From contig OZ250186.1 in assembly GCA_965238275.1 (NCBI GenBank), positions 1,504,001 to 1,568,000 of the forward strand: DNA of 64,000 nt, written 5' to 3'. This document shows, one piece after another, positions 1 to 64,000 of the stretch; the stretch's first letter is position 1, and each line of letters opens with the position of its first letter. Source of the stretch: Nitrosopumilus sp. GTDB lineage: Archaea; Thermoproteota; Nitrososphaeria; Nitrososphaerales; Nitrosopumilaceae. Below the pieces are notes generated by a model. That model was not told where the DNA came from and searched no databases. It worked only from the letters and a program-made list of their open reading frames with translations. The translations under genes and the position numbers were made by a program.

Positions 1-1
1 C

Positions 2-196
2 TTCATTGCAAATGATGGCGGTGTGGTTCCGGTGGGGCGCGTGGCCGACATTATTGAGACAGTTACAGGACAAAGCGTGACTGAACAGTCGCTTGCGACG
101 TATGACTCCGTGTGGCTGTATGGCCTTGCCATAGAGAAGGCAGGGACGCTAAGGGTAGATGAAATCGCAAAGACGCTGCCTACGCTTGATCCGTGA
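2..196 (+). CDS. 3' end of a probable ABC substrate-binding protein (branched-chain amino acid/LivK-like); partial at window edge, possibly truncated
   Basis: Hand translation from position 2 gives ...LATYDSVWLYGLAIEKAGTLRVDEIAKTLPTLDP*. The YD.VW...LAI..AG helix resembles type 1 periplasmic binding proteins. Confidence 0.5.
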   Translation, partial: FIANDGGVVPVGRVADIIETVTGQSVTEQSLATYDSVWLYGLAIEKAGTLRVDEIAKTLPTLDP

Positions 197-289
197 ATCG
201 AAGACGAGTCAAAGTTGCTGGCTGACAGGCCAATCGTTCCGCTGAGACAAATTATGCCCGTGTTATAATCACTTGTAATGTAGACCTTG

Positions 290-451
290 TGCATAGTAGC
301 GGACAGAATGTTTCGCTCATTTGACGTCGAGGATTTTTGCAACAACGCACCGTTTGCTATGCCTTTCAGGCGTTGTTTCAAGCTGAACGACTGGTGCCTG
401 TATGCAACCCGGATGGAAAAATGAGCGAAACAACATGTCCGGCACCATGCA
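290..451. mobile_element. MITE-like element with ~33-bp imperfect terminal inverted repeats
   Basis: TGCATAGTAGCGGACAGAATGTTTCGCTCATTT (290-322) versus the reverse complement of 419-451, TGCATGGTGCCGGACATGTTGTTTCGCTCATTT. The inner 14 bp match perfectly and there is no credible internal CDS. Confidence 0.55.
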
Positions 452-855
452 TAATCGGTGGCGGCGGTCCCGTGTCTGAAATATGGTGCCTGAGTCCTCC
501 CAGATATGTTCAGGCACATATCCTGCCAGTACGATGACGACGACCCGTCAGGGAACCGTGCCGGATGTAATCCGGAAGATCCCACACGGCCATGCGTGAT
601 TTTGCAGCAGCATCCGTTGTCCCGTGAATGACACATCATGTTAAATGGCGACTCTGTAAGAGAACACTGGTGCGCAGTTGGGTTGTTGGGTATGACGCGA
701 CTCGCATACTTTCCTTTCAAGCACGCCATTCAAGCCGATCCTCGGTCTGTTCGGCACGAACGGCCCGGTTATGGCTCAGAATGGGCTTGGGGATTTACCG
801 CACGCGTACTGGAAAAGCACTTTTTTATTATAGTTCAAATACCAAAAAGCGGAAT

Positions 856-1416
856 ATGCCACAAACGAAACCTATTGTAAGTGTGGAAAATGTTGTAGCC
901 TCGGCATCTGTGGATCAAAAGATGGATCTCAATGAGATCACAAGGACGTTTCCAGACGTAGAGTACCACCCGGATCAGTTTCCCGGGCTGGTCTTCAGGC
1001 TAAAGGTACCCAAGACTGCAACACTGATCTTCACCTCGGGAAAGATGGTATGTACAGGCTCCAAATCAGAGGAGATGGCAAGAAAGGCAGTCAAGACGGT
1101 GGTTCAAAAGCTTCGCAAGGGCGGAATCAAGGTAAAGAAGGACGCAGTAGTGGAGATTCAGAATATCGTAGCATCGATCAATCTGGGTGGAAGGATTCAT
1201 CTTGAGCAGGCTGCAAGGACACTGCCACGAAGCATGTACGAACCGGAACAGTTTCCAGGACTCATTCATAGAATGCTAGACCCCAAGACAGTCATTTTGC
1301 TATTTTCCTCAGGAAAGCTTGTCTGTACGGGTGCTAAAAAAGAGCCCGACGTTTACCGGTCAGTAAACAACCTTCATTCGATGCTAGAAGAGAAGGATCT
1401 AATGATTTATGACTAG
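856..1416 (+). CDS. tbp: TATA-box binding protein
   Basis: Two TBP repeats (VENVVAS...YHPDQFPGLVFR...IFTSGKMVCTG and IQNIVAS...YEPEQFPGLIHR...LFSSGKLVCTG). Start set to ATG 856; T/A box at about 821-832. Confidence 0.97.
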   Translation: MPQTKPIVSVENVVASASVDQKMDLNEITRTFPDVEYHPDQFPGLVFRLKVPKTATLIFTSGKMVCTGSKSEEMARKAVKTVVQKLRKGGIKVKKDAVVEIQNIVASINLGGRIHLEQAARTLPRSMYEPEQFPGLIHRMLDPKTVILLFSSGKLVCTGAKKEPDVYRSVNNLHSMLEEKDLMIYD

Positions 1417-1527
1417 CCATAGATCCAACTTTTTCATTTAAAATCGTCGCCTATACCGGGTACTGTCCGTGCAGTATTCGTCAGGGGCGTGCATGATCTG
1501 CCGTTGGCAGCCGCCGCTGCTGCCGGG

Positions 1528-1857
1528 CTACTTTACGGGACTTCCCGGAGGGACTTGCCCGGATACGGTAAGCCAGAACGGCCTGTCATTTACGTCTGCG
1601 GCCAGCAGCATTGCGTTTGACTCGACCCCGGCCAGCCTCTTTGGCTCCAGGTTCACAACCGCCACTGCCGTCATCCCTACAATCTCATCGGGTTGAAAAT
1701 ACTGTGCGCCCCCTATAATCACATCACGCTGATCCCCGTCTCCCAGATCAATGCGCCCCTTGAGAATCCTTGATTTTCCGGGTATGGGCTGGGCTGCAAC
1801 GATTCTTGCCACCCGGATATCGAGTTTGGCAAAATCATCATACGTGACATCTGGCAT
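1528..1857 (-). CDS. tRNA-binding OB-fold protein (Trbp111/CsaA/MetRS C-terminal-like)
   Basis: YDDFAKLDIRVARI...VVNLEPKRLAGVESNAMLLAA motif. Confidence 0.9.
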   Translation of the reverse strand: MPDVTYDDFAKLDIRVARIVAAQPIPGKSRILKGRIDLGDGDQRDVIIGGAQYFQPDEIVGMTAVAVVNLEPKRLAGVESNAMLLAADVNDRPFWLTVSGQVPPGSPVK

Positions 1858-1926
1858 GACGTATGCGTGTATTCCCGGCTTAAAATGAATTTCGAACCGG
1901 CGATCCCAGGCCGTGAAACCATGCCC

Positions 1927-2652
1927 TCACATGTACATTCCGGTTATCTCTTTTCTGTGCTTTACATACCTGTCAGAGAGCTCGTTGAACTCTGACTGAA
2001 TCCTCTCGTCCTCCTCGCGCAGTCCGGCAGTATCTATGTCCATCTCGTAGAATCTGCCAAGCGCCTCAACGAGCGTTGCTGCTGCTGCCGAATCAGGCTC
2101 CGTGCTGTTTGCCCTTGCCAGCAGGGCTATGCCCTGGATCTCTCTTACCAGGCATTCGTTGAGTATGCCCCCCGGCATGCCTGTAATGAACCCCTGCGGT
2201 ATCATGTTGATGTCCTTGGCTGCCATTGTCCTGATCAAGTCATCCTCTGCTGCGCAATACGCCTTGTTGTCATGCTTCTCGCTTGCAACCCCGTCCAAAA
2301 TCACAATCTCCTTTGAGCCCTTCAATGCAGCCCAGTCCAGAATGGCCGATATCATCGAGTACAGTCCGTCCATCCTTAGGGTCACCTCGCAAATTATTGC
2401 ACAGATTGTTCCTTTTTTGTTTGCATAGAATCTGAAGGGGTGGCGAAGCCTTCCCCTCATAAAGACAGTGGACGGGGGGAGATGCTTTGATCTTATCACC
2501 CCGACCTCGTCCATCTCCAGCTCCTTGATTATGTGGTTTATTGCCACCGGGCCTACGAGGCCGGCCCCTACAAATCCTGCAAAGATCACCGGACTGTTCA
2601 TCTCTACGTCCCTTGTCTCAAAGACTTCCGCCTCGGGAAATTCATCCTGCAT
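1927..2652 (-). CDS. PAC2-family proteasome assembly chaperone
   Basis: AGFVGAGLVG, HPFRFY, GFITGMPGGILNEC and PD..AAA motifs. Confidence 0.88.
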   Translation of the reverse strand: MQDEFPEAEVFETRDVEMNSPVIFAGFVGAGLVGPVAINHIIKELEMDEVGVIRSKHLPPSTVFMRGRLRHPFRFYANKKGTICAIICEVTLRMDGLYSMISAILDWAALKGSKEIVILDGVASEKHDNKAYCAAEDDLIRTMAAKDINMIPQGFITGMPGGILNECLVREIQGIALLARANSTEPDSAAAATLVEALGRFYEMDIDTAGLREEDERIQSEFNELSDRYVKHRKEITGMYM

Positions 2653-2674
2653 GATCTTGTGCTGCCTGATCCAC

Positions 2675-2998
2675 CTAATTATCTTTTTGAGTGAAGAGAT
2701 TCAGCATGGTCCTCCCCCTGCGCGTAATGGAGTATTTTACCCGGCATCCGACTGCCTCCCTTTTGACAAAGTTATAATCCACGCACAGGTGCAGGTAGTT
2801 CAGGAATGATCTCTTCATTCTGATCTCCGACCTTGTATACAGCTCTACAAACGACATGGGACTGCCCCTGAGCTGGTACAGCAGTTTCAGCAGGGACAGC
2901 ATGCTAAAATCCCTCGTCTTTGCCCTTACCACATCCTGTGTCTGCTCGGCCCTCTCTATGATAAAGTCTCCAAACTGATCCGCCACTTCCGGAGTCAT
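2675..2998 (-). CDS. Small winged-helix DNA-binding protein
   Basis: SFVELYTRSEIRMKRSFLNYLHLC...YSITRRGRTML is wHTH-like. Start reassigned to ATG 2998 because the upstream extension looks non-coding. Confidence 0.7.
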   Translation of the reverse strand: MTPEVADQFGDFIIERAEQTQDVVRAKTRDFSMLSLLKLLYQLRGSPMSFVELYTRSEIRMKRSFLNYLHLCVDYNFVKREAVGCRVKYSITRRGRTMLNLFTQKDN

Positions 2999-3241
2999 AC
3001 ACGTGAGCCTTGATTGCATGTACCGTATAGTACGGTACCATGCATTATAAACCTGTGGGGCAGGTCCCGCGTACCAAGATCCGGGATTTGTCGGTATGGA
3101 TTCTGCCAATGGATCTGCGTATCCTGGAGGGACTTTCAATGCGTGCCAAGTCATGGTACGGGAACAAGACAGGTCATGGGGACGGCTATGCTGCTGCTGC
3201 TGCATATCTGGCCCTGACATTCTCCAAATGGGAGCGGCTCC

Positions 3242-4603
3242 TCATATGGCCTCTACCGGGACGCCGTCTATCCTGACTGACGGTGCGGCTGCCGGGCGTG
3301 ATGCCCATTGGATGACGCTTCTCTGGTCGCTCCCAATCCCTGAGATGCCGCCAAGCATGGCATGCAGGTTGTGTATTATCCTGACTGGCACTCCTGGGAC
3401 AACCGTGCCGTCCTTGATTATCCTTATCCCGCTTCTTGCCGTACATGAAAAGTCGCCCCTGATGGGATTTACCGGATACGTATACCAGAGCCTCCCGACC
3501 AGCAGCCCCCTTCTGGTATCCCTTATCATCTCGTCTTGGGACATCCTGCCTGGTTCTATCGTCAGGTTGTGCGCCGCAGAGTCGGGAACGGGATCACAGC
3601 TTCGGCCCATCGGAATGCCGTGCCTTGTGGCGTTTCCGGATGATTCTGCCCCCTCCCCCTCCCTGTAGCTGTCAAACATGTTTGAAAAGGTGCCCCTCAT
3701 GACGCCCCTGTCTATGAGCAGCCTCCTTTGGGTGCCCACGCCCTCGTCGTCTATGGATCTTGTCCCTATTCCCTCTGGCATGTGGGGGTCGTCGGCCATG
3801 CTCAGCTCCTCTGCTGCAATCCTCTCCCCCATTCTGCCTGCAAAGCAGCTTCTCTTTTCTGCAAACGTCTTGAGGTTGAAGTTTGGCGCAACGACAAACG
3901 AGAGCAGCTCTCCCACCGAATACGGCTCAAATATTATCGAGTATCTTGCAGGCTCTACCTTCTGCGGGTTTATTGACCCGACGCACATGTCCTTTGCGTC
4001 CTGTCCCACACGTCCTGCCGAAAAGCCTGACAGGGTCCTTGCACTGGAGTGGCCAATGCCGGATACCGGCATGGCTCCGCGCTCAGAGTCTGCGTTGATG
4101 ATTCCTGCAATGTATGTCGCATCGTCTGCGTGGTGCAGTCCGTTGGAGTTTTCTATCTCAAAACGCTCCGAGACTATGTTAAGCGAGCCTGTAATGGTGT
4201 CGATCATGTCGTCTGCCGCCGAGTTTATCATATCCTGTGCAATGTCTGCAGCCGTTGCCGCTGAGACGTCCCTGAGCCTCCCATCAAATGTCCCCTCAAG
4301 CGGCACGGGATATGCTGCATGCGGCAGCCCGCCCCAGAACTCCCTGGGCCTGAGGTTTTTTGACGAATCCAGAGCATCGTCTATTGCCCCTGGCAGCTCA
4401 CCGCTGCCGGCAGTCTGAATCGAGGCAATCCTCTTCTGGTGAATCAGCCTGATTCCGTACCTGTCATCCAGGCCCTGCTTGACTTCTGCTATCGCCGAAT
4501 CAGTTATCCGTACTGTAGTGACCCTTCTTGTAGCGCGGACCAGCTCGCATTCGTCGATTCCTGCATTCCTCGAATGGGCCAGCGCGTCCTCTAGGGCGGT
4601 CAA
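3242..4603 (-). CDS. pmbA: TldD/PmbA family protein, PmbA/TldE-like (non-catalytic)
   Basis: DDEG, SGNA.R and GDFS motifs; no HExxxH zinc motif. Confidence 0.88.
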   Translation of the reverse strand: MTALEDALAHSRNAGIDECELVRATRRVTTVRITDSAIAEVKQGLDDRYGIRLIHQKRIASIQTAGSGELPGAIDDALDSSKNLRPREFWGGLPHAAYPVPLEGTFDGRLRDVSAATAADIAQDMINSAADDMIDTITGSLNIVSERFEIENSNGLHHADDATYIAGIINADSERGAMPVSGIGHSSARTLSGFSAGRVGQDAKDMCVGSINPQKVEPARYSIIFEPYSVGELLSFVVAPNFNLKTFAEKRSCFAGRMGERIAAEELSMADDPHMPEGIGTRSIDDEGVGTQRRLLIDRGVMRGTFSNMFDSYREGEGAESSGNATRHGIPMGRSCDPVPDSAAHNLTIEPGRMSQDEMIRDTRRGLLVGRLWYTYPVNPIRGDFSCTARSGIRIIKDGTVVPGVPVRIIHNLHAMLGGISGIGSDQRSVIQWASRPAAAPSVRIDGVPVEAI

Positions 4604-5859
4604 CTCTTTCTTGGATTCTTGTAGTTGAACCTGTTGATCTTTATCAGCTCCGCGTATGATCCAAAGCGGGACGTGTCTGTGACGGCATCCAGTCCCTCCT
4701 CCACGCCCTCGTCCTCCCCGTCAAACCTCCTCAGGATGTTATACGTGGTGTCCCTCTCGGCCGGTACCCTTCCTATCTCCCTTGCCATCCTTCTGATCTC
4801 CATGGGCCTTAGCAGCTGTCCGTGGTCTGCGCCTGCAGACGTGGATATGCTCTCGTTGATCAGCGTTCCGCCAAAGTCGTTTGCGCCCCACATGAGCAGC
4901 AGCTGGGAGAGTTTCTGCCCTTCCTTTACCCATGACATCTGTATGTTGTTGATGGAGTTGTTGAGCATGATTCTTGCAATGGCGTGCGTGAGAAGCACGT
5001 CGTTGCCGCTGCCGCCCGGCCTGATTCCCTCGTGGAGGTGGCGGGTGTACATGGGCGCCTCGCTATGGACAAAGTCCAGCGGCACAAACTCCGTGAATCC
5101 TCCCGTCTCCTTTTGAATGTCCCTCAGCCTCACGATGTGCTCTATCCTGTCCTTGAGGGTCTCCAGGTGCCCGAACATCATCGTCGACGTGGTGTTTATC
5201 CCGATTCTGTGCGCCTCCTTGATTACGTGCTCCCAGTCCCTTACGCTTATCCTTCCCGGGGATATCTTGTCCCTCAGCTCCTGGTTGAGGATCTCAGCTG
5301 ATGTCCCGGGCAGGGTGCCGACCCCTGCATCCTTCATCCTTTTGAGAAACTCCCTTACCGGCACCTGCAGCCTCTTTGCGCCGTAAAGGATCTCCTCTGG
5401 TGAGAATCCGTGGATGTGGATATCCGGAATCTCCCTCTTGATCTCCCTGCAGATGTTCTCGTACATGTCGCCTGGCATGTCCGGCGGCAGTCCCGCCTGG
5501 ATGCAGACCTCGGTTGCCCCCAGGCTGTGGGCCTCCTTTGCCCTCCGGACAATCTCCTCGACTGGCAGGAGGTAGCCCTCCTCCTCCCTAAAGTCCCTGC
5601 TGAATGCGCAAAAGCCGCACTGCTTTATGCAGACGTTTGTAAAGTTGATGTTCCTGTTTACCACGTACGTCACAACATCCCCGATCCTCTTCCTTCTGAT
5701 CTCGTCGGCTGCCATCCCTACGAGGTGAAAGTCCGTGCCTGCAGCGCCGTACAGCGCCAGTCCGTCTCTGGCAGATACCTCCCTGTCAGAAAGCGCCCTG
5801 TCCAGAATGCCTGCAATGACCGGGTCTGCATTCTTGAGAAGCGCCTCTGTAACTGTCAT
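4600..5859 (-). CDS. cofH: FO synthase subunit 2 (radical SAM, F420 biosynthesis)
   Basis: NRNINFTNVCIKQCGFCAF, PGTSAEIL, TMMFGH and GANDFGGTLINESIS. ATG 5859 overlaps the cofG stop (ATGA). Confidence 0.92.
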   Translation of the reverse strand: MTVTEALLKNADPVIAGILDRALSDREVSARDGLALYGAAGTDFHLVGMAADEIRRKRIGDVVTYVVNRNINFTNVCIKQCGFCAFSRDFREEEGYLLPVEEIVRRAKEAHSLGATEVCIQAGLPPDMPGDMYENICREIKREIPDIHIHGFSPEEILYGAKRLQVPVREFLKRMKDAGVGTLPGTSAEILNQELRDKISPGRISVRDWEHVIKEAHRIGINTTSTMMFGHLETLKDRIEHIVRLRDIQKETGGFTEFVPLDFVHSEAPMYTRHLHEGIRPGGSGNDVLLTHAIARIMLNNSINNIQMSWVKEGQKLSQLLLMWGANDFGGTLINESISTSAGADHGQLLRPMEIRRMAREIGRVPAERDTTYNILRRFDGEDEGVEEGLDAVTDTSRFGSYAELIKINRFNYKNPRKS

Positions 5860-7034
5860 CTCCAGTACTCCTCCCTTACGAGCCCCTCCTCGTCCTCGAT
5901 TACTGAGATCTTCTCCCTGAGCCTGCTGCTGCTGTTGCTGATCATTCCAAGGAACTCCGGATACACCGGAAACCTGCAGCCAAGCCTGAATCCTGCGTCT
6001 GCCGATCTCTTCTCCATCATGCCAATCTCGGGCCATGCAAACTCCGGATTGACATGATCCGGCGTAATTGGGGATATTCCGCCCCAGTCGTTTATCCCGA
6101 CTGTGAGGAACTCGTGGTATGATTCGGGGGACAGGTTGGGCGGAATCTGGATGTTCATCTCAGGCATGATGACTCTTGCAAGGGCCACAATTATCTTAAA
6201 GTGGTCGTGGCCGGCAGGCGGACAGCCGCGCATCCCGGTATCTGGTTTTGGCTGAAAGTTCTGCAGGATTATCTCCTGGATGTTTCCATGCCTGTGATGA
6301 ATGCCCCTTATTGCAAGGAGGGAATCGATGGTCTCCTCTGCAGTCTCCCCTATCCCAATCAGTATTCCCGTAGTCATGGGGATTTGAAGCCTTCCTGCAT
6401 CCGCAAGCGTCTGCATTCTGGCCTCCGGCCTCTTGCTTGCCGCCATGTGGTGGGGCATTCCCCTCTCAGTCAGCCTCTCGCTTACGTTCTCAAGCATCAG
6501 GCCCATGGAGACGTTTGTCTTCTTCAACTCCCTCATGTCCTCCATGCTCAGGTTTCCTGCGTTTGTGTGTGGGAACAGGCCAATCTCCAGTGCGGCCTCT
6601 GATGCATGAATCAGATACTCTGCAGTGGTTCCAAACCCGTTGCCTGCCAGCCACTCCCGCACCTCGGAGTATCTCTGCTCCGGGCTCTCGCCGGTGACAA
6701 AAAGCGCCTCTACGCACCTGTATCTTTTTGCAAGACGCAGCATGTCTGTCGTCTGCTGCCATGACATCATCGATGCCTTCTCCTCCCCGGGCTCTGCCTT
6801 GTATGTGCAGTACGTGCATGTGTCCCTGCACAGGTTGACTATGTTGAGGAACGCCTTTTTTGAGAACGTGACTGCGTCCCCCTTGAACCTCTTTCGCAGG
6901 GTTTGTGCAGTCGAGAACAGCTCGCCAGGATTCCTTGTGGCATTTTGATAAATTTCAACTAGTTCCTGACGCGTGACTGCCCTGTTATCCAGTATGCCGT
7001 TTAAACTCTCCGAGCTTAATACAAGCTTGTTCAA
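5856..7034 (-). CDS. cofG: FO synthase subunit 1 (radical SAM)
   Basis: CRDTCTYC, PHTNAG, SMGLMLE, QNFQPK, QIPPNL, GINDWGGISP and NPEFAWP. TTG start at 7034 is inferred. Confidence 0.92.
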   Translation of the reverse strand: MNKLVLSSESLNGILDNRAVTRQELVEIYQNATRNPGELFSTAQTLRKRFKGDAVTFSKKAFLNIVNLCRDTCTYCTYKAEPGEEKASMMSWQQTTDMLRLAKRYRCVEALFVTGESPEQRYSEVREWLAGNGFGTTAEYLIHASEAALEIGLFPHTNAGNLSMEDMRELKKTNVSMGLMLENVSERLTERGMPHHMAASKRPEARMQTLADAGRLQIPMTTGILIGIGETAEETIDSLLAIRGIHHRHGNIQEIILQNFQPKPDTGMRGCPPAGHDHFKIIVALARVIMPEMNIQIPPNLSPESYHEFLTVGINDWGGISPITPDHVNPEFAWPEIGMMEKRSADAGFRLGCRFPVYPEFLGMISNSSSRLREKISVIEDEEGLVREEYWR

Positions 7035-7071
7035 TAGAATGGATTCCGGACTGGCTGTATTTATTCTTGCG

Positions 7072-8337
7072 CTAATTCGGACCAGGCCTTGCCTGCAGCA
7101 CGATTGTAACATCAATAGTCTGGCCGTCCCTTAGAATTCCCAAAACCATCTCGTCTCCTACCGTCTTTATCCTCTGAAGGTGTATCAGGATGTCATCGAT
7201 CTTTCTGACATCGGTCCCGTCCACCGATAATATGACATCCCCGCCTACATGATAGTCTGTCCCGTCGACCTGGATGATCTCGTCTGAACCCCCGAGCCCC
7301 CCATTGTATGCAGGACTGTCCTCCACGACAGTTACAATCAGAAATCCTATGGACTCCTCCAGTCCTAAAACGTCGGCCAAATCCGGATAGATGTCGGTTC
7401 CGGAGATTCCGACCCACGGGTGCCTGTACTCCCCGGTCTCAATCAGTATGGGTATTATCTTTTTGATGGTCTGTGACGGAATTGCAAATCCCACGCCTGT
7501 AAATTCTCCTGTGGCAGACTGGATTGCAGTGTTGATCCCAACAGTCTCCCCCATCATGTTCAAAAGCGGACCGCCGGAATTCCCGGGATTGATTGCAGTG
7601 TCTGTCTGGATTACATCCGGTATGGAGTATCCCGTGTTTGACGGAAGGAGCCTTCCCAGCTGGCTTATTATCCCTGCCGTCATTGATCCTGACAGGCCAA
7701 ACGGATTTCCTATGGCCGCCACTGACTCCCCCACGCGGAGACTGGATGAGTTGCCAAGCACCAGCGGATGCAGAAGCGATGCGTCTGCGTCCACCCTGAC
7801 TACTGCAACGTCGGCAGACTCGTCTGCCCCTATGATCTCTGCCTTGTATGATCTTCCGTCCAGAAACGTGACTACCACCTTTTGTGCGTCCTGGACTACG
7901 TGTGCATTGGTTATGACATGCCCCTTCTTGTCAAAGACGAATCCTGATCCTACAGTCCGCCCTTCGTTATCCATGATCACCCTCTCCACATTGACCCTGA
8001 CCACTCCTGGTTCTGCCCTCTCAAATATCTCCATTAGGGAGAAGACCTCCATTGGGGAATCCGATGCAGCCCCTGAGAGAATGCCTTCCATGGATTCACC
8101 CTGCTGCCCTGACAGGGCAGACACCTTCTCTGACAGGACAGATACCCTCTCTGACAGGGCAGACACTGCCTCTAGCGTCTGCTGTTCTGTCCCATCACCT
8201 CCTCCTCCTCCTGCAAGACCGGCAGTATCTGCCGGAGTGACTACTACCTCTGCAGGCGTGATGAAGGGCACTGATACGATTGCAGCTGCTATTATTGCAC
8301 CAACTATCACAACGGTTAGCTGGTTTGAGACGCTCAT
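7072..8337 (-). CDS. htrA: HtrA/DegP-type serine protease with PDZ domain and N-terminal membrane anchor
   Basis: GSGF, TNAHVV, IQTDTAINPGNSGGPL, C-terminal PDZ-like GDVILSVDG; hydrophobic N-terminus. Confidence 0.93.
   Translation of the reverse strand: MSVSNQLTVVIVGAIIAAAIVSVPFITPAEVVVTPADTAGLAGGGGGDGTEQQTLEAVSALSERVSVLSEKVSALSGQQGESMEGILSGAASDSPMEVFSLMEIFERAEPGVVRVNVERVIMDNEGRTVGSGFVFDKKGHVITNAHVVQDAQKVVVTFLDGRSYKAEIIGADESADVAVVRVDADASLLHPLVLGNSSSLRVGESVAAIGNPFGLSGSMTAGIISQLGRLLPSNTGYSIPDVIQTDTAINPGNSGGPLLNMMGETVGINTAIQSATGEFTGVGFAIPSQTIKKIIPILIETGEYRHPWVGISGTDIYPDLADVLGLEESIGFLIVTVVEDSPAYNGGLGGSDEIIQVDGTDYHVGGDVILSVDGTDVRKIDDILIHLQRIKTVGDEMVLGILRDGQTIDVTIVLQARPGPN
8109..8166. repeat. 21-bp in-frame tandem repeat (about 2.8 copies) inside htrA
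   Basis: CTGACAGGGCAGACACCTTCT / CTGACAGGACAGATACCCTCT / CTGACAGGGCAGACAC, encoding VSALSER-VSVLSEK-VSALS heptads. Confidence 0.8.
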
Positions 8338-8490
8338 GTGGTCTCTGGATCAGTTTTCTATCTAAAAGGCTTATGTTCCTGGATTTTTGACAGGCGCCCT
8401 GGTCAAAATTATACCCTGAATCATGTATGCCGTGAACAAACAGACACGCTTACCTGCACATGTGGGTGCAGACAGGATCTGCCATAATTT

Positions 8491-9705
8491 CTAGATGCGC
8501 ACTCCTGACTGTGCCTGGCTGTGATCCGTCTTGGAGTAGCTTCTTCCCCTCCATGTTACAGAAGACGACTTGTTTGCCTGGAGCAGGCCGCTTAGGAACC
8601 CCAGCGTGACTACCAGCCCGCCTAAAGGCGCAGACAGCGCATAGACGGATCTCAGTCCGAGTCCGACCCTTGTCTCGACCAGCGCCCCGATGTGGACTAG
8701 CAGGGATGCGGCTCCTGCGACTGCACACAGCACGCCTGCTGATGTGGTGTCCGGCATGGATGCCACTGACGCAACGAATACCGGAAACGGCACAAACAGC
8801 AAAAATGTGACTGCGACAAATGCCCCCACTGCCATCCATCCGTTCTGAAGATACAGGGGAACCATCAGCCTCTTCAGGGCGTTCCACAGCGTGCCCCTGT
8901 CCCTGGCCCAGATTGCCTCTATTAGGTGCTCCCCCCTTACCATCCTTATACTGTGTCCCATCTCCTTTGCCTTTCTGCCAAGGGCACCGTCCTCGATTAT
9001 CTCCTGCCTTACCCCCTCGTGTGTCCCTATGCTTTCGTAGGTTTTCCTCCAAAGTATGAAAAAGCTTCCAAAAAAGTAGCCTGTCTTCTTTGCCGGATTG
9101 TTTACATTCAATGCAGAAAACCGGGTATGCAGAAACGTCGAGATCATCGGGAGTGTGATCCTAGTCCAGACATCCCGCGTCAGCATCCTTGGAATTACAG
9201 ACAGGGCATCCAGGTCAGACGAGATTAGATGGGCCACTGCCATCGATATCACCTTCTTGGAGTGTCTTGTGTCTGCATCCGTAAACAGCAAAAGATCCCC
9301 TGTGGCCTTTCTGTACCCTTCCATGCATGCCCAGTTCTTTCCCATCCACCCCTCGGGCTTGGGCCTTGCAGAGACCGGAACCACATTGGGGTATCTCTGC
9401 GCAAACTCTGAGATTATGCCCCATGTGCCATCCTCAGACGAGTCGTCGATTACAACTATTTCGTAGTCCTCATAATCCTGAATGGCAAGGGACTCCAGAC
9501 ACCTTCCGACAAATCCCTCCTCGTTTCTTGCAGGAATTATTACAGATACCCGGGGGCGTGACTTTGACGTGTCTGTAAACCTGTCAAGGTACGGGGTCAG
9601 CCTGAATGAATTCATCATTGATTTGATGAGGAATACCCATGCCCCGCACACCCCAACAAGAATCGCGGCCAGCAAATAGTTGAGGATGTCAGCTACCGGA
9701 TCCAT
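8491..9705 (-). CDS. Membrane glycosyltransferase family 2
   Basis: VSVIIPARNEE, DDSSEDGT, GWMGKNWAC, LLFTDAD and IIEDGALG; transmembrane segments at both ends. Confidence 0.9.
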   Translation of the reverse strand: MDPVADILNYLLAAILVGVCGAWVFLIKSMMNSFRLTPYLDRFTDTSKSRPRVSVIIPARNEEGFVGRCLESLAIQDYEDYEIVVIDDSSEDGTWGIISEFAQRYPNVVPVSARPKPEGWMGKNWACMEGYRKATGDLLLFTDADTRHSKKVISMAVAHLISSDLDALSVIPRMLTRDVWTRITLPMISTFLHTRFSALNVNNPAKKTGYFFGSFFILWRKTYESIGTHEGVRQEIIEDGALGRKAKEMGHSIRMVRGEHLIEAIWARDRGTLWNALKRLMVPLYLQNGWMAVGAFVAVTFLLFVPFPVFVASVASMPDTTSAGVLCAVAGAASLLVHIGALVETRVGLGLRSVYALSAPLGGLVVTLGFLSGLLQANKSSSVTWRGRSYSKTDHSQAQSGVRI

Positions 9706-9708
9706 GAA

Positions 9709-10125
9709 TCATCCCTCGACTTCGGCCTTGATGCTGTGCATGGCCTGTTCGGTCCCGCTCTTGATGTGGCTTTTAATCATGCCTGTAAACATCCCCATCA
9801 TGCCTGTCAGCCTTATGTTCCATGTGGTGCGGAGTACGGTGTTGTCGCCTCTTGGCACCAGCAGTATCGTCTTGTCCCCGTCAATGATGCCCTTGACGAA
9901 TCTTGCCTCGATCCTCTCCTTGGGGTACATTTGGACATCCTGCAGGCATTTTTGATCCCTGAATGCGATCGTAATCTCCCTGTGAATCTTGTTTTTCTCC
10001 CTGGATATGTTTCTGATCTCCTTTGTCCCCTTCCAAAATCTTGGCTCAGAGTCCACATCCGAGACTATCTCCCACACTGCATCGGGTGTGGCGTTGATCT
10101 CCACTTCGACGTCAATTGTGACCAT
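9709..10125 (-). CDS. SRPBCC/START (polyketide cyclase-like) ligand-binding protein
   Basis: VEINATPDAVWEIVSD..P.FW signature; 138 aa. Confidence 0.85.
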   Translation of the reverse strand: MVTIDVEVEINATPDAVWEIVSDVDSEPRFWKGTKEIRNISREKNKIHREITIAFRDQKCLQDVQMYPKERIEARFVKGIIDGDKTILLVPRGDNTVLRTTWNIRLTGMMGMFTGMIKSHIKSGTEQAMHSIKAEVEG

Positions 10126-10176
10126 GCCCTGCCTGTACTGTTCCGCATTAAATATATTAGATTGGCATCTTGGTAC

Positions 10177-10264
10177 TAGTGACTGTGATGGGCAATATGC
10201 CTAAAATCCAGAACAGTAACTCCGGTTCTAACGGCATTTGCCACTCTTCCATCACAGTCAACTA
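10177..10264. repeat. Long inverted repeat or MITE-like hairpin between divergent genes
   Basis: TGACTGTGATGG (10180-10191) and CCATCACAGTCA (10249-10260) form a perfect 12-bp IR. Inner stems: GGCAATATGCC/GGCATTTGCC and AGAAC/GTTCT. Confidence 0.6.
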
Positions 10265-10377
10265 AAATTATCTAGAAGCAAACGTTCCTGCAACCAATAC
10301 GGCACTTTTATTAGAAAAACCGCCCTGCATGCCAGCCCACACAAATTCTTTTATTCAAAGAAGACAGGCACCTCATC

Positions 10378-11400
10378 ATGCCGCTGACATACAAGAATGC
10401 AGGCGTGGACATCTCCAAGATCAAGCAGAGCCAGACCGAGATTGGCCGGATGATCGCATCAACGCACAATCTTCAAAACAAGGCAAGGGTAGCCCACGGC
10501 TTTGGACACTATGCAGGGGTCGTGGAGATTGCAGGCGGCACCCTTCTGGCCACGCATACTGACGGCGTTGGAACCAAGGTGATGATCGCAGGCATGATGG
10601 ACAGGTATGACACGATAGGCATTGACTGCATCGCGATGAACGTCAATGACGTGATATGCATCGGCGCGACGCCGATATCCTTTGTGGACTATATCGCGGC
10701 AAACAGAAACGACCAGCGCATTATCCGGGAGATCATGGAGGGGCTGGTCAAGGGGGCACAGAGATCAGCAGTGCCGATTGTCGGCGGGGAGACTGCGATA
10801 ATGCCTGATGTGATTAATGGTGACGGTTTTGCATTCGATCTGGCCGGAATGGTGGTGGGGCTAGTTGAGAAGGGCCGGATGATACTGGGCGACAGGATAG
10901 TGCCAGGCGATGTGATCATAGGGGCAGACAGCACGGGAATTCATTCAAACGGCTACTCGCTTGCAAGAAAGGCACTCTTTCCAAAGTACTCCATAACCGA
11001 CAGCGTCAAGGGGGTCGGAACCATAGGGGATGCGCTTTTGGAGCCCACTGCAATATACACCAAACCCGTTCTTGAGATCGTTCAAAAGTGCCAAGTGGAC
11101 GGACTGGCACACATAACGGGCGGCTCGTTTACCAAGCTGCTGCGCCTCAAGGACACAGGCTACGAGATAGACTCCCTGCCGGAGATGCCTCCAATCATGG
11201 GGCTCATAGAGGAGCAGGGGGTGGAACCAGAGGAGATGTACAGGACATTTAACATGGGCGTGGGGTTTTGCGTGATTGCGCCCGGAGATCAGGCCGCAGG
11301 CATCATGTCAATCTTCAAGGAACACGGGATCTCAAGCCATGAGATAGGCAGAATCACATCCCGCAAGGGCGTCTTTGTAAACTCTAAAAAGATTGCATGA
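10378..11400 (+). CDS. purM: Phosphoribosylformylglycinamidine cyclo-ligase (AIR synthetase)
   Basis: YKNAGVD, TDGVGTK, AMNVND, GGETA, GIHSNGYSL, HITGG and RTFNMGVG. Confidence 0.97.
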   Translation: MPLTYKNAGVDISKIKQSQTEIGRMIASTHNLQNKARVAHGFGHYAGVVEIAGGTLLATHTDGVGTKVMIAGMMDRYDTIGIDCIAMNVNDVICIGATPISFVDYIAANRNDQRIIREIMEGLVKGAQRSAVPIVGGETAIMPDVINGDGFAFDLAGMVVGLVEKGRMILGDRIVPGDVIIGADSTGIHSNGYSLARKALFPKYSITDSVKGVGTIGDALLEPTAIYTKPVLEIVQKCQVDGLAHITGGSFTKLLRLKDTGYEIDSLPEMPPIMGLIEEQGVEPEEMYRTFNMGVGFCVIAPGDQAAGIMSIFKEHGISSHEIGRITSRKGVFVNSKKIA

Positions 11401-11705
11401 TATGTGGGCGGATCCCCGCTAGAATGGCCGCGATCAGCATTGCACGCTTTTGGGACGTGTCAGGGGATGAATAACATGGGCGACAAGAAGGCAAGATAAA
11501 GCGCAAACGTGATGATCCATTTTGGATTATACCCAATGATGAAATACCGGTCCTCGATGGCCATTACGCATGACTTTTTTTTAACACTACCGCTGATCCT
11601 AACTGATTCTGATTTTTTGCACAATGGGAATGCTTACGCTGGGCCGACACGCGTATCCGGCTGTTCTGGGAATCATTTTTAATTGGGCGTTTCACGCCAT
11701 TCATC

Positions 11706-12218
11706 ATGAGGATATCTGATGAATTGAAGCAGGCACTGGACAACCAGGTCCGACTCGAGTCTGCTGCGTCAAACGTCTATCTTGCAATGGCATCCTGGTC
11801 CGAGACTACCGGATATGAGGGCGCTGCTGCATACTTTTATGCCCAGTCCGACGAGGAACGAGCCCACATGCTCAAAATAATTCACTACCTGAATGAAATG
11901 GGAGCCTGTGCCACACTCCCCTCAATTGACGCACCGGCCAACTCCTTTGAATCCCTGGAATCCGTCATGAAAATCTCCCTGGAAAACGAGCGGGCAGCCA
12001 CCAAGGCAGTTCACAACATGGTTGCCATTGCACAAAGGGAAGGGGATTACTCCACGCGTACATTTCTTGAATGGTTTGTAACCGAACAGGCCCACGAGGA
12101 GACAAAGTTTGAAGTAATCCTGCAGAAATTTGACCTGATCGGGCGAGACAAGATGGCGCTCCACGAGATTGACAAAATCCTCAGCACGCTAGCTGCAACG
12201 CAGGATCCCGGCACATAG
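11706..12218 (+). CDS. ftnA: Non-heme ferritin
   Basis: Q..LE..AS..YLAMA.W, QSDEERAHMLK and FLEWFVTEQAHEE ferroxidase pattern. Confidence 0.93.
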   Translation: MRISDELKQALDNQVRLESAASNVYLAMASWSETTGYEGAAAYFYAQSDEERAHMLKIIHYLNEMGACATLPSIDAPANSFESLESVMKISLENERAATKAVHNMVAIAQREGDYSTRTFLEWFVTEQAHEETKFEVILQKFDLIGRDKMALHEIDKILSTLAATQDPGT

Positions 12219-12400
12219 ATTCCCTGTCTTCAATCCCTTTGCAGTAAATGTCCTGTCTGGCAGTGTGGTGGGGATTTGGTTAAAATTGTCGCGCTCATCG
12301 TGCGTGGATTTTGCCGCACCAACACCTGTCTGCCTGTGTCATGGATCCGGCAGGCTGCGCACCCTGATCAAGCCGGAGACGGCATTTCCCAGAGGCAGTA

Positions 12401-12682
12401 TCAGTCATCATCCTCTGCAGACGTCCAGACGCCTGGGAATACCATGTGTGCGACGGCGAGGCTTTTGTAGTATTTTTCGGGCTGTTTCATCATCCTGTGG
12501 ATGGCCGAGGAACGCTCCATTAGGTGGTTCATAAGCCAGCATCTTACTTCCACATGGGTTTTTCCTGCATATTTTTTGTCGTCTATCTCGACTGCCCGGA
12601 CTGCCTTGAGCGGGGTCTCTGCCTCCAGACAGACATATTCTGTTTCCTTCTCGTCATTAATCGACACCAGAAAATAGGGCAC
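12401..12682 (-). CDS. Orphan hypothetical protein (93 aa)
   Basis: GTG start preceded by an SD-like GGAGGTCGGTGA; globular-looking composition with an acidic tail. Confidence 0.6.
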   Translation of the reverse strand: MPYFLVSINDEKETEYVCLEAETPLKAVRAVEIDDKKYAGKTHVEVRCWLMNHLMERSSAIHRMMKQPEKYYKSLAVAHMVFPGVWTSAEDDD

Positions 12683-13297
12683 TAGTCACCGACCTCCCCA
12701 TGTCTGGAGTCGGCGACTCCCCACAGACTGTACGAGCCTGTGCCTGCCTTCTGGTATCTGCAGGCGGCGACATACCCCGTCGTGTGCGCGGGTCACGGGC
12801 AGCGGACTGCGTCGGGTGCCTACCATGATCCGGAATCTTCTGCATGGTGATCTGGGGTTCATCCGGGGTTTGTCCCCGAATGTGCTGGCTGCGTCGCCTT
12901 TCCCGCATGCGGCATGCGGACTGGCAGGCCTTTGCCTCATCCGGCCCGTATCGTATTTCATATGCATGGGCTTCTAATAATGTGGTAGTATATATTTTCT
13001 AATATCGTCTTAAGACTCTAAAATCCAGAAAGTAATATATATATTATCATGTACCGGCAAAAAAACAGTCACGGATGAGCCAATATCACGTGCCTCCGGG
13101 CACTGTGACGTGCCCAACCGATCTTGGCTGGAGGCAGACCGTCCCTGTATTCATTTCGGCACACAGGGAACCCGAACAGGGAATTCATGCCTGCATAATC
13201 TGAAAGCCGGCAGATGTCTGATCTGCAGGTCTTATGAACGCCCTGCTACCGCCTATTCTGGGGAACTCTCCACGGAACGCCTGTCATGCTTTGCAGC

Positions 13298-13420
13298 CTA
13301 GTCCGAAGCCTTGCCTCTTGACCTGTCGTGCATCCTGCCAATATGCAGTGCCAGTTCCACAACCTCCGCACCAAAATCTTTTCCACAGAATTCACACTCA
13401 AACTTGTACTCGTTTGACAT
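13298..13420 (-). CDS. 40-aa C2H2-type zinc-finger micro-protein (not in ORF track)
   Basis: Hand translation MSNEYKFECEFCGKDFGAEVVELALHIGRMHDRSRGKASD*, with F-x-C-x2-C-x3-F...L-x-L-H-x4-H. TTTTAATA box about 25-30 nt upstream. Confidence 0.8.
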   Translation of the reverse strand: MSNEYKFECEFCGKDFGAEVVELALHIGRMHDRSRGKASD

Positions 13421-13700
13421 TATGCATCAGTGCCATTGAGTGGTATTAAAATTCTCGGTGCCACATGCTGAAATTATACTCAAGGGTTCATCGCATCAAC
13501 ATTTACCTGGATGGCACCGCCATGTGGCTCTGCACGTTGCCATAATTCTGAAAAGGATCAGACGGGAGTCAAATCCGGAAGGATCCGTCGGGCATCAAAA
13601 AAAAAGACAGGGAAACGCCACAGATTCTGGCTGTGTATCCCTGCATGTGATTCTGCTCTCCTGCAAGTGACTGGGAACCAATGACATCCCCGGCACCCTG

Positions 13701-13874
13701 CTAACCAAAAATCATGCAGTGCTCGCACTCGCAGACGCTCTGCTGCTTTGCCTTCTTTAGGCATTTTCTATGCTGTCCTGCCTGGCACTGGACACAGACC
13801 TCGTCAATATTGTCTACGCTTGTATATTTTTTGGACTGGTCAAATCCAAAACCTCCGTCCTGCGGGCCTACCAT
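13701..13874 (-). CDS. 57-aa Cys/His-rich metal-binding micro-protein (not in ORF track)
   Basis: Hand translation MVGPQDGGFGFDQSKKYTSVDNIDEVCVQCQAGQHRKCLKKAKQQSVCECEHCMIFG*; starts 14 nt after the upstream gene's stop. Confidence 0.8.
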   Translation of the reverse strand: MVGPQDGGFGFDQSKKYTSVDNIDEVCVQCQAGQHRKCLKKAKQQSVCECEHCMIFG

Positions 13875-13887
13875 ACAAATGCTGGCA

Positions 13888-14205
13888 TCATGTGGTATTT
13901 CTACTTTGATCCAGCGCGTTCCTTATCGCGTCCTGCAGCTCCTTTTTGTGCGTCTCTATGACGCCCCTGATCTCAAAGGTATCCACGTAGCTCCCGACGT
14001 ATGCGCGCGTTGCCTTGAGCAGATAGTGGAGCGAGCCCTCCTCGATCTTTCCCACATAGTACCCATAGATGAAATCCAGATCGCTTCTGCATTTCCAGAT
14101 CTTCTTTACGGCTGGAAACGTCTGCCTGATCTCACTTGGAATCTCCTGAATCCGTCTCTTGACGTATGTGTCCAGCGACCTTCTTATGGATGAATCATCA
14201 AGCAA
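13888..14205 (-). CDS. Hypothetical protein, Nitrosopumilaceae-type
   Basis: Helical protein with DFIYGYYVGKIEEG motif; co-oriented with its neighbours. Confidence 0.75.
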   Translation of the reverse strand: MLDDSSIRRSLDTYVKRRIQEIPSEIRQTFPAVKKIWKCRSDLDFIYGYYVGKIEEGSLHYLLKATRAYVGSYVDTFEIRGVIETHKKELQDAIRNALDQSRNTT

Positions 14206-14234
14206 TTACGATACTGGCTTACGGTGCATGCCTT

Positions 14235-14384
14235 TTAGTCATTGTCATCGTCTTTTGGCTTGTCCCACATGTGCATGGTGCCTCTGATCATAAAGGCGCC
14301 TACCACTATGGCTACTATGCCCCCTGCTATGAAGAGAAAAAACCTTCCAACGCTCCGGATGCCTACCAATAATGCCAAGAGCAC
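14235..14384 (-). CDS. ~49-aa membrane micro-protein (not in ORF track)
   Basis: MLLALLVGIRSVGRFFLFIAGGIVAIVVGAFMIRGTMHMWDKPKDDDND*; start codon uncertain. Confidence 0.55.
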   Translation of the reverse strand: MLLALLVGIRSVGRFFLFIAGGIVAIVVGAFMIRGTMHMWDKPKDDDND

Positions 14385-14624
14385 AATTATCCTAATTATA
14401 ACTGTCTAAATGTATGCTCTCCAATATGAAACCGTCATCATCCTACTGCAACTCGTCATGGGGAACCAGACCTGTGCTGGCTGGGGCATCCATCCTGCAA
14501 CAAACACCCGACACCCCCACCCCACCACCATCGGCGCCACAAGCCATGCCACATTACACAACACTGCCAATCCAGCTGTCCCTCTCAATTAGATTCAATA
14601 GTGAGCCTGTAGAATCCCACACAA

Positions 14625-14723
14625 ATGTCCAAACCCAAACAGATTGCAGCCTGGATTGCGATAATCGGAGGGGGAATAGGATTCTTCTTTCTCTCCCAGT
14701 TCCTGACAGAGGTCATGCGGTAG
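14625..14723 (+). CDS. 32-aa single-TM micro-protein (not in ORF track)
   Basis: MSKPKQIAAWIAIIGGGIGFFFLSQFLTEVMR*: basic N-terminus followed by a hydrophobic helix; directly upstream of a co-oriented gene. Confidence 0.65.
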   Translation: MSKPKQIAAWIAIIGGGIGFFFLSQFLTEVMR

Positions 14724-14741
14724 TGATACAGGCGTGCATGA

Positions 14742-15191
14742 GTGGCAATGATTACTGGTGAGATAAGCGCTTTTTTGGATCTGCAGAATCTCGGATACGT
14801 TGCAACTGTAAGTCCAGACCAGAGACCCAATGTCTCCCCCAAGGGCACGATAATCTGCTGGGACTCAAAGACTCTGGCCTTTGCAGACATCTGCTCGCCT
14901 GATACAGTCAAAAACCTACAGGGCAATCCCAATGTGGAGATTAACGTAATTGATCCGATTTTACGCAGAGGCTACCTGTTTCAGGGACGGGCCAGAATCC
15001 TTGACGGTGATGATGCACTCAGCAAGGCAGTCGTAAGCCGGTACCGGGATCGTGGCGTGACAAGCCCGATCAGGTCAATTATCATGGTGGACGTATCGCA
15101 GGTCTCCCAGGTCCTCTCCCCGTTGTACCATATGGGCCTCTCAGAAGAGGAGATAAAATCAAAATGGATCAAGCATTTTAAGGAACTGTGA
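14742..15191 (+). CDS. Pyridoxamine 5'-phosphate oxidase-like FMN/F420-binding split-barrel protein
   Basis: GYVATVSPDQRPNVSPKG, TVKNLQGNPNVEI and GYLFQGRA. Confidence 0.88.
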   Translation: MAMITGEISAFLDLQNLGYVATVSPDQRPNVSPKGTIICWDSKTLAFADICSPDTVKNLQGNPNVEINVIDPILRRGYLFQGRARILDGDDALSKAVVSRYRDRGVTSPIRSIIMVDVSQVSQVLSPLYHMGLSEEEIKSKWIKHFKEL

Positions 15192-15197
15192 CTGTTC

Positions 15198-16352
15198 CTA
15201 GGATGCATCCTTGCCGTGTTCTGGCTCCTGCCCTGACTTGGTTGCGTCCCTCTTCCTGAATGACTCCAGCTTCTGCTTGGTCTTTTTGTGTTTCTCCCTC
15301 TCTTCCTCCAAAAGAGCCTGGACCGAATCAATCTTGTCCTGTGCCGCCTTGAGTTTTGATTTCAGGGAACTGACTACTGCGCTTGCCGCCTCAATTATTC
15401 CTGCAGAGCCTCTCTGATCAGTACTGCCCCCGTGAATAAACTCCTTTTCCCTGACGGTAAGGGGACCTGTCCCTTGGACTTTTGTCTTTTTATCCATGTC
15501 CTCCTTTGCGTTATACAGCATGGCGTTGGTCTCCTCCAGCTCCTCCCTTGCCTTCATCTGCTCCCTTTTTACAGTGGACAGGGCTTTGCGTTCCTGCTCT
15601 GCCTGCTCCCTTGCCTTCTCACGCTCCTGCGTTGCCTTCCTAATCTCCCCCTTGATTCCTGACAGAACCCTCTGCTCCCCTGCATCGCCGTGCTCTGCTG
15701 CCTTCTTAACCTCCTCCCTGATTCCTGACAGGACAGTCTTCTCCTGCTCTGCCTGCTCCCTTATCTTCTCACGCTCCTGCGTTGCCTTCCTAACCTCCTC
15801 CTTGATTCCTGACAGAACCCTCTGCTCCCCTGCATCGCCGTGCTCTGCTGCCTTCTTAATCTCCTCCCTGATTCCTGACAGGACAGTCTTCTCCTGCTCT
15901 GTCTGCTCCCTTGTCTTCTCACGCTCCTGCGTTGCCCTCCTAATCTCATTCCTTGTATTGAGGAGCAAATCTCTTGCCCTGGCAAGACTCATGCCAATCT
16001 CTGCACCTGTCTCGGAATTCCTGATCCTCGTTGAGACCTCCCTGTATTCCCTGTGTATGGAATCAAGATCCATCCTGCTCTGATTCAGATCCTTCTTGAC
16101 TGACATCAGGGTGTCGACTGACATGTCATATTCCTTCTTTACTGTCTGAGCCTTTTGAGTGATGTCCTGCAGTTCAGCCCGCCGCTCCTCGCATTCCTCC
16201 TGAATCTTGTCCAGTTCACTTTGACTCTTATCTGCCTCGGCCTGTAGCACCTCTGAGCGTGCCTCAAGCTCCTCTTTTACAATGTGCTCGTCACTATCCT
16301 TGGAGACTGTGCCGCCCTTTCTGGGAAAGAATCTCACGCTCTTTTGTGTCAC
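15198..16352 (-). CDS. Long coiled-coil protein with internal 50-aa repeats
   Basis: E/K/Q/R-rich heptads; C-terminal IIEAASAVVSSLKSKL segment. Confidence 0.8.
   Translation of the reverse strand: MTQKSVRFFPRKGGTVSKDSDEHIVKEELEARSEVLQAEADKSQSELDKIQEECEERRAELQDITQKAQTVKKEYDMSVDTLMSVKKDLNQSRMDLDSIHREYREVSTRIRNSETGAEIGMSLARARDLLLNTRNEIRRATQEREKTREQTEQEKTVLSGIREEIKKAAEHGDAGEQRVLSGIKEEVRKATQEREKIREQAEQEKTVLSGIREEVKKAAEHGDAGEQRVLSGIKGEIRKATQEREKAREQAEQERKALSTVKREQMKAREELEETNAMLYNAKEDMDKKTKVQGTGPLTVREKEFIHGGSTDQRGSAGIIEAASAVVSSLKSKLKAAQDKIDSVQALLEEEREKHKKTKQKLESFRKRDATKSGQEPEHGKDAS
15595..15945. repeat. 150-bp in-frame tandem repeat (about 2.3 copies)
   Basis: ACGCTCCTGC recurs at 15621, 15771 and 15921, and the copies are nearly identical. 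Confidence 0.9.
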
Positions 16353-16373
16353 TTCTAATTGATGAATCTTTCC

Positions 16374-16655
16374 TTATCCGTTCCTTGAGCGTCCCCTTAC
16401 AAACTTCAGATAGAACCCGATTCCTCCCACTACCATCCCCCCAATCAGGGCAGCGGTGCCAAGCTGGGGCATCTGGGGATAGATGTTGGGTGCAAGAAAC
16501 AGCAGCAACGCGCCTAGGATTATCAGGGCAAACCCCCCGCTCTTCCTTGATCTGTTGTGCTCTGAGTGGACCAAATCTAGTTTAGTGTTTCTAGTCAAGG
16601 CTTTTAAGGAAACCGGATTCCTCTGCGAGTGCGGCTGGCGGCCGGACATCTTCAT
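16374..16655 (-). CDS. Small two-TM membrane protein
   Basis: GGFALIILGALLLFLAP and TAALIGGMVVGGIGFYL helices; true start may be downstream. Confidence 0.65.
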   Translation of the reverse strand: MKMSGRQPHSQRNPVSLKALTRNTKLDLVHSEHNRSRKSGGFALIILGALLLFLAPNIYPQMPQLGTAALIGGMVVGGIGFYLKFVRGRSRNG

Positions 16656-16971
16656 TTTTGCATTAATTTTGTATCAAAAATGCTGTTCCTGTACGGGATC
16701 CAAGTGCTGCTCTTGTACAAAACGGCATCAAATCAGCAGCAGCCCCAAACGCCTCTAGCCAGCCTGTCACAAGCATCCTGTGAACTAGCCCTGTCCCGGG
16801 ATCTTTTTGCCGCATCAGGCAAGATGGTGCCATAGACGAGTCTGGTTGGGGGATACATCATGAGACATGAATCCGACCGTACAATACACTGCTTCGGGAG
16901 AATCGCCGAAACCGTGTACTTATAACTCGCTATTTTCAAAACGGGTTGTTGGTACTGGAGAGGTTTCAATT

Positions 16972-19900
16972 TTGAATCAATCTAAGATTTTTCTGGTTAT
17001 TTTGGCAATCAGCATGATTTCAATTGCATCCCATGACGCTTTTGCTACGCCGCCTTCTCCTCCTCCAGGATTTACGCAAATGGAGATATCTGAACTTCCA
17101 GTACTGGGCCAGGAGTTTGATCTTACCATTTCTCCCATACCTGATAATTATGATAAAGACTGGATACAATCTTCTGATGAAAAAACATGGCCGACAGAAT
17201 TTACAATCATCCTGCCAAAAGGCTTTGAAATTATTGATGATGATTTTTCTGACGGCCGACCTTATTATGGCATGCATGGCCAGGTTTCTGATGATTATCG
17301 TTTTTTTTCTGTTGTTAGGGATGTTGGATTTCCTCCCCAAACAACGGTGACAATCAAGCCAACAGAACCCGGTATTTGGCAAATTATTGCTACAAGTGGC
17401 CCATTCATATCTGGAAAAATATTCGTGACACTGACTGAAAGCTATTCGTATGTTTCTGACAAACCAAACAATGTTGTAAAAAGAGACACGTGTGGCAAAG
17501 ATTTGGATGGCCGGTATGACCGTATATCCATGTTTGATGTTGCATCAAACTCGATAATAAGAAATGTAAAAAATGATTTTATGGCGGAGGAATCTTATAA
17601 TGACTGGAAAATAATCACAAATCCCGCTACCGATCTTATTTACATCTATGAGCATTACACCACCATAGTCCCAATCATATATGGAAATTCTGGCGAGACA
17701 AAAGAGAATCTGACTCTATACGGCCCAAGATCCAGCGTGAGAGTGTCGGATATTGCCATAAATCCTGAAACAAACCTGATCTATATGGGGGACAATGGAA
17801 GAGTAAGTGGAAAGAGTGATGGCAGGATTCTGGTGCTGGACGGGGAAAACCATTCGATTATTTCAATAATAGAATATTATGACAGATCAGGTGAGGATGA
17901 ATATGTTAAATCAATCACTGTAGATCCAAAAACCAATACTTTGTATGCCATGACAGGCGAAAATAGTCTGTATGTGATTGATCTTGATACAGAAGAAGTT
18001 GTTACAAAACTTCATTTGGGCGAGGGCGGATACTCTGGAACCCATGATGTTGAGGTAAATTCGGAAACCAACAAAATCTACGCATTGAATGGCGAGTTGT
18101 ATGTGATAGACGGGCACACAAACGCTGTTGAGCATGCCATACCCGTTGACAATTGGGCAGACAAAATCCAGGTCAACGAGAGGGACAATGAAATCTATCT
18201 CCTAATCTATTCCACCGAGAAACTGCTGATAATTGATGGAACTGATCATCAGATAGACACAATAAATCTGCATCGCCCTGGACTCGATATGGATTTTGAT
18301 CACGTACATGGCAAACTGTATGTTCCAAACGAGGGTGGTTCAGTAACCGTAATCGACACCGACGCGCTTGAATTTGACATAATGGATGACTGCAGCTTTA
18401 TTTCGCGCATTTCCATAAATCCCGGAACCGGAGTTTTGTCTGCAGTGGATGAATCGCAATCCGTTACTGTAAACGTAATCGAAGACGTAAAACCACACCA
18501 AAATGATCGTATGTGGGTTGATGATTCAGAATATCCGAGAACAGAGTATTTGTCAGACGAGCAGATATCCTTCAGACTATCCAATATGGGCGATGCCGAT
18601 ATTGCAGTCGACTCTGTAAGGATAAAAAACACCAATACCGGAAATGTGGCCGTCACACTTACGGAATCGCAGACAATCGAGCAAAACGGGTTCATTGAGA
18701 TTATGTGGGACCAAACTGATTCGAACGGAAAACGGGTTCCGCTTGATCGTTATGCTCTGATTATGAAGGGCCATGATGATGAAGATGCCATTTACGAGGC
18801 ACACAAACTATTCTCAACCATAGACAAAGACAGGCTGGATCGTCTCAAATCGCTGCACAAAGACATGTTTTCCTATATAAAATCAAACGAAAGCAATTCT
18901 GAAGAGACCACCGCGCCGCCCGCATCCGATGATTCGGCACCTGCAAACACGGCTGATGATTTGACGGCCGGGCAGCCACAACCTGACATTCCAGATGACG
19001 TTGCATGTAAAAACAATCCCGTGCTTATGACCCGGAACTATGAAAAATTCATATGCGTCAAATTTACCACGTCTGAAACACTTGTCATGCGCGGATGGGA
19101 GATCGTTTCCACAGAACCCACTCCGGCTGTTCCTAGCGACACCTCGGAGAACATCACTGTGCCAAAGCACGACATCATGCCTGATTTTCCGTTGTCCAGC
19201 GAATTCACAGGTAATATCTTTGCAAGATTCAATGTAGAATTTTCTCAAAGACCTGTTTTGAATGAGGAATTTGACATTACTATAAAATATGAAATTTTTG
19301 ACAATGAGTCTTCTAATAAAAAACCCCGCAAGACAGTTCCCTTTACTCTTACATTAGGCGAAGGGATGGAGTACGTGGGCGGAGACATGAACAAAATTGC
19401 AAGAAAATACAGCCTTGTTACCGAGCAATACAACACAATGTACAAGGCAGAAAACCCGAGTACTGTTCCTGGCATCTACGAATCCACCTCCATCATAAAA
19501 TTCTCGCAGCCCGGAGAACATTATTTTGGATTACATGTCTCAGGCCAATTTGATGGGTTTTGGTTTTTTGTAGATGACGGTGGAACGGTATACCTGAAAG
19601 AGGACGTCATTTATGACTCCAGTGCGCTGTCACAGCTAATGCATATCTTGACTGCTAACTACCCGGAATCCATTGAAGACGAATTAGAAACCATCTTTGG
19701 CAGTAATGCAAAACGAGTTTTGGAGGACTATTATGAGTATTATGAGTATCAAAGACCGATTGCCCCTGTGGACCTGCTTACAACTAAGGTGCAACTGCAG
19801 GATGTGGTATGTTCAGGCGGCATATTTTACAAGTTTACCCAGAGTGAATGGGGAGGGCACGGCATGCAGTGTGGTTCAGAGTCCACGTTGGAATATAATT

Positions 19901-21177
19901 CCGAAAGGTCACGTGAAGTTGAAGTCTATGATCGCAATGAAGCAATAAAAGCACTTACAATCAACACGGATTCTGTCGCCATGTCTGAAAAAAACATATT
20001 TTTTGATACCCGAGACAATGACTATGATGATGGCTGGTTTCCATCACGTCAGTCAGCACATAAAGATAAGGCAGTGTTGCCTCCTCCCTACCATTATCTC
20101 GGGGAGCCGTGCTCGAACGATGCATTGTATGCCACGTTTGAGGCTCCCGAGCAGGTAAATGTAGGGGATGCATTTGATGTCGTGCTTACGTATAGCTGGA
20201 CGGTGCCAAACCCGAACTGGGATGTGATGTCTGAAGATGATAAGAAAACGATGCAAAATCTACGCGATGAATATCTTCCACTGGTGGAGGCAGAGGAAAT
20301 GGCAAACAGCGGCGGCGGCCATGCAACTCTTACTGAGCCGGAATTGGACGATCTTGGTGCTCAAATGGATGCATTACTTGATCGGATGGCGAAAATCTTG
20401 GACAAATATGGGTTGGAAGACCATGATTCCAACATATACGGATACCAGATAACAGAATACTATCCGGAATGCAAGGAACCCATTCTGAACATTGCATTTC
20501 CAGAAGAGCTGGAAATACTTTCAGACGGATTTGAAATATCTGGCAGCCCGGACCAGCACAAGATTGTAAACTATCGAGGGGAAAAAACGCTGTCCTTCAG
20601 CAATGATCAGCCCCAAACATACATCCTTACTATGATTGCAAACGAACCTACATTCCATCTGGTCAATTCATTGAGAATCAACGCTGCTGGATATGGTGCA
20701 AATTTTGTTTTTAGTGTCAACAACGGCACAGTTACCTTTACCCATAACTATCCTGATTATTTGGAACGATTAGCCCACACACCTCAAATTGACAAGTTTG
20801 GAAATAAAATACCAAGGCACGAACAGAGTGGTGGGGGATATTCTCTCAATAGCGTATTGTTTGAGTATTCCCAACTCCATGGCCTGAGTGTTGATAAGAC
20901 AAGACAATTACAGCTTGAGTTTCTGAAACACCAGGTGCTAAACCCTGATGATGATTTTACTACATTTTACAAGATTTTTTCTGGCACGGATATCTCAGAT
21001 GAGATCGATTATGTAAGTCTAGGGCCGCCAATGGATAGTTTTGCAGAATTCGCCAGGGAACACATTTTACAGGATGAAGACGATATTGAGGCATGGCTTT
21101 ATTCCATAGATGACTTGCATGATGACTGGATCGAGGCGTTTCTGGCAAAATATCCGGAATTTAAAAATGAAACGTAG
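16972..21177 (+). CDS. Large secreted or surface mosaic protein: YVTN/YncE-like beta-propeller plus Ig-like modules
   Basis: Signal peptide (TTG start, ...IFLVILAISMISIASHDAFA). Propeller blades DIAINPETNLIY, SITVDPKTNTLY, DVEVNSETNKIY, KIQVNERDNEIY, DMDFDHVHGKLY. FlgD-like WDQTDSNGKRVP. Visibly AT-richer than the flanks. Confidence 0.85.
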   Translation: MNQSKIFLVILAISMISIASHDAFATPPSPPPGFTQMEISELPVLGQEFDLTISPIPDNYDKDWIQSSDEKTWPTEFTIILPKGFEIIDDDFSDGRPYYGMHGQVSDDYRFFSVVRDVGFPPQTTVTIKPTEPGIWQIIATSGPFISGKIFVTLTESYSYVSDKPNNVVKRDTCGKDLDGRYDRISMFDVASNSIIRNVKNDFMAEESYNDWKIITNPATDLIYIYEHYTTIVPIIYGNSGETKENLTLYGPRSSVRVSDIAINPETNLIYMGDNGRVSGKSDGRILVLDGENHSIISIIEYYDRSGEDEYVKSITVDPKTNTLYAMTGENSLYVIDLDTEEVVTKLHLGEGGYSGTHDVEVNSETNKIYALNGELYVIDGHTNAVEHAIPVDNWADKIQVNERDNEIYLLIYSTEKLLIIDGTDHQIDTINLHRPGLDMDFDHVHGKLYVPNEGGSVTVIDTDALEFDIMDDCSFISRISINPGTGVLSAVDESQSVTVNVIEDVKPHQNDRMWVDDSEYPRTEYLSDEQISFRLSNMGDADIAVDSVRIKNTNTGNVAVTLTESQTIEQNGFIEIMWDQTDSNGKRVPLDRYALIMKGHDDEDAIYEAHKLFSTIDKDRLDRLKSLHKDMFSYIKSNESNSEETTAPPASDDSAPANTADDLTAGQPQPDIPDDVACKNNPVLMTRNYEKFICVKFTTSETLVMRGWEIVSTEPTPAVPSDTSENITVPKHDIMPDFPLSSEFTGNIFARFNVEFSQRPVLNEEFDITIKYEIFDNESSNKKPRKTVPFTLTLGEGMEYVGGDMNKIARKYSLVTEQYNTMYKAENPSTVPGIYESTSIIKFSQPGEHYFGLHVSGQFDGFWFFVDDGGTVYLKEDVIYDSSALSQLMHILTANYPESIEDELETIFGSNAKRVLEDYYEYYEYQRPIAPVDLLTTKVQLQDVVCSGGIFYKFTQSEWGGHGMQCGSESTLEYNSERSREVEVYDRNEAIKALTINTDSVAMSEKNIFFDTRDNDYDDGWFPSRQSAHKDKAVLPPPYHYLGEPCSNDALYATFEAPEQVNVGDAFDVVLTYSWTVPNPNWDVMSEDDKKTMQNLRDEYLPLVEAEEMANSGGGHATLTEPELDDLGAQMDALLDRMAKILDKYGLEDHDSNIYGYQITEYYPECKEPILNIAFPEELEILSDGFEISGSPDQHKIVNYRGEKTLSFSNDQPQTYILTMIANEPTFHLVNSLRINAAGYGANFVFSVNNGTVTFTHNYPDYLERLAHTPQIDKFGNKIPRHEQSGGGYSLNSVLFEYSQLHGLSVDKTRQLQLEFLKHQVLNPDDDFTTFYKIFSGTDISDEIDYVSLGPPMDSFAEFAREHILQDEDDIEAWLYSIDDLHDDWIEAFLAKYPEFKNET

Positions 21178-21350
21178 CTGTCGAATTACTAATTAAAAAA
21201 ATAAATAAAACAAAAGAATTCCAGCCCCATAAAATCGCGACAAACGTATTTTCACGGTAAAAAACACCCATCTGTTTTGCAATCAGGTTTTACGGCATTT
21301 GACAACAATCCCCGCCTTGGCCAAACCCAAATGTCTGCCAACTTGGATCT

Positions 21351-21393
21351 GATGGTGGTGATGATGGTGATGGTGATGGTGATGATGTTGATG
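21351..21393. repeat. GAT/GGT trinucleotide microsatellite
   Basis: GATGGTGGTGATGATGGTGATGGTGATGGTGATGATGTTGATG in the spacer downstream of lysS. Confidence 0.8.
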
Positions 21394-21415
21394 TGCAGTT
21401 GTGGAATGGTCCGTA

Positions 21416-23002
21416 TCAGATGTACTTGGAAAGCATTCCTGCCGCCTTTCTTCTTCCGATGTCTGAGATGAACGGGCCTATCCTTGGACCACCGGCTGTT
21501 CCGAGAATCGCCTGGTAAAGTATCCTGAAAAAATCCCTTGGTTTGACGCCGTTTGATTTTGCAATCTGATAAATCGCGCCCTGGATGTCCTCCGGCTCCT
21601 CGTCTGCGCCCAGAACATCCACAAGGTCCCTCAGTGCGTTCCTTGCATGCTCGTCCAAATCAATGTGAACCGGCTCCTGCGTGTCAAACTCGTCTGAAAA
21701 GTTTCCTGCAAGCCCGACAAGCGCCTCTATCTCCGGCCCTGCGTCCTTTATGATTCCGTACTCTTGCAGCTTTTTTGTCACCATGCCCTTCCTGTCCTCC
21801 TTGAAGATCCTTGCCAGTTCGACTGCGAGCCTGTAGTTTACGTGCACGCCGGGCTGCCCTGGCGGCTCCAGCAGATTCACATACTCGTAGAGCCCCCTTG
21901 TTTTTGCAAGCCTTGCCTGGTTGTCCATTTTGACCCTTCCAAAGTAGACATCCTCCAGCTCGTTGTATTCGTTCATCAGGGACGGAATGTCCTCAAACCC
22001 TATCTCCCGGGCACCTGTGATTCTTTTGTACAGCAGCAGCAGTATTGACTTGGGACTGCCAAACCTTAGCCATTTCTGTGCGGTCATGACATTGCCAAGG
22101 GATTTTGAGATCTTTTTTCCGCCCTTGTCCAGAAACATCTCGTACTTTACGTGGTGGGGGTGGGGGAACCCAAGAATCTCCTGCGCAACCCAGTCGTTTA
22201 CCATTACAGAATCCATGATGTCCTTTCCATACGCCTCAAACCTGATATCAAATGCGGCCCATCTGGCGGCAAACTCCACCTTCCATGCAAGCTTGCCCGG
22301 ATCCCTTGTAATGTCTGCCTCCCCGATGTGGCCGCAGCCGCTGACCTTTCTTGAGCCAATCTCCACGTCATGGCACCTGTATTTCACCTTCCTCTCATCG
22401 GGGATGTATTCTGTGGATTCTGCAGTGTATATTCGGCCGCAGCTTGCGCATACTGGAAAGTACGGCAGGTACCTCTTGTACTTGTCCTGCCCGACCATGC
22501 TTGAGATCCTCTCTCCGATTCTTGCACCATTCGTGAGGATTGTGTGTATCTGGTCCTTTAGCAGTCCCTGCCTGTATGTGTCAACTGCCCTCCTGAACTC
22601 ATACCTTATGCCGATTTTGTCCAGCCCGTCCAGCAGTATGCTGCTCATGTGCATGCCGTATGAATCGTGGCACCCAAACGGATCCGGGATCGAGGATACG
22701 GGTTTTGCCAGATGCTCTTCGAGTGATTCTGGAAGTCCCTCCGGAATCTTTCTGAGTCCGTCCATGTCGTCAGAGTACGCCACAAGTTCTGACTTGTAGC
22801 CCACGTCCTCCAGGGCCATCTTGATTCCATACGCCCTGGCCGCATCCCCGAGGCTGCCAATGTGCGGCACCCCGGATGCGCCAAGGCCGCTCTCCACCCT
22901 TAGCATGTCCAGGCTTCTGCCAAGGGAGGTCTCGCGCTCGATCATCTCTGAGGCCAGCTTGTCAATCCATGTCCCCCTTCCGATCATCTCCTGTCCTGGC
23001 AT
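21416..23002 (-). CDS. lysS: Lysine--tRNA ligase, class I
   Basis: SGVPHIGS (HIGH), DDMDGLRKIP, GKLAWKVEFAARW, KISKSLGN (KMSKS) and GPRIG. Confidence 0.96.
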   Translation of the reverse strand: MPGQEMIGRGTWIDKLASEMIERETSLGRSLDMLRVESGLGASGVPHIGSLGDAARAYGIKMALEDVGYKSELVAYSDDMDGLRKIPEGLPESLEEHLAKPVSSIPDPFGCHDSYGMHMSSILLDGLDKIGIRYEFRRAVDTYRQGLLKDQIHTILTNGARIGERISSMVGQDKYKRYLPYFPVCASCGRIYTAESTEYIPDERKVKYRCHDVEIGSRKVSGCGHIGEADITRDPGKLAWKVEFAARWAAFDIRFEAYGKDIMDSVMVNDWVAQEILGFPHPHHVKYEMFLDKGGKKISKSLGNVMTAQKWLRFGSPKSILLLLYKRITGAREIGFEDIPSLMNEYNELEDVYFGRVKMDNQARLAKTRGLYEYVNLLEPPGQPGVHVNYRLAVELARIFKEDRKGMVTKKLQEYGIIKDAGPEIEALVGLAGNFSDEFDTQEPVHIDLDEHARNALRDLVDVLGADEEPEDIQGAIYQIAKSNGVKPRDFFRILYQAILGTAGGPRIGPFISDIGRRKAAGMLSKYI

Positions 23003-23006
23003 AGTA

Positions 23007-24596
23007 TCACCCGTCCAGCCTCTTGGCCATGTATGGCCCATATAACGAGTACCCCATCTTTTTGTAGTACTCCCTTGTGCCTACCGCGCTTATCACCAAA
23101 AGCCTTCTTGCATCAAACTCCTCTCTTGCGATCCTTTCGGCCTCTGCCATCAGGCTCCTTCCCAGCCCCGAGTGCTGTATCTGGCCCTTCTCCCTCTTGC
23201 CGATTCCCAGCGACCGCCCATAGACATGCAGCTCCCTTACGATGCAGCACGAGTCTGCGCCGACTTCCTTTCTGTGGGCGTTCTGGCTTGGACTCCTCAG
23301 CCTCAAAAACCCGTATATGGACTCGTCTGTTCCCTCGTACGAGACAAAGACCTCGCGTCCTCCCGAGGAGTCATAATCAGTCCTGCTCAGCGCCATCTCG
23401 TCTGCATGCGGCATTCTGGACAGGCCCGCTTCCCTGCATCTTATGCACCTGCATGAAAGGCCCTGCCTGGCCAGGCTCTGATGGACCAGCTGCCTCAGGT
23501 TGCCTGACTTTGGCCCTGCAACTATCTGGCTTGACGGAATCTCCCTCTGAATGCGCATGATTCTGACCCACTTTGGCACGTTCTTCTTTACCTCCGTCAG
23601 AACCCTGATCATGTCCTCATCCGAGTACGGGGAGTACCGTCCCTGCACGTACTCCTCGTACAGCGGCGTGTCCCTGATTACCAGCGCCGGATAAATCTTT
23701 AGCATGTCCGGGCGCAGCTGCGGATCCGAAAACAGCCTTTGAAAATCCTCAATGTCCCCGTCCGGGCTCATGGTGGGCAGTCCGGGCATCATGTGCGCTG
23801 CAATCTTGTATCCGGCATCCTTTGAGATCTGAAAAGACTCTGTCACGTCGCCGTAGTCGTGGCCCCTGTTTACAATCCTGTAGACGCGCTCCTGCAGTGA
23901 CTGGACGCCGATCTCTACCCTCGTAACCCCGTATCTGAGCATCCAGTCCACATGCTCCCTTTTGCAATAGTCCGGCTTTGTCTCGATTGTAAATCCCACG
24001 TTTCTGATTGCCGCACGTTCGTTGTTTGATTTTGCCTCGTCCAGGCTGCCCGAATCAGTCCCGTTCAGCGCGTCATAGCACGACTTTATGAAATCCTCCT
24101 GATACTCTGCCGGCATAAACAGAAAGGTCCCCCCCACAATCACAATCTCCATCTTTGACGGGTCGTGCCCGAATGCCACCAGCTTGTCAATCTTTGATGC
24201 TATCTGCAGCCTTGGATCATAACCGTTTTCAATGGCATTGAGGGTGGCAGGCTCGCCTCCGGTGTAGCTGTTCGGGGAGTTGTACTTGGTGCCGCCGGGG
24301 CAGTACGTGCACCTGCCGTGGGGGCATGCATACGGCTTTGGCATCAGTGCCACCACCGACACTCCTGATGCCGTCTTTGCAGGCTTTTTTAGCAGGACCC
24401 TTCTGAGCATTTCAAAATCCGCCCCCTCGGCCTTTGAGAGGATCTCGTGGTTTCTGGGGATCCTTTCAAGTGCATATTTGGCGCAGATCCTCCTGATCTC
24501 CTGCCTTACATGTTTTTTATCCGGATTGTCAATCACAAGCAGATTCTGGGTAATCTCGCTGCACGCTTTGGAGAATGTCGAATTCAGACTGCCCAT
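23007..24596 (-). CDS. elp3: Elp3 tRNA uridine(34) acetyltransferase (radical SAM plus GNAT)
   Basis: CPHGRCTYCPGG, ETKPD, RVEIGVQ, LKIYP, CRCIRCRE, VRELHVYG and QHSGLG. Confidence 0.95.
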   Translation of the reverse strand: MGSLNSTFSKACSEITQNLLVIDNPDKKHVRQEIRRICAKYALERIPRNHEILSKAEGADFEMLRRVLLKKPAKTASGVSVVALMPKPYACPHGRCTYCPGGTKYNSPNSYTGGEPATLNAIENGYDPRLQIASKIDKLVAFGHDPSKMEIVIVGGTFLFMPAEYQEDFIKSCYDALNGTDSGSLDEAKSNNERAAIRNVGFTIETKPDYCKREHVDWMLRYGVTRVEIGVQSLQERVYRIVNRGHDYGDVTESFQISKDAGYKIAAHMMPGLPTMSPDGDIEDFQRLFSDPQLRPDMLKIYPALVIRDTPLYEEYVQGRYSPYSDEDMIRVLTEVKKNVPKWVRIMRIQREIPSSQIVAGPKSGNLRQLVHQSLARQGLSCRCIRCREAGLSRMPHADEMALSRTDYDSSGGREVFVSYEGTDESIYGFLRLRSPSQNAHRKEVGADSCCIVRELHVYGRSLGIGKREKGQIQHSGLGRSLMAEAERIAREEFDARRLLVISAVGTREYYKKMGYSLYGPYMAKRLDG

Positions 24597-24687
24597 GAAC
24601 ACCCATACCTGCCTGGACATAAATTCGTTAAATGGACAAAATATCAACCCCATTGTGCGTTCCTGCAGGATGTGTAATGAGAAACCA

Positions 24688-25899
24688 CTATTCCATCTTT
24701 AGGGCCTCTTCGATCTCCCTTGCAAGAAAGACCCTGCTCTTGTTGACTATGTTTGTCTGCTCCAGTATGCCCAGATTCACAAGGTTCATGACCGTCCCCT
24801 TGGCAGATTGGTATGACACGTCAAGAAACCTTCCGGCTGACGGGACGGTGATGTACGGATTGGCAAACAGATGTTCCATCAGACTAATGTCATTTCCACG
24901 GGCATTTGCCTCTCGAAGGATCCGGCCGTACTGTTTTTGCAGTTGCACCATCCCCCGGATGCCGTTTATGGTGCTCTTTGCCTGTGCCGAAAAGGCGCGC
25001 AGAAAGAACTTGATCCATACGTTCCATCGGCTCTTCCGGCTCACTTCCAGCAGCCCATCATAGTACTCGCCACTATTCCTCTCAAAGAATGCACTCAAGT
25101 ACAGTAGCGGCTCAGGAAGCATGCCTTTTTTGTGCAGCACCAGCGGCAGCAAGAGTCTCCCTATCCTTCCGTTTCCGTCGCCAAAGGGATGTATGGCCTC
25201 AAACTGGTAGTGCATCATGGCGCACTGGACAAGCACCGGTATGTTGTCGTGCCTCTCTTGAAGGAACCCCACCAGGCTCTCAAGCAGGGGCAGAACCCGT
25301 TCAGCCGGAGGAGGTGTGTAAATAATCTCCGTCCTTCTTCCGTATGACGCTATGATGTAGTTCGGATTCTTGCGAAATTCTCCGGGGTTTTTCTCTTGAC
25401 CACGGACATCTTTCATCAGGATTCTGTGTGCCCTGCGTATGACATCCAGACTGATATTGTGTCCTGTCTCCCTTACAGTCATTAGCGATTGCTCCAATGC
25501 ATTTACGTAGTTTACCACTTCCCACAGCCTCGTGTTGTCTGCCTGTCTTCGATCGATGTTGCCTACTGCCTCATACACGTTCAAGTCATCTAGGGATGCC
25601 AGCGTGCCCTCTATCCTGGAGCTCAGTACGGCCTCGTGTTTGAGATATGCCCTTAACAGGATATGTGGATTTTCAATCTCACCCCCCATGCCTTTGAGTT
25701 CCCCTACGCTCCTCTCCGCCTCGGCAAGCAGCAGGATCATCTCAGAATCATACGAAATTCTGGGGGGAAGATCCTTTGGGACAAATGCCAAGCGGTTGTC
25801 GCTGTTGGCCACAAAGACGCCATTGGGTTTTGTATACCGCTTCAAGTCTCTGGGTGCCGGATTGTGGCCTCCTTTAATGTTTTCATGCTTCATTACCAA
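24688..25899 (-). CDS. Fic-family AMPylase with N-terminal inhibitory motif and C-terminal HTH
   Basis: Canonical HPFGDGNGRIGR; SSRIEG matches the (S/T)xxxE(G/N) inhibitory motif. Confidence 0.93.
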   Translation of the reverse strand: MVMKHENIKGGHNPAPRDLKRYTKPNGVFVANSDNRLAFVPKDLPPRISYDSEMILLLAEAERSVGELKGMGGEIENPHILLRAYLKHEAVLSSRIEGTLASLDDLNVYEAVGNIDRRQADNTRLWEVVNYVNALEQSLMTVRETGHNISLDVIRRAHRILMKDVRGQEKNPGEFRKNPNYIIASYGRRTEIIYTPPPAERVLPLLESLVGFLQERHDNIPVLVQCAMMHYQFEAIHPFGDGNGRIGRLLLPLVLHKKGMLPEPLLYLSAFFERNSGEYYDGLLEVSRKSRWNVWIKFFLRAFSAQAKSTINGIRGMVQLQKQYGRILREANARGNDISLMEHLFANPYITVPSAGRFLDVSYQSAKGTVMNLVNLGILEQTNIVNKSRVFLAREIEEALKME

Positions 25900-26115
25900 T
25901 AAACCTTAATTATCGTAATGAAATCGATTATAATATTTAAACATTATGAAGGTTTTTTTGACTTGTTTTTTGTTTTTGGCAGCTGCACATTTGGCATACA
26001 GGCGCCCGGCCTTGTCCCCATGGCGGTTTTTTTGCAGCCCTGCCAGGTCATGTCTCTGGCATTTCCTGCGGTTCCGTGATTCACTGCCAATCACTGCTGC
26101 CCGCGCAGCCTCTGC

Positions 26116-27363
26116 CTATTCTGTCTTGCGTGCTGCCTGCTGTCCTGGTGAACCGTCACTTTTTTTTTGCTCTTTTCTGTATTCCATCTTCAGCCAGATC
26201 GGCGTTATGATGGTCGTCACTGCCACCATGATTATTATCGTGGAATACACCTCCGAGGTCAGGACTCCGGTGGTGACTCCGACTCCTGCAACAATGAGGC
26301 CCACCTCTCCCCTGGATATCATCCCGATTCCTACCCGCATTCCCTGTGTCCTGCTCTTGAGGAAGAACATTGCAGGAAGGCCGCATCCGAACAGTTTTGT
26401 GGTGACTGCCACCAATATTACCACCCCGCTTATCATGAGAATGTTCAGATCCACTGCCCTCAGGTCGACTGCCGCCCCGATAATCGCAAAGAACAACGGC
26501 GCAAATATCAGGCCTATCTTGTTTATGAAATCCTCCACCTTGTGAAATACCTTGGTGGTTGATAGCGCCATCCCGATTGCAAACGCACCGACAATCGGCG
26601 AGAGCCCAATGGCTCCTGCAAGGGCCGCGGCCCCAAAGAACGCGGCAGTCGCTATCCCCTCTATGCTTCCCTTTGCCTTCCACATCCTTGAATTGACGAC
26701 TCTTGGCATTATGATTATGGCAGAGACCAGAATGATTGCAAAGAATCCCAGCACCTCAAAGATGGTAAATATGACATGATCAATCTGGATGTTGTCTATC
26801 CCGCCACTGCTGCCTGCGACTGACGTTACCACGGAGAGCACCGCAATTGCCAGGATGTCATCGATCACTGCAGCCCCGATGATCAGCCTTGCCTCGCGTG
26901 TCTTGAGCTTGCCAAACTCGTTTAGGACCTGGATTGAGATTGCAATGCTTGTCGCAGTAAGCGCCGTGGCAATGAGCATCGACTGCAGGGCGTCAAATCC
27001 GAACGCCTGAAAGACTACCATGCCGGCAAAGAACGGCACGACCACTCCCAGGGTTCCGACAGTAAACGATGCCTTTCCTCCCCTGATGAACTCCTTTGGG
27101 GTCATCTCAAGTCCTGCCATGAACAGGATTACGATGGCCCCCATCTCCCCGAGAATCCTGATCTCCTCGTTTATCTGGATCAGCTGCGTGCCGTCAATAA
27201 CCAGCACGGACCCAAGCGCAAACGGCCCTATGATCATCCCCGCCAAGAGTTCCCCTAGCACGATTGGAAGCTTTAGCCTGAGGAAGAGCTCGGCCATCAG
27301 TTTTGCCGCTGCAAGGAGTATGCCTACCTCGATAATTGTCTGAATAAGATGTCCTTCTACCAC
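26116..27363 (-). CDS. Cation:proton antiporter (CPA2/NapA-like)
   Basis: Many TM helices; GELLAGMIIGP, ATSIAIS, AAVIDDIL and GMISRGEV. Confidence 0.93.
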   Translation of the reverse strand: MVEGHLIQTIIEVGILLAAAKLMAELFLRLKLPIVLGELLAGMIIGPFALGSVLVIDGTQLIQINEEIRILGEMGAIVILFMAGLEMTPKEFIRGGKASFTVGTLGVVVPFFAGMVVFQAFGFDALQSMLIATALTATSIAISIQVLNEFGKLKTREARLIIGAAVIDDILAIAVLSVVTSVAGSSGGIDNIQIDHVIFTIFEVLGFFAIILVSAIIIMPRVVNSRMWKAKGSIEGIATAAFFGAAALAGAIGLSPIVGAFAIGMALSTTKVFHKVEDFINKIGLIFAPLFFAIIGAAVDLRAVDLNILMISGVVILVAVTTKLFGCGLPAMFFLKSRTQGMRVGIGMISRGEVGLIVAGVGVTTGVLTSEVYSTIIIMVAVTTIITPIWLKMEYRKEQKKSDGSPGQQAARKTE

Positions 27364-27568
27364 GTTTGTTTCAACATGGCTATAACCTGATTATATAATA
27401 TTATATCCCTTTGATTGGGTGCGATACTTGGCCCGGAACGGGTCATGGCGCAGCAGACGGCCTGATTCCCGGAAGGATTCCCGTTTACGCCATGACTGCA
27501 TGCCGGATCCATTCACGGCCTGCAGGAACCACGCGGCATCCCCACCACGGCACGAATCGTGGCACGAG

Positions 27569-27949
27569 TCAGCCCTCGGCATTTCTTCGGGTGAGCTCGG
27601 CAATATACCCCTCATACTCTGCCATCTCCTGCTTGAATGAACCGTATACCCAACTGTCAGGATCCTCAAGGCAGCCAAGATCGTTCATCTCCCCTTCAAT
27701 CATCATGATTCTTGCCTGAAGTTCCTGCAGTCTTGGTGCGTCGGCAGGATCGTCTGGCTGCAGGTTGTCGCCTGCCACTTCGACTAGTATGTCGGCACTC
27801 TGGCGTACCAGGCTTCGGCAGCTGTCCACCACCTGGGAATCCAATGGCGCAGGGCGGCTCTGCTGCATGTCCAGATACGCGTAAAGCGTTATGGTCAGTA
27901 TGGCCAGCGCCACCACCCCGGATGCAACCATCCTGCTGAGCCTATCCAT
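27569..27949 (-). CDS. Membrane-anchored hypothetical protein
   Basis: N-terminal TM followed by a helical domain with two Cys. Confidence 0.65.
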   Translation of the reverse strand: MDRLSRMVASGVVALAILTITLYAYLDMQQSRPAPLDSQVVDSCRSLVRQSADILVEVAGDNLQPDDPADAPRLQELQARIMMIEGEMNDLGCLEDPDSWVYGSFKQEMAEYEGYIAELTRRNAEG

Positions 27950-27952
27950 GCG

Positions 27953-28327
27953 TCATGCGACCTTTTGAACCTTCCAATCCGCACCAACCCAGACTCCTAT
28001 GACCTGTATGTCATACCCCCACGATCCTACGATGGACACGTCCTCCTTGATCTGGGCAAGCTGCTCCTCGTCAGATACCGGATTGCCTGCACAGTCATGA
28101 TGGCCGGAAATGACTATCAGTCTTGACTGGTGCGCATTGATTGAGATCTCGGCCTTTCTCATTATGGATTCCAGGTTTTGATGGTGTGATATTACGCTGT
28201 CTACGCCGGGTTCGGTGATTGTATCGACAAAGTCCACCGGATAATTTTCCTTGATCCAGTGTATGATTGGCAGCTGGATGCGTCCGTCCATGCAGCTGAT
28301 CGACGTTGCAAATCTTCCTTCAGGCAT
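27953..28327 (-). CDS. Putative beta-class-like carbonic anhydrase
   Basis: CMDGR and HHDC zinc ligands; DTITEPG. Confidence 0.82.
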   Translation of the reverse strand: MPEGRFATSISCMDGRIQLPIIHWIKENYPVDFVDTITEPGVDSVISHHQNLESIMRKAEISINAHQSRLIVISGHHDCAGNPVSDEEQLAQIKEDVSIVGSWGYDIQVIGVWVGADWKVQKVA

Positions 28328-28355
28328 ACATGATGCAGGCAGCCTACCAATAAAA

Positions 28356-28910
28356 TCATTTTTGATGCATGAAGCAGCCCTCGGTATGGTCATTTACCAT
28401 GCCTGTTGCCTGCATCATGGCATAGCATATTGTGGGTCCCACAAAAGTGAATCCGCGCCTCCTGAGATCACGGCTTAGCGCCTCTGATGTTTCCGTGTAT
28501 GCCGGAATGTCTGAGGGTTTTTTGAATCTGTTTAGTATTGGCTTGTGCCTGACAAACCCCCACAGGTACCTGTCAAAAGAGCCAAACTCGGACTGTACCT
28601 TGAGAAACTGCCGGGCATTGTTGATGGCAGAAGTGATTTTAAGCCTGTTCCTGATTATGGACTTGTCCTGAAGCAGCCTTTGGATGTCTTTTTGGGCGTA
28701 CCTTGAGACAGACGGGGCATCAAAGTCAGAAAATGCCGTCCTGTAGCCCTCCCGGCGTTTGAGAATCGTAACCCATGACAGGCCCGCCTGCGCACCCTCC
28801 AACACGAGAAACTCAAACAGCTTTTGGTCGTCGTGCTGCGGTATTCCCCATTCGGCATCGTGGTATGTCGTGTTTGGCTCCTCGCATGCCCAGCTGCACC
28901 TGCTTACCAT
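28356..28910 (-). CDS. tag: DNA-3-methyladenine glycosylase I
   Basis: RCSW, YHDAEWG, LEGAQAGLSW, IIRNRLKI, FVGPTICYAMMQATG and NDH...C. Confidence 0.95.
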   Translation of the reverse strand: MVSRCSWACEEPNTTYHDAEWGIPQHDDQKLFEFLVLEGAQAGLSWVTILKRREGYRTAFSDFDAPSVSRYAQKDIQRLLQDKSIIRNRLKITSAINNARQFLKVQSEFGSFDRYLWGFVRHKPILNRFKKPSDIPAYTETSEALSRDLRRRGFTFVGPTICYAMMQATGMVNDHTEGCFMHQK

Positions 28911-28952
28911 GATGGATTCTGGCACCCGTACGGGATATTAGTTACACCTTGC

Positions 28953-29315
28953 CTAGTCAAGATTCTTGTAATAGAGACTTATGACCTTGTCTACTACCGT
29001 GTTTGTGTCGCAGTCCTTTTCGGTGCTTACGAGAAGCAGGCGGTCATCTCCCAGGTAGAACGAAAAGCGCTTGACCTTGTCATACTCGGCCATGGTGTAT
29101 TTTGTCTTGCCAAGCCATTTTGCCATGTCCTTGCGGGACTTCCAATCGAGGGTGGCGAGGTTGACCAGCTCGCTTTCTGAGCGCTCCGAAAGCAGGTTTT
29201 CCACGCCGTCCCTCATGCCGCCTCCCAGGCGAACGGCCCACTCGTCATATGCGGTGGCAAACCGAATCTTGGATTCCGCATCCAGAATCTGCGAGCAGTA
29301 TTTCTCGTAATCCAA
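28953..29315 (-). CDS. DUF6659/roadblock-like thaumarchaeal protein
   Basis: C..IL....IRFA, GG.R.GV and LG...Y....Y.KV....F pattern. Confidence 0.75.
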   Translation of the reverse strand: MDYEKYCSQILDAESKIRFATAYDEWAVRLGGGMRDGVENLLSERSESELVNLATLDWKSRKDMAKWLGKTKYTMAEYDKVKRFSFYLGDDRLLLVSTEKDCDTNTVVDKVISLYYKNLD

Positions 29316-29364
29316 TGAGAATTCTACGTACGGGGGGGTATTAGAGTTTTAAAATTTGGATAAA

Positions 29365-29439
29365 CGGACCCGACCGGATTTGAACCGGCGACCTAACGCT
29401 CCGCAAGCGTTCGCACTATCCAAGCTATGCAACGAGTCC
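29365..29439 (-). tRNA. tRNA-Arg(GCG)
   Basis: Acceptor stem GGACTCG/CGGGTCC, anticodon arm AACGC-TTGCGGA-GCGTT, T-arm GCCGG-TTCAAAT-CCGGT; no intron and no encoded CCA. Confidence 0.96.
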
Positions 29440-29461
29440 GAATAGTGTGCATGGTTTGTGT

Positions 29462-30304
29462 TTAATTTGGATTGCTATTGACCAAAGTGCGCGCAAACAC
29501 GTATGGCGTGTCGTCTGGCTCGTCAAACGTCCATGCCGTGGGCAGGGAGATGGTCCGGATCAGTTCGAGGCCGTTTTCGTCAATGAATGTGCCCCACCCG
29601 GCCTCGTTTTTGGGATCCGGCCGGTACTTTTGGGAGCATGTCCCTGCAAACACCCATCCTGCATCCACACGACCAGGCATCCCCCTCATCACCCCGGCGG
29701 CAAGATCACTTCCGCCCATCTGCGCAAGTCCGCCGATAAAGAATGCGGGCCTCTCCAGATCCAGTGCCGAGTAGTCAAAGGATGCAGCATCCGAGCAGAA
29801 TGGATGAAAGTCAAGTATGTCCGAGGGACTATTCTGTATTCCGACTAACATCTCATCGACATCTATGCTGTAGGATTCCATGCCTGCAACCCTGCCGCAG
29901 AACGCTATCCTGCCATCCCCGGACCCGACATCAACCACCTGGCCGTAGCCAAGTTCCCTTACAAACAGCGAGCCTACGTATGCAGACATCATCCATGTAG
30001 GGGAGAACGGGGCGTGACTGGAGTCGTGCTGAATGCTGTTGAGCCAGTACCTGTTGATGTCCCCCTCATAGACAGTGCACGGGGTATCCCCGACTGTCTT
30101 TTCAAACGAGTTGTAATAGATTGGATTGCTCCCGGCGAATCGGTGCAGTAATTCCAGATCATGGCTGCCCATTGGAAACCGTTCGGATTTTGATGTCGGG
30201 ATGACCTCTTGGATGTGGCCTGCCCCGTCATACTCCTCTGCAAACTCTCTTTTTAGAACTGCAAGGTTCTTTGCAAGATGATCAACTAGACAGTCCCTTC
30301 TCAT
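29462..30304 (-). CDS. Hypothetical protein with class I SAM-methyltransferase-like motif
   Basis: VVDVGSGDGRIA motif I and SIDVDE motif II; start uncertain. Confidence 0.7.
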   Translation of the reverse strand: MRRDCLVDHLAKNLAVLKREFAEEYDGAGHIQEVIPTSKSERFPMGSHDLELLHRFAGSNPIYYNSFEKTVGDTPCTVYEGDINRYWLNSIQHDSSHAPFSPTWMMSAYVGSLFVRELGYGQVVDVGSGDGRIAFCGRVAGMESYSIDVDEMLVGIQNSPSDILDFHPFCSDAASFDYSALDLERPAFFIGGLAQMGGSDLAAGVMRGMPGRVDAGWVFAGTCSQKYRPDPKNEAGWGTFIDENGLELIRTISLPTAWTFDEPDDTPYVFARTLVNSNPN

Positions 30305-30698
30305 ACTGTCCTACAAACTCCCGGGTGCTCATCATTTGACGCAGATTCTCGTACGCTGCGGACATGTCAGTATTGTTCCCCGTATCCTGGGACTGAAGGT
30401 TGTTGGTGGATTCGGTGATCAGGTCGGCAAGGTTTGCCTGAATTCTGGGATGGATGTCAGAATTGAACCTCTCAGAAATTATTGATTCGGCATGGGTGAT
30501 CATGTCCAGCAGCTGCCTGTGTTTGTCGGGGTCAATCTGCTGCCTGAGCATGAGGGCCATTGAGGATACGTTGATGACCTGATAGTAGATCTCCACAATC
30601 TCAGAAACAGGCAGGTCGGTGACCGCTGCGTTGCTGATCAGGCCTTCCAGCTTGTCCGATTCTGCATGAAACATTCTAGAGACATCTTCGTGATTCAT
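30282..30698 (-). CDS. Hypothetical helical protein
   Basis: IVEIYYQVINV and YENLRQMMSTREFVGQY; start reassigned to ATG 30698. Confidence 0.7.
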   Translation of the reverse strand: MNHEDVSRMFHAESDKLEGLISNAAVTDLPVSEIVEIYYQVINVSSMALMLRQQIDPDKHRQLLDMITHAESIISERFNSDIHPRIQANLADLITESTNNLQSQDTGNNTDMSAAYENLRQMMSTREFVGQYEKGLSS

Positions 30699-30741
30699 GC
30701 TGCCAGGCACCCAGAAATTGTTAAAAACGTTGGCATCCGGG

Positions 30742-31446
30742 CTATGCTTCCTTTTCTGCTGGCTTGACAAAGACGTAGTTCATTATCAGGCCCGCTATGA
30801 TTCCGCCCAGGATTGGCGCTGCCCAGTACAGCCAGTGAAATTCCCAGAATCCTGAGATCAGTGCAGGACCAAACGTCCTTGCGGGGTTTACCGATGCGCC
30901 AGTCAGCGGAACTGCAATCAGGTGAATAAGGAACACCATTCCGCCTATGGTGATTCCGTGCAGGCCCGGCGATGCCTTCTTGTGGACTGCGCTCATAAAG
31001 ATTACAGTCACCAGGAAGAATGTCAGTATCGCCTCTACTGCGAATCCGGATGCGATGCTGCCGTTGATCAGTTCGCTTGGGCCGCCCTGCGTTCCAAAGT
31101 TGACTTTGGCGCCAAGCTCCGGCAGGATCGCCATGAGGGTGGCCGCTGCGGCTACTGCGCCAACCAGCTGTGAGGCGATGTAGCCGATTCCGTCGGCGAT
31201 CCCGATTCGCCTGGTAATCATCATGGGTATTGTAACTGCCGGATTGATGTGTGCTCCAGAGACGTGTCCAAACGCATAGATCATCAGGGCAATGGCCCCT
31301 CCGTGCCCAAGGGATATGAACAGTACAGACTGCGTAGTTAACTCCTCGCCAAAGGATGCAATTGCAAGTATGACTGAAAGCGGGCCAAAGAACACCAGCC
31401 CGTAAGTTGAGATTGCCTCTGCAAGATAGGCCCTTGGGTTAACCAT
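30742..31446 (-). CDS. Aquaporin (MIP family)
   Basis: SGAHINPAVT and GASVNPARTFGP (two NPA motifs). Confidence 0.96.
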   Translation of the reverse strand: MVNPRAYLAEAISTYGLVFFGPLSVILAIASFGEELTTQSVLFISLGHGGAIALMIYAFGHVSGAHINPAVTIPMMITRRIGIADGIGYIASQLVGAVAAAATLMAILPELGAKVNFGTQGGPSELINGSIASGFAVEAILTFFLVTVIFMSAVHKKASPGLHGITIGGMVFLIHLIAVPLTGASVNPARTFGPALISGFWEFHWLYWAAPILGGIIAGLIMNYVFVKPAEKEA

Positions 31447-31639
31447 CAGAATGTAATCGCTTCAAGTTTCCATATAAAAGATTCGAATAATGTGGGATGC
31501 CCATATTTTTGGCCAGAATCACCGCAGGGACGGTAATCCGGGCGCCTGGCAGATTCAATGGGTGGCATGAGGTATTTTTGCATAAAACACGGCACAGACC
31601 ATCAAAAGGTAATTATTTGTGGGGCCGGTGCCCTACCAC

Positions 31640-32104
31640 ATGGTTTCTGAAGGAGACACGGTTCCTGAATTTGAGCTGAATGATGCAGACGGCAACGCCG
31701 TCAAATCTACAGATCTGAACGGAAGAAAACACGTAATCTACTTTTATCCGAAGGACTTTACTCCCGGGTGTACGACCCAGGCCGACGAGTTTTCAAGAGA
31801 TTATGAACTGTTCCGGAAAGAGGGAATTGACATAATTGGAATCAGCCCGGATGATACAAAATCCCACAAAAAATTCTGTGACAAGAGGGGAATCCGGTAT
31901 ACGCTCCTGTCGGATGTCGAAAAGGAGGTCTCAACCAGGTTTGGCGTATGGGGCAAGAAGAAGTTTATGGGCAGGGAGTACATGGGGGTGATGAGAAGCA
32001 CGTTTCTTGTAAATGGCGATGGAAGAATATTTAAGATTTATTCAAAAGTAAAGCCTGCCGGCCATTCAAAATTGGTACTAGATGATTTTCTAAATTCGAA
32101 ATAA
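31640..32104 (+). CDS. bcp: Peroxiredoxin (BCP/PrxQ)
   Basis: YFYPKDFTPGCTTQA, GISPD and RSTFLV. Confidence 0.95.
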   Translation: MVSEGDTVPEFELNDADGNAVKSTDLNGRKHVIYFYPKDFTPGCTTQADEFSRDYELFRKEGIDIIGISPDDTKSHKKFCDKRGIRYTLLSDVEKEVSTRFGVWGKKKFMGREYMGVMRSTFLVNGDGRIFKIYSKVKPAGHSKLVLDDFLNSK

Positions 32105-32238
32105 TGCGGTTCCTTATGATTGTGAAAAATTGCCAGACGCATGGGACATACGGGCCGTAGCCCAAAATGATACAAAATAATTTCCAGACACAGGCATTGA
32201 ATGTTTTACTTGTATAAATAAAAGAAATGGTAGATGGT

Positions 32239-33564
32239 TTAGAAGCCTTTTGGAAGCGTGCCTCGGGAGGCTTTTGGTGGTTCTGGTTCAGGTTCTGGTG
32301 CAAACCCCTTGGGTAGAACGCCACGGCTCTTCTTGGCACTAGCTGCTGCTGCAGCAGCAGCCTCATCTTGCAGTGCTTTCTGATATGCCTGTTCTGCTTC
32401 AATTCTGTCTTGCTCGATTCTTTTGAGGTATCTGCTTTCATAATCCTCCAGTCGCTCTTGTCTCGATTTCGAGCTATTGTCGCTATAGCTTGCCTGCTGT
32501 GGGGGTGGAGCCTGCTGTGGGGGTGGAGCCTGCTGTGCTTGCTCTGGTTCCGGTGCCTGTGTGGTAGTGCCGCCTTCAAAACTCATACTCACGCCACTAA
32601 ATGTCCCAAATGTCTTGTCGGGAGGGTGATATGCCAGTCGTGGTCTTGTTGCAAAGTACTGGTTGGATGGTTGCGTATAGCCTGTAACCTTGGCCTTTTG
32701 ATCGTTCCAGTTGGTTGTCGGAACGCTTCCCACAGGTGCAGTCAGCCGTACATAGTATCGGTTCGGAGACGGTGAGTATCCGGTCACCTTTGTCCTGTAT
32801 TGGTGGAAGTCAGTCTGTGGGGTTGCATAGTATGCATCCTCCAATGCGGCATTGAATGTTGCCGGTGGTGGGGATTTTGTTTCTGTAGGCTTTGGTGCCT
32901 CTTGGGGCTTTGGCTTGCCAAATCCCTTTGGAAGTGTTCCCTTGGGCTTGACAGTCTCTGCTGGCTTTGGTGCCTCTTGGGGCTTTGGTGCCTCTTGGGG
33001 CTTTGGCTTGCCAAATCCCTTTGGAAGTGTTCCCTTGGGCTTGACAGTCTCTGCTGGCTTTGGTGCCTCTTGGGGCTTTGGTGCCTCTTGGGGCTTTGGC
33101 TTGCCAAATCCCTTTGGAAGTGTTCCCTTGGGCTTGACAGTCTCTGCTGGCTTTGGTGCCTCTTGGGGCTTTGGCTTGCCAAATCCCTTTGGAAGTGTTC
33201 CCTTGGGCTTGACAGTCTCTGCTGGCTTTGGTGCCTCTTGGGGCTTTGGTGCCTCTACCTTGGCAGGCACCTTTCGTGGCCTGCCTCTCGGTCTTGGAGT
33301 CTTTGGTGCATCAGTAGTTACCTTTCGTGGCCTGCCTCTCGGTCTTGGAGTCTTTGGTGCATCAGTAGTTACCTTTCGTGGCCTGCCTCTCGGTCTTGGA
33401 GTCTTTGGTGCATCAGTAGTTACCTTTCGTGGCCTGCCTCTCGGTCTTGGAGTCTTTGGTGCATCTGTACTGGCAGGCACCTTTCGTGGCCTGCCTCTCG
33501 GTCTTTTAGATCCAGTCTGTGATGTCTTTGGCTTTTCGCTTGAACTTGCGTTGTCATTTGCCAT
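32239..33564 (-). CDS. Disordered repeat protein A: 5 AT-hooks, LPKGF repeats, conserved KVTGY domain
   Basis: PRGRPRK x5; PKGTLPKGF x4 plus two C-terminal variants; Pro/Lys-rich; no signal peptide or TM. Confidence 0.88.
   Translation of the reverse strand: MANDNASSSEKPKTSQTGSKRPRGRPRKVPASTDAPKTPRPRGRPRKVTTDAPKTPRPRGRPRKVTTDAPKTPRPRGRPRKVTTDAPKTPRPRGRPRKVPAKVEAPKPQEAPKPAETVKPKGTLPKGFGKPKPQEAPKPAETVKPKGTLPKGFGKPKPQEAPKPQEAPKPAETVKPKGTLPKGFGKPKPQEAPKPQEAPKPAETVKPKGTLPKGFGKPKPQEAPKPTETKSPPPATFNAALEDAYYATPQTDFHQYRTKVTGYSPSPNRYYVRLTAPVGSVPTTNWNDQKAKVTGYTQPSNQYFATRPRLAYHPPDKTFGTFSGVSMSFEGGTTTQAPEPEQAQQAPPPQQAPPPQQASYSDNSSKSRQERLEDYESRYLKRIEQDRIEAEQAYQKALQDEAAAAAAASAKKSRGVLPKGFAPEPEPEPPKASRGTLPKGF
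32886..33505. repeat. Nested in-frame tandem repeats in gene A (51-bp AT-hook unit, 75/93-bp LPKGF unit, 18-bp KPQEAP unit)
   Basis: CTTTCGTGGCCTGCCTCTCGG at 33271, 33322, 33373, 33424 and 33481; AAATCCCTTTGGAAGTGTTCCCTTGGGCTTG x4. Confidence 0.92.
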
Positions 33565-33701
33565 TCCTTACAGTAAATACAGCACTGTTTATTTACATTT
33601 TGATTAGTGCGTACCCTGATTCAAATTAATTCATAAAATTAGACAAAAATTTGTAAAAATTTTATTGCCCTGCGATCGAGGCTTCAAGGGAGATCTGTGA
33701 G

Positions 33702-33902
33702 TCAATCAGGTTCCCAAAATGCCATTACATACATGCAGTTATTGCATCGCCAGAGATTTACATGAATTCCGTTGTCGGTGTCTGCAACGTATTTTCCCTC
33801 ATCAGTCCGGCTTACCTTGGGCAGGTAACTCAATTCGGGGCTCTGTAGCCATTCCTTTTGTTGGCAATTGGGACACGTGATATTTGGAGGCATAAATGAC
33901 AT
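33702..33902 (-). CDS. Small zinc-ribbon protein (CPNC...CNNC)
   Basis: 66 aa with two CxxC knuckles; lies between the two repeat-protein genes on the same strand. Confidence 0.8.
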   Translation of the reverse strand: MSFMPPNITCPNCQQKEWLQSPELSYLPKVSRTDEGKYVADTDNGIHVNLWRCNNCMYVMAFWEPD

Positions 33903-33952
33903 ACGCAGTAATCAAAAAAAACATTTCTATGAAAAAGAGAAGAATTGTGAGG

Positions 33953-35221
33953 TTAGAAACCTTTTGGAAGCTTGCCCTTTGCGGGTTTTGGTTCCGATGC
34001 CTGCTCTGCCTGTGTGGTAGTGCCGCCTTCAAAACTCATACTCACGCCACTAAATGTCCCAAATGTCTTGTCGGGAGGGTGATATGCCAGTCGTGCCCTT
34101 GTTGCAAAGTACTGGTTGGATGGCTGCGTATAGCCTGTAACCTCGGCCTTTTGATCGTTCCAGTTGGTTGTCGGAACGCTTCCCACAGGTGCAGTCAGTC
34201 GCGTATAGTATCGGTTCGGAGACGGTGAGTATCCGGTCACCTTTGTCCTGTATTGATGGAAGTCAGTCTGTGGGGTTGCATAGTATGCATCCTCCAATGC
34301 GGCATTGAATGTTGCCGGTGGTTGGGATTTTGTTTCTGCAGGCTTTGGTACCTCCTGAGGTTTTGGCGCCTCTTGGGGCTTTGGCGTGTCAAATCCCTTT
34401 GGAAGTGTTCCCTTGGGCTTGGCAGTCTCTGCAGGCTTTGGTGCCTCCTGAGGTTTTGGTGCCTCTTGGGGCTTTGGCGTGTCAAATCCCTTTGGAAGTG
34501 TTCCCTTGGGCTTGGCAGTCTCTGCAGGCTTTGGCGCCTCCTGAGGTTTTGGTGCCTCTTGGGGCTTTGGCGTGTCAAATCCCTTTGGAAGTGTTCCCTT
34601 GGGCTTGGCAGTCTCTGCAGGCTTTGGCGCCTCTTGAGGTTTTGGTGCCTCTTGAGGTTTTGGTGCCTCTTGGGGCTTTGGCGTGTCAAATCCCTTTGGA
34701 AGTGTTCCCTTGGGCTTGGCAGTCTCTGCTGGCTTTGGCGCCTCCTGAGGTTTTGGTGCCTCTTGGGGCTTTGGCGTGTCAAATCCCTTTGGAAGTGTTC
34801 CCTTGGGCTTGGCAGTCTCTGCTGGCTTTGGTGCCTCTACATTGGCAGGTACCTTTCTTGGTCTGCCTCGTGGCCTTGCTGGCTTTGGCGTCTCTGTACT
34901 GGCAGGTACCTTTCTTGGTCTGCCTCGTGGCCTTGCTGGCTTTGGCGTCTCTGTACTGGCAGGTACCTTTCTTGGTCTGCCTCGTGGCCTTGCTGGCTTT
35001 GGCGTCTCTGTACTGGCAGGTACCTTTCTTGGTCTGCCTCGTGGCCTTGCTGGCTTTGGAGTGTCAAATCCCTTTGGAAGTGTTCCCTTGGGCTTGGCAG
35101 TCTCTGCTGGTTGTTGTTCCGAATCAAGACTTGATTGTATGTCTGCGGTGTAATCGCGTAGTGATGTTTCTAAATCATCAGCTTTGTCGTAATTTTTAGG
35201 CGATTTTTTTGCTGTTTGCAT
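33953..35221 (-). CDS. Disordered repeat protein B: 4 AT-hooks, LPKGF repeats, conserved KVTGY domain (paralog of A)
   Basis: PRGRPRK x4; LPKGF x7 including the C-terminus; ~110-aa domain nearly identical to gene A. Confidence 0.88.
   Translation of the reverse strand: MQTAKKSPKNYDKADDLETSLRDYTADIQSSLDSEQQPAETAKPKGTLPKGFDTPKPARPRGRPRKVPASTETPKPARPRGRPRKVPASTETPKPARPRGRPRKVPASTETPKPARPRGRPRKVPANVEAPKPAETAKPKGTLPKGFDTPKPQEAPKPQEAPKPAETAKPKGTLPKGFDTPKPQEAPKPQEAPKPQEAPKPAETAKPKGTLPKGFDTPKPQEAPKPQEAPKPAETAKPKGTLPKGFDTPKPQEAPKPQEAPKPAETAKPKGTLPKGFDTPKPQEAPKPQEVPKPAETKSQPPATFNAALEDAYYATPQTDFHQYRTKVTGYSPSPNRYYTRLTAPVGSVPTTNWNDQKAEVTGYTQPSNQYFATRARLAYHPPDKTFGTFSGVSMSFEGGTTTQAEQASEPKPAKGKLPKGF
34340..35110. 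repeat. Nested in-frame tandem repeats in gene B (57-bp AT-hook unit, ~93-bp LPKGF unit)
   Basis: GGCAGGTACCTTTCTTGGTCTGCCTCGTGGCCTTGCTGGCTTTGG x4; GTGTCAAATCCCTTTGGAAGTGTTCCC x6. Confidence 0.92.
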
Positions 35222-35775
35222 TGCTCTGAGTGAATGATCTGGGGTTTATGTATATTTGGGTTATCGTGGAGACCCTGGCACAGATGTCTGTGCACAAAAT
35301 GCCTTCAAAAGGAGAATCAGCTATTGGCAAGCAGACTGGGAGAAATGCCATGGCGAGAAATGCCATGGCTTGTGGGGGAAATTATTTCTCGTACGCCTGA
35401 ATCGTCATGGATGTCAAAATTTGAATAAATGGTGGGTTTTTTTGATTCATTGCGACCCGTACGTGTTTTGGGCATATCCTGCAAACACAGATTCATATCT
35501 TGACCACGCGGGTTCGGTCTTTTCAAAACGTAGCAATCAAAAACATGACACGTGTCATTGGCACGGTATGGCATGCGCCCCAGCATTGTCCGTGTAGCCA
35601 AATTCTGGCAGCCGCATATGGGGGATTGGCGTCACAATGTCGAATCTTTATTGTGGCTGGAGCATGATTCGCAGCAGGCAACCAAGCATGAAACAGGCGG
35701 CCTTGGTTTGATGGGACAGGAAACACCCGAATCTCAACATGATCAAGTTTTATATGCATAGGATGCTTATGGTGT

Positions 35776-36153
35776 TTGATGGATGACTTTGAAAAGGACT
35801 TTCCGGATTTTGACTGGAAGAACGTACCTGCATACGAACATCCCGGAGGCAAGGACTGCCCATGCCCAAAGCACGAATACATCCGGGAACAGATCAATTT
35901 TACAAAACAGGTAAATGAAAAAGGCAAGGAACCATCCAAGATCACGCTCAGATTTTGTCCTGATCACTACCGGGTCTACATGGATGAGGTTATTCCTGCA
36001 ATGCCTCTGAAATACAAGCTGCTGACAAAGATAGCCCTGAGGATTGGCGCAATCCAGGTGGAGCAGTTAAAGTATATGGAATCCGGACTCTGCTTTTATT
36101 GCAAGTTTGGATCCGGAGGACACGACAAAAAGACAGAACTGCCCCCGATGTAG
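35776..36153 (+). CDS. Hypothetical Cys/His-rich (zinc-binding-like) protein
   Basis: CPCPKH, CPDH and CFYC motifs; TTTTATA box upstream. Confidence 0.75.
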   Translation: MMDDFEKDFPDFDWKNVPAYEHPGGKDCPCPKHEYIREQINFTKQVNEKGKEPSKITLRFCPDHYRVYMDEVIPAMPLKYKLLTKIALRIGAIQVEQLKYMESGLCFYCKFGSGGHDKKTELPPM

Positions 36154-36297
36154 GGCAGGCATGCAAGAGTCTTCTGACAATATGGCTGCTGACAAAAGGG
36201 CATGACTGAGGCCGTCTACGGGACCAGTCCTGGGTGCCACGCACACACACGCTCTGAATCCAGTTAAGCTTATACCCAAACCGGCACCATACCCATC

Positions 36298-37740
36298 ATG
36301 CCGATAAAAGACATTCACGAGCTCATCTCAGAGTTGGAAGGATGCGGGGAGCTGAAGCGAGTCAAGGCAAGTGTTGATGCAGACCTTGAGGTTGCAGAGA
36401 TTATGAGGCGGGAGATGTACCGTGGGGGTCCGGCGATCCTGTTTGAGAATGTAAAAGGATATGACATGCCAATACTTGGAAACACGTTTGGTTCCATGAA
36501 GCGGCTGGAGATCGGACTCGGAATGACGGATTTTACCGAGATTGGCAGGCGCATAGTGGAGATGACAAGGATGAGCGTCCCATCGGGACTTTTGGGCAAG
36601 CTAAGAAAGCTTCCGGAGCTCTCAAAGATGGCAGCAGTGTTTCCCAAAAACGAGACAAGCGGGCCGGTATCTGAGGTCGTGTCTGCAGAGCCGTCATTTG
36701 ATGGGATTCCAATCATAAAGTCGTGGCCGGGAGATGCAGGAAGATTCATCACGCTGGGACTGGTTGCCACAGTGCATCCTGAGACGGGGGTTAGAAACCT
36801 GGGCGTGTTTAGGATGCAGATTATAGACAGCACCCATGCCCTGATGCACTGGCAGAGACACAAGAGGGGGGCCCACCACGGCGAGATCTCAAGGGACCGG
36901 GGGGAGAAAATACCTGCTGCCATAATCATAGGCGGGGATCCTGCAACCGTCTTTTCGGCAATTGCGCCTGTTCCAGAGGGGCTGGACAAGTATCTGTTTG
37001 CAGGAATTACAAGAAAGGAGGGAATCAGTACGGTACGGTGCAAGACAGTTGATCTGGATGTTCCTGCAAACGCAGAGATTGTCATGGAGGGATATGTCGA
37101 TCCTGCGGATCTCAGGGACGAGGGGCCTTTTGGAGATCATACCGGATACTACACGCCAGTCGAGCCATACCCGGTATTCACGCTTACAGGAGTCATGCAC
37201 AGGAGGCATCCGGTGTACGTGACTACCGTGGTGGGAAAGCCGGTTCTGGAGGATGCATACATTGGAAAGGTAATCGAGCAGTCGTTCCTGCCGCTGATCA
37301 GGATGTTTCATCCCGAGGTGGCAGATTTCAGCATGCCGGCAGCAGGATGGTTTCAGGGACTGGCAGTCGTGTCGATTCTGAAGAGATACCCGGGTCAGGC
37401 AAAGAAGGTAATGATGGGCCTGTGGGGCATGGGACAGCTCTCCCTTACAAAGACGCTTGTGGTAGTCGACGAGGACATCAACGTCCACGATATGAACGAT
37501 GTCATATGGGCAGTGACGACGAGGGCGGATCCTGCAAGGGATACGACGATCATTGCCGACACGCCTACCGACACCCTTGATCCGGCATCCCCGCTTGTCA
37601 ATCTGGGCTCTAAGATGGGCATCGATGCAACGCAGAAGACAAGCGAGGAGGGATACCAGAGGGAGATTCAGCAGAAGGTGGGGGCAGACGAGAAGACAAG
37701 GAGCATGGTTGATTCCAGATGGCGCGAATACGGGCTATGA
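36298..37740 (+). CDS. ubiD: UbiD-family decarboxylase (menaquinone/futalosine pathway)
   Basis: RNLGVFRMQ, EGPFGDHTGYY, VVVDEDINVHD and DTLDPA...GSKMGIDAT. Confidence 0.93.
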   Translation: MPIKDIHELISELEGCGELKRVKASVDADLEVAEIMRREMYRGGPAILFENVKGYDMPILGNTFGSMKRLEIGLGMTDFTEIGRRIVEMTRMSVPSGLLGKLRKLPELSKMAAVFPKNETSGPVSEVVSAEPSFDGIPIIKSWPGDAGRFITLGLVATVHPETGVRNLGVFRMQIIDSTHALMHWQRHKRGAHHGEISRDRGEKIPAAIIIGGDPATVFSAIAPVPEGLDKYLFAGITRKEGISTVRCKTVDLDVPANAEIVMEGYVDPADLRDEGPFGDHTGYYTPVEPYPVFTLTGVMHRRHPVYVTTVVGKPVLEDAYIGKVIEQSFLPLIRMFHPEVADFSMPAAGWFQGLAVVSILKRYPGQAKKVMMGLWGMGQLSLTKTLVVVDEDINVHDMNDVIWAVTTRADPARDTTIIADTPTDTLDPASPLVNLGSKMGIDATQKTSEEGYQREIQQKVGADEKTRSMVDSRWREYGL

Positions 37741-38853
37741 TGTCAGGACGGGATTGTAAAAGTTGTCCCGCTCCTCTACGGTGTATCCAATCTGACGTAT
37801 GGCCTCTGCTATGGTGCTGCCGGTAAGCTCAGTAGAGCGGGCCCCCGTGCAGGATACGACCTCCTCGCCGATGAGCGTTCCGCCAAAGTCATCTGCGCCA
37901 TACTGCAAGGCAAGCTGGGCCATTCCGACCCCGTTTGTAAGCCAGGAGGACTGGATGTGCGGGATTGAGTCATCAAAGATCAGCCTGGATATGGCAATCA
38001 TCTTTAGCAGCTGAATGCCGCCGGTTCCGTGCTTGACGGTCCCATCCTGCTGCATCAGCGTGTTGTTTGGCTCGAAATTCCATGGAATAAACGCCATAAA
38101 GCCGCCTGTCCGTTCCTGCAGTCTTGTTATCTTCATAAAGTGCTCTGCAATGTCTGCGTTATTCTCCACATGCCCGTACATCATCGTCGCAGAGGCCGGC
38201 AGTCCGATGGAGTGCGCCTCGCCCATGATCCTAATCCAGTCGTCGCTTGCAATCTTCTTTGGGCTGATGATGTCCTTTACAGAGTCGACTAGTATCTCTG
38301 CCCCGGCTCCGGGAACCGACTGCAGCCCAGAGTCCTTGAGCCGGGAAAGAACCTCCAGGGTAGAGGATTTTTCAACCTTTGCAATCATGTCGATCTCTGA
38401 TGCGGACAGTCCGTGAAGGCCCACCATCGGAAACTTTTTGCGGATCATCCTGAATGCGTCCTCGTAATACTCTATTCTCAGGTTGGGATTGTGTCCGCCC
38501 TGGATCAGAACCTGGCGTATCCTGAACATGTCCCATGCCGCACTCACCCTGGATTCAATCTGATCAAGACTCAGCGTGTAGGACTCGTCGTCCCCGGGCG
38601 ACCGGTAGAACGCACAGAACTTGCAGTCTGTAACACAGACATTGGTATAGTTTAGGATTATGTTGCTTACAAATGACGCCTTTCTTCCAAACCGCCTTCT
38701 TGCAAGCTGCCCGGAGACAAGCCCCATGAGATGAACCTCGTCAGACTCCAGAAGCCTCATGCAGTCATCGTACCCCGGCCTGCATCCGTTAAGCGAGTTG
38801 TCCAGAATGTCACCGACGCCGCTGTTTTTTATGTACTCTACGGCTTGGCTCAT
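37735..38853 (-). CDS. mqnC: CofH/MqnC-family radical SAM, probably cyclic dehypoxanthine futalosine synthase
   Basis: NYTNVCVTDCKFCAFY, QGGHNP, PGAGAEIL, ATMMYGH, AFIPW and GADDFG; convergent with ubiD; cofH is encoded separately. Confidence 0.8.
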   Translation of the reverse strand: MSQAVEYIKNSGVGDILDNSLNGCRPGYDDCMRLLESDEVHLMGLVSGQLARRRFGRKASFVSNIILNYTNVCVTDCKFCAFYRSPGDDESYTLSLDQIESRVSAAWDMFRIRQVLIQGGHNPNLRIEYYEDAFRMIRKKFPMVGLHGLSASEIDMIAKVEKSSTLEVLSRLKDSGLQSVPGAGAEILVDSVKDIISPKKIASDDWIRIMGEAHSIGLPASATMMYGHVENNADIAEHFMKITRLQERTGGFMAFIPWNFEPNNTLMQQDGTVKHGTGGIQLLKMIAISRLIFDDSIPHIQSSWLTNGVGMAQLALQYGADDFGGTLIGEEVVSCTGARSTELTGSTIAEAIRQIGYTVEERDNFYNPVLTS

Positions 38854-39036
38854 AATCCTGTGTTTCGTACGATTATTATTTAAACCAAATGCGCGCCAGA
38901 TGTCGGGGATTTGCCCGGATGTGAACCTGCAAACAGCCGTGCCTGATCTTGGAGAATGACCGGGCGTGCACTGCCTGATTCCGGCACGGGTACACTTACG
39001 TTATTTTTAATTAGGGCGTGCAAGCGAGAATAGCAC

Positions 39037-39819
39037 ATGGTATCGGGTAGCCAGATAAGACTCAGCCGCATCCTCCGGAAGGGAAGGATGCTCTGCATTC
39101 CAATGGATCACGGGATTTCAAACGGCCCCATCAAAGGCCTTGAGGATCCTGCCTCGGTCATATACAAGTGTGACGGACGGGGCCTTACAAGCATAATCAT
39201 CAACAAGGGAATCCTAAAGTCTCTGCCAAGACCGGTCAGGGCAGGAATCCTGGTTCACTTTTCAAGCAGTACGTCGCTTTCGCTATCCCCCAACCGCAAG
39301 ATGCTGACTGGTACTGTAAAGGAGGCCGTCTCTATGGGGGCCGACGGGGTATCATTACACATCAACATTGGTGGAGCAGAGGAACCTGAGATGCTCAGGG
39401 ATCTGGGAGATATCGCAGGCCAGTGTCACAGGTGGGGCATGCCGCTTCTGGCAATGATGTACCCGAGGGGCGAGAACATCAAGAATCCGCACGACCCGGA
39501 GATTGTGGCGCATGCTGCAAGGATAGGGGCAGAGTGCGGGGCAGACATAGTCAAGACCCTGTACACCGGGGATCCGGACTCTTTTGCAGCGATTGTAAAG
39601 AGCACGCCGGTTCCGGTTGTGATTGCAGGAGGCCCCAAGGCTGAAACAGACATGGACATTCTACAGATGACTGAAGATGCCATCGGGGCCGGAGCCGCAG
39701 GGGTGACATACGGCAGAAACATCTTTGCCCACAAGGCGCCAGAGAAGATGGTGGAGGCGCTGGCAGAGATAATCTTCAAAAAGGGGACAGCCGCAGAAGC
39801 GATGAAGAGAATTGACTAA
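39037..39819 (+). CDS. aroA': 2-amino-3,7-dideoxy-D-threo-hept-6-ulosonate synthase (DhnA-type aldolase)
   Basis: PMDHG, AMMYPRG, GADIVKT, IAGGPK and GRNIF; first gene of the aro cluster. Confidence 0.88.
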
Positions 39820-40831
39820 GTCGCGAGAACTGATAATTTTGCCCAGCGTGCCGGATGCGCAGCTGCCCGAGTTTCTTGCACAACTTGCAAAAGAGGGCAT
39901 TCAGACAGTCTATCTTGACCCTGCCAAGGCAGGCGGCATGAAGACGATTTGGGACTCGTCAGACGGCATGCTGGCAGGGAGGGATTCAATCGGAAGGAGG
40001 TTCAAGGTACTCTCAAACCAGGACATCGATGACATAATGACTGCAGCCGAGATGGGACTGGACTTTGTAATAGTGGAAGTCGATGACTGGAGGATAATCC
40101 CGCTGGAGAACATCATTGCCAAACTGCACAAGATAAACACCCGAATCCTTGCCATTGCAAGAACCCCTTCGGAGGTGAGAAAGATGTTTTCAATTCTGGA
40201 TGTGGGGGTGGACGGGGTGATCTTCAGCACCTCGTCGATCGACGAGGTAAGGGAGGCCACCGTCTACCTTGGAAACAAGAGTTTTGAGATGAGTCCTGCA
40301 GAGATCACTGAGATCAGGGAGGTCGGGGACGGCGAACGCGTCTGCGTGGACACTGCATCCATCCTGCACATCGGGGAGGGGATGCTGGTGGGCAGCAGAT
40401 CAAACTTTCTGTTCCTGGTTCACAACGAGGCTGTCGGTTCGTCATTTACATCGCCAAGACCGTTTCGGGTAAACGCCGGAGCGGTGCACTGCTACACGCT
40501 TGCACCTGACGGCACCACCAGATACCTCTCAGAAGTTGAGACGGGCACGGAGGTGCTAATCTTCAATGCCAAGGGGGGATCCAGGAGGGCGACTGTTGGA
40601 AGATCCAAGATTGAAAGAAGGCCGATGCTGATGATCAAGGCCTCTGTGGGTGACGAGACGGGAGGCATAATCGCACAGGATGCCGAGACGATACGCTTTG
40701 TAAAACCCGACGGGGAACTAGTATCAGTCACACACCTGAAGAAGGGCGACACCGTACTGGTACATTCAAAGGCTGCAACCGGCAGGCATTTTGGAATGGA
40801 AGTCTCAGATGAATACATCCTGGAAAAGTAA
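39812..40831 (+). CDS. aroB': 3-dehydroquinate synthase II
   Basis: [40 protein letters not shown] and GRHFG. Confidence 0.95.
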
Positions 40832-41588
40832 CACGCCGTACAGGACGTGCGTATCTGTCGCAGAGCCTACCCCGCAAAAGACGGCGCAGGTGCTCACCGA
40901 GGCGCTAAAAAAGTCAGACTATGCCGAGGTGAGGCTCGACTATCTGGATTCCGGGGATGAAGAAGCAGGAATGCGGGGGGAGACCACAAAGGGGAGTCTG
41001 ACTGCCAAGGCTGCCGCCACCCCCCCGATGCACTCCGGCGTGGTTGCAGAGACGCTGGAGGCCATAAAGGGAAGTCTGGACAGGACAGTCTGCACCCTCA
41101 GGCCGGTTGCCGGGGGCGGACGGTTCCAGGGGAGCGAGGAGGAACGAATCAAGGCCCTGTCGCTCATTGCATGGTACAAGCCGTTCCTCCTGGACGTGGA
41201 GTTTGAGACGCTGCAAAGATTTCCCATACTTGCAAAACTCATCAAGTCCGCCGGAACAAGGCTGCTTGTGTCCTGGCATGATTTTAACGGGACCCCTGAT
41301 GCCGAGAAGCTGCAGGCGCAGATGGATGCGATGTCCGAGCATTCGTCATGGATAAAGCTGGTATGCATGGCAGAATCAAATGATGATGCCTCAAGAATGC
41401 TTGCACTGTACGGCAGAAAGGGCGACAGACACCTGATATCCTTTGCAATGGGCGATCACGGCAGCGCCTCAAGAATCCTGTGCCTGTACCTTGGCAGCCC
41501 GTACACGTACGTCTCGCTTGGACGCGCCGTCGCGCCGGGCCAGATTGATGTTGACAGGATGAGGAAGATAATATCTGGGAAATGCTGA
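40809..41588 (+). CDS. aroD: Type I 3-dehydroquinate dehydratase with an in-frame insertion
   Basis: AEVRLDY, CTLR...GG, DVE, VSWHDF..TP, FAMG...SR and APGQI; start uncertain. Confidence 0.9.
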   Translation: MNTSWKSNTPYRTCVSVAEPTPQKTAQVLTEALKKSDYAEVRLDYLDSGDEEAGMRGETTKGSLTAKAAATPPMHSGVVAETLEAIKGSLDRTVCTLRPVAGGGRFQGSEEERIKALSLIAWYKPFLLDVEFETLQRFPILAKLIKSAGTRLLVSWHDFNGTPDAEKLQAQMDAMSEHSSWIKLVCMAESNDDASRMLALYGRKGDRHLISFAMGDHGSASRILCLYLGSPYTYVSLGRAVAPGQIDVDRMRKIISGKC

Positions 41589-41856
41589 GGCATCCGTCCA
41601 AGCTCATGCGTGAATTTTGGGATTGGTTGGGCATACCCAGGTGCCAGCGGCGGCACGGCATTCCACATGACCTGGTGCTACAGAGGCGTTCAGTCCGAAC
41701 CGACTGCCCCCAATCTGCGTTTTGTGTATGCCACTTGCGTCAAGATGGTACTATGCAGGGTTTTGATCTGAAGGGATCCCAGCACGATTTTCCATGCATG
41801 CGGCCTGTCGCACTGATCGGAATGCTTCAAAAAACATAGCTGCGCCAGTCTGCGCG

Positions 41857-42219
41857 TCACGGACTGCCTGACTGGGCCTGTCTCACCAGTTTGTCTGCGA
41901 ATTCATCGGCTAGCCGAAATGCCAGATTTTCCATCGCTTTTGATCTGGGCGAATCGGATTCAAACTTGTACATTATGGCCCTGCCCACATTTCTGGTTTT
42001 TTGCAGTATTTCCTCCCTTTCGAGCTTGCGAACTACGCCAAGGGTGGTTTTGAAACCAACGCCTGAGATCCTGGAAATATCCGATATCGAGTAGTCAAGG
42101 TCATTCATGGCAATCATGTGATCCAGTATCTTGGATTCCGAGCACGGAAGGAGGCGTTCGAGCGGTCCGGGCCCGTCAAGCGTGTTTTCAAAGGTCTCCG
42201 ATTCTTGCGTCATCTTCAT
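41857..42219 (-). CDS. Winged-helix transcriptional regulator (putative antitoxin or repressor)
   Basis: SKILDHM...DYSISDISRISGVGFKTTLGVVRKLEREEIL..TRNVGRAIMYK is a wHTH with beta-wing. Confidence 0.85.
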   Translation of the reverse strand: MKMTQESETFENTLDGPGPLERLLPCSESKILDHMIAMNDLDYSISDISRISGVGFKTTLGVVRKLEREEILQKTRNVGRAIMYKFESDSPRSKAMENLAFRLADEFADKLVRQAQSGSP

Positions 42220-42221
42220 AT

Positions 42222-42310
42222 GCTTTGTATGACATCTAGTTATATAAATTAGTATATGATGTTGTGTAATCTATAACATAATCGTTATAAGCAACTCGCG
42301 GTTATAATGT
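42222..42310. promoter_or_regulatory. Divergent AT-rich promoter with palindromic operator-like sites
   Basis: TATAAC-N6-GTTATA (42272-42289); further GTTATA at 42239 and 42301; TATA-like TTATATAAA. Confidence 0.55.
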
Positions 42311-42562
42311 ATGAGTTTGAGAGACATAGTAACAAGGCAGATTTTGAGAAAGATGTACTACGATGGATACATCGGGGCCAGACACACATCTGTGGACAAC
42401 CTACAAAAGGGCTTCCCAAAACACGAGCGCGGGAATGCAAACGATGCCGTCCAAAAACTGATAAGACAAAATCTTATAATTCCCAAATCCACATCTTATG
42501 GAAAGCATTGTTCACTTAATCACAATGAAATTAAAGAGATTAAAAGACTGATTGGCGTCTAG
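42311..42562 (+). CDS. Small basic hypothetical protein (wHTH-like; putative toxin)
   Basis: 83 aa with motif G.RHT..DNL.KGFPKH.RG...KLI...LI..K.TSYG...SLN; AT-rich codon usage. Confidence 0.8.
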   Translation: MSLRDIVTRQILRKMYYDGYIGARHTSVDNLQKGFPKHERGNANDAVQKLIRQNLIIPKSTSYGKHCSLNHNEIKEIKRLIGV

Positions 42563-42826
42563 TTCGATACAATGGTGCCTGGTGTTTCTGGAACTGCTGT
42601 TTTGGTAAAAGCAAGCACTTTCAGGATCGCTTGATGTGCCCGCTCCCGCCGTGCAAAGCAGGACACAAGAAATCATCGCTTCAGGCAGACTTGACAATGG
42701 GTTTTGGCGGATCGCTTGCGACTTGCCATGACTGTCGCAAAAGACTGACTTGGGCATGCCCGGAGGCAACTGCCTGATTCATCCTGTTAAGAATTTAAAT
42801 TCAGTCATGCCGCCTCGAAGAGTACC

Positions 42827-43651
42827 ATGACTAGGACGTTTGCCGTAATCGGTGATCCCATTGATCACTCCATGTCCCCAAACATCCACAGTGCGGCATT
42901 CAGGGAGCTTGGCATGGACTGCGCATACATCGCATACAGGATTCCAAGGGACGAGCTTGAGGAGGGCCTGGAGGGCCTCAAGAGGATCAAAGTCGACGGG
43001 TTCAACGTTACGATCCCCCACAAGATTGAGATGATGAGGCATCTTGACCGGGTCGACGAGTCATGCAGCCTGATCGGCGCAGTCAACACCGTTACAAACA
43101 GGGACGGACTGCTCAAGGGGTACAACACGGACATGGACGGATTCCTGGATCCCCTCAAAGAGAGGCGCCCTGACATCGGCGGCTCATCAGTGCTGCTGCT
43201 TGGCGCCGGAGGAGCCGCAAGGGCGCTGGTCACGGCATTTGCAAGGGAGGGCGCAGCAGGCATCACGATTGCAAACAGGACAGTGCAGAAGGCAGCCGGC
43301 CTTGCAGAGTTTGCCCAGAGGATGCATCTGAAGTCCAGGGCGGTCGGAATTGACAGCATAGGGGACTCTGCAAAGGACTATGACATTATTGTAAATGCCA
43401 CTGCCGCAGGACTCAGGGGGGAGCCCAGCCCGATCTCCCTGAAGGGCATATCTGCAGACACCATAGTGTACGATATAGTGTACTCCCCGATGAATACGGA
43501 CTTTATCCGGAAGGCAAAGGAAGAAAAGGCCGTCATAATCTTTGGTTATGAGATGCTTTTGGGACAGGCGGCAAGGACCTTTGAGATTTGGCACGACGGC
43601 ACCAAGCCACCATACAAGGCCATGAAGCGGGCGCTGCTTGGAGGGTTCTGA
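42827..43651 (+). CDS. aroE: Shikimate dehydrogenase
   Basis: GDPIDHSMSP, NVTIPHK, GAVNT, NTD, GAGGAARA, NRT and YDIVYSP. Confidence 0.96.
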   Translation: MTRTFAVIGDPIDHSMSPNIHSAAFRELGMDCAYIAYRIPRDELEEGLEGLKRIKVDGFNVTIPHKIEMMRHLDRVDESCSLIGAVNTVTNRDGLLKGYNTDMDGFLDPLKERRPDIGGSSVLLLGAGGAARALVTAFAREGAAGITIANRTVQKAAGLAEFAQRMHLKSRAVGIDSIGDSAKDYDIIVNATAAGLRGEPSPISLKGISADTIVYDIVYSPMNTDFIRKAKEEKAVIIFGYEMLLGQAARTFEIWHDGTKPPYKAMKRALLGGF

Positions 43652-44508
43652 TGGCAGGGGCAAGGGCCACCGTTCACGGCGCAGTATCGCTTGTAAACGC
43701 AATAGCCATCCAAAAGGGCGCCACTGTGGGAATCGCCCTGAAGGTGGAGGCGACAGTACGTACGGCGCCTGGAAAGGGAGCAGTCGTCATACAGTCCGAC
43801 AAGCCTACAAGCTCCCGACTCGTACGCGGCACGGTGGCAAAGATAGTCTCAAAGAGAAACAGGGATCAGAACAGGATCACAGTATCGCTTGACTCTGAGA
43901 TTCCCGCAGGATACGGACTGAAGAGTTCCAGCGCCATCTCAAGTGCCGTGGCCCTGGCATGTGCGCGGATCTTCAAACCCGGACTCACAGACAGGCAGAT
44001 TCTGCTTGCAGGCGTCAACGCCTCAATCGAGTCCAGGGTCAGCATCACGGGGGCGTATGACGATGCATGCTCATGCTACTATGGGGGGTTCAACGTTACT
44101 GACAATGCAAAGAGAAAAAGGATCGCATTCGAGGACGGCCCGTCAGACATGACTGCAGTGATCCACGTTCCCAGAAAGAGAAAGAGGGGAAACATCAGGA
44201 ACCTCAGGAACCTCTCCTCCGTGTTTGGGCACGCCTGGGAACTGGCAAGGGACGCAAGATACTGGGATGCCATGACCATCAACGGGCTGGCGACTGCCGC
44301 CGTGCTGGGGGGACGCGATTCGGGAATCATTGCTGATCTTGTCGGGCGGGGCGCAGTCGGCGCATCAATATCCGGGAACGGCCCGGCAATCGCAGCGGTG
44401 GTCCAAAAGGGCAACGAATCGGGAATCAAAAGGGTGTTTGCAGCACTTGACGGAACCACCATACTTTCAGACATAAGCAACACAAAGGCGCATGTCCATG
44501 AGGTGTAG
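43651..44508 (+). CDS. aroK: Archaeal shikimate kinase (GHMP family)
   Basis: SEIPAGYGLKSSSA, SITGAYDD and SGNGP; ATG overlaps the aroE stop. Confidence 0.94.
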   Translation: MAGARATVHGAVSLVNAIAIQKGATVGIALKVEATVRTAPGKGAVVIQSDKPTSSRLVRGTVAKIVSKRNRDQNRITVSLDSEIPAGYGLKSSSAISSAVALACARIFKPGLTDRQILLAGVNASIESRVSITGAYDDACSCYYGGFNVTDNAKRKRIAFEDGPSDMTAVIHVPRKRKRGNIRNLRNLSSVFGHAWELARDARYWDAMTINGLATAAVLGGRDSGIIADLVGRGAVGASISGNGPAIAAVVQKGNESGIKRVFAALDGTTILSDISNTKAHVHEV

Positions 44509-45778
44509 GGTGGAGAGATCAACCATATCGGGGAGCATCCAGTGTCCCCCCAACAAGAGCTACACGCACAGGGCAATCTTTCTTGCCTCGCTTGCAGGGG
44601 GCGGCAGCACGGTGAAAAACATCCTGTCCTCTGCAGACACGGCAGCAACCATCGAGGCCTGCAAAAAATTCGGGGCAGTCATCACCGCCAAGGGCTCCTC
44701 AATAACAGTCAAAAGCCCCATAACAACAGACGCGCGCGTGCCTGAGATTAATACGGAAAACTCTGGCACCACCATCAGAATCGCATCCGGCATTGCGGGC
44801 CTCTTCTCTGAGAGGATCACGCTCACAGGCGACCAGAGTCTCCAAAAGAGGCCGATGCAGCCGCTGCTTGATGCGCTTGCAAGCATGGGTGCCGAGTGCA
44901 CCTCTACTGGCGGACGGCCGCCAATCAGCATCAGGGGAAGGATTCGCGGCGGAAGCATCCGGATTCCAGGCGATCTGTCAAGCCAGTTCATATCCGCCCT
45001 GATGATTGCAGCACCGCTGACAGGAAACGGCATAAACCTGGTCATCGAGGGAAACATGGTCTCAAAGCCATACCTTGATGCAACCATTGCAACCATGAGA
45101 CGATTCGGCGTGTCAGTCCAGACTGTGATCCCGTACAAGAGGTACAACATAGCACCCCAGATATACCGGCCCGGGACATTTACAGTCCCGATTGACTTTT
45201 CAAGCCTTGCGCTGCTTCTCTCGGCTGCCGCGCTCAACGGGGACGGGATTACCATCCTGGGCAATATCGGCGACCTGCCCCAGAGCGACGAGGTATTCAT
45301 TGACATTCTAGAACAGATGGGGGCAGAGATCCTCATCGGCGACGGGGAGATTGGCATAAAGGCGCCTGACCGGTTGAGAGGCGGCAGGTTTGATCTGAAC
45401 AACTCGCCGGACCTGCTTCCGCCCCTCTCGATACTGGCACTGAAATCATCAGAACCCATTGAGATTGTAAACGTAAGACATGCAAGACTCAAGGAGACTG
45501 ACAGGATTGCAGTAATCGCAAGGGAGCTTGAAAAGCTCGGCGTCGGAGTCCTGGAAAGGGATGACGGCCTCGTCCTGAATCCGCCAGACACGCTGCACGG
45601 GGCTGACATGAACTCGGAAAACGATCACCGGCTGTTCATGGCATTTTGCATAGCCTGCATGCATGTGGGGGGCTGCACCGTAACGGATCCCGAGTCAGTC
45701 AGGATATCCTATCCGGACTTTATCAATGAGATGCGCCGCATCGGGGCAATAATTCAGCAGGATGATGATGAGGAGTAG
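44492..45778 (+). CDS. aroA: EPSP synthase
   Basis: KSYTHR, NSGTTIR, RPM, SSQFISAL, RLKETDRI and DHR; start may be 44498. Confidence 0.96.
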   Translation: MSMRCRVERSTISGSIQCPPNKSYTHRAIFLASLAGGGSTVKNILSSADTAATIEACKKFGAVITAKGSSITVKSPITTDARVPEINTENSGTTIRIASGIAGLFSERITLTGDQSLQKRPMQPLLDALASMGAECTSTGGRPPISIRGRIRGGSIRIPGDLSSQFISALMIAAPLTGNGINLVIEGNMVSKPYLDATIATMRRFGVSVQTVIPYKRYNIAPQIYRPGTFTVPIDFSSLALLLSAAALNGDGITILGNIGDLPQSDEVFIDILEQMGAEILIGDGEIGIKAPDRLRGGRFDLNNSPDLLPPLSILALKSSEPIEIVNVRHARLKETDRIAVIARELEKLGVGVLERDDGLVLNPPDTLHGADMNSENDHRLFMAFCIACMHVGGCTVTDPESVRISYPDFINEMRRIGAIIQQDDDEE

Positions 45779-45780
45779 TG

Positions 45781-46001
45781 GCGCGATCCCGTATATGGCA
45801 GGACACACTCCTATCCACAACGCCTTTGCGTTGATAACATGCATTTTTCACGGGATCGCGCAGATTATGCCATGAAATTTACACGTTTGGCCATAATGTA
45901 ACATATACGTAATTATGATATATAACAGTGTGTGAATCGCGCAGATTGCATGAAATTTACACGTTTGGCCATATAACATAGTAATTATGATATATAACAG
46001 T
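45781..46001. repeat. 12-bp inverted repeat followed by a degenerate ~70-bp AT-rich direct duplication
   Basis: GCGCGATCCCGT (45781-45792) and ACGGGATCGCGC (45850-45861). Copies 45855-45929 and 45936-46001 share ATCGCGCAGATT, CATGAAATTTACACGTTTGGCCATA and GTAATTATGATATATAACAGT. Confidence 0.85.
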
Positions 46002-46232
46002 TAATTGCAATTTTTACAAGTAATGTACCCAAAACCATGATTTATTGGGCCTGGCTACGTCAGGACATCCCTCGGGATTCGGGTTACGCCTGTGTGAACC
46101 GTGCAGGCTGCCGTCGTGCCTGGTTGGATTGCATGGGCATGCACGCGCCATCTGCCCCATTCGGGCCCGGCGTGCCTGCGATGGGCATGGCAGGGATGAG
46201 GAATTATAAGCATGGCTTGATTCTGATATTGT

Positions 46233-47327
46233 ATGCCGGGAAACTCCATTGGTCAGCGTCTGGTGCTTACAAGCTTTGGCGAAAGCCATGGGAAGGTCGT
46301 CGGGGCGGTTCTGGACGGATGCCCCGCGGGACTGGAGCTTGACGAGTCTGATATCCAGGGCATGCTTGACAAGAGAAGGCCCGGCCAGAACATCATCTCA
46401 ACGCAGAGAAAGGAGACTGACGTTGTGGAGATTATATCTGGGGTCTTTAGGGGGCATACCACCGGGGCGCCGATTACGATGCTGATATGCAACAGTGATC
46501 AGAGATCCGGCGATTATGACGAGATGAGGACAAGGCTGAGGCCGGGCCATTCGGACTATCCTGCGATGATAAAGTACGGCAGATACAATGACTACCGGGG
46601 AGGGGGCAGGTTCTCCGGAAGACTGACTGCCACCCACGTGATGGGGGGCGCCATTGCAAGAAAGCTTCTGCTGGTTGCCATGGGGGTGAAGACGGACTCG
46701 TATACGCTCCAGATAGGCAGTACAAAGATGAAGAAGGGGTTCACCCGGGGGATGTCAGGCGCAATTTATAAAAACGAGGTCAGGTGCCCGGAGGCCGGGA
46801 CCGCAGAGGAGATGCGCAGGGAGATCCTGAATGCAAAAAAGAGCGGGGACTCGCTTGGCGGAATAATCGAGTCAGTCACAACCAACGTCCCGACGGGACT
46901 CGGCGAGCCGATATTTGGCTCGCTGGAATCGGATCTGGGAAAGGCGATATTCTCAATCCCGTCAGTCAAGGGCGTGGAGTTTGGCTCCGGATTTGCAGGA
47001 TCAGGGATGCGAGGCTCGGAGAACAACGATATCTATACCGTCCGAAAGGGAAAGATAGTCACGAGGACCAACAACTCGGGCGGGATTCTTGGCGGAATAT
47101 CAATTGGCATGCCCATTACCATGAGGGTGGCCTTCAAGCCGGCATCGTCGATTGCCCAGAAGCAGGATACAGTAGACATCGATACCAACAGGAAGGCGGT
47201 GCTCAGCGTAAAGGGACGGCACGATCCGTGCGTGGTTCCCAGGGCCCCGCCGGTCGTGGATTCGCTTGTGGCGCTGACAATAGCGGATCATGCCCTGATG
47301 GCAGGAGAGATCAAGCCGGTTTTGTAG
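46233..47327 (+). CDS. aroC: Chorismate synthase
   Basis: FGESHG, RPGHSD, GGGRFSGR, DSLGG, GGILGGIS and GRHDPCV. Confidence 0.97.
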   Translation: MPGNSIGQRLVLTSFGESHGKVVGAVLDGCPAGLELDESDIQGMLDKRRPGQNIISTQRKETDVVEIISGVFRGHTTGAPITMLICNSDQRSGDYDEMRTRLRPGHSDYPAMIKYGRYNDYRGGGRFSGRLTATHVMGGAIARKLLLVAMGVKTDSYTLQIGSTKMKKGFTRGMSGAIYKNEVRCPEAGTAEEMRREILNAKKSGDSLGGIIESVTTNVPTGLGEPIFGSLESDLGKAIFSIPSVKGVEFGSGFAGSGMRGSENNDIYTVRKGKIVTRTNNSGGILGGISIGMPITMRVAFKPASSIAQKQDTVDIDTNRKAVLSVKGRHDPCVVPRAPPVVDSLVALTIADHALMAGEIKPVL

Positions 47328-47328
47328 C

Positions 47329-48699
47329 ATGTCTGAGATAGATAGGCTCCGAGAGGAGATGGACACGGTGACCCTTGACATGATACGGCTGCTGGGCCTC
47401 CGGATTGAGATATCCAAGAAGATGGGTGCTGCAAAGAGACGCAGCGGCGTGGCAGTCAACGACGAGGTGCGGGAGGCGGACCTGCGCGGCAAGGTAACAC
47501 GCCTGTGCGGCGAACTCGGCCTGGACAGGTCAGTTGCAGTACGGTTCCTAAGCTACATGATAAACGAGTCAGTAAAGGTCCAGTCAGCAGACATCCGGAC
47601 ACACCTGTCAGTATTTCTCAAGGCAAAATCGCTGGAGGCGCAGGGCAGAAGGATAATACACATGGAAGTCGGCGAGCCGGACTTTATGCCTCCGGGCATC
47701 GTCCGGGATGCGCTGACAGATGCCTTTGACAAGGGGCTCCTCAAGTACGGCCCGGCCACGGGCATTCCTGCATTCAGGGAGGCGCTTGCCGGATACGCCT
47801 CAAAAAAATTCAATGCCGATGTGACACCAGACAACATCATCGTGAGTCCCGGTGCCCGTTTTTCAATATTTGCTGCAATCACGACGCTTCTCAATCCTGG
47901 AGACGAGATGATAGTAATAGAGCCTGCATGGCCTGCATACCGGGACTGCGCCTTGCACGCAGGAGTCAAGGTCGAGACAGTCCGCACTAGCATGGCAGAC
48001 AGGTGGGAGCCGTCCGTGGAGCAGGTACAAGAGAAGATCAATGAAAACACAAAGATGATCGTGCTCAACTACCCAAACAACCCCACGGGCAAGATTCTGG
48101 ATGCAAAAGTGCAAGATGGGATAATGAAGGCTGTCATGGAAAATGATCTGTATGTGCTTAGCGATGAGATCTATTCAGAGTATGCGGGGCCGGGCTGGAA
48201 GAGCATTCTGGAGTACGGCTACAAAAAAAGCATAGTCACGCAGTCCTTCTCAAAATCCCACGCCATGACAGGCTTTAGAATCGGGTTTGCAGTGGCTCGT
48301 CAGGACATAATCCAAAAGATGGCCCGGCTGTGGTCGCTCTGCATAACAAGTGTTGCAGAGCCTGTCCAGTATGCGGCCATGAGGGCCCTTGAGGCAGACA
48401 CGTCAGGCAACGCAGAGACGATACGGGGAAGGCTTGAAGTGCTGGCACAAAAGGCCGGAGAGATAGGACTGGACTTTGTCGCCCCTGACGGCGCAATGTA
48501 CCTGTTTGCAAGGGTCAGCCAGAACGGCTTTGACGGGGTCCGTTTTGCCGACAGGGCCCTTGAAAGGGGCCTGGCAGTGGCCCCCGGGGAGGGGTTTGGC
48601 AACTACAAGGACTTTATCCGAATATCGGCATGCCGGGATGAAAAAACACTAATTGAGGGCTTGCGTATATTGGGTGACATCATGGGCGAGGAACAATGA
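47329..48699 (+). CDS. Chorismate mutase (AroQ)-class I aminotransferase fusion
   Basis: N-terminal LREEMD...R...MGAAK...RE (AroQ), then GEPDF, NYPNNPTG, SDEIY and SFSKSHAMTGFRIG. Confidence 0.9.
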   Translation: MSEIDRLREEMDTVTLDMIRLLGLRIEISKKMGAAKRRSGVAVNDEVREADLRGKVTRLCGELGLDRSVAVRFLSYMINESVKVQSADIRTHLSVFLKAKSLEAQGRRIIHMEVGEPDFMPPGIVRDALTDAFDKGLLKYGPATGIPAFREALAGYASKKFNADVTPDNIIVSPGARFSIFAAITTLLNPGDEMIVIEPAWPAYRDCALHAGVKVETVRTSMADRWEPSVEQVQEKINENTKMIVLNYPNNPTGKILDAKVQDGIMKAVMENDLYVLSDEIYSEYAGPGWKSILEYGYKKSIVTQSFSKSHAMTGFRIGFAVARQDIIQKMARLWSLCITSVAEPVQYAAMRALEADTSGNAETIRGRLEVLAQKAGEIGLDFVAPDGAMYLFARVSQNGFDGVRFADRALERGLAVAPGEGFGNYKDFIRISACRDEKTLIEGLRILGDIMGEEQ

Positions 48700-49547
48700 A
48701 GATCACAGTGATTGGTGCAGGGGGCCAGATGGGGCAGTGGTTTACAAAGTACTTTGCCAACAAGGGTTTTGAGGTGACAGGGTATGACTCGGAAAACGAG
48801 GTGTCCGGAAAGAATGTCGCTGTTGGAAACTCGCTGGTCGGCTCGATTCTCAAAACCGACTACGTCATGCTGTGCACCCCTACAAGAAGGACGCCTGAGA
48901 TCATCAGGCTTATTGCAAAGGAGATGCAGAGGGGCACGTATCTCATCGATATATCCTCTGAGAAATCCAAGGTCGCATCGTCCCTCTCAAAGATGCCGGC
49001 AAAGATAAACCCCATATGCATACATCCGATGTTTGGCCCGGGGGTAAAGACGATAAAGGGCCAGAACATAATTACAGTTCCCATAAGGGATGCCAAAAAG
49101 GAGCTTGACATCGTCAAATCACTCTTCGGGGAGGCCAACTTTGTTACCATTGATGCAGCAGAGCATGACAAGAGAATTGCAGTGATTCTGGGGCTGACAC
49201 ACCTGATTAACCTGGTATTTGCAAGCATCATCTCAAAGAACGAGAAGGTCCTGCTTACCGAGAGGATGTCTGGAACCACGTTCAGGGTGCAAAAGACGCT
49301 GGCAGAGAGCATCATGAGGGAGTCCCCGGAGCTTATCGAGACGATCATCGCGAATCCGGATATCCGCAAGTTTGCAGAGGAACTCTGGAAGGACATCGGC
49401 AGGCTCATTACGTCTGTTCAGGAATCCAAGACAGAGGAGATCCTCCAGTACATCAAGGACTGTCAGGAAAGGCTTGCAGCGCATACTGACATTGACGAAT
49501 CCTACAAGAGACTTGCAAAGATGGTAAAGGCAGTTGAAAAGCAGTAG
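48696..49547 (+). CDS. tyrA: Prephenate/arogenate dehydrogenase
   Basis: GAGGQMG, DISSEK, HPMFGP and EHD...LTH. Confidence 0.92.
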   Translation: MKITVIGAGGQMGQWFTKYFANKGFEVTGYDSENEVSGKNVAVGNSLVGSILKTDYVMLCTPTRRTPEIIRLIAKEMQRGTYLIDISSEKSKVASSLSKMPAKINPICIHPMFGPGVKTIKGQNIITVPIRDAKKELDIVKSLFGEANFVTIDAAEHDKRIAVILGLTHLINLVFASIISKNEKVLLTERMSGTTFRVQKTLAESIMRESPELIETIIANPDIRKFAEELWKDIGRLITSVQESKTEEILQYIKDCQERLAAHTDIDESYKRLAKMVKAVEKQ

Positions 49548-49552
49548 CTAGG

Positions 49553-49957
49553 ATGCGCTCTACAAGGATAGTCACATCGTTTATCATGTATGGCAAAAGG
49601 ATACTGATCCTCAAGAGGAGCAGCAGCGTAAGGTCCATGAAGGGACTGTGGGCAGGCGTCAGCGGCATCATCGAGCGGAACGAGGATCCGCTAAAAAGGG
49701 CAAAGATCGAGATATTTGAGGAGGTCGGAATCCCGGAGGATCGGCTTGCCCTGATCAACTCTGCAGACCAGATGACAGTCAGCTCGCCGCAGTACAGGAA
49801 TCACGAGTGGAGGATATTCCCGTTTCTCTTTGAGGCAAGGAGCCCGGCAATCAGGCTGAACTGGGAAAACTCAGAGTTCAAATGGATAGGAATTGACGAA
49901 CTGGACAACTACAGGACCGTCCCCAGCCTTCAAAGGGTTCTACTCAGCCTGCTGTAG
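49553..49957 (+). CDS. NUDIX hydrolase
   Basis: SGIIERNEDPLKRAKIEIFEEVG Nudix box; LNWEN. Confidence 0.9.
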   Translation: MRSTRIVTSFIMYGKRILILKRSSSVRSMKGLWAGVSGIIERNEDPLKRAKIEIFEEVGIPEDRLALINSADQMTVSSPQYRNHEWRIFPFLFEARSPAIRLNWENSEFKWIGIDELDNYRTVPSLQRVLLSLL

Positions 49958-51265
49958 GACGGCGCTCTCGGCGTAGTTCTTCTGCTGTGGCAGCATCATG
50001 TAGACGCACGCCCCGCCGCACATGGTACACGGAACATTGTTCCCCGGGTGCTGTCCGGTCCTGCTGTGGATTCGTGCAGCCTCTTCGGGATCAATGGACA
50101 GCGCAATCTGCTTCTCCCAGTTAAGGGTGCGTCTGGCCTCGGTCATCTCCGTATCCCATTTGATTGCCTTGTCCCGAATCTTGACAAGGTCGCCTGCGTG
50201 TGCTGCAATCCTGTATGCCATGAGTCCGGCCTTGACCTCATCCACATTTGGCAGTGCCAGGTGTTCTGACGGGGTAAGATAACACAGGAGGTCAACGCCC
50301 TCGCTTGCAGAGATCGCCGCACCTATGGCGCTTGCGATGTGATCGTGTCCGGAGGCAATGTCAGTCACCAGCGGCCCGAGGACATAATAGGGCACGTCAC
50401 CAATCAGGGACTTTGCCAGCCGCACGTTGGCTGCAACCTCGTTGAGCGGTACGTGGCCTGGCCCCTCCACCATCACCTGGACGTCCTGCTGGTGCGCGCG
50501 CTTTGTCAGCTGCGAGATGTTTATCATCTCCTGGACCTGCAGCTCGTCATGGGAGTCCAGTATTGATCCCGGTCTGAGTGCATCCCCGAGGCTGAACGTA
50601 ACGTCATATTTTTTTGCAATCTCCATCAGGTAGTCGTAGTGTGTCAGGTACGGATTCTCCTTGTCGTGCTTTAGCATCCATGCCGCAGTAATTGTGCCGC
50701 CCTTGCTAACAATGCCGCCGTGCCGCCTGACCTGGAGTATCCTCTTTGCAATGGCCTTGGTGATTCCGCAGTGGATCGTGGTATAGTCCACCCCGTCCTT
50801 GGCGTTGTTTTCAAAGGCATTCAGATAGTCATCCTCAGTCAGGTTCAGCGGGTTCTTGTGGACGCTTACCCCGTAGTTGTACGCCTCATAGATTGGAACG
50901 GTTCCAAACGTTATGGGTGCCGAATCAAGAAGACTCCTCCGTATCTCCCCGACATCCCCGCCGTCACTGAGATCCATTATCGTATCTGCGTGATACTTTA
51001 CAGCGGTCCTGGCCTTTTTGATCTCCTCGTCTAAGTTGACATTCAGTGTGGATGTTCCAATGTTTACATTTACCTTTGTCTTGAGGCCCCGCCCTATCCC
51101 GACATTGTGGATGTTTTGTGGGCGCCGGTTGTTGCTGGGAATTATGATTGAACCGCGGGCAATCTTTGGGATGAGCCATTCCAGGGAGACATCCTCGTCC
51201 CTTGCCACCTGCCGCATCTCGTCAGTGGCGACACCACGGCGGGCGGCAGTCATTTGCGTAGCCAT
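49940..51265 (-). CDS. thiC: Phosphomethylpyrimidine synthase
   Basis: KVNVNIGTS, MDLS, GTVPIY, SLGDALRPG, EGPGH, EHLALP and C-terminal CTMCG..C. Confidence 0.97.
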   Translation of the reverse strand: MATQMTAARRGVATDEMRQVARDEDVSLEWLIPKIARGSIIIPSNNRRPQNIHNVGIGRGLKTKVNVNIGTSTLNVNLDEEIKKARTAVKYHADTIMDLSDGGDVGEIRRSLLDSAPITFGTVPIYEAYNYGVSVHKNPLNLTEDDYLNAFENNAKDGVDYTTIHCGITKAIAKRILQVRRHGGIVSKGGTITAAWMLKHDKENPYLTHYDYLMEIAKKYDVTFSLGDALRPGSILDSHDELQVQEMINISQLTKRAHQQDVQVMVEGPGHVPLNEVAANVRLAKSLIGDVPYYVLGPLVTDIASGHDHIASAIGAAISASEGVDLLCYLTPSEHLALPNVDEVKAGLMAYRIAAHAGDLVKIRDKAIKWDTEMTEARRTLNWEKQIALSIDPEEAARIHSRTGQHPGNNVPCTMCGGACVYMMLPQQKNYAESAVLQQAE

Positions 51266-51535
51266 TAATCAGTATGAACCATTACCTGATTTAAACAGCT
51301 ACGGTATGTCCCCCTCATGAAGGGCTATCACACAGGGTCTTCCGGGCACGTGATGTTGACTGGCACGGAACTCCCTGCATGGCCGCCGTACCCTGCGACA
51401 GCGCCGCATCATCCCAGGACATGGCATCCTCGGGATGGATGGCGCTAATCTTGGCATCTGCCCCATTCGTCGTCGCACTTGCTGCAGGACCACCGATCAG
51501 CCAAAATAGTTAAATGAAAACGCAGTCATACCAAT

Positions 51536-51949
51536 GTGATGAATGTCTTTGAAAAGCTCTTTGACTGGAAGACCTACATATTTACGGCACTTGCAGTGAT
51601 CTCGTTTTCAAATTTTGTAGCGGTTCTCTTCGGGCAGACGATACCGGGAATAATCGTGGACTTTTTCAGGGTGGCCGGAGAGTATGTTGTTCTGGGGGCA
51701 GTCTTTGTCTTTGCACTGACGTGGCTTCTCAAGGCAAAGCCGCGCACCCGCCCAAAACAGTACTCCGTGGTGGTATTTGACGTGTTTGGGAACATGGACA
51801 CGATTGACGGGATCCGGACCGAGTTCAAGACATTTGATGTGGCATGGAGCTTTATGAAGCAGTACAAAAAGTCATATCCGCTGTACAACTTTGCCATGGT
51901 CTCTGATCTTCCAAAGTCAGACAAGCCGACGATATTCAAGTACATCTGA
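51536..51949 (+). CDS. Two-TM hypothetical membrane protein
   Basis: Two hydrophobic helices and a soluble C-terminal domain (IRTEFKTFDVAWSFMKQYK). Confidence 0.75.
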   Translation: MMNVFEKLFDWKTYIFTALAVISFSNFVAVLFGQTIPGIIVDFFRVAGEYVVLGAVFVFALTWLLKAKPRTRPKQYSVVVFDVFGNMDTIDGIRTEFKTFDVAWSFMKQYKKSYPLYNFAMVSDLPKSDKPTIFKYI

Positions 51950-51985
51950 ATCAGATTTTTATTCATGACCGGGTAAGGGGTTGAA

Positions 51986-53743
51986 GTGGAGTTTTCTATA
52001 CTAGCCCAGACCTTCCAAAGGATGGAATCGACTGCAAAGAGGCTGGAGCTGACCCAGATGCTGGTGGAACTGTTTGAAAAGACGCCGCACGAGGTCATTC
52101 CAAGAATCGTATACCTGCTGCAGGGAAAGATAAGGCCTGAATTTGAGGGAGTCGAGCTTGGCGTGGCAGAGAAGCTTGCCATGAGGGCAGTCTCAAAGTC
52201 ATCGGGCATTCCAGTCAGCAGGATTCAAGACGAGTACCGAAGGAGCGGGGATCTGGGGCACGCATCGTCTGTGATACTTGCACAAAAGACGCAGACTACG
52301 TTCCTTGCAGAGAATATCACAGTAGAGAGGGTGTATGAGACGCTCTTCAGGATTGCAAAACTGGAGGGGCCGCGTTCGCAGGACAAGAAGATGAGGTACA
52401 TATCCAGCCTCCTCAACGACGCAGAGCCACTTGAGGCAGGCTACATCCTTAAGATTCTTCTTGGCACCCTCCGCCTCGGAGTTGCAGAAAACACGGTAAT
52501 GGATGCGCTGGCAGTGGCATTCACAGGAGACAAGGCAAACAGGAAGGCACTCGAGCACGCGTACAACGTCTCAAGCGATCTGGGCATGGTGGCAGGCACC
52601 ATATCTGCAGACGGGCTGCAGGGAATCCTGGAGTTTGACATGATAATGTTCAACCCCGTAAGGCCGATGCTTGCAGACAGGGTCAAAAGCGAGCAGGAGG
52701 CAGTCGGGAAGATGGGCGGAGAGTTTGCAGCAGAGTACAAGCTGGACGGGGAAAGGGTACAGATTCATGTGGACGGCCAAAGGGTGGCGCTGTTCTCAAG
52801 AAGCCTGGAGAACATCTCAGGGTACTATCCGGATATAATGGAGAGGATTCCCGGGGCAGTTGCAGCCGACAGTGCGATTCTGGAGGCCGAGGCTGTTGCG
52901 ATAAACGAGGACACCGGGGGGTTCCTGCCGTTTCAGGAGCTGATGCACAGGAGGAGAAAGTACAACATAGAAAAGGCAGTCATGCAGTATCCAATCGCAG
53001 TCAACTTTTTTGACATACTGTACTGCAATGGGGAGAGCCTCCTGGAGTCAGGCTACCTGGAGAGGAGAAGGATGCTGGAGAAGGTTGTAAAAGAGGACGG
53101 CTTTGCAAGACACATTCCCATGACGCTGGTCCGGGAGGCAGCAGACATTGAGGACTTTTTTGAGAACAGCATCAATGCAGGCAGCGAGGGGCTCATGCTC
53201 AAGACGGCTGACGGACCATACCGGGCAGGCTCCCGGGGAAGCCACTGGCTGAAGCTCAAGCGGGAGTACCAAAACGAACTCGGAGACAGCCTGGATCTGG
53301 TTGTAATTGGCGGATTTTTTGGAAAGGGAAGAAGGACGGGAATGTACGGCACGCTGCTTCTTGCAGCATACAACGAAGACGAAGACGTCTTTACAAGCAT
53401 CTGCAAGGTAGGCACGGGGTTCTCAGACGAGGACCTGGACCAGATGTATCAGATTCTGCACCCCAAGGTCACGATCAGAAAGGATCCGCGCATCGACAGC
53501 GACATGGAGGCAGACGTCTGGTTTGATCCGGAACTGGTAATCGAGGTGGTGGCATCGGAGATTACCGTGAGTCCCATTCACAAGACGGCAATGGACAGCA
53601 TAAGAAAGGACTCAGGACTCGCGCTGAGGTTCCCCAAGTTTACAGGAAAGATAAGGGTAGAAAAGGCAGCAGAGGATGCATCGACAAGCGAGGAGGTCAT
53701 AACCCTGTACCAGGGACAAAACAAGGCATCATCCGGCACATGA
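51986..53743 (+). CDS. lig: ATP-dependent DNA ligase
   Basis: EYKLDGER, EGLMLK, WLKLK, DLVVIG, KVGTG and LRFPKF. Confidence 0.97.
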   Translation: MEFSILAQTFQRMESTAKRLELTQMLVELFEKTPHEVIPRIVYLLQGKIRPEFEGVELGVAEKLAMRAVSKSSGIPVSRIQDEYRRSGDLGHASSVILAQKTQTTFLAENITVERVYETLFRIAKLEGPRSQDKKMRYISSLLNDAEPLEAGYILKILLGTLRLGVAENTVMDALAVAFTGDKANRKALEHAYNVSSDLGMVAGTISADGLQGILEFDMIMFNPVRPMLADRVKSEQEAVGKMGGEFAAEYKLDGERVQIHVDGQRVALFSRSLENISGYYPDIMERIPGAVAADSAILEAEAVAINEDTGGFLPFQELMHRRRKYNIEKAVMQYPIAVNFFDILYCNGESLLESGYLERRRMLEKVVKEDGFARHIPMTLVREAADIEDFFENSINAGSEGLMLKTADGPYRAGSRGSHWLKLKREYQNELGDSLDLVVIGGFFGKGRRTGMYGTLLLAAYNEDEDVFTSICKVGTGFSDEDLDQMYQILHPKVTIRKDPRIDSDMEADVWFDPELVIEVVASEITVSPIHKTAMDSIRKDSGLALRFPKFTGKIRVEKAAEDASTSEEVITLYQGQNKASSGT

Positions 53744-53746
53744 CAG

Positions 53747-53794
53747 TCAGGCAATCAGGCAGGCAATCAGGCAATCAGGCAATCAGGCAGGCAG
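53747..53794. repeat. CAGGCAAT/CAGG short tandem repeat
   Basis: TCAGGCAATCAGGCAGGCAATCAGGCAATCAGGCAATCAGGCAGGCAG immediately after the lig stop. Confidence 0.85.
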
Positions 53795-53957
53795 AGCCGC
53801 CAATGATCAAATCCGGGACGGAATTTTCCACGATTCTCTTTTGGTCAGACAGGCTGTCAGTGGCAGCAACAGCAGCAGCAGCAGCTGCAGGTAACCCTGA
53901 GCCACATCCATGCACGGCCGTGCCCATTTTGCAGTTATAAGTATGATGAGCCATTAG

Positions 53958-54770
53958 TTGTTTGCAATGATTGAGCAGCTGTGGGTCGTCCTGCTGGGAT
54001 TCGTGGCAGGAATGCTGGGCTCCATGATCGGTCTTGGCGGGGGAATAATCATGGTCCCTGTTCTGACGTTTGCAGGATTCATGCCATCTGCTGCCGTAAG
54101 TACTAGCCTCTTTGGGGTCCTCTCAGGCTCAATCTCGTCGACTGTATCCTACTCTAGACGCGTGGGAGTCGACTACGGCCTGGCCCTGAGACTCGGACTG
54201 CCCGGGGTCCCGGGGGCGGTTCTTGGCGCAACACTTGCAGCCGGCGTAAGGCCGGATCTTTTCCAGGCCCTGTTTGCCACGGTGATGATACTGGCTGCCG
54301 TATACCTGCTCATGAAGAGGAGAATCGAGGTTGCAAGGGTATTGCCGCGGCAGAAGAAGAGCATGATGATGCTTGCCATGGGCGTCAGCTTTCTTGCCGG
54401 AATCGCATCTGCATTCTTTGGAATAGGCGGCGGACTCGTACTGATACCGCTGATGGTAATCGGGATGGGAATGACGATGAAGCAGGCAGCGCCCATATCC
54501 ATGATGGCCCTGATAGTCACTGCCTCGTCAGGAGTGCTTGCCCATACTGCCCTGGGCCATCCGGAATTCCTGCATGCAGGACTACTTGTAGTGGGCTGTT
54601 TTGCAGGGGGGCTGGCAGGTGCAGGACTGAACATGAGGATGAAGGAGACGAGGCTCAGGATGGCAGCGGCTGCATTCATACTGCTGGCAGCTGCAAAGCT
54701 GATTTATGACGTGGCAGTCGAGGGCGTGGCCCTTGGCATGATACCTGTCTGGCAGTATAGCGGCGAGTAA
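53958..54770 (+). CDS. TauE/SafE (TSUP) family permease
   Basis: Duplicated GLGGG..VP / GIGGG...P motifs; about 8 TM helices. Confidence 0.92.
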   Translation: MFAMIEQLWVVLLGFVAGMLGSMIGLGGGIIMVPVLTFAGFMPSAAVSTSLFGVLSGSISSTVSYSRRVGVDYGLALRLGLPGVPGAVLGATLAAGVRPDLFQALFATVMILAAVYLLMKRRIEVARVLPRQKKSMMMLAMGVSFLAGIASAFFGIGGGLVLIPLMVIGMGMTMKQAAPISMMALIVTASSGVLAHTALGHPEFLHAGLLVVGCFAGGLAGAGLNMRMKETRLRMAAAAFILLAAAKLIYDVAVEGVALGMIPVWQYSGE

Positions 54771-54779
54771 AAGTTCGTG

Positions 54780-56319
54780 CAAACAGATCTCTCTGTAGCA
54801 TGTCCTGATGCTCTTTCCGGCGCTCTGTCAGACCTTCCAATATTGTCGTCGTTGCCGGATCCAAGCCGACCTGTCGAATTGTTCATTCCAGAACCATCCG
54901 ATCCGTGATCCTCGCGCCTTGTGACGACCTGGGGGCCGACACCTGCAATGGTGCCTCCACGATTCCCGTGGGCTTGGCCGCCAGTCTCCTCCGTCTGGAG
55001 ACAGTCATTATCCAAAATGTTTTTTGCCGCGTTCTTGTCGGCATGGTCCCTCCACTCCCATCCGCATGAGACGCACGTCGACAATGTACCTGTTCATGAT
55101 TCCGCCGTTCCTGGACTTTGCTCCAAAAGGGCCACGTGTTACCCCGCAGGCAGCGCATCTTCTGGCTTGTATGTGCGGATTCCACGCGTCTTGAAATTCC
55201 GCCTTTCTTTTTCATCTGCCATTCAAGCTGGATCCTGAACTCGCCCATTCTGGAATAGGCCATCTCGCGGTTCAACCCCGTCTTTGAAGCCGTTTGATAT
55301 GCCGCAGGATCAAGTTCGGGCCTCATCTTGGTCAAATCCAGATCTTAGTCTTCCACGGTCGAACAATACGGACAGTCCTTTTGTTATCCGCCTGGCAATG
55401 TCGGCCTCGTTGTGTTTTTGCCTGTTTGATGAAGCCGCCCCGCAGGATCGCCTCATCTTTTTCAATTCATGCGTTACCTTGCGGCCGATCTCTTTCCATC
55501 TTCTGGAGCCTGCCTGGCATCTTGATCTAAGTGATTTCAGCTGTTCAATCCTGTCGCCGTCATGCCTCTTGCAGCCTCCGGGGACATTGTACAGTTTTTC
55601 GTTCCCGTCCTCGTCTGCGACTGCCGCAAGGTGCCTGACTCCAAGATCCAGCCCTGCCTTGCATCCGCCGCCGCCACCGCCTGTCGCGGGTTCGGGGTCT
55701 GGGACTTCTATCTGCAAATGCAGTTTGAATTCGCGATCACCATCCTTGGTCTTACGCGTGACCTTGCCCGTGGTGTCAATCATCTGGAATGACACGAGCC
55801 TGCCTTCCGGAACCTTCGTGCGTGGCCTTGCTTCCCCGAGTCCGGGCAGAAACACGGCTCCACTGTCTCGCAGTTTTGGCTTTGCGCGTGAATTCAGCGA
55901 GCGCAGCCTGGTTGTTTTCCTGCCGCGCCTCATCAGGCTGGACGGCTCGGTCCACCGATTGTGCCTGTACGTTTTCTTTTTCCCCAGCTTGATCTGTTTC
56001 TTGCGCCAGATGCGCTTGTTGCCGGGAGGGATACTTTATGACCACCTGCCTGCTTGAGCCGGTTTGCCTTGCGGAATTTGACTGCCGCCTGGAAAGCCTG
56101 CTTTGAGGCGGCCTCATGCATGCGGACGCTGTTGGCCAGGTTGAATTCCCTGCGCCATCCTGTTATCAGGTTGTTGACATCAAACTGTGTGATCCCGGGA
56201 TGTGCAAGTTTCATCATGATTGTCATGTCGTAAATGATGTCTGTTTCCCGGGAGCATTTCACGATCTTGCGTGACAGTTCCCGAGATTGCGTTATCTTGA
56301 TGATTTTACTGACAATCAT
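54780..56319 (-). pseudogene. tnpB: Degenerate TnpB (IS200/IS605 family, RNA-guided nuclease) with several frameshifts; no tnpA
   Basis: Fragments in successive frames: N-terminus (56319), GLDLGVRHLA (RuvC-I), GSRRWK, VED* (RuvC-II), KTGLNR..., AHTSQ, CVSCG (Zn) and HADKNAAKNIL (RuvC-III). Right boundary is approximate. Confidence 0.88.
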
Positions 56320-56401
56320 ACCTGTAGTTGGGATTTATTTTCTTAAAAAGGTGCCCAAAAAATTGCATGAACTTTCGCTTTTCACTATAGCACTAACTAC
56401 A

Positions 56402-56869
56402 TCATGTGCGGGGCGGTTCTTTTTTTATCCTGTAGATGTTTCTCTTTGAGAGCACCACAGTCTCCCCCTCCTGCGTGGTTCCCTCGTAGTCTACGGTGAT
56501 CCTTCCAAACTCCTCATCCACGTCCTCCTTTTTGGATATGGTAAACTTTAGCTTCAGAACCTGGTCGGTGTAAAACGGCCTGAGAAACCTGGTGCCCCTG
56601 TTGTCCCAGTCCGGATCCCCGTCGGTTCCAAGAAGGACCATGTGGTTTCCATATATCTGGCTCAGCCTTGTAAACTCGCCTTCCATTCTTGAGAGGATTG
56701 CCCTTCCCGAGACCATCTGTGCGTCATCATCACCATTCCCTGACTGCCCGTATTCCAGAAACGCGTTTCGCACGCGGGAGAAGTTGAGGTATTCCCTGAG
56801 CTCCTTGGATGATATGCTGCATGTGGAGTGGAACGAATCCCCCACGCGGAACTCTGAAAACTTTTTCAT
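56402..56869 (-). CDS. MaoC-like hot-dog-fold protein
   Basis: FSEFRVGDSF N-terminus, RFLRPFYTDQVL and TTQEGETV; start overlaps the SDR stop (ATGA). Confidence 0.72.
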   Translation of the reverse strand: MKKFSEFRVGDSFHSTCSISSKELREYLNFSRVRNAFLEYGQSGNGDDDAQMVSGRAILSRMEGEFTRLSQIYGNHMVLLGTDGDPDWDNRGTRFLRPFYTDQVLKLKFTISKKEDVDEEFGRITVDYEGTTQEGETVVLSKRNIYRIKKEPPRT

Positions 56870-58638
56870 CTCAGCTCGTCTACGCAGAATATGACGGGGG
56901 ACGACGAATCCCCCCTGCCTGACACAAGATAGTCAAAGACTGCCGTTATTCTGGAATCATCAGACTCCGTGCCTGCCACGGATCCCGGAAGAACCGTGAA
57001 CAGCCTGATGCCGGATTTTAGGACGTCGCTGAGTTCCTGGTTTACAGTAGTGGTGAACGGCCTGAGTGCGCCCCTGAACACCTCGACCTGCGCCCTTTGC
57101 ACCCCGGTAACCTTTCTTCCGGCAGGCATGTCGGGGCCTACAATCATGACTGCGCCCCTGGCATCCCTGTAAAGGCGCGGATCCAGTCTGCCGCCGGGCA
57201 CAAACATCTCAAGGGTTCTCTGGGCGACGGTTGCAGGGGTCGTGATGAATTTTTTAATCAGATCGTCCCACTGGCCCCTTGTCAGTCCCGTCACCTGTGG
57301 TATCTCAGGCAGCCTGCCGGTAAGATGAACCACGCCCAAAATGTCTCCAAGGTTGGTCCTGGCAGTCTCTAGCCATCGTGCCACCTCCTCGGGATTCTGA
57401 ATATCTACAACGTGTGAGTGGAACCTGCTGCTGATGTATTCCTGAATGTCTGCAGGCACCGACTTTGATATGAAGCATGCCACCTTGCCGCCATTCTTCT
57501 CAACGTGGCCTGCCAGGGCCTCTGCCCTCTGCGCGTCTGCCATGTCCGTTGCATCGACTGTAAGCACGACTGCCCTTCCCTTGAAGTCCTGCGTGTGGAC
57601 CTCCGGGGCCGTGGTTGTGACATGGGGCTTTACCGGATAAAACACCCTGTCGCCGGGAACCACCTTTCCGTTTAGAATCCTTGCCATGTCATCGCCGCAC
57701 AGGTTGAGGACTGATTCGGCAACCTGGCCCTGTGAGAGGAATTCCCGGTTTGCAATCATGCGGGACGTGTTCTTTTGAACCTTTTCTGCTATGGTCTGAA
57801 TCTTCTCCAAAAGGCTGGTAAAGACGCCGGTCAGCTCTGCTGCATCGTGGATGCCTGCAAGCTTGTCTGCAGCCTTTGCAATGCCGTCCCTGATTACGTC
57901 ACTGTCCTCGCCCAGCAGCGGAAGCAGTTCCCTGTTTGCAGCATCGACTTCCACGGGGGTAAGGTCACCAAAACCGCTCACCCTCATAAACTCGGCAGCC
58001 GCCTTGGGGTATACGGTCTTGTATATTCTGTCAGAGTGTACCGGTCCTGGATTTGTCGCAATTGATATTATTCCCTTCTCTGCAAGCTCCCACGAGATCA
58101 TCTCTGCCAGCCGGTTCTTTGCCCCCTGCGATGCAGTGTACGGGCTTCTGAAACGGTACGGCCTCTGCTCCAGAGGCCTCTCCTCTGTAAAGAACGTCGA
58201 GATGGTGATTATCTTGCCGCCCTCCTTCATTACCCTCAGGGCCTGTACGGAGCCCCAGAACGTTCCGGTCAGGTGAATCCCAACCGTGCTCTTGAATTCG
58301 TCAAGGGGCGCGTTTGCAAAGCACGTGACCGGGCCGGAGACTCCGGCATTATTAATCACATAGTCTACTGTGACTCCGTCACGGTGCAAAGAGTCAAACA
58401 TGCCAGTCATTCCGGACTCGTCGGCAACGTCCACGCCTGAAAATATCCTGACTGACGCACCCGTATCGTTCCGGGCGATTATCTCCTGCAGCATGCCTGA
58501 CGTCTCTTCCAGGGGTGCCGGCCGCCTTCCAAGAATTATCACGCTGGCGCCGTTTTCTACAAACTTTTTGGCTATTGCCTGGCCGATGCCGGTTCCGCTG
58601 CCTGTCACCAGAGCGGTTTTTCCTTGAAATTTTAACAT
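56866..58638 (-). CDS. Large SDR oxidoreductase with a second degenerate Rossmann-like domain
   Basis: VTGSGTGIG, INNAGVSG, PYTASQ and NPGPVHSDRI; ~590 aa. Confidence 0.85.
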   Translation of the reverse strand: MLKFQGKTALVTGSGTGIGQAIAKKFVENGASVIILGRRPAPLEETSGMLQEIIARNDTGASVRIFSGVDVADESGMTGMFDSLHRDGVTVDYVINNAGVSGPVTCFANAPLDEFKSTVGIHLTGTFWGSVQALRVMKEGGKIITISTFFTEERPLEQRPYRFRSPYTASQGAKNRLAEMISWELAEKGIISIATNPGPVHSDRIYKTVYPKAAAEFMRVSGFGDLTPVEVDAANRELLPLLGEDSDVIRDGIAKAADKLAGIHDAAELTGVFTSLLEKIQTIAEKVQKNTSRMIANREFLSQGQVAESVLNLCGDDMARILNGKVVPGDRVFYPVKPHVTTTAPEVHTQDFKGRAVVLTVDATDMADAQRAEALAGHVEKNGGKVACFISKSVPADIQEYISSRFHSHVVDIQNPEEVARWLETARTNLGDILGVVHLTGRLPEIPQVTGLTRGQWDDLIKKFITTPATVAQRTLEMFVPGGRLDPRLYRDARGAVMIVGPDMPAGRKVTGVQRAQVEVFRGALRPFTTTVNQELSDVLKSGIRLFTVLPGSVAGTESDDSRITAVFDYLVSGRGDSSSPVIFCVDELR

Positions 58639-58996
58639 AGACAAGATGCCCACCTTTTGGCAATATTTAATTGGATTGATTCACGTGGTGCATGCGCTCC
58701 TGTCCGGGATGCCCTGGCAGGAATAATGCAAATGGCCGTCTATCCGGACGGCGATGCCGGCATGTCAGACCAATGGGGCATAACAGCCAGGTACGATGCA
58801 CAAATTCCTAGGACAAGACGTTCCAAATTAATTTAAAATATCGGCCTGCCCCTGTGACGGTCTTGGGACACTGCGATCTCAATGGCAGCGGTCTAAATGG
58901 ATGCCTTTCTGGCAAACTTTTAGGCACGGACATGGCCATGCCCTGGCAGCATCCCGGATGTCTATCTTTATTTGTGGGTATGATTCATGATTTCTG

Positions 58997-59233
58997 ATGC
59001 ACGATACGGAATCAGACACGTTTGTCCCTCAGACTTGGCCTGAGAAGTTCTCAGACATGCTAAGGGAGATTGATGTGGACTCTGAATCAAGGGATGTCGG
59101 CTCCTGTGATATTGAAAGCGGGGACTACTACAGCCGGTACTTTGCCCAGACGCCCAGGATGGTGACCAACAGGGGCTGCCTTGAGATAAAGGACTCCAAC
59201 ATTGACATGGTGCAGATAATCCAAAAGGGGTAA
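58997..59233 (+). CDS. Hypothetical protein (78 aa)
   Basis: Acidic and globular-looking; TTTATTT box upstream; 7 nt before the next gene. Confidence 0.72.
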   Translation: MHDTESDTFVPQTWPEKFSDMLREIDVDSESRDVGSCDIESGDYYSRYFAQTPRMVTNRGCLEIKDSNIDMVQIIQKG

Positions 59234-59240
59234 GTAAGAC

Positions 59241-59618
59241 ATGCAGGATCCAAATCCAATGCCATGGGGCGCGCTTGACAGGTATCAGGCGCATTTTATT
59301 GTAAAAAGGGATGCAGGGACCTCAGTCCAAAACTTTGTTGCAAGAACCACTCTTGAGACCCGGGGCCATTTTGCCTCAAAGACGATCACTGCAGTCCGGT
59401 GGAACGGTCCCGGCAGCCTGGCTGCAAGGCTGAATGGCGATGAGACCCTCAACGGCATGATCAAGGCACAGTCCCTCAAAGACGCGACAATCTATGTCGA
59501 ACCTACCGACGATGTCATCCGAATCAGGGGAAAATGGGACAACCACCTCGCGTTTGGAATTACCCGCCAGATGTTTGACATCTACGACCGGATAGCATCC
59601 CACATAAAGGCGCTTTAG
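59241..59618 (+). CDS. Hypothetical protein (125 aa)
   Basis: Co-oriented with the previous ORF; C-terminal FDIYDRIASHIK helix. Confidence 0.75.
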   Translation: MQDPNPMPWGALDRYQAHFIVKRDAGTSVQNFVARTTLETRGHFASKTITAVRWNGPGSLAARLNGDETLNGMIKAQSLKDATIYVEPTDDVIRIRGKWDNHLAFGITRQMFDIYDRIASHIKAL

Positions 59619-60169
59619 GCCTTCCACCAGTCGATGGCAAGAAAGTCCACCCTGTTCCCGCGTGGCACTGCCAGTATGAACTGCTTTCGTACGGCAGCTG
59701 CGAGCCTTCCTGCCAGAACGATTCCGGTGGATGTGACCGGCTCGCTTCTCTTGTAGACCTGGACCAGGTACGGGGCATGATCGATTCCGGGTCCCTTTTC
59801 ATACACTGCAAAGTCACAGCCGAACTTTATTCCGGGATTCACAATGTACCCCTTGTCCCTGAAATTCTTGTAGACCAGGTATTTTTTGTCAAAATCCTGA
59901 TACTCCTGCCGGCATACCTCCATCATGGCCTCCTCCGTAACCCTTCTCCTGGACCGAGTCACGGTAATCCTCTTGTTCTCCAAAAGGTACAGCCCCTCTA
60001 TAAGATCCAGAATCAGCGGGGCGTCTATCTCTTCAATCTTTGGCTTTGGAATCCCTATGGGCTTTCCATAGTAGCCGCCGCCGAAAAGGGCCTTGGAATC
60101 CTCAATGTCCCATACTATGATTCTGTTCTCGATCAGCTCCCCCCTCATCACTTGTTGGGAATTTTTCAA
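59615..60169 (-). CDS. endA: tRNA-intron endonuclease, catalytic subunit
   Basis: LDLIEGLYL, VYKNFRDKGY, GIKFGCDFAVY, HAPYLV and GRLAAAVRK (Y/H/K triad); start uncertain. Confidence 0.93.
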   Translation of the reverse strand: MKNSQQVMRGELIENRIIVWDIEDSKALFGGGYYGKPIGIPKPKIEEIDAPLILDLIEGLYLLENKRITVTRSRRRVTEEAMMEVCRQEYQDFDKKYLVYKNFRDKGYIVNPGIKFGCDFAVYEKGPGIDHAPYLVQVYKRSEPVTSTGIVLAGRLAAAVRKQFILAVPRGNRVDFLAIDWWKA

Positions 60170-60276
60170 GTATATGAACCATAATTTCACCGGTTACCTC
60201 CGGCGGCCGCCCCCTGCTGCACCACATGAAGACCTGGGGATTTGCTGGCAGCATGGAAAAAATGAGGAGGTGCCGT

Positions 60277-60930
60277 CTAAAGGCTCAATGCCAGCAGGAT
60301 AAACGAGTCTGAGACCCTCTGACACTTGTCAGCCATCTCCTCGATTCCCTCTATCACGTCCTTCATCAGCATCAGCTCCTTTGTATCAGACACTCCTGTC
60401 AAAAGTTTGAGTGTTGCCTGCCTGTACTTGATGTCTATCTCCCTTTCGATAGTCTGCGTCTCCTGGGCCAGCTCAATGGCGCTTGCAGTGTTTGTGTTCA
60501 AGCTTCGAATGATCTCGTTTAGCTTGTAGACCTCGTCTACAACCAGTTTGATAAGGTTTGTCACATCCTTGTCAAGATGTGCGCTCTTTAGGGTTGAAGG
60601 CTTTACGTTTGATAGTTTGAAGGAGATTCCGGTGATGTAGCCGGCAATCTCGTCCATCGTATATGCCGTGTTGAGGAGGTTCTCACGGTTCATTATCAGT
60701 CCTCCGACGTCAGCCACTTCGCGCGTGATCTTTCTTCTCAGACTCTCAACTTCTTCTTCGATAGTCGAGATCTGCTCCAGTGAGTTCTTGATGCCTGCCC
60801 TGTCCTTTCTCATCATCAGATCCGGCAGCGTTGCAAGTTCCCTTGCCGCATTCAGAATTCGGTTAATCTCGTCTTGCAGGACTGCTATGGCCTTTCTCTT
60901 TGCCTGAACTTCAAGTTCTCCGCTATACAT
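60277..60930 (-). CDS. DUF47/PhoU-like protein
   Basis: Two helical repeats: IEEEVESLRR...MDEIA and IEREIDIKYR...IEEMADKC. Confidence 0.88.
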   Translation of the reverse strand: MYSGELEVQAKRKAIAVLQDEINRILNAARELATLPDLMMRKDRAGIKNSLEQISTIEEEVESLRRKITREVADVGGLIMNRENLLNTAYTMDEIAGYITGISFKLSNVKPSTLKSAHLDKDVTNLIKLVVDEVYKLNEIIRSLNTNTASAIELAQETQTIEREIDIKYRQATLKLLTGVSDTKELMLMKDVIEGIEEMADKCQRVSDSFILLALSL

Positions 60931-61144
60931 AACCATTGGTGAAGCCCTTACAGGTAATTTAAATCATTTATGACCGGATTCCGGCCAAACGCCTGCGGCA
61001 GCATGCCTGTCCCCATGGGGGATCCCCCCGGGAATGTCTTGATGCCCGGCGCGCATGGACGGGGATGATTCTGCATGCCCTGCCTGCATTCGGAGGGCCA
61101 GGCACTGCCAAAATCTATATCCCCTTGTAATTCATGGCATTTCG

Positions 61145-61780
61145 TTGAGGATTCACCCTGGAATGATTGGCGGGCTGAAGGGGATAATACCTGGCGGCGT
61201 ATCTGTGGATGATTTTTGTGCAGTCACAGGCATGGGCAGTGAAGACTCCGGCCTGATTCTTGCCGGGCTGGTCAAAGACGGCATCGGCAGTACAGAGGAT
61301 CAGTTCTATTACTTTCAGGACGGTGATCGGCTCAGGATTGCGATCGGCCTGCTTGAGGGGGGACTCCAAGCCGACGATGTCTCAGAGGCCCTTGGCTGGC
61401 GGGATTTTGAAGGACTGACGGCCCAGATTCTCTCCTCGGGAGGATTTGCAGTCATGAGAAACATGATCCTTGCAAAACCCCGAATGGAAATTGACGTAGT
61501 GGGCATCCGGCTGGGCGTTGCGATCCTGATTGACTGCAAGCACTGGAGGCGCTACAGCGAGTCATCCCTGAAATCCGCAGTCAGCAAGCAGATTGCCCGG
61601 ACCAGGCACTACGTGGCAAAGACTGCCGGGGCAGTAGCCGTCCCTGCAATTGTGACGCTGTACCAGGACAAGCTGAGCTTCATCAACAACGTTCCAATAG
61701 TGCCCATCTCCCAGCTCTCCTCGTTTATTGACGAGTTTTATGGCAACCTTGATCAGATGAGGACTATAGAAACAGGCTAG
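61145..61780 (+). CDS. Mrr-like PD-(D/E)xK nuclease-domain protein
   Basis: WRDFEGL...GF, MEIDVVG and IDCKHW; TTG start at 61145 inferred. Confidence 0.82.
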   Translation: MRIHPGMIGGLKGIIPGGVSVDDFCAVTGMGSEDSGLILAGLVKDGIGSTEDQFYYFQDGDRLRIAIGLLEGGLQADDVSEALGWRDFEGLTAQILSSGGFAVMRNMILAKPRMEIDVVGIRLGVAILIDCKHWRRYSESSLKSAVSKQIARTRHYVAKTAGAVAVPAIVTLYQDKLSFINNVPIVPISQLSSFIDEFYGNLDQMRTIETG

Positions 61781-63512
61781 TTATGAACAGGGTAACCCCC
61801 CCAATCACAAACCCCTTGGTGATCTTCAGGGAGTTGTCCAGCGCCTTTGAATAGTCCTCATAAATCCCCTGCCCCATCACCTTTACGCTTGTCTGGCTCT
61901 CCAAAATCTCAAACTTTGCCGGAGCCGTGCGCGCCTCTGCATCCCTTGCAATCTTTAGAAACCATCCTGTGAGCTTCTCGTTACCTGTAATCAGTCCCAG
62001 GTGATAGTATCCGTTTCTGTTTCTTGCCTTTACCGGGGCATAGTGCGTATCTGAGGTACAGATCTCAAAAAGTTCAAGATCCCTTTGGGCAAAATTGCTG
62101 ATAATCTCCTCCCTTGCCCCGTTCTCCATGTTGTTTGCATCCGCCCATCCCAGAAAGTATCCCTTTTTGTTTATCTTCAGGCAGGCTACTCCGAGTCCTC
62201 CCATGCCCAGATCCTCCGTCCAGACGTCCATCCCTTCGGAATTTGCATAGCCAAACTCGACTGGGAACTTGTCCTTTGTACCCAGTGCGTCAAGGCATGA
62301 TCTTGCGGCACTCTGCATGTCCCTGCCGTCCTCATCTGAGATTACATCCCCCATTGCGTTGTGGCAGTCCACTATCATCGGCCTTGCATAGTTTTTGCCG
62401 TGTGCGTACTGCTCGATGTCAGTCTTCATGTAGTTTGGAATGTCCTCCATGCCGTGCGGTGACAGCGAGAGGAGCAGCAGCGGGCAGTCGCCAAACAGCA
62501 GGCCGGTAACCCGTGCCTTGTTTGTCTGAACCGTGACAGGCTCCGTACACTGCATGCCCTCCCCCTTGACGCTGTTCTCATCCAGGCTGCCCAGATAATT
62601 TTTGACCTCGTCTTGTGTCGGAAGATTCAGCGAATGATCTGAAATACTGTGCATGACCATGGCCGATGACGACCATTTCTTGTAAATCCTGTACGGTATG
62701 TTGCTTCCGCCCACGGGGTGGTACGGGCCCGGATGAATCTCCGGGAGAACCATCCTGAACTCCGTGCCGCCGTCTGAGGATGAGATTCTTATCTGGGACG
62801 TCGACACGCTTGTCTTGCTTGAGCGCTGCTCCATAATCTCTTCTGCCTCTGTATAGTCGTCCTTTTGTGATGCAAGATACGCCTGTATGGTCTTGTGCGT
62901 GCTCTTCATTCCCGGCCTTCCGGCCCTGTCTGTGAGAAACGACCAGACGCTGGCAATTACCATAAACGAGATTCCATACCCGAGCGCGAGCGGCTCGGTA
63001 AGCATCGCAAGCCACATGTCGTGCGGGATTAATACCATGAACATTGCAAGCGGCTGTATGAGGCATATGGCCCACGCCTTCTTGATGCTCGCCCCGAGGG
63101 TGGTGGTGTAAATCCCTATCCTGAAACTTGCATACAGGAGCATTCCAAATGTTACAAAGAACAGGGAGGGCTCCTTGTCCAGTACGATGCTTGCCAGTAT
63201 TCCCATCAGAATGGTAACCACCCACAGCATGTTTGCAAACAGTGACGAATGCAGCGATTTTGAGTACTCTTTCTTCCTTGCAAACCTGGTATCAAGCAGC
63301 TGTGTCAGTCCCAGCACGGCAACGATTATTGGAATTCTGTACCATACATCGTCAAAGGCAATCTGGCCAAGGTATCCCAGGTACGTTGCAAGCGCAATTA
63401 CCGTCGCGATGGCCAGCGATGCTGCCAGCGAGAAATAATGCGACGAAGGGTTCAGCAGTGTAAGGGAAAACCTGTTGTGTATGTTGGAGACATTATCCGG
63501 ATATTCTTCCAT
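61764..63512 (-). CDS. DUF2070-family membrane protein
   Basis: N-terminal TM bundle; IHPGPY.PVGGSN, VDCHN, DANNM and TSDTH. Confidence 0.88.
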   Translation of the reverse strand: MEEYPDNVSNIHNRFSLTLLNPSSHYFSLAASLAIATVIALATYLGYLGQIAFDDVWYRIPIIVAVLGLTQLLDTRFARKKEYSKSLHSSLFANMLWVVTILMGILASIVLDKEPSLFFVTFGMLLYASFRIGIYTTTLGASIKKAWAICLIQPLAMFMVLIPHDMWLAMLTEPLALGYGISFMVIASVWSFLTDRAGRPGMKSTHKTIQAYLASQKDDYTEAEEIMEQRSSKTSVSTSQIRISSSDGGTEFRMVLPEIHPGPYHPVGGSNIPYRIYKKWSSSAMVMHSISDHSLNLPTQDEVKNYLGSLDENSVKGEGMQCTEPVTVQTNKARVTGLLFGDCPLLLLSLSPHGMEDIPNYMKTDIEQYAHGKNYARPMIVDCHNAMGDVISDEDGRDMQSAARSCLDALGTKDKFPVEFGYANSEGMDVWTEDLGMGGLGVACLKINKKGYFLGWADANNMENGAREEIISNFAQRDLELFEICTSDTHYAPVKARNRNGYYHLGLITGNEKLTGWFLKIARDAEARTAPAKFEILESQTSVKVMGQGIYEDYSKALDNSLKITKGFVIGGVTLFITSLFL

Positions 63513-63519
63513 TGCTTTT

Positions 63520-63684
63520 TCACGGGACTAAAAATATGTCAATTAGCCATGATGCCACGATTAAGCTTATGGGGATTGATATTACGATCTTTGGATCCAG
63601 CTTGAATCCCTTGGTCTCATCCTCAAAGAACCTCATGAGGCCCCCGCTTGAAGCCGGAAGCGGTGCTGCTTTTTTGCTACTCAT
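63520..63684 (-). CDS. secG: Preprotein translocase subunit Sec61beta (not in ORF track)
   Basis: MSSKKAAPLPASSGGLMRFFEDETKGFKLDPKIVISIPISLIVASWLIDIFLVP*: GL.RFF.D...K.DP followed by a TM helix. Confidence 0.93.
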   Translation of the reverse strand: MSSKKAAPLPASSGGLMRFFEDETKGFKLDPKIVISIPISLIVASWLIDIFLVP

Positions 63685-63754
63685 TCAATCCAATTGCGAG
63701 GATTTTAACATAAAAACTTTATTCTTCAGACGGGGTGCAGGCCCTGCCTCACCT

Positions 63755-63795
63755 TGTGCTGCGGGCAGTTTTCGTGGGTTTTGCCCCGCAGCACA
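63755..63795. other. Strong GC-rich hairpin upstream of secG
   Basis: TGTGCTGCGGGCA...TGCCCCGCAGCACA. Confidence 0.55.
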
Positions 63796-64000
63796 CCTTA
63801 TCTTGCCTCCGATGCCGTATCCTGGCGTCGCGGCAGTCAGCCCGTGGTGCGATCCTGCAGCTGCACAGGTTCGATGTCTGCAACATTGTGGAGTTAGACA
63901 TAAGCCTAACCGCTTGCTGCGATCACCATTACGTTGTACAAAAAGTAGTTCCTCCCCTAACCAACGGAGCCGGCGTGTTTGGAAGCAAGATCAGCTTGGT

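Follow-up and report, generated by a model that had tools for sequence, protein, structure and literature searches.

The window (the entire 64,000-nucleotide stretch of DNA that was analyzed) contains a compact group of three genes on the minus strand: a long paralog of 441 amino acids (32239..33564), a small zinc-ribbon gene (33702..33902) and a short paralog of 422 amino acids (33953..35221). Both paralogs are open reading frame calls with orthologs in the sister species G317 and G110, where the long form has a matching layout and 540 and 430 amino acids respectively, and the short form has 387 and 367. Each paralog carries a tandem array of AT-hooks, with five RPRGRPRK units in the long paralog (33269..33505, minus strand) and four in the short one (34820..35059, minus strand). 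The PRGRPRK motif starts at residues 22, 41, 58, 75 and 92 of the long paralog (spacing of 19, 17, 17 and 17 residues) and at residues 60, 79, 98 and 117 of the short paralog (19, 19 and 19), and the units follow KTPR in the former and KPAR in the latter. The GRP core has Arg or Lys on both sides in all nine units. The Pfam model AT_hook (PF02178) scores 20.1 bits in the long paralog and 22.4 bits in the short one against a curated cut-off of 17.4 bits, with four and three stretches scored respectively. The reading frames, motif positions and model scores thus agree with the first-pass annotation, which had described co-oriented tandem paralogs with five and four perfect PRGRPRK motifs at 17-19 residue spacing and a 66-residue CPNC...CNNC gene between them.

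The motifs are not expected from composition: when each protein is shuffled 20,000 times with its composition preserved, RGRP occurs on average 0.029 times in the long paralog and 0.014 times in the short one, and two or more copies arise in four and one shuffles respectively. Of the 23,166 stop-to-stop frames of 50 or more amino acids in the entire 2.2-Mb genome, these two paralogs are the only ones with more than one [RK]GRP[RK]. A frame with 12 RGRP copies at genome positions 1263915-1268516 (minus strand) results from reading a large tandem-repeat gene out of frame and is not a hook protein. The hook copies are products of tandem duplication, with DNA periods of 51 bp in the long paralog (4.5 copies, 95% matches) and 57 bp in the short one (4.2 copies, 97% matches), and are therefore not independent events; as all nine stem from one or two events, their number alone is no evidence. 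Short-read contigs break inside the arrays, and array copy numbers are those of the assembly.

The remainder of each paralog is organized around a second repeated peptide, GTLPKGF. From the N- to the C-terminus the long paralog consists of the AT-hook array, four internal GTLPKGF units separated by Pro/Lys/Glu linkers (32888..33249, minus strand; DNA periods of 93 and 75 bp with 100% matches), a conserved family region, and a long-form-specific tail (32242..32510, minus strand) in which a Gln/Pro linker and a helical segment precede two LPKGF peptides, GVLPKGF and a GTLPKGF that forms the very C-terminus. One public run has an 18-bp deletion in this tail, at 32492. The short paralog begins with a degenerate helix and one GTLPKGF; then come the four-unit hook array, another five GTLPKGF units and the conserved region, and the protein ends in GKLPKGF. 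Its GTLPKGF array (34335..34838, minus strand) has DNA periods of 93, 111 and 204 bp. Both proteins are basic (pI 10.3 for the long and 9.9 for the short paralog) and rich in Pro (18-19%) and Lys (12-13%), and since Glu is about as abundant as Lys in the Pro/Lys linkers, these are unlike histone tails.

Neither paralog has a signal peptide or membrane helix (highest 19-residue Kyte-Doolittle means of 0.17 and 0.13), so that hydropathy and composition both match what had been noted at first sight. This bears on whether the family could be a cell-envelope spacer, a TonB-like rod of Pro, Lys and Glu in which hooks are incidental. The only NCBIfam matches, to the wall-binding EntB and EntC models, are of that kind; they are weak, low-complexity linker matches of 35.3 and 28.1 bits, far under the cut-offs of 780 and 770. 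Given the lack of a signal peptide or membrane segment, and fusions to helix-hairpin-helix domains and AT-hooks that suit a cytoplasmic, DNA-facing protein, we consider an envelope role very improbable.

Both paralogs are members of a Pfam-less family, here called the GTLPKGF-tail family, that is limited to the window's own taxonomic family, being present in 74 of its 80 genomes and in 0 of 70 genomes from 11 sister families. It is core and syntenic, occurring in 93 of 121 related genomes, and the tandem long and short paralogs and conserved flanking genes are common also to hook-less relatives. In a typical member a short basic N-terminus leads to a leucine-zipper-like helix of three heptads; a long linker of Pro, Lys and Glu containing 0-5 GTLPKGF copies follows, then a conserved region of ~105 residues, and the same peptide forms the C-terminus. 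Many family representatives have expanded Lys/Arg/Thr-rich N-terminal tails ahead of the zipper, and DUF4332 and HHH_5 domains stand at the N-terminus of only two of the 120 relatives listed (P0024 and P0098). Longer fused forms of the family (773-2205 amino acids) did not score in a search that is weak evidence.

The conserved region lies at 32557..32877 in the long paralog (minus strand; 107 residues, rich in Tyr, Asn, Gln, Pro and Thr, with two VTGY half-repeats) and at 34010..34330 in the short one (minus strand), the two being 96% identical. The window genes are recovered by the family profile at E values of 5e-52 and 9e-52, the region shares 46-96% identity with its counterparts in 26 relatives, and the G, P, R, W, Q, K, G-Y-T, S, Y, A-T, A, P and F columns of the alignments are invariant. 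No Pfam model matches the region, PHROGs has no match for it or for the zinc ribbon, the ESM Atlas gave no usable match, and Rfam has none at E<=0.1 across window positions 30000-38000. An AlphaFold2 prediction from 46 sequences has a mean pLDDT of 51.2 and no confident fold, so there is no structural tie of the family to DNA. The earlier mention of an uncharacterized family often auto-labelled trans-sialidase proved accurate in that the label is found in public records of relatives; because neither paralog has a Pfam match to a sialidase catalytic domain or BNR repeat, we take the label itself to be a low-complexity artefact.

The C-terminal G-x-L-P-K-G-F is present in both window proteins and in 117 of the 120 listed relatives. 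Elsewhere in this genome no protein ends in GTLPKGF, so a hub partner is not inferable from shared clients. Two candidate identities for the peptide were rejected. It is not a PGF-type archaeosortase sorting signal, since no membrane helix follows it; nor is it an ESCRT MIM2 peptide, whose core is given as phi-P-x-phi-P (PMC8970359), since the last position of L-P-K-G-F is Phe and not Pro.

The intervening gene codes for a protein of 66 residues (63 from the second Met) with two CxxC knuckles and a pI of 4.8. Its cysteines C10, C13, C53 and C56 do not vary among 34 sequences, and a C-terminal FWE(P/H)D is invariant as well; this conserved acidic end may resemble LysW-like proteins, which would at most hint at an amino-group carrier role. 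The predicted model has five strands and a mean pLDDT of 86.3. A Foldseek comparison of this model with the PDB yields no match at E<=0.001, and the best matches, all weak (E>=0.5), include the zinc-ribbon-type modules of NrdR, MqsA, TFIIS and Rpb9. The gene adjoins a family gene in 20 of the 22 genomes that have it. In eight other genera its neighbor is a family member without hooks, which makes the pairing older than the hooks. An alignment-based complex prediction with residues 293-422 of the short paralog (score 0.00, mark 0.32) speaks neither for nor against binding.

The hooks themselves are narrowly distributed. RGRP is absent from 118 of the 120 listed relatives and none of 106 family representatives has hooks; within the family they are confined to a three-species, higher-GC clade (G000, G317 and G110) with 100/100 support from two flanking housekeeping proteins. 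In each of the three species both paralogs carry hooks, at corresponding positions and with the zinc-ribbon gene between them; the long forms have 4, 5 and 6 copies and the short forms 4, 4 and 4. Two metagenome fragments (P0001 and P0002) have two copies. A hook-array query matched five of 121 genomes of the genus; the matches in G247 and G061 are not hook arrays. The first-pass annotation had proposed that AT-hooks were added and amplified in this lineage, and their absence from nearly all relatives leads to the same conclusion; its own refuting case, hooks missing from sister strains, does not apply, since the sister species G317 and G110 have hooks in both paralogs.

Across six genes the eight codons of the hook core differ synonymously at six positions, with one conservative R/K change, and the spacers of the same genes differ at the amino acid level. 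As the core varies synonymously while the spacers change, these patterns point to selection on the hook core and not to neutral expansion. They also bear on a reading of the arrays as tolerated low-complexity expansions without a DNA function, or as binders of RNA or another polyanion. Expansion is certainly commonplace in these genes: GTLPKGF units multiply freely, the G317 long form has a long PKPQEA run, QQAPPP units differ by an 18-bp indel between populations, and the DNA repeats are 95-100% identical and hence young or homogenized, with all nine hooks deriving from very few origin events. It does not readily account for a core held constant in protein despite synonymous change at six of eight codons beside varying spacers, for retention of hooks in both paralogs of three species, or for adoption of the hook unit in two further architectures, one having little beyond a helix and hooks; we regard both forms of this reading as unlikely.

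These two other architectures are unrelated to the GTLPKGF-tail family. One is a 451-residue protein with 15 units (AT_hook score of 104 bits), accompanied by a 3-unit paralog, and a homolog of its C-terminal domain was not found in G000 in a search that had no positive control. The second, in a sister genus, comprises proteins of 98-154 residues made of one helix and 3-6 hook units. Hook arrays thus occur on three unrelated architectures within the window's taxonomic family.

The genome has a mean GC content of 52.7%, and 15 of 1,108 2-kb intervals fall below 44% GC. One AT-rich island lies within the window at 17-21 kb and holds a 1,436-residue open reading frame without a Pfam match. Locus GC is 51-55% in the hook clade versus 33-38% in other genomes of that genus group. 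To this extent the genomic setting suggested at first, a GC-rich genome with AT-rich islands, is partly borne out; as a reason for hooks it falters, because other high-GC relatives (loci of 62-65% GC) are without hooks, so that a GC-driven need for AT targeting is not general, and because hook arrays on other proteins are found in loci of 39-42% GC. The regions outside crude open reading frames, 23% of the genome, contain 56% of A/T tracts of W>=8 and 64% of those of W>=10.

A narrower version of DNA tethering is that the hook pair acts as a xenogeneic silencer, coating AT-rich islands gained by horizontal transfer after the genome's GC content had risen, in the manner of H-NS, Lsr2 and MvaT. 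The restriction of hooked family members to the higher-GC clade of the genus and the existence of a few islands are in keeping with it, and the helix retained in the short paralog could oligomerize. Most A/T tracts, however, are in ordinary non-coding-frame regions and not in islands, no silencer-type oligomerization domain was found with Pfam or NCBIfam, and the hook-less high-GC relatives and the arrays at 39-42% GC do not fit such a role, which we accordingly judge to have a small chance of being correct.

RNA-library contigs cover the long paralog, hook units included; this cover is weak evidence because DNA carry-over is not excluded, and bins in which neighboring genes lack RNA-library cover were left out. 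An RNA library with contigs on the long paralog is labelled sponge metagenome, eight of its 13 placed contigs having >=99% identity, and hook arrays occur in the larger genomes of the genus (1.9-2.6 Mb). Both observations could be read in favor of hooks as a eukaryote-like trait of a host-associated archaeon, with a released protein acting on host chromatin. We think this highly doubtful, as the proteins lack both a signal peptide and a secretion signal and belong by orthology to a core family of conserved synteny, and as hooks are present on both paralogs beside a conserved gene for a zinc ribbon of cytoplasmic type.

The items counted for tethering to DNA are the canonical motif, its single origin, the selection on it, DNA-type heads on the same family, the hook module elsewhere, the predicted A/T targets and the RNA contigs.

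We favor, with some reservation, a role for the hook-bearing paralogs as a disordered multivalent scaffold tethered to AT-rich DNA. In the common ancestor of the three-species clade, one canonical hook unit (RPRGRPRK plus a Thr/Asp/Pro spacer) would have entered the N-terminal part of both paralogs and been amplified to 4-6 copies by tandem duplication, in the long paralog probably replacing the basic-zipper head. The hooks would insert into the minor groove at A/T tracts, concentrated outside open reading frames, and so hold the disordered scaffold to AT-rich DNA at several points, leaving the GTLPKGF peptides and conserved region to engage a partner or each other. Binding to DNA and a preference for AT are inferences, as are the role as a scaffold and any influence on the nucleoid or on gene silencing. 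A bolder and distinctly more tentative proposal is that these proteins constitute an undescribed class of DNA-tethered disordered scaffold with interchangeable heads (basic-zipper-like, helix-hairpin-helix or AT-hook array) and GTLPKGF arrays that dock a partner or their own conserved region, which with an accessory zinc ribbon might organize the nucleoid, the hook arrays being a mobile module joined independently to at least three architectures.

The carrier family is widespread, highly conserved and Pfam-less, has a near-invariant C-terminal peptide, and occurs in archaea that include some of the ocean's most abundant. Its hook variants offer a concrete DNA-tethering hypothesis that can be tested in vitro without culturing the organism, and cultivated relatives with the hook-less family open a way to partner hunting. 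Known archaeal chromatin proteins, among them histones, Alba and Cren7/Sul7, are folded DNA binders. Tandem arrays of AT-hooks, a motif most familiar from the chromatin proteins of animals, characterize eukaryotes, with a few bacterial cases. A literature search found no account of such arrays in ammonia-oxidizing archaea or archaeal chromatin; here they occur on three unrelated architectures of one archaeal family, with a codon-level sign of selection.

Several known systems invite comparison. H-NS, Lsr2 and MvaT are silencers of AT-rich DNA, which they are described as recognizing partly through AT-hook-like R-G-R loops combined with an oligomerizing part (PMC4466236, PMC6936261). The window proteins are likewise prokaryotic and carry AT-hooks that would recognize AT-rich DNA, with silencing here only hypothesized, but have no sequence relation or family domain match to these proteins (Pfam, NCBIfam), and their hooks are canonical, linear and in tandem, as opposed to one loop in a folded domain. 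CarD of Myxococcus is an AT-hook protein with a zinc-binding partner, CarG, and the resemblance, a prokaryotic AT-hook protein encoded beside a zinc-binding protein, had been drawn in the first-pass annotation. The analogy does not hold up: the zinc protein here is a 63-66-residue four-Cys ribbon whose pairing with the family is older than the hooks, and the window proteins have no CarD_CdnL_TRCF match (Pfam, E<=1). By their conserved region, LPKGF end, paralog pairing and flanking genes the window proteins are full members of the group labelled trans-sialidase, differing in that a hook array replaces (long form) or supplements (short form) the N-terminal basic-zipper head. HMGA is a small protein with about three hooks and an acidic C-terminal tail. 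It resembles the window proteins in its basic-flanked R-G-R-P core repeated along a disordered, Pro-rich chain, whereas these are archaeal, have 441 and 422 residues, four to five hooks and an additional conserved region and peptide arrays, and end in a basic GTLPKGF peptide instead of an acidic tail. The helix-plus-hooks proteins of the sister genus are nearer to the HMGA layout than are the window proteins.

Two open reading frames on the reverse strand of the window, a long paralog of 441 aa (32239-33564(-)) and a short paralog of 422 aa (33953-35221(-)), each carry an array of AT-hooks, in which the unit RPRGRPRK alternates with a spacer of Thr, Asp and Pro. PRGRPRK starts at residues 22, 41, 58, 75 and 92 of the long paralog and at residues 60, 79, 98 and 117 of the short one, a spacing of 17-19 residues in both, with the units preceded by KTPR and KPAR respectively. 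A 66-aa frame with a CPNC...CNNC signature, the zinc ribbon, lies between them (33702-33902(-)). The first-pass annotation had described two such proteins with five and four PRGRPRK motifs at this spacing, several of them preceded by TPR or KPAR, and an intervening Zn-ribbon gene; the frames and motifs agree with it. Both proteins score above the Pfam AT_hook (PF02178) gathering score of 17.4 bits (20.1 bits for the long paralog, 22.4 for the short), and composition-preserving shuffles yield on average only 0.029 and 0.014 RGRP per protein respectively. They are basic (pI 10.3 and 9.9) and, as was also claimed, rich in Pro (18-19%) and free of membrane segments, with no hydrophobic segment in either and maxima of 19-residue hydropathy of 0.17 (long) and 0.13 (short); that they are spacer proteins of the cell envelope is scarcely credible.

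The long paralog begins with 20 residues followed by the five hooks, four KPKGTLPKGF units in PKPQEA-type linkers, a conserved region, a QQAPPP linker, a helical segment, GVLPKGF and, as its last seven residues, GTLPKGF. The short paralog runs from an acidic degenerate helix through one GTLPKGF, the four hooks, five further GTLPKGF units and the conserved region to a C-terminal GKLPKGF. DNA repeats of 93-204 bp (97-100% matches) lie beneath the GTLPKGF units. No other frame in the whole genome (2,216,668 bp, 52.7% GC) has more than one [RK]GRP[RK], and no other ends in LPKGF; because GTLPKGF is the terminus of no further protein there, its binding site may be on the conserved region of the family itself or on the zinc-ribbon protein. 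A frame elsewhere with 12 RGRP is not a hook protein, since it reads a giant repeat gene out of frame. Outside the window lie a giant tandem-repeat gene (e.g. 1263915-1268516) and many dispersed identical frames of 61 and 154 aa, which suggest abundant insertion-sequence-like repeats.

Both paralogs belong to a family lacking any Pfam assignment, the GTLPKGF-tail family, recognizable by a conserved region of ~105 aa, Pro/Lys linkers and the C-terminal peptide. A search with the conserved region gave 654 proteins at E ≤ 0.001, and in the best 120 of these, which were analyzed as relatives, the C-terminus is LPKGF in 117, LPKGY in one and aberrant in two. Source labels for some are 'hypothetical protein', 'DUF4332 domain-containing protein' or, as the first-pass annotation had stated, 'trans-sialidase'; that identity is rejected for both paralogs, and no paper in the literature searched links 'trans-sialidase' with Nitrosopumilus. 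The family is matched in 93 of 121 genomes and 24 of 27 genera of the window's taxonomic family (a tally including the unpublished G093), and a class-wide sample, which takes in the unpublished G077, contains it in 74 of 80 genomes of that taxonomic family versus none of 70 from eleven others. Searching 1.84 billion representatives with a profile recovered only 106 proteins (E ≤ 0.001); Pfam domains (E ≤ 1e-5) are lacking in 81 of the best 82, and the remaining one looks like a chimeric fragment. The carrier is a widespread, hitherto undescribed archaeal family, for which we infer a scaffold function. AlphaFold2 obtained no fold for the conserved region (mean pLDDT 51.2); its folding may depend on a partner, or the region may be non-globular.

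Family members generally occur as long and short paralogs in tandem, and the conserved regions of such a pair are often identical within a genome, which indicates gene conversion between them. In most of 20 relatives' loci the gene order is aquaporin, peroxiredoxin, family gene(s), a 125-aa Cys-rich protein, a UbiD-type decarboxylase and a radical-SAM enzyme. In the window the Cys-rich protein (35776-36153(+)) is the divergent neighbour of the short paralog; it has 69-91% identity in 17 of the 20 loci and no match in Pfam or NCBIfam. In one related locus (L038 of G038, 5947-10059) a head-to-tail array comprises four family genes together with three zinc-ribbon genes that are identical to one another.

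The zinc-ribbon protein is acidic (pI 4.8), and its homologues of 63-66 aa have a mean column identity of 77%, four invariant Cys and a conserved C-terminal FWE(P/H)D. The structure is confidently predicted (mean pLDDT 86.3) as a small zinc ribbon of beta-strands, and it has no match among solved structures at E ≤ 0.001. Its gene occurs in 26 of the 121 genomes and 9 of the 27 genera, with a strong match (E ≤ 1e-30) in 22 genomes. Comparison of match coordinates in the same 121 genomes shows it at most 1.1 kb away from a family gene, with both on one contig, in 20 of these 22, often between both paralogs; in the remaining two, whose assemblies are fragmented, the genes are on separate contigs, and none of the four weak matches adjoins a family gene. 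Given this adjacency, the zinc-ribbon gene is, judged by its genomic placement, an optional companion of long standing in the family and not specific to hooks, and the proposed CarD/CarG-like pairing of hooks with a zinc protein is not upheld.

Hooks are far more restricted. RGRP is missing from 118 of the best 120 of the 654 relatives, and the whole genomes with hooks on this family among relatives examined are three, that of the window (five hooks in the long paralog, four in the short), G317 (six and four) and G110 (four and four), with hooks at the same positions and the zinc-ribbon gene between the paralogs in each; two short metagenome fragments (P0001 and P0002) have two hooks each. The hook-array query had matches in 5 of the genus's 121 genomes and in 6 of the 251 of the taxonomic family, including one spurious match in each (G247 and G061), which were rejected. 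A tree of two concatenated flanking proteins (11 rows) unites the three genomes with 100/100 support, and their loci are 51-55% GC versus 33-38% in the other eight; in other high-GC relatives (loci 62-65% GC) the family lacks hooks. Most parsimoniously, hooks were gained once, in the common ancestor of the three genomes. The suggestion that hooks were added and amplified in this lineage is borne out, and the two sister species have them in both paralogs.

The copies are tandem DNA duplications with periods of 51 bp (long) and 57 bp (short) and 95-97% matches, so the question is how one unit arose and was kept, and not how nine arose independently. Units within one gene have identical or nearly identical codons, which indicates concerted evolution. 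Among six genes compared, six of the eight core codons differ, all synonymously except for one conservative Arg/Lys change in G110, and the spacers vary in amino-acid sequence. This pattern, together with the persistence of hooks in both paralogs in each of the three species, argues against a neutral repeat; that the array is one, or binds a polyanion other than DNA, is improbable. The clade-specific gain of canonical AT-hook arrays is real and selected.

Contigs from public reads (three runs, three studies) cover the unique parts of the locus, in most cases with ≥99% identity, and include hook units. They break inside the arrays, and array copy numbers are those of the assembly alone. One run shows an 18-bp deletion at 32492 within the long paralog's QQAPPP repeat (32492-32537), and an intergenic 15-bp duplication (35337-35369) is short of 14 bp, at 35337, in all three DNA-type runs. 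Contigs from an RNA library labelled sponge metagenome span 32257-33500, hook units included, and are compatible with transcription of the long paralog; DNA carry-over is another possible source.

Several features suggest, indirectly, that the carrier faces DNA. A typical member begins with a short Lys/Arg-rich stretch running directly into a helix with Leu/Ile at strict +4/+3 spacing over three heptads, which reads as a putative basic-zipper-like head; in some lineages this head is extended to long Lys/Arg/Thr repeats. Two of the best 120 of the 654 relatives instead have an N-terminal DUF4332 plus HHH_5 head (132-143 and 27-42 bits, with overlapping matches to other helix-hairpin-helix families). 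With the hook arrays, this would make three nucleic-acid-type heads on one body. DNA outside crude ORFs is 23% of the window's genome and has 56% of A/T tracts of at least 8 bases and 64% of those of at least 10; intergenic DNA upstream of both paralogs and the zinc-ribbon gene is AT-rich. We can only infer the function of the hook-bearing proteins; the best-supported reading, which we regard as probable, is a disordered scaffold that the hook array would tether to AT-rich DNA, while its GTLPKGF peptides and its conserved region would stay available for contacts with proteins. A dedicated xenogeneic silencer is an unlikely alternative to such a tethered scaffold. The window's only AT-rich stretch (GC 0.40-0.45, 17-21 kb) is filled by a 1,436-aa ORF (16867-21177(+)) with no Pfam match, and is possibly an acquired island.

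AT-hooks also occur on other architectures. In G312, of the same genus (locus GC ~39%), a 451-aa protein (L080:6149-7504(+)) has 15 consecutive hook units (AT_hook, 104 bits) and its 310-aa paralog (L079:4049-4981(+)) has three. They share a C-terminal part of ~200 aa that is unrelated to the window's family, has no Pfam match and has no homologue found in the window's genome. In another genus, proteins of 98-154 aa consist of one N-terminal helix and 3-6 hook units (G100, L082:1357-1764(+); G018, L083:1492-1788(-); G083, L084:1300-1764(+)). Since the spacers in all cases are similarly Thr-rich with Asp or Glu, the hook-plus-spacer unit behaves as a putative module, attached to at least three architectures. 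At the level of titles and abstracts, the literature searched on AT-hooks in Thaumarchaeota, Nitrosopumilus and archaeal chromatin or nucleoid-associated proteins describes no such proteins. The motif makes both paralogs members of AT_hook, and the defining domains and layouts of HMGA, CarD, H-NS, Lsr2 and MvaT are all missing from them; a host-directed, eukaryote-like factor is very improbable. Among these archaea the layout of HMGA is most closely approached by the 98-154-aa helix-plus-hooks proteins.
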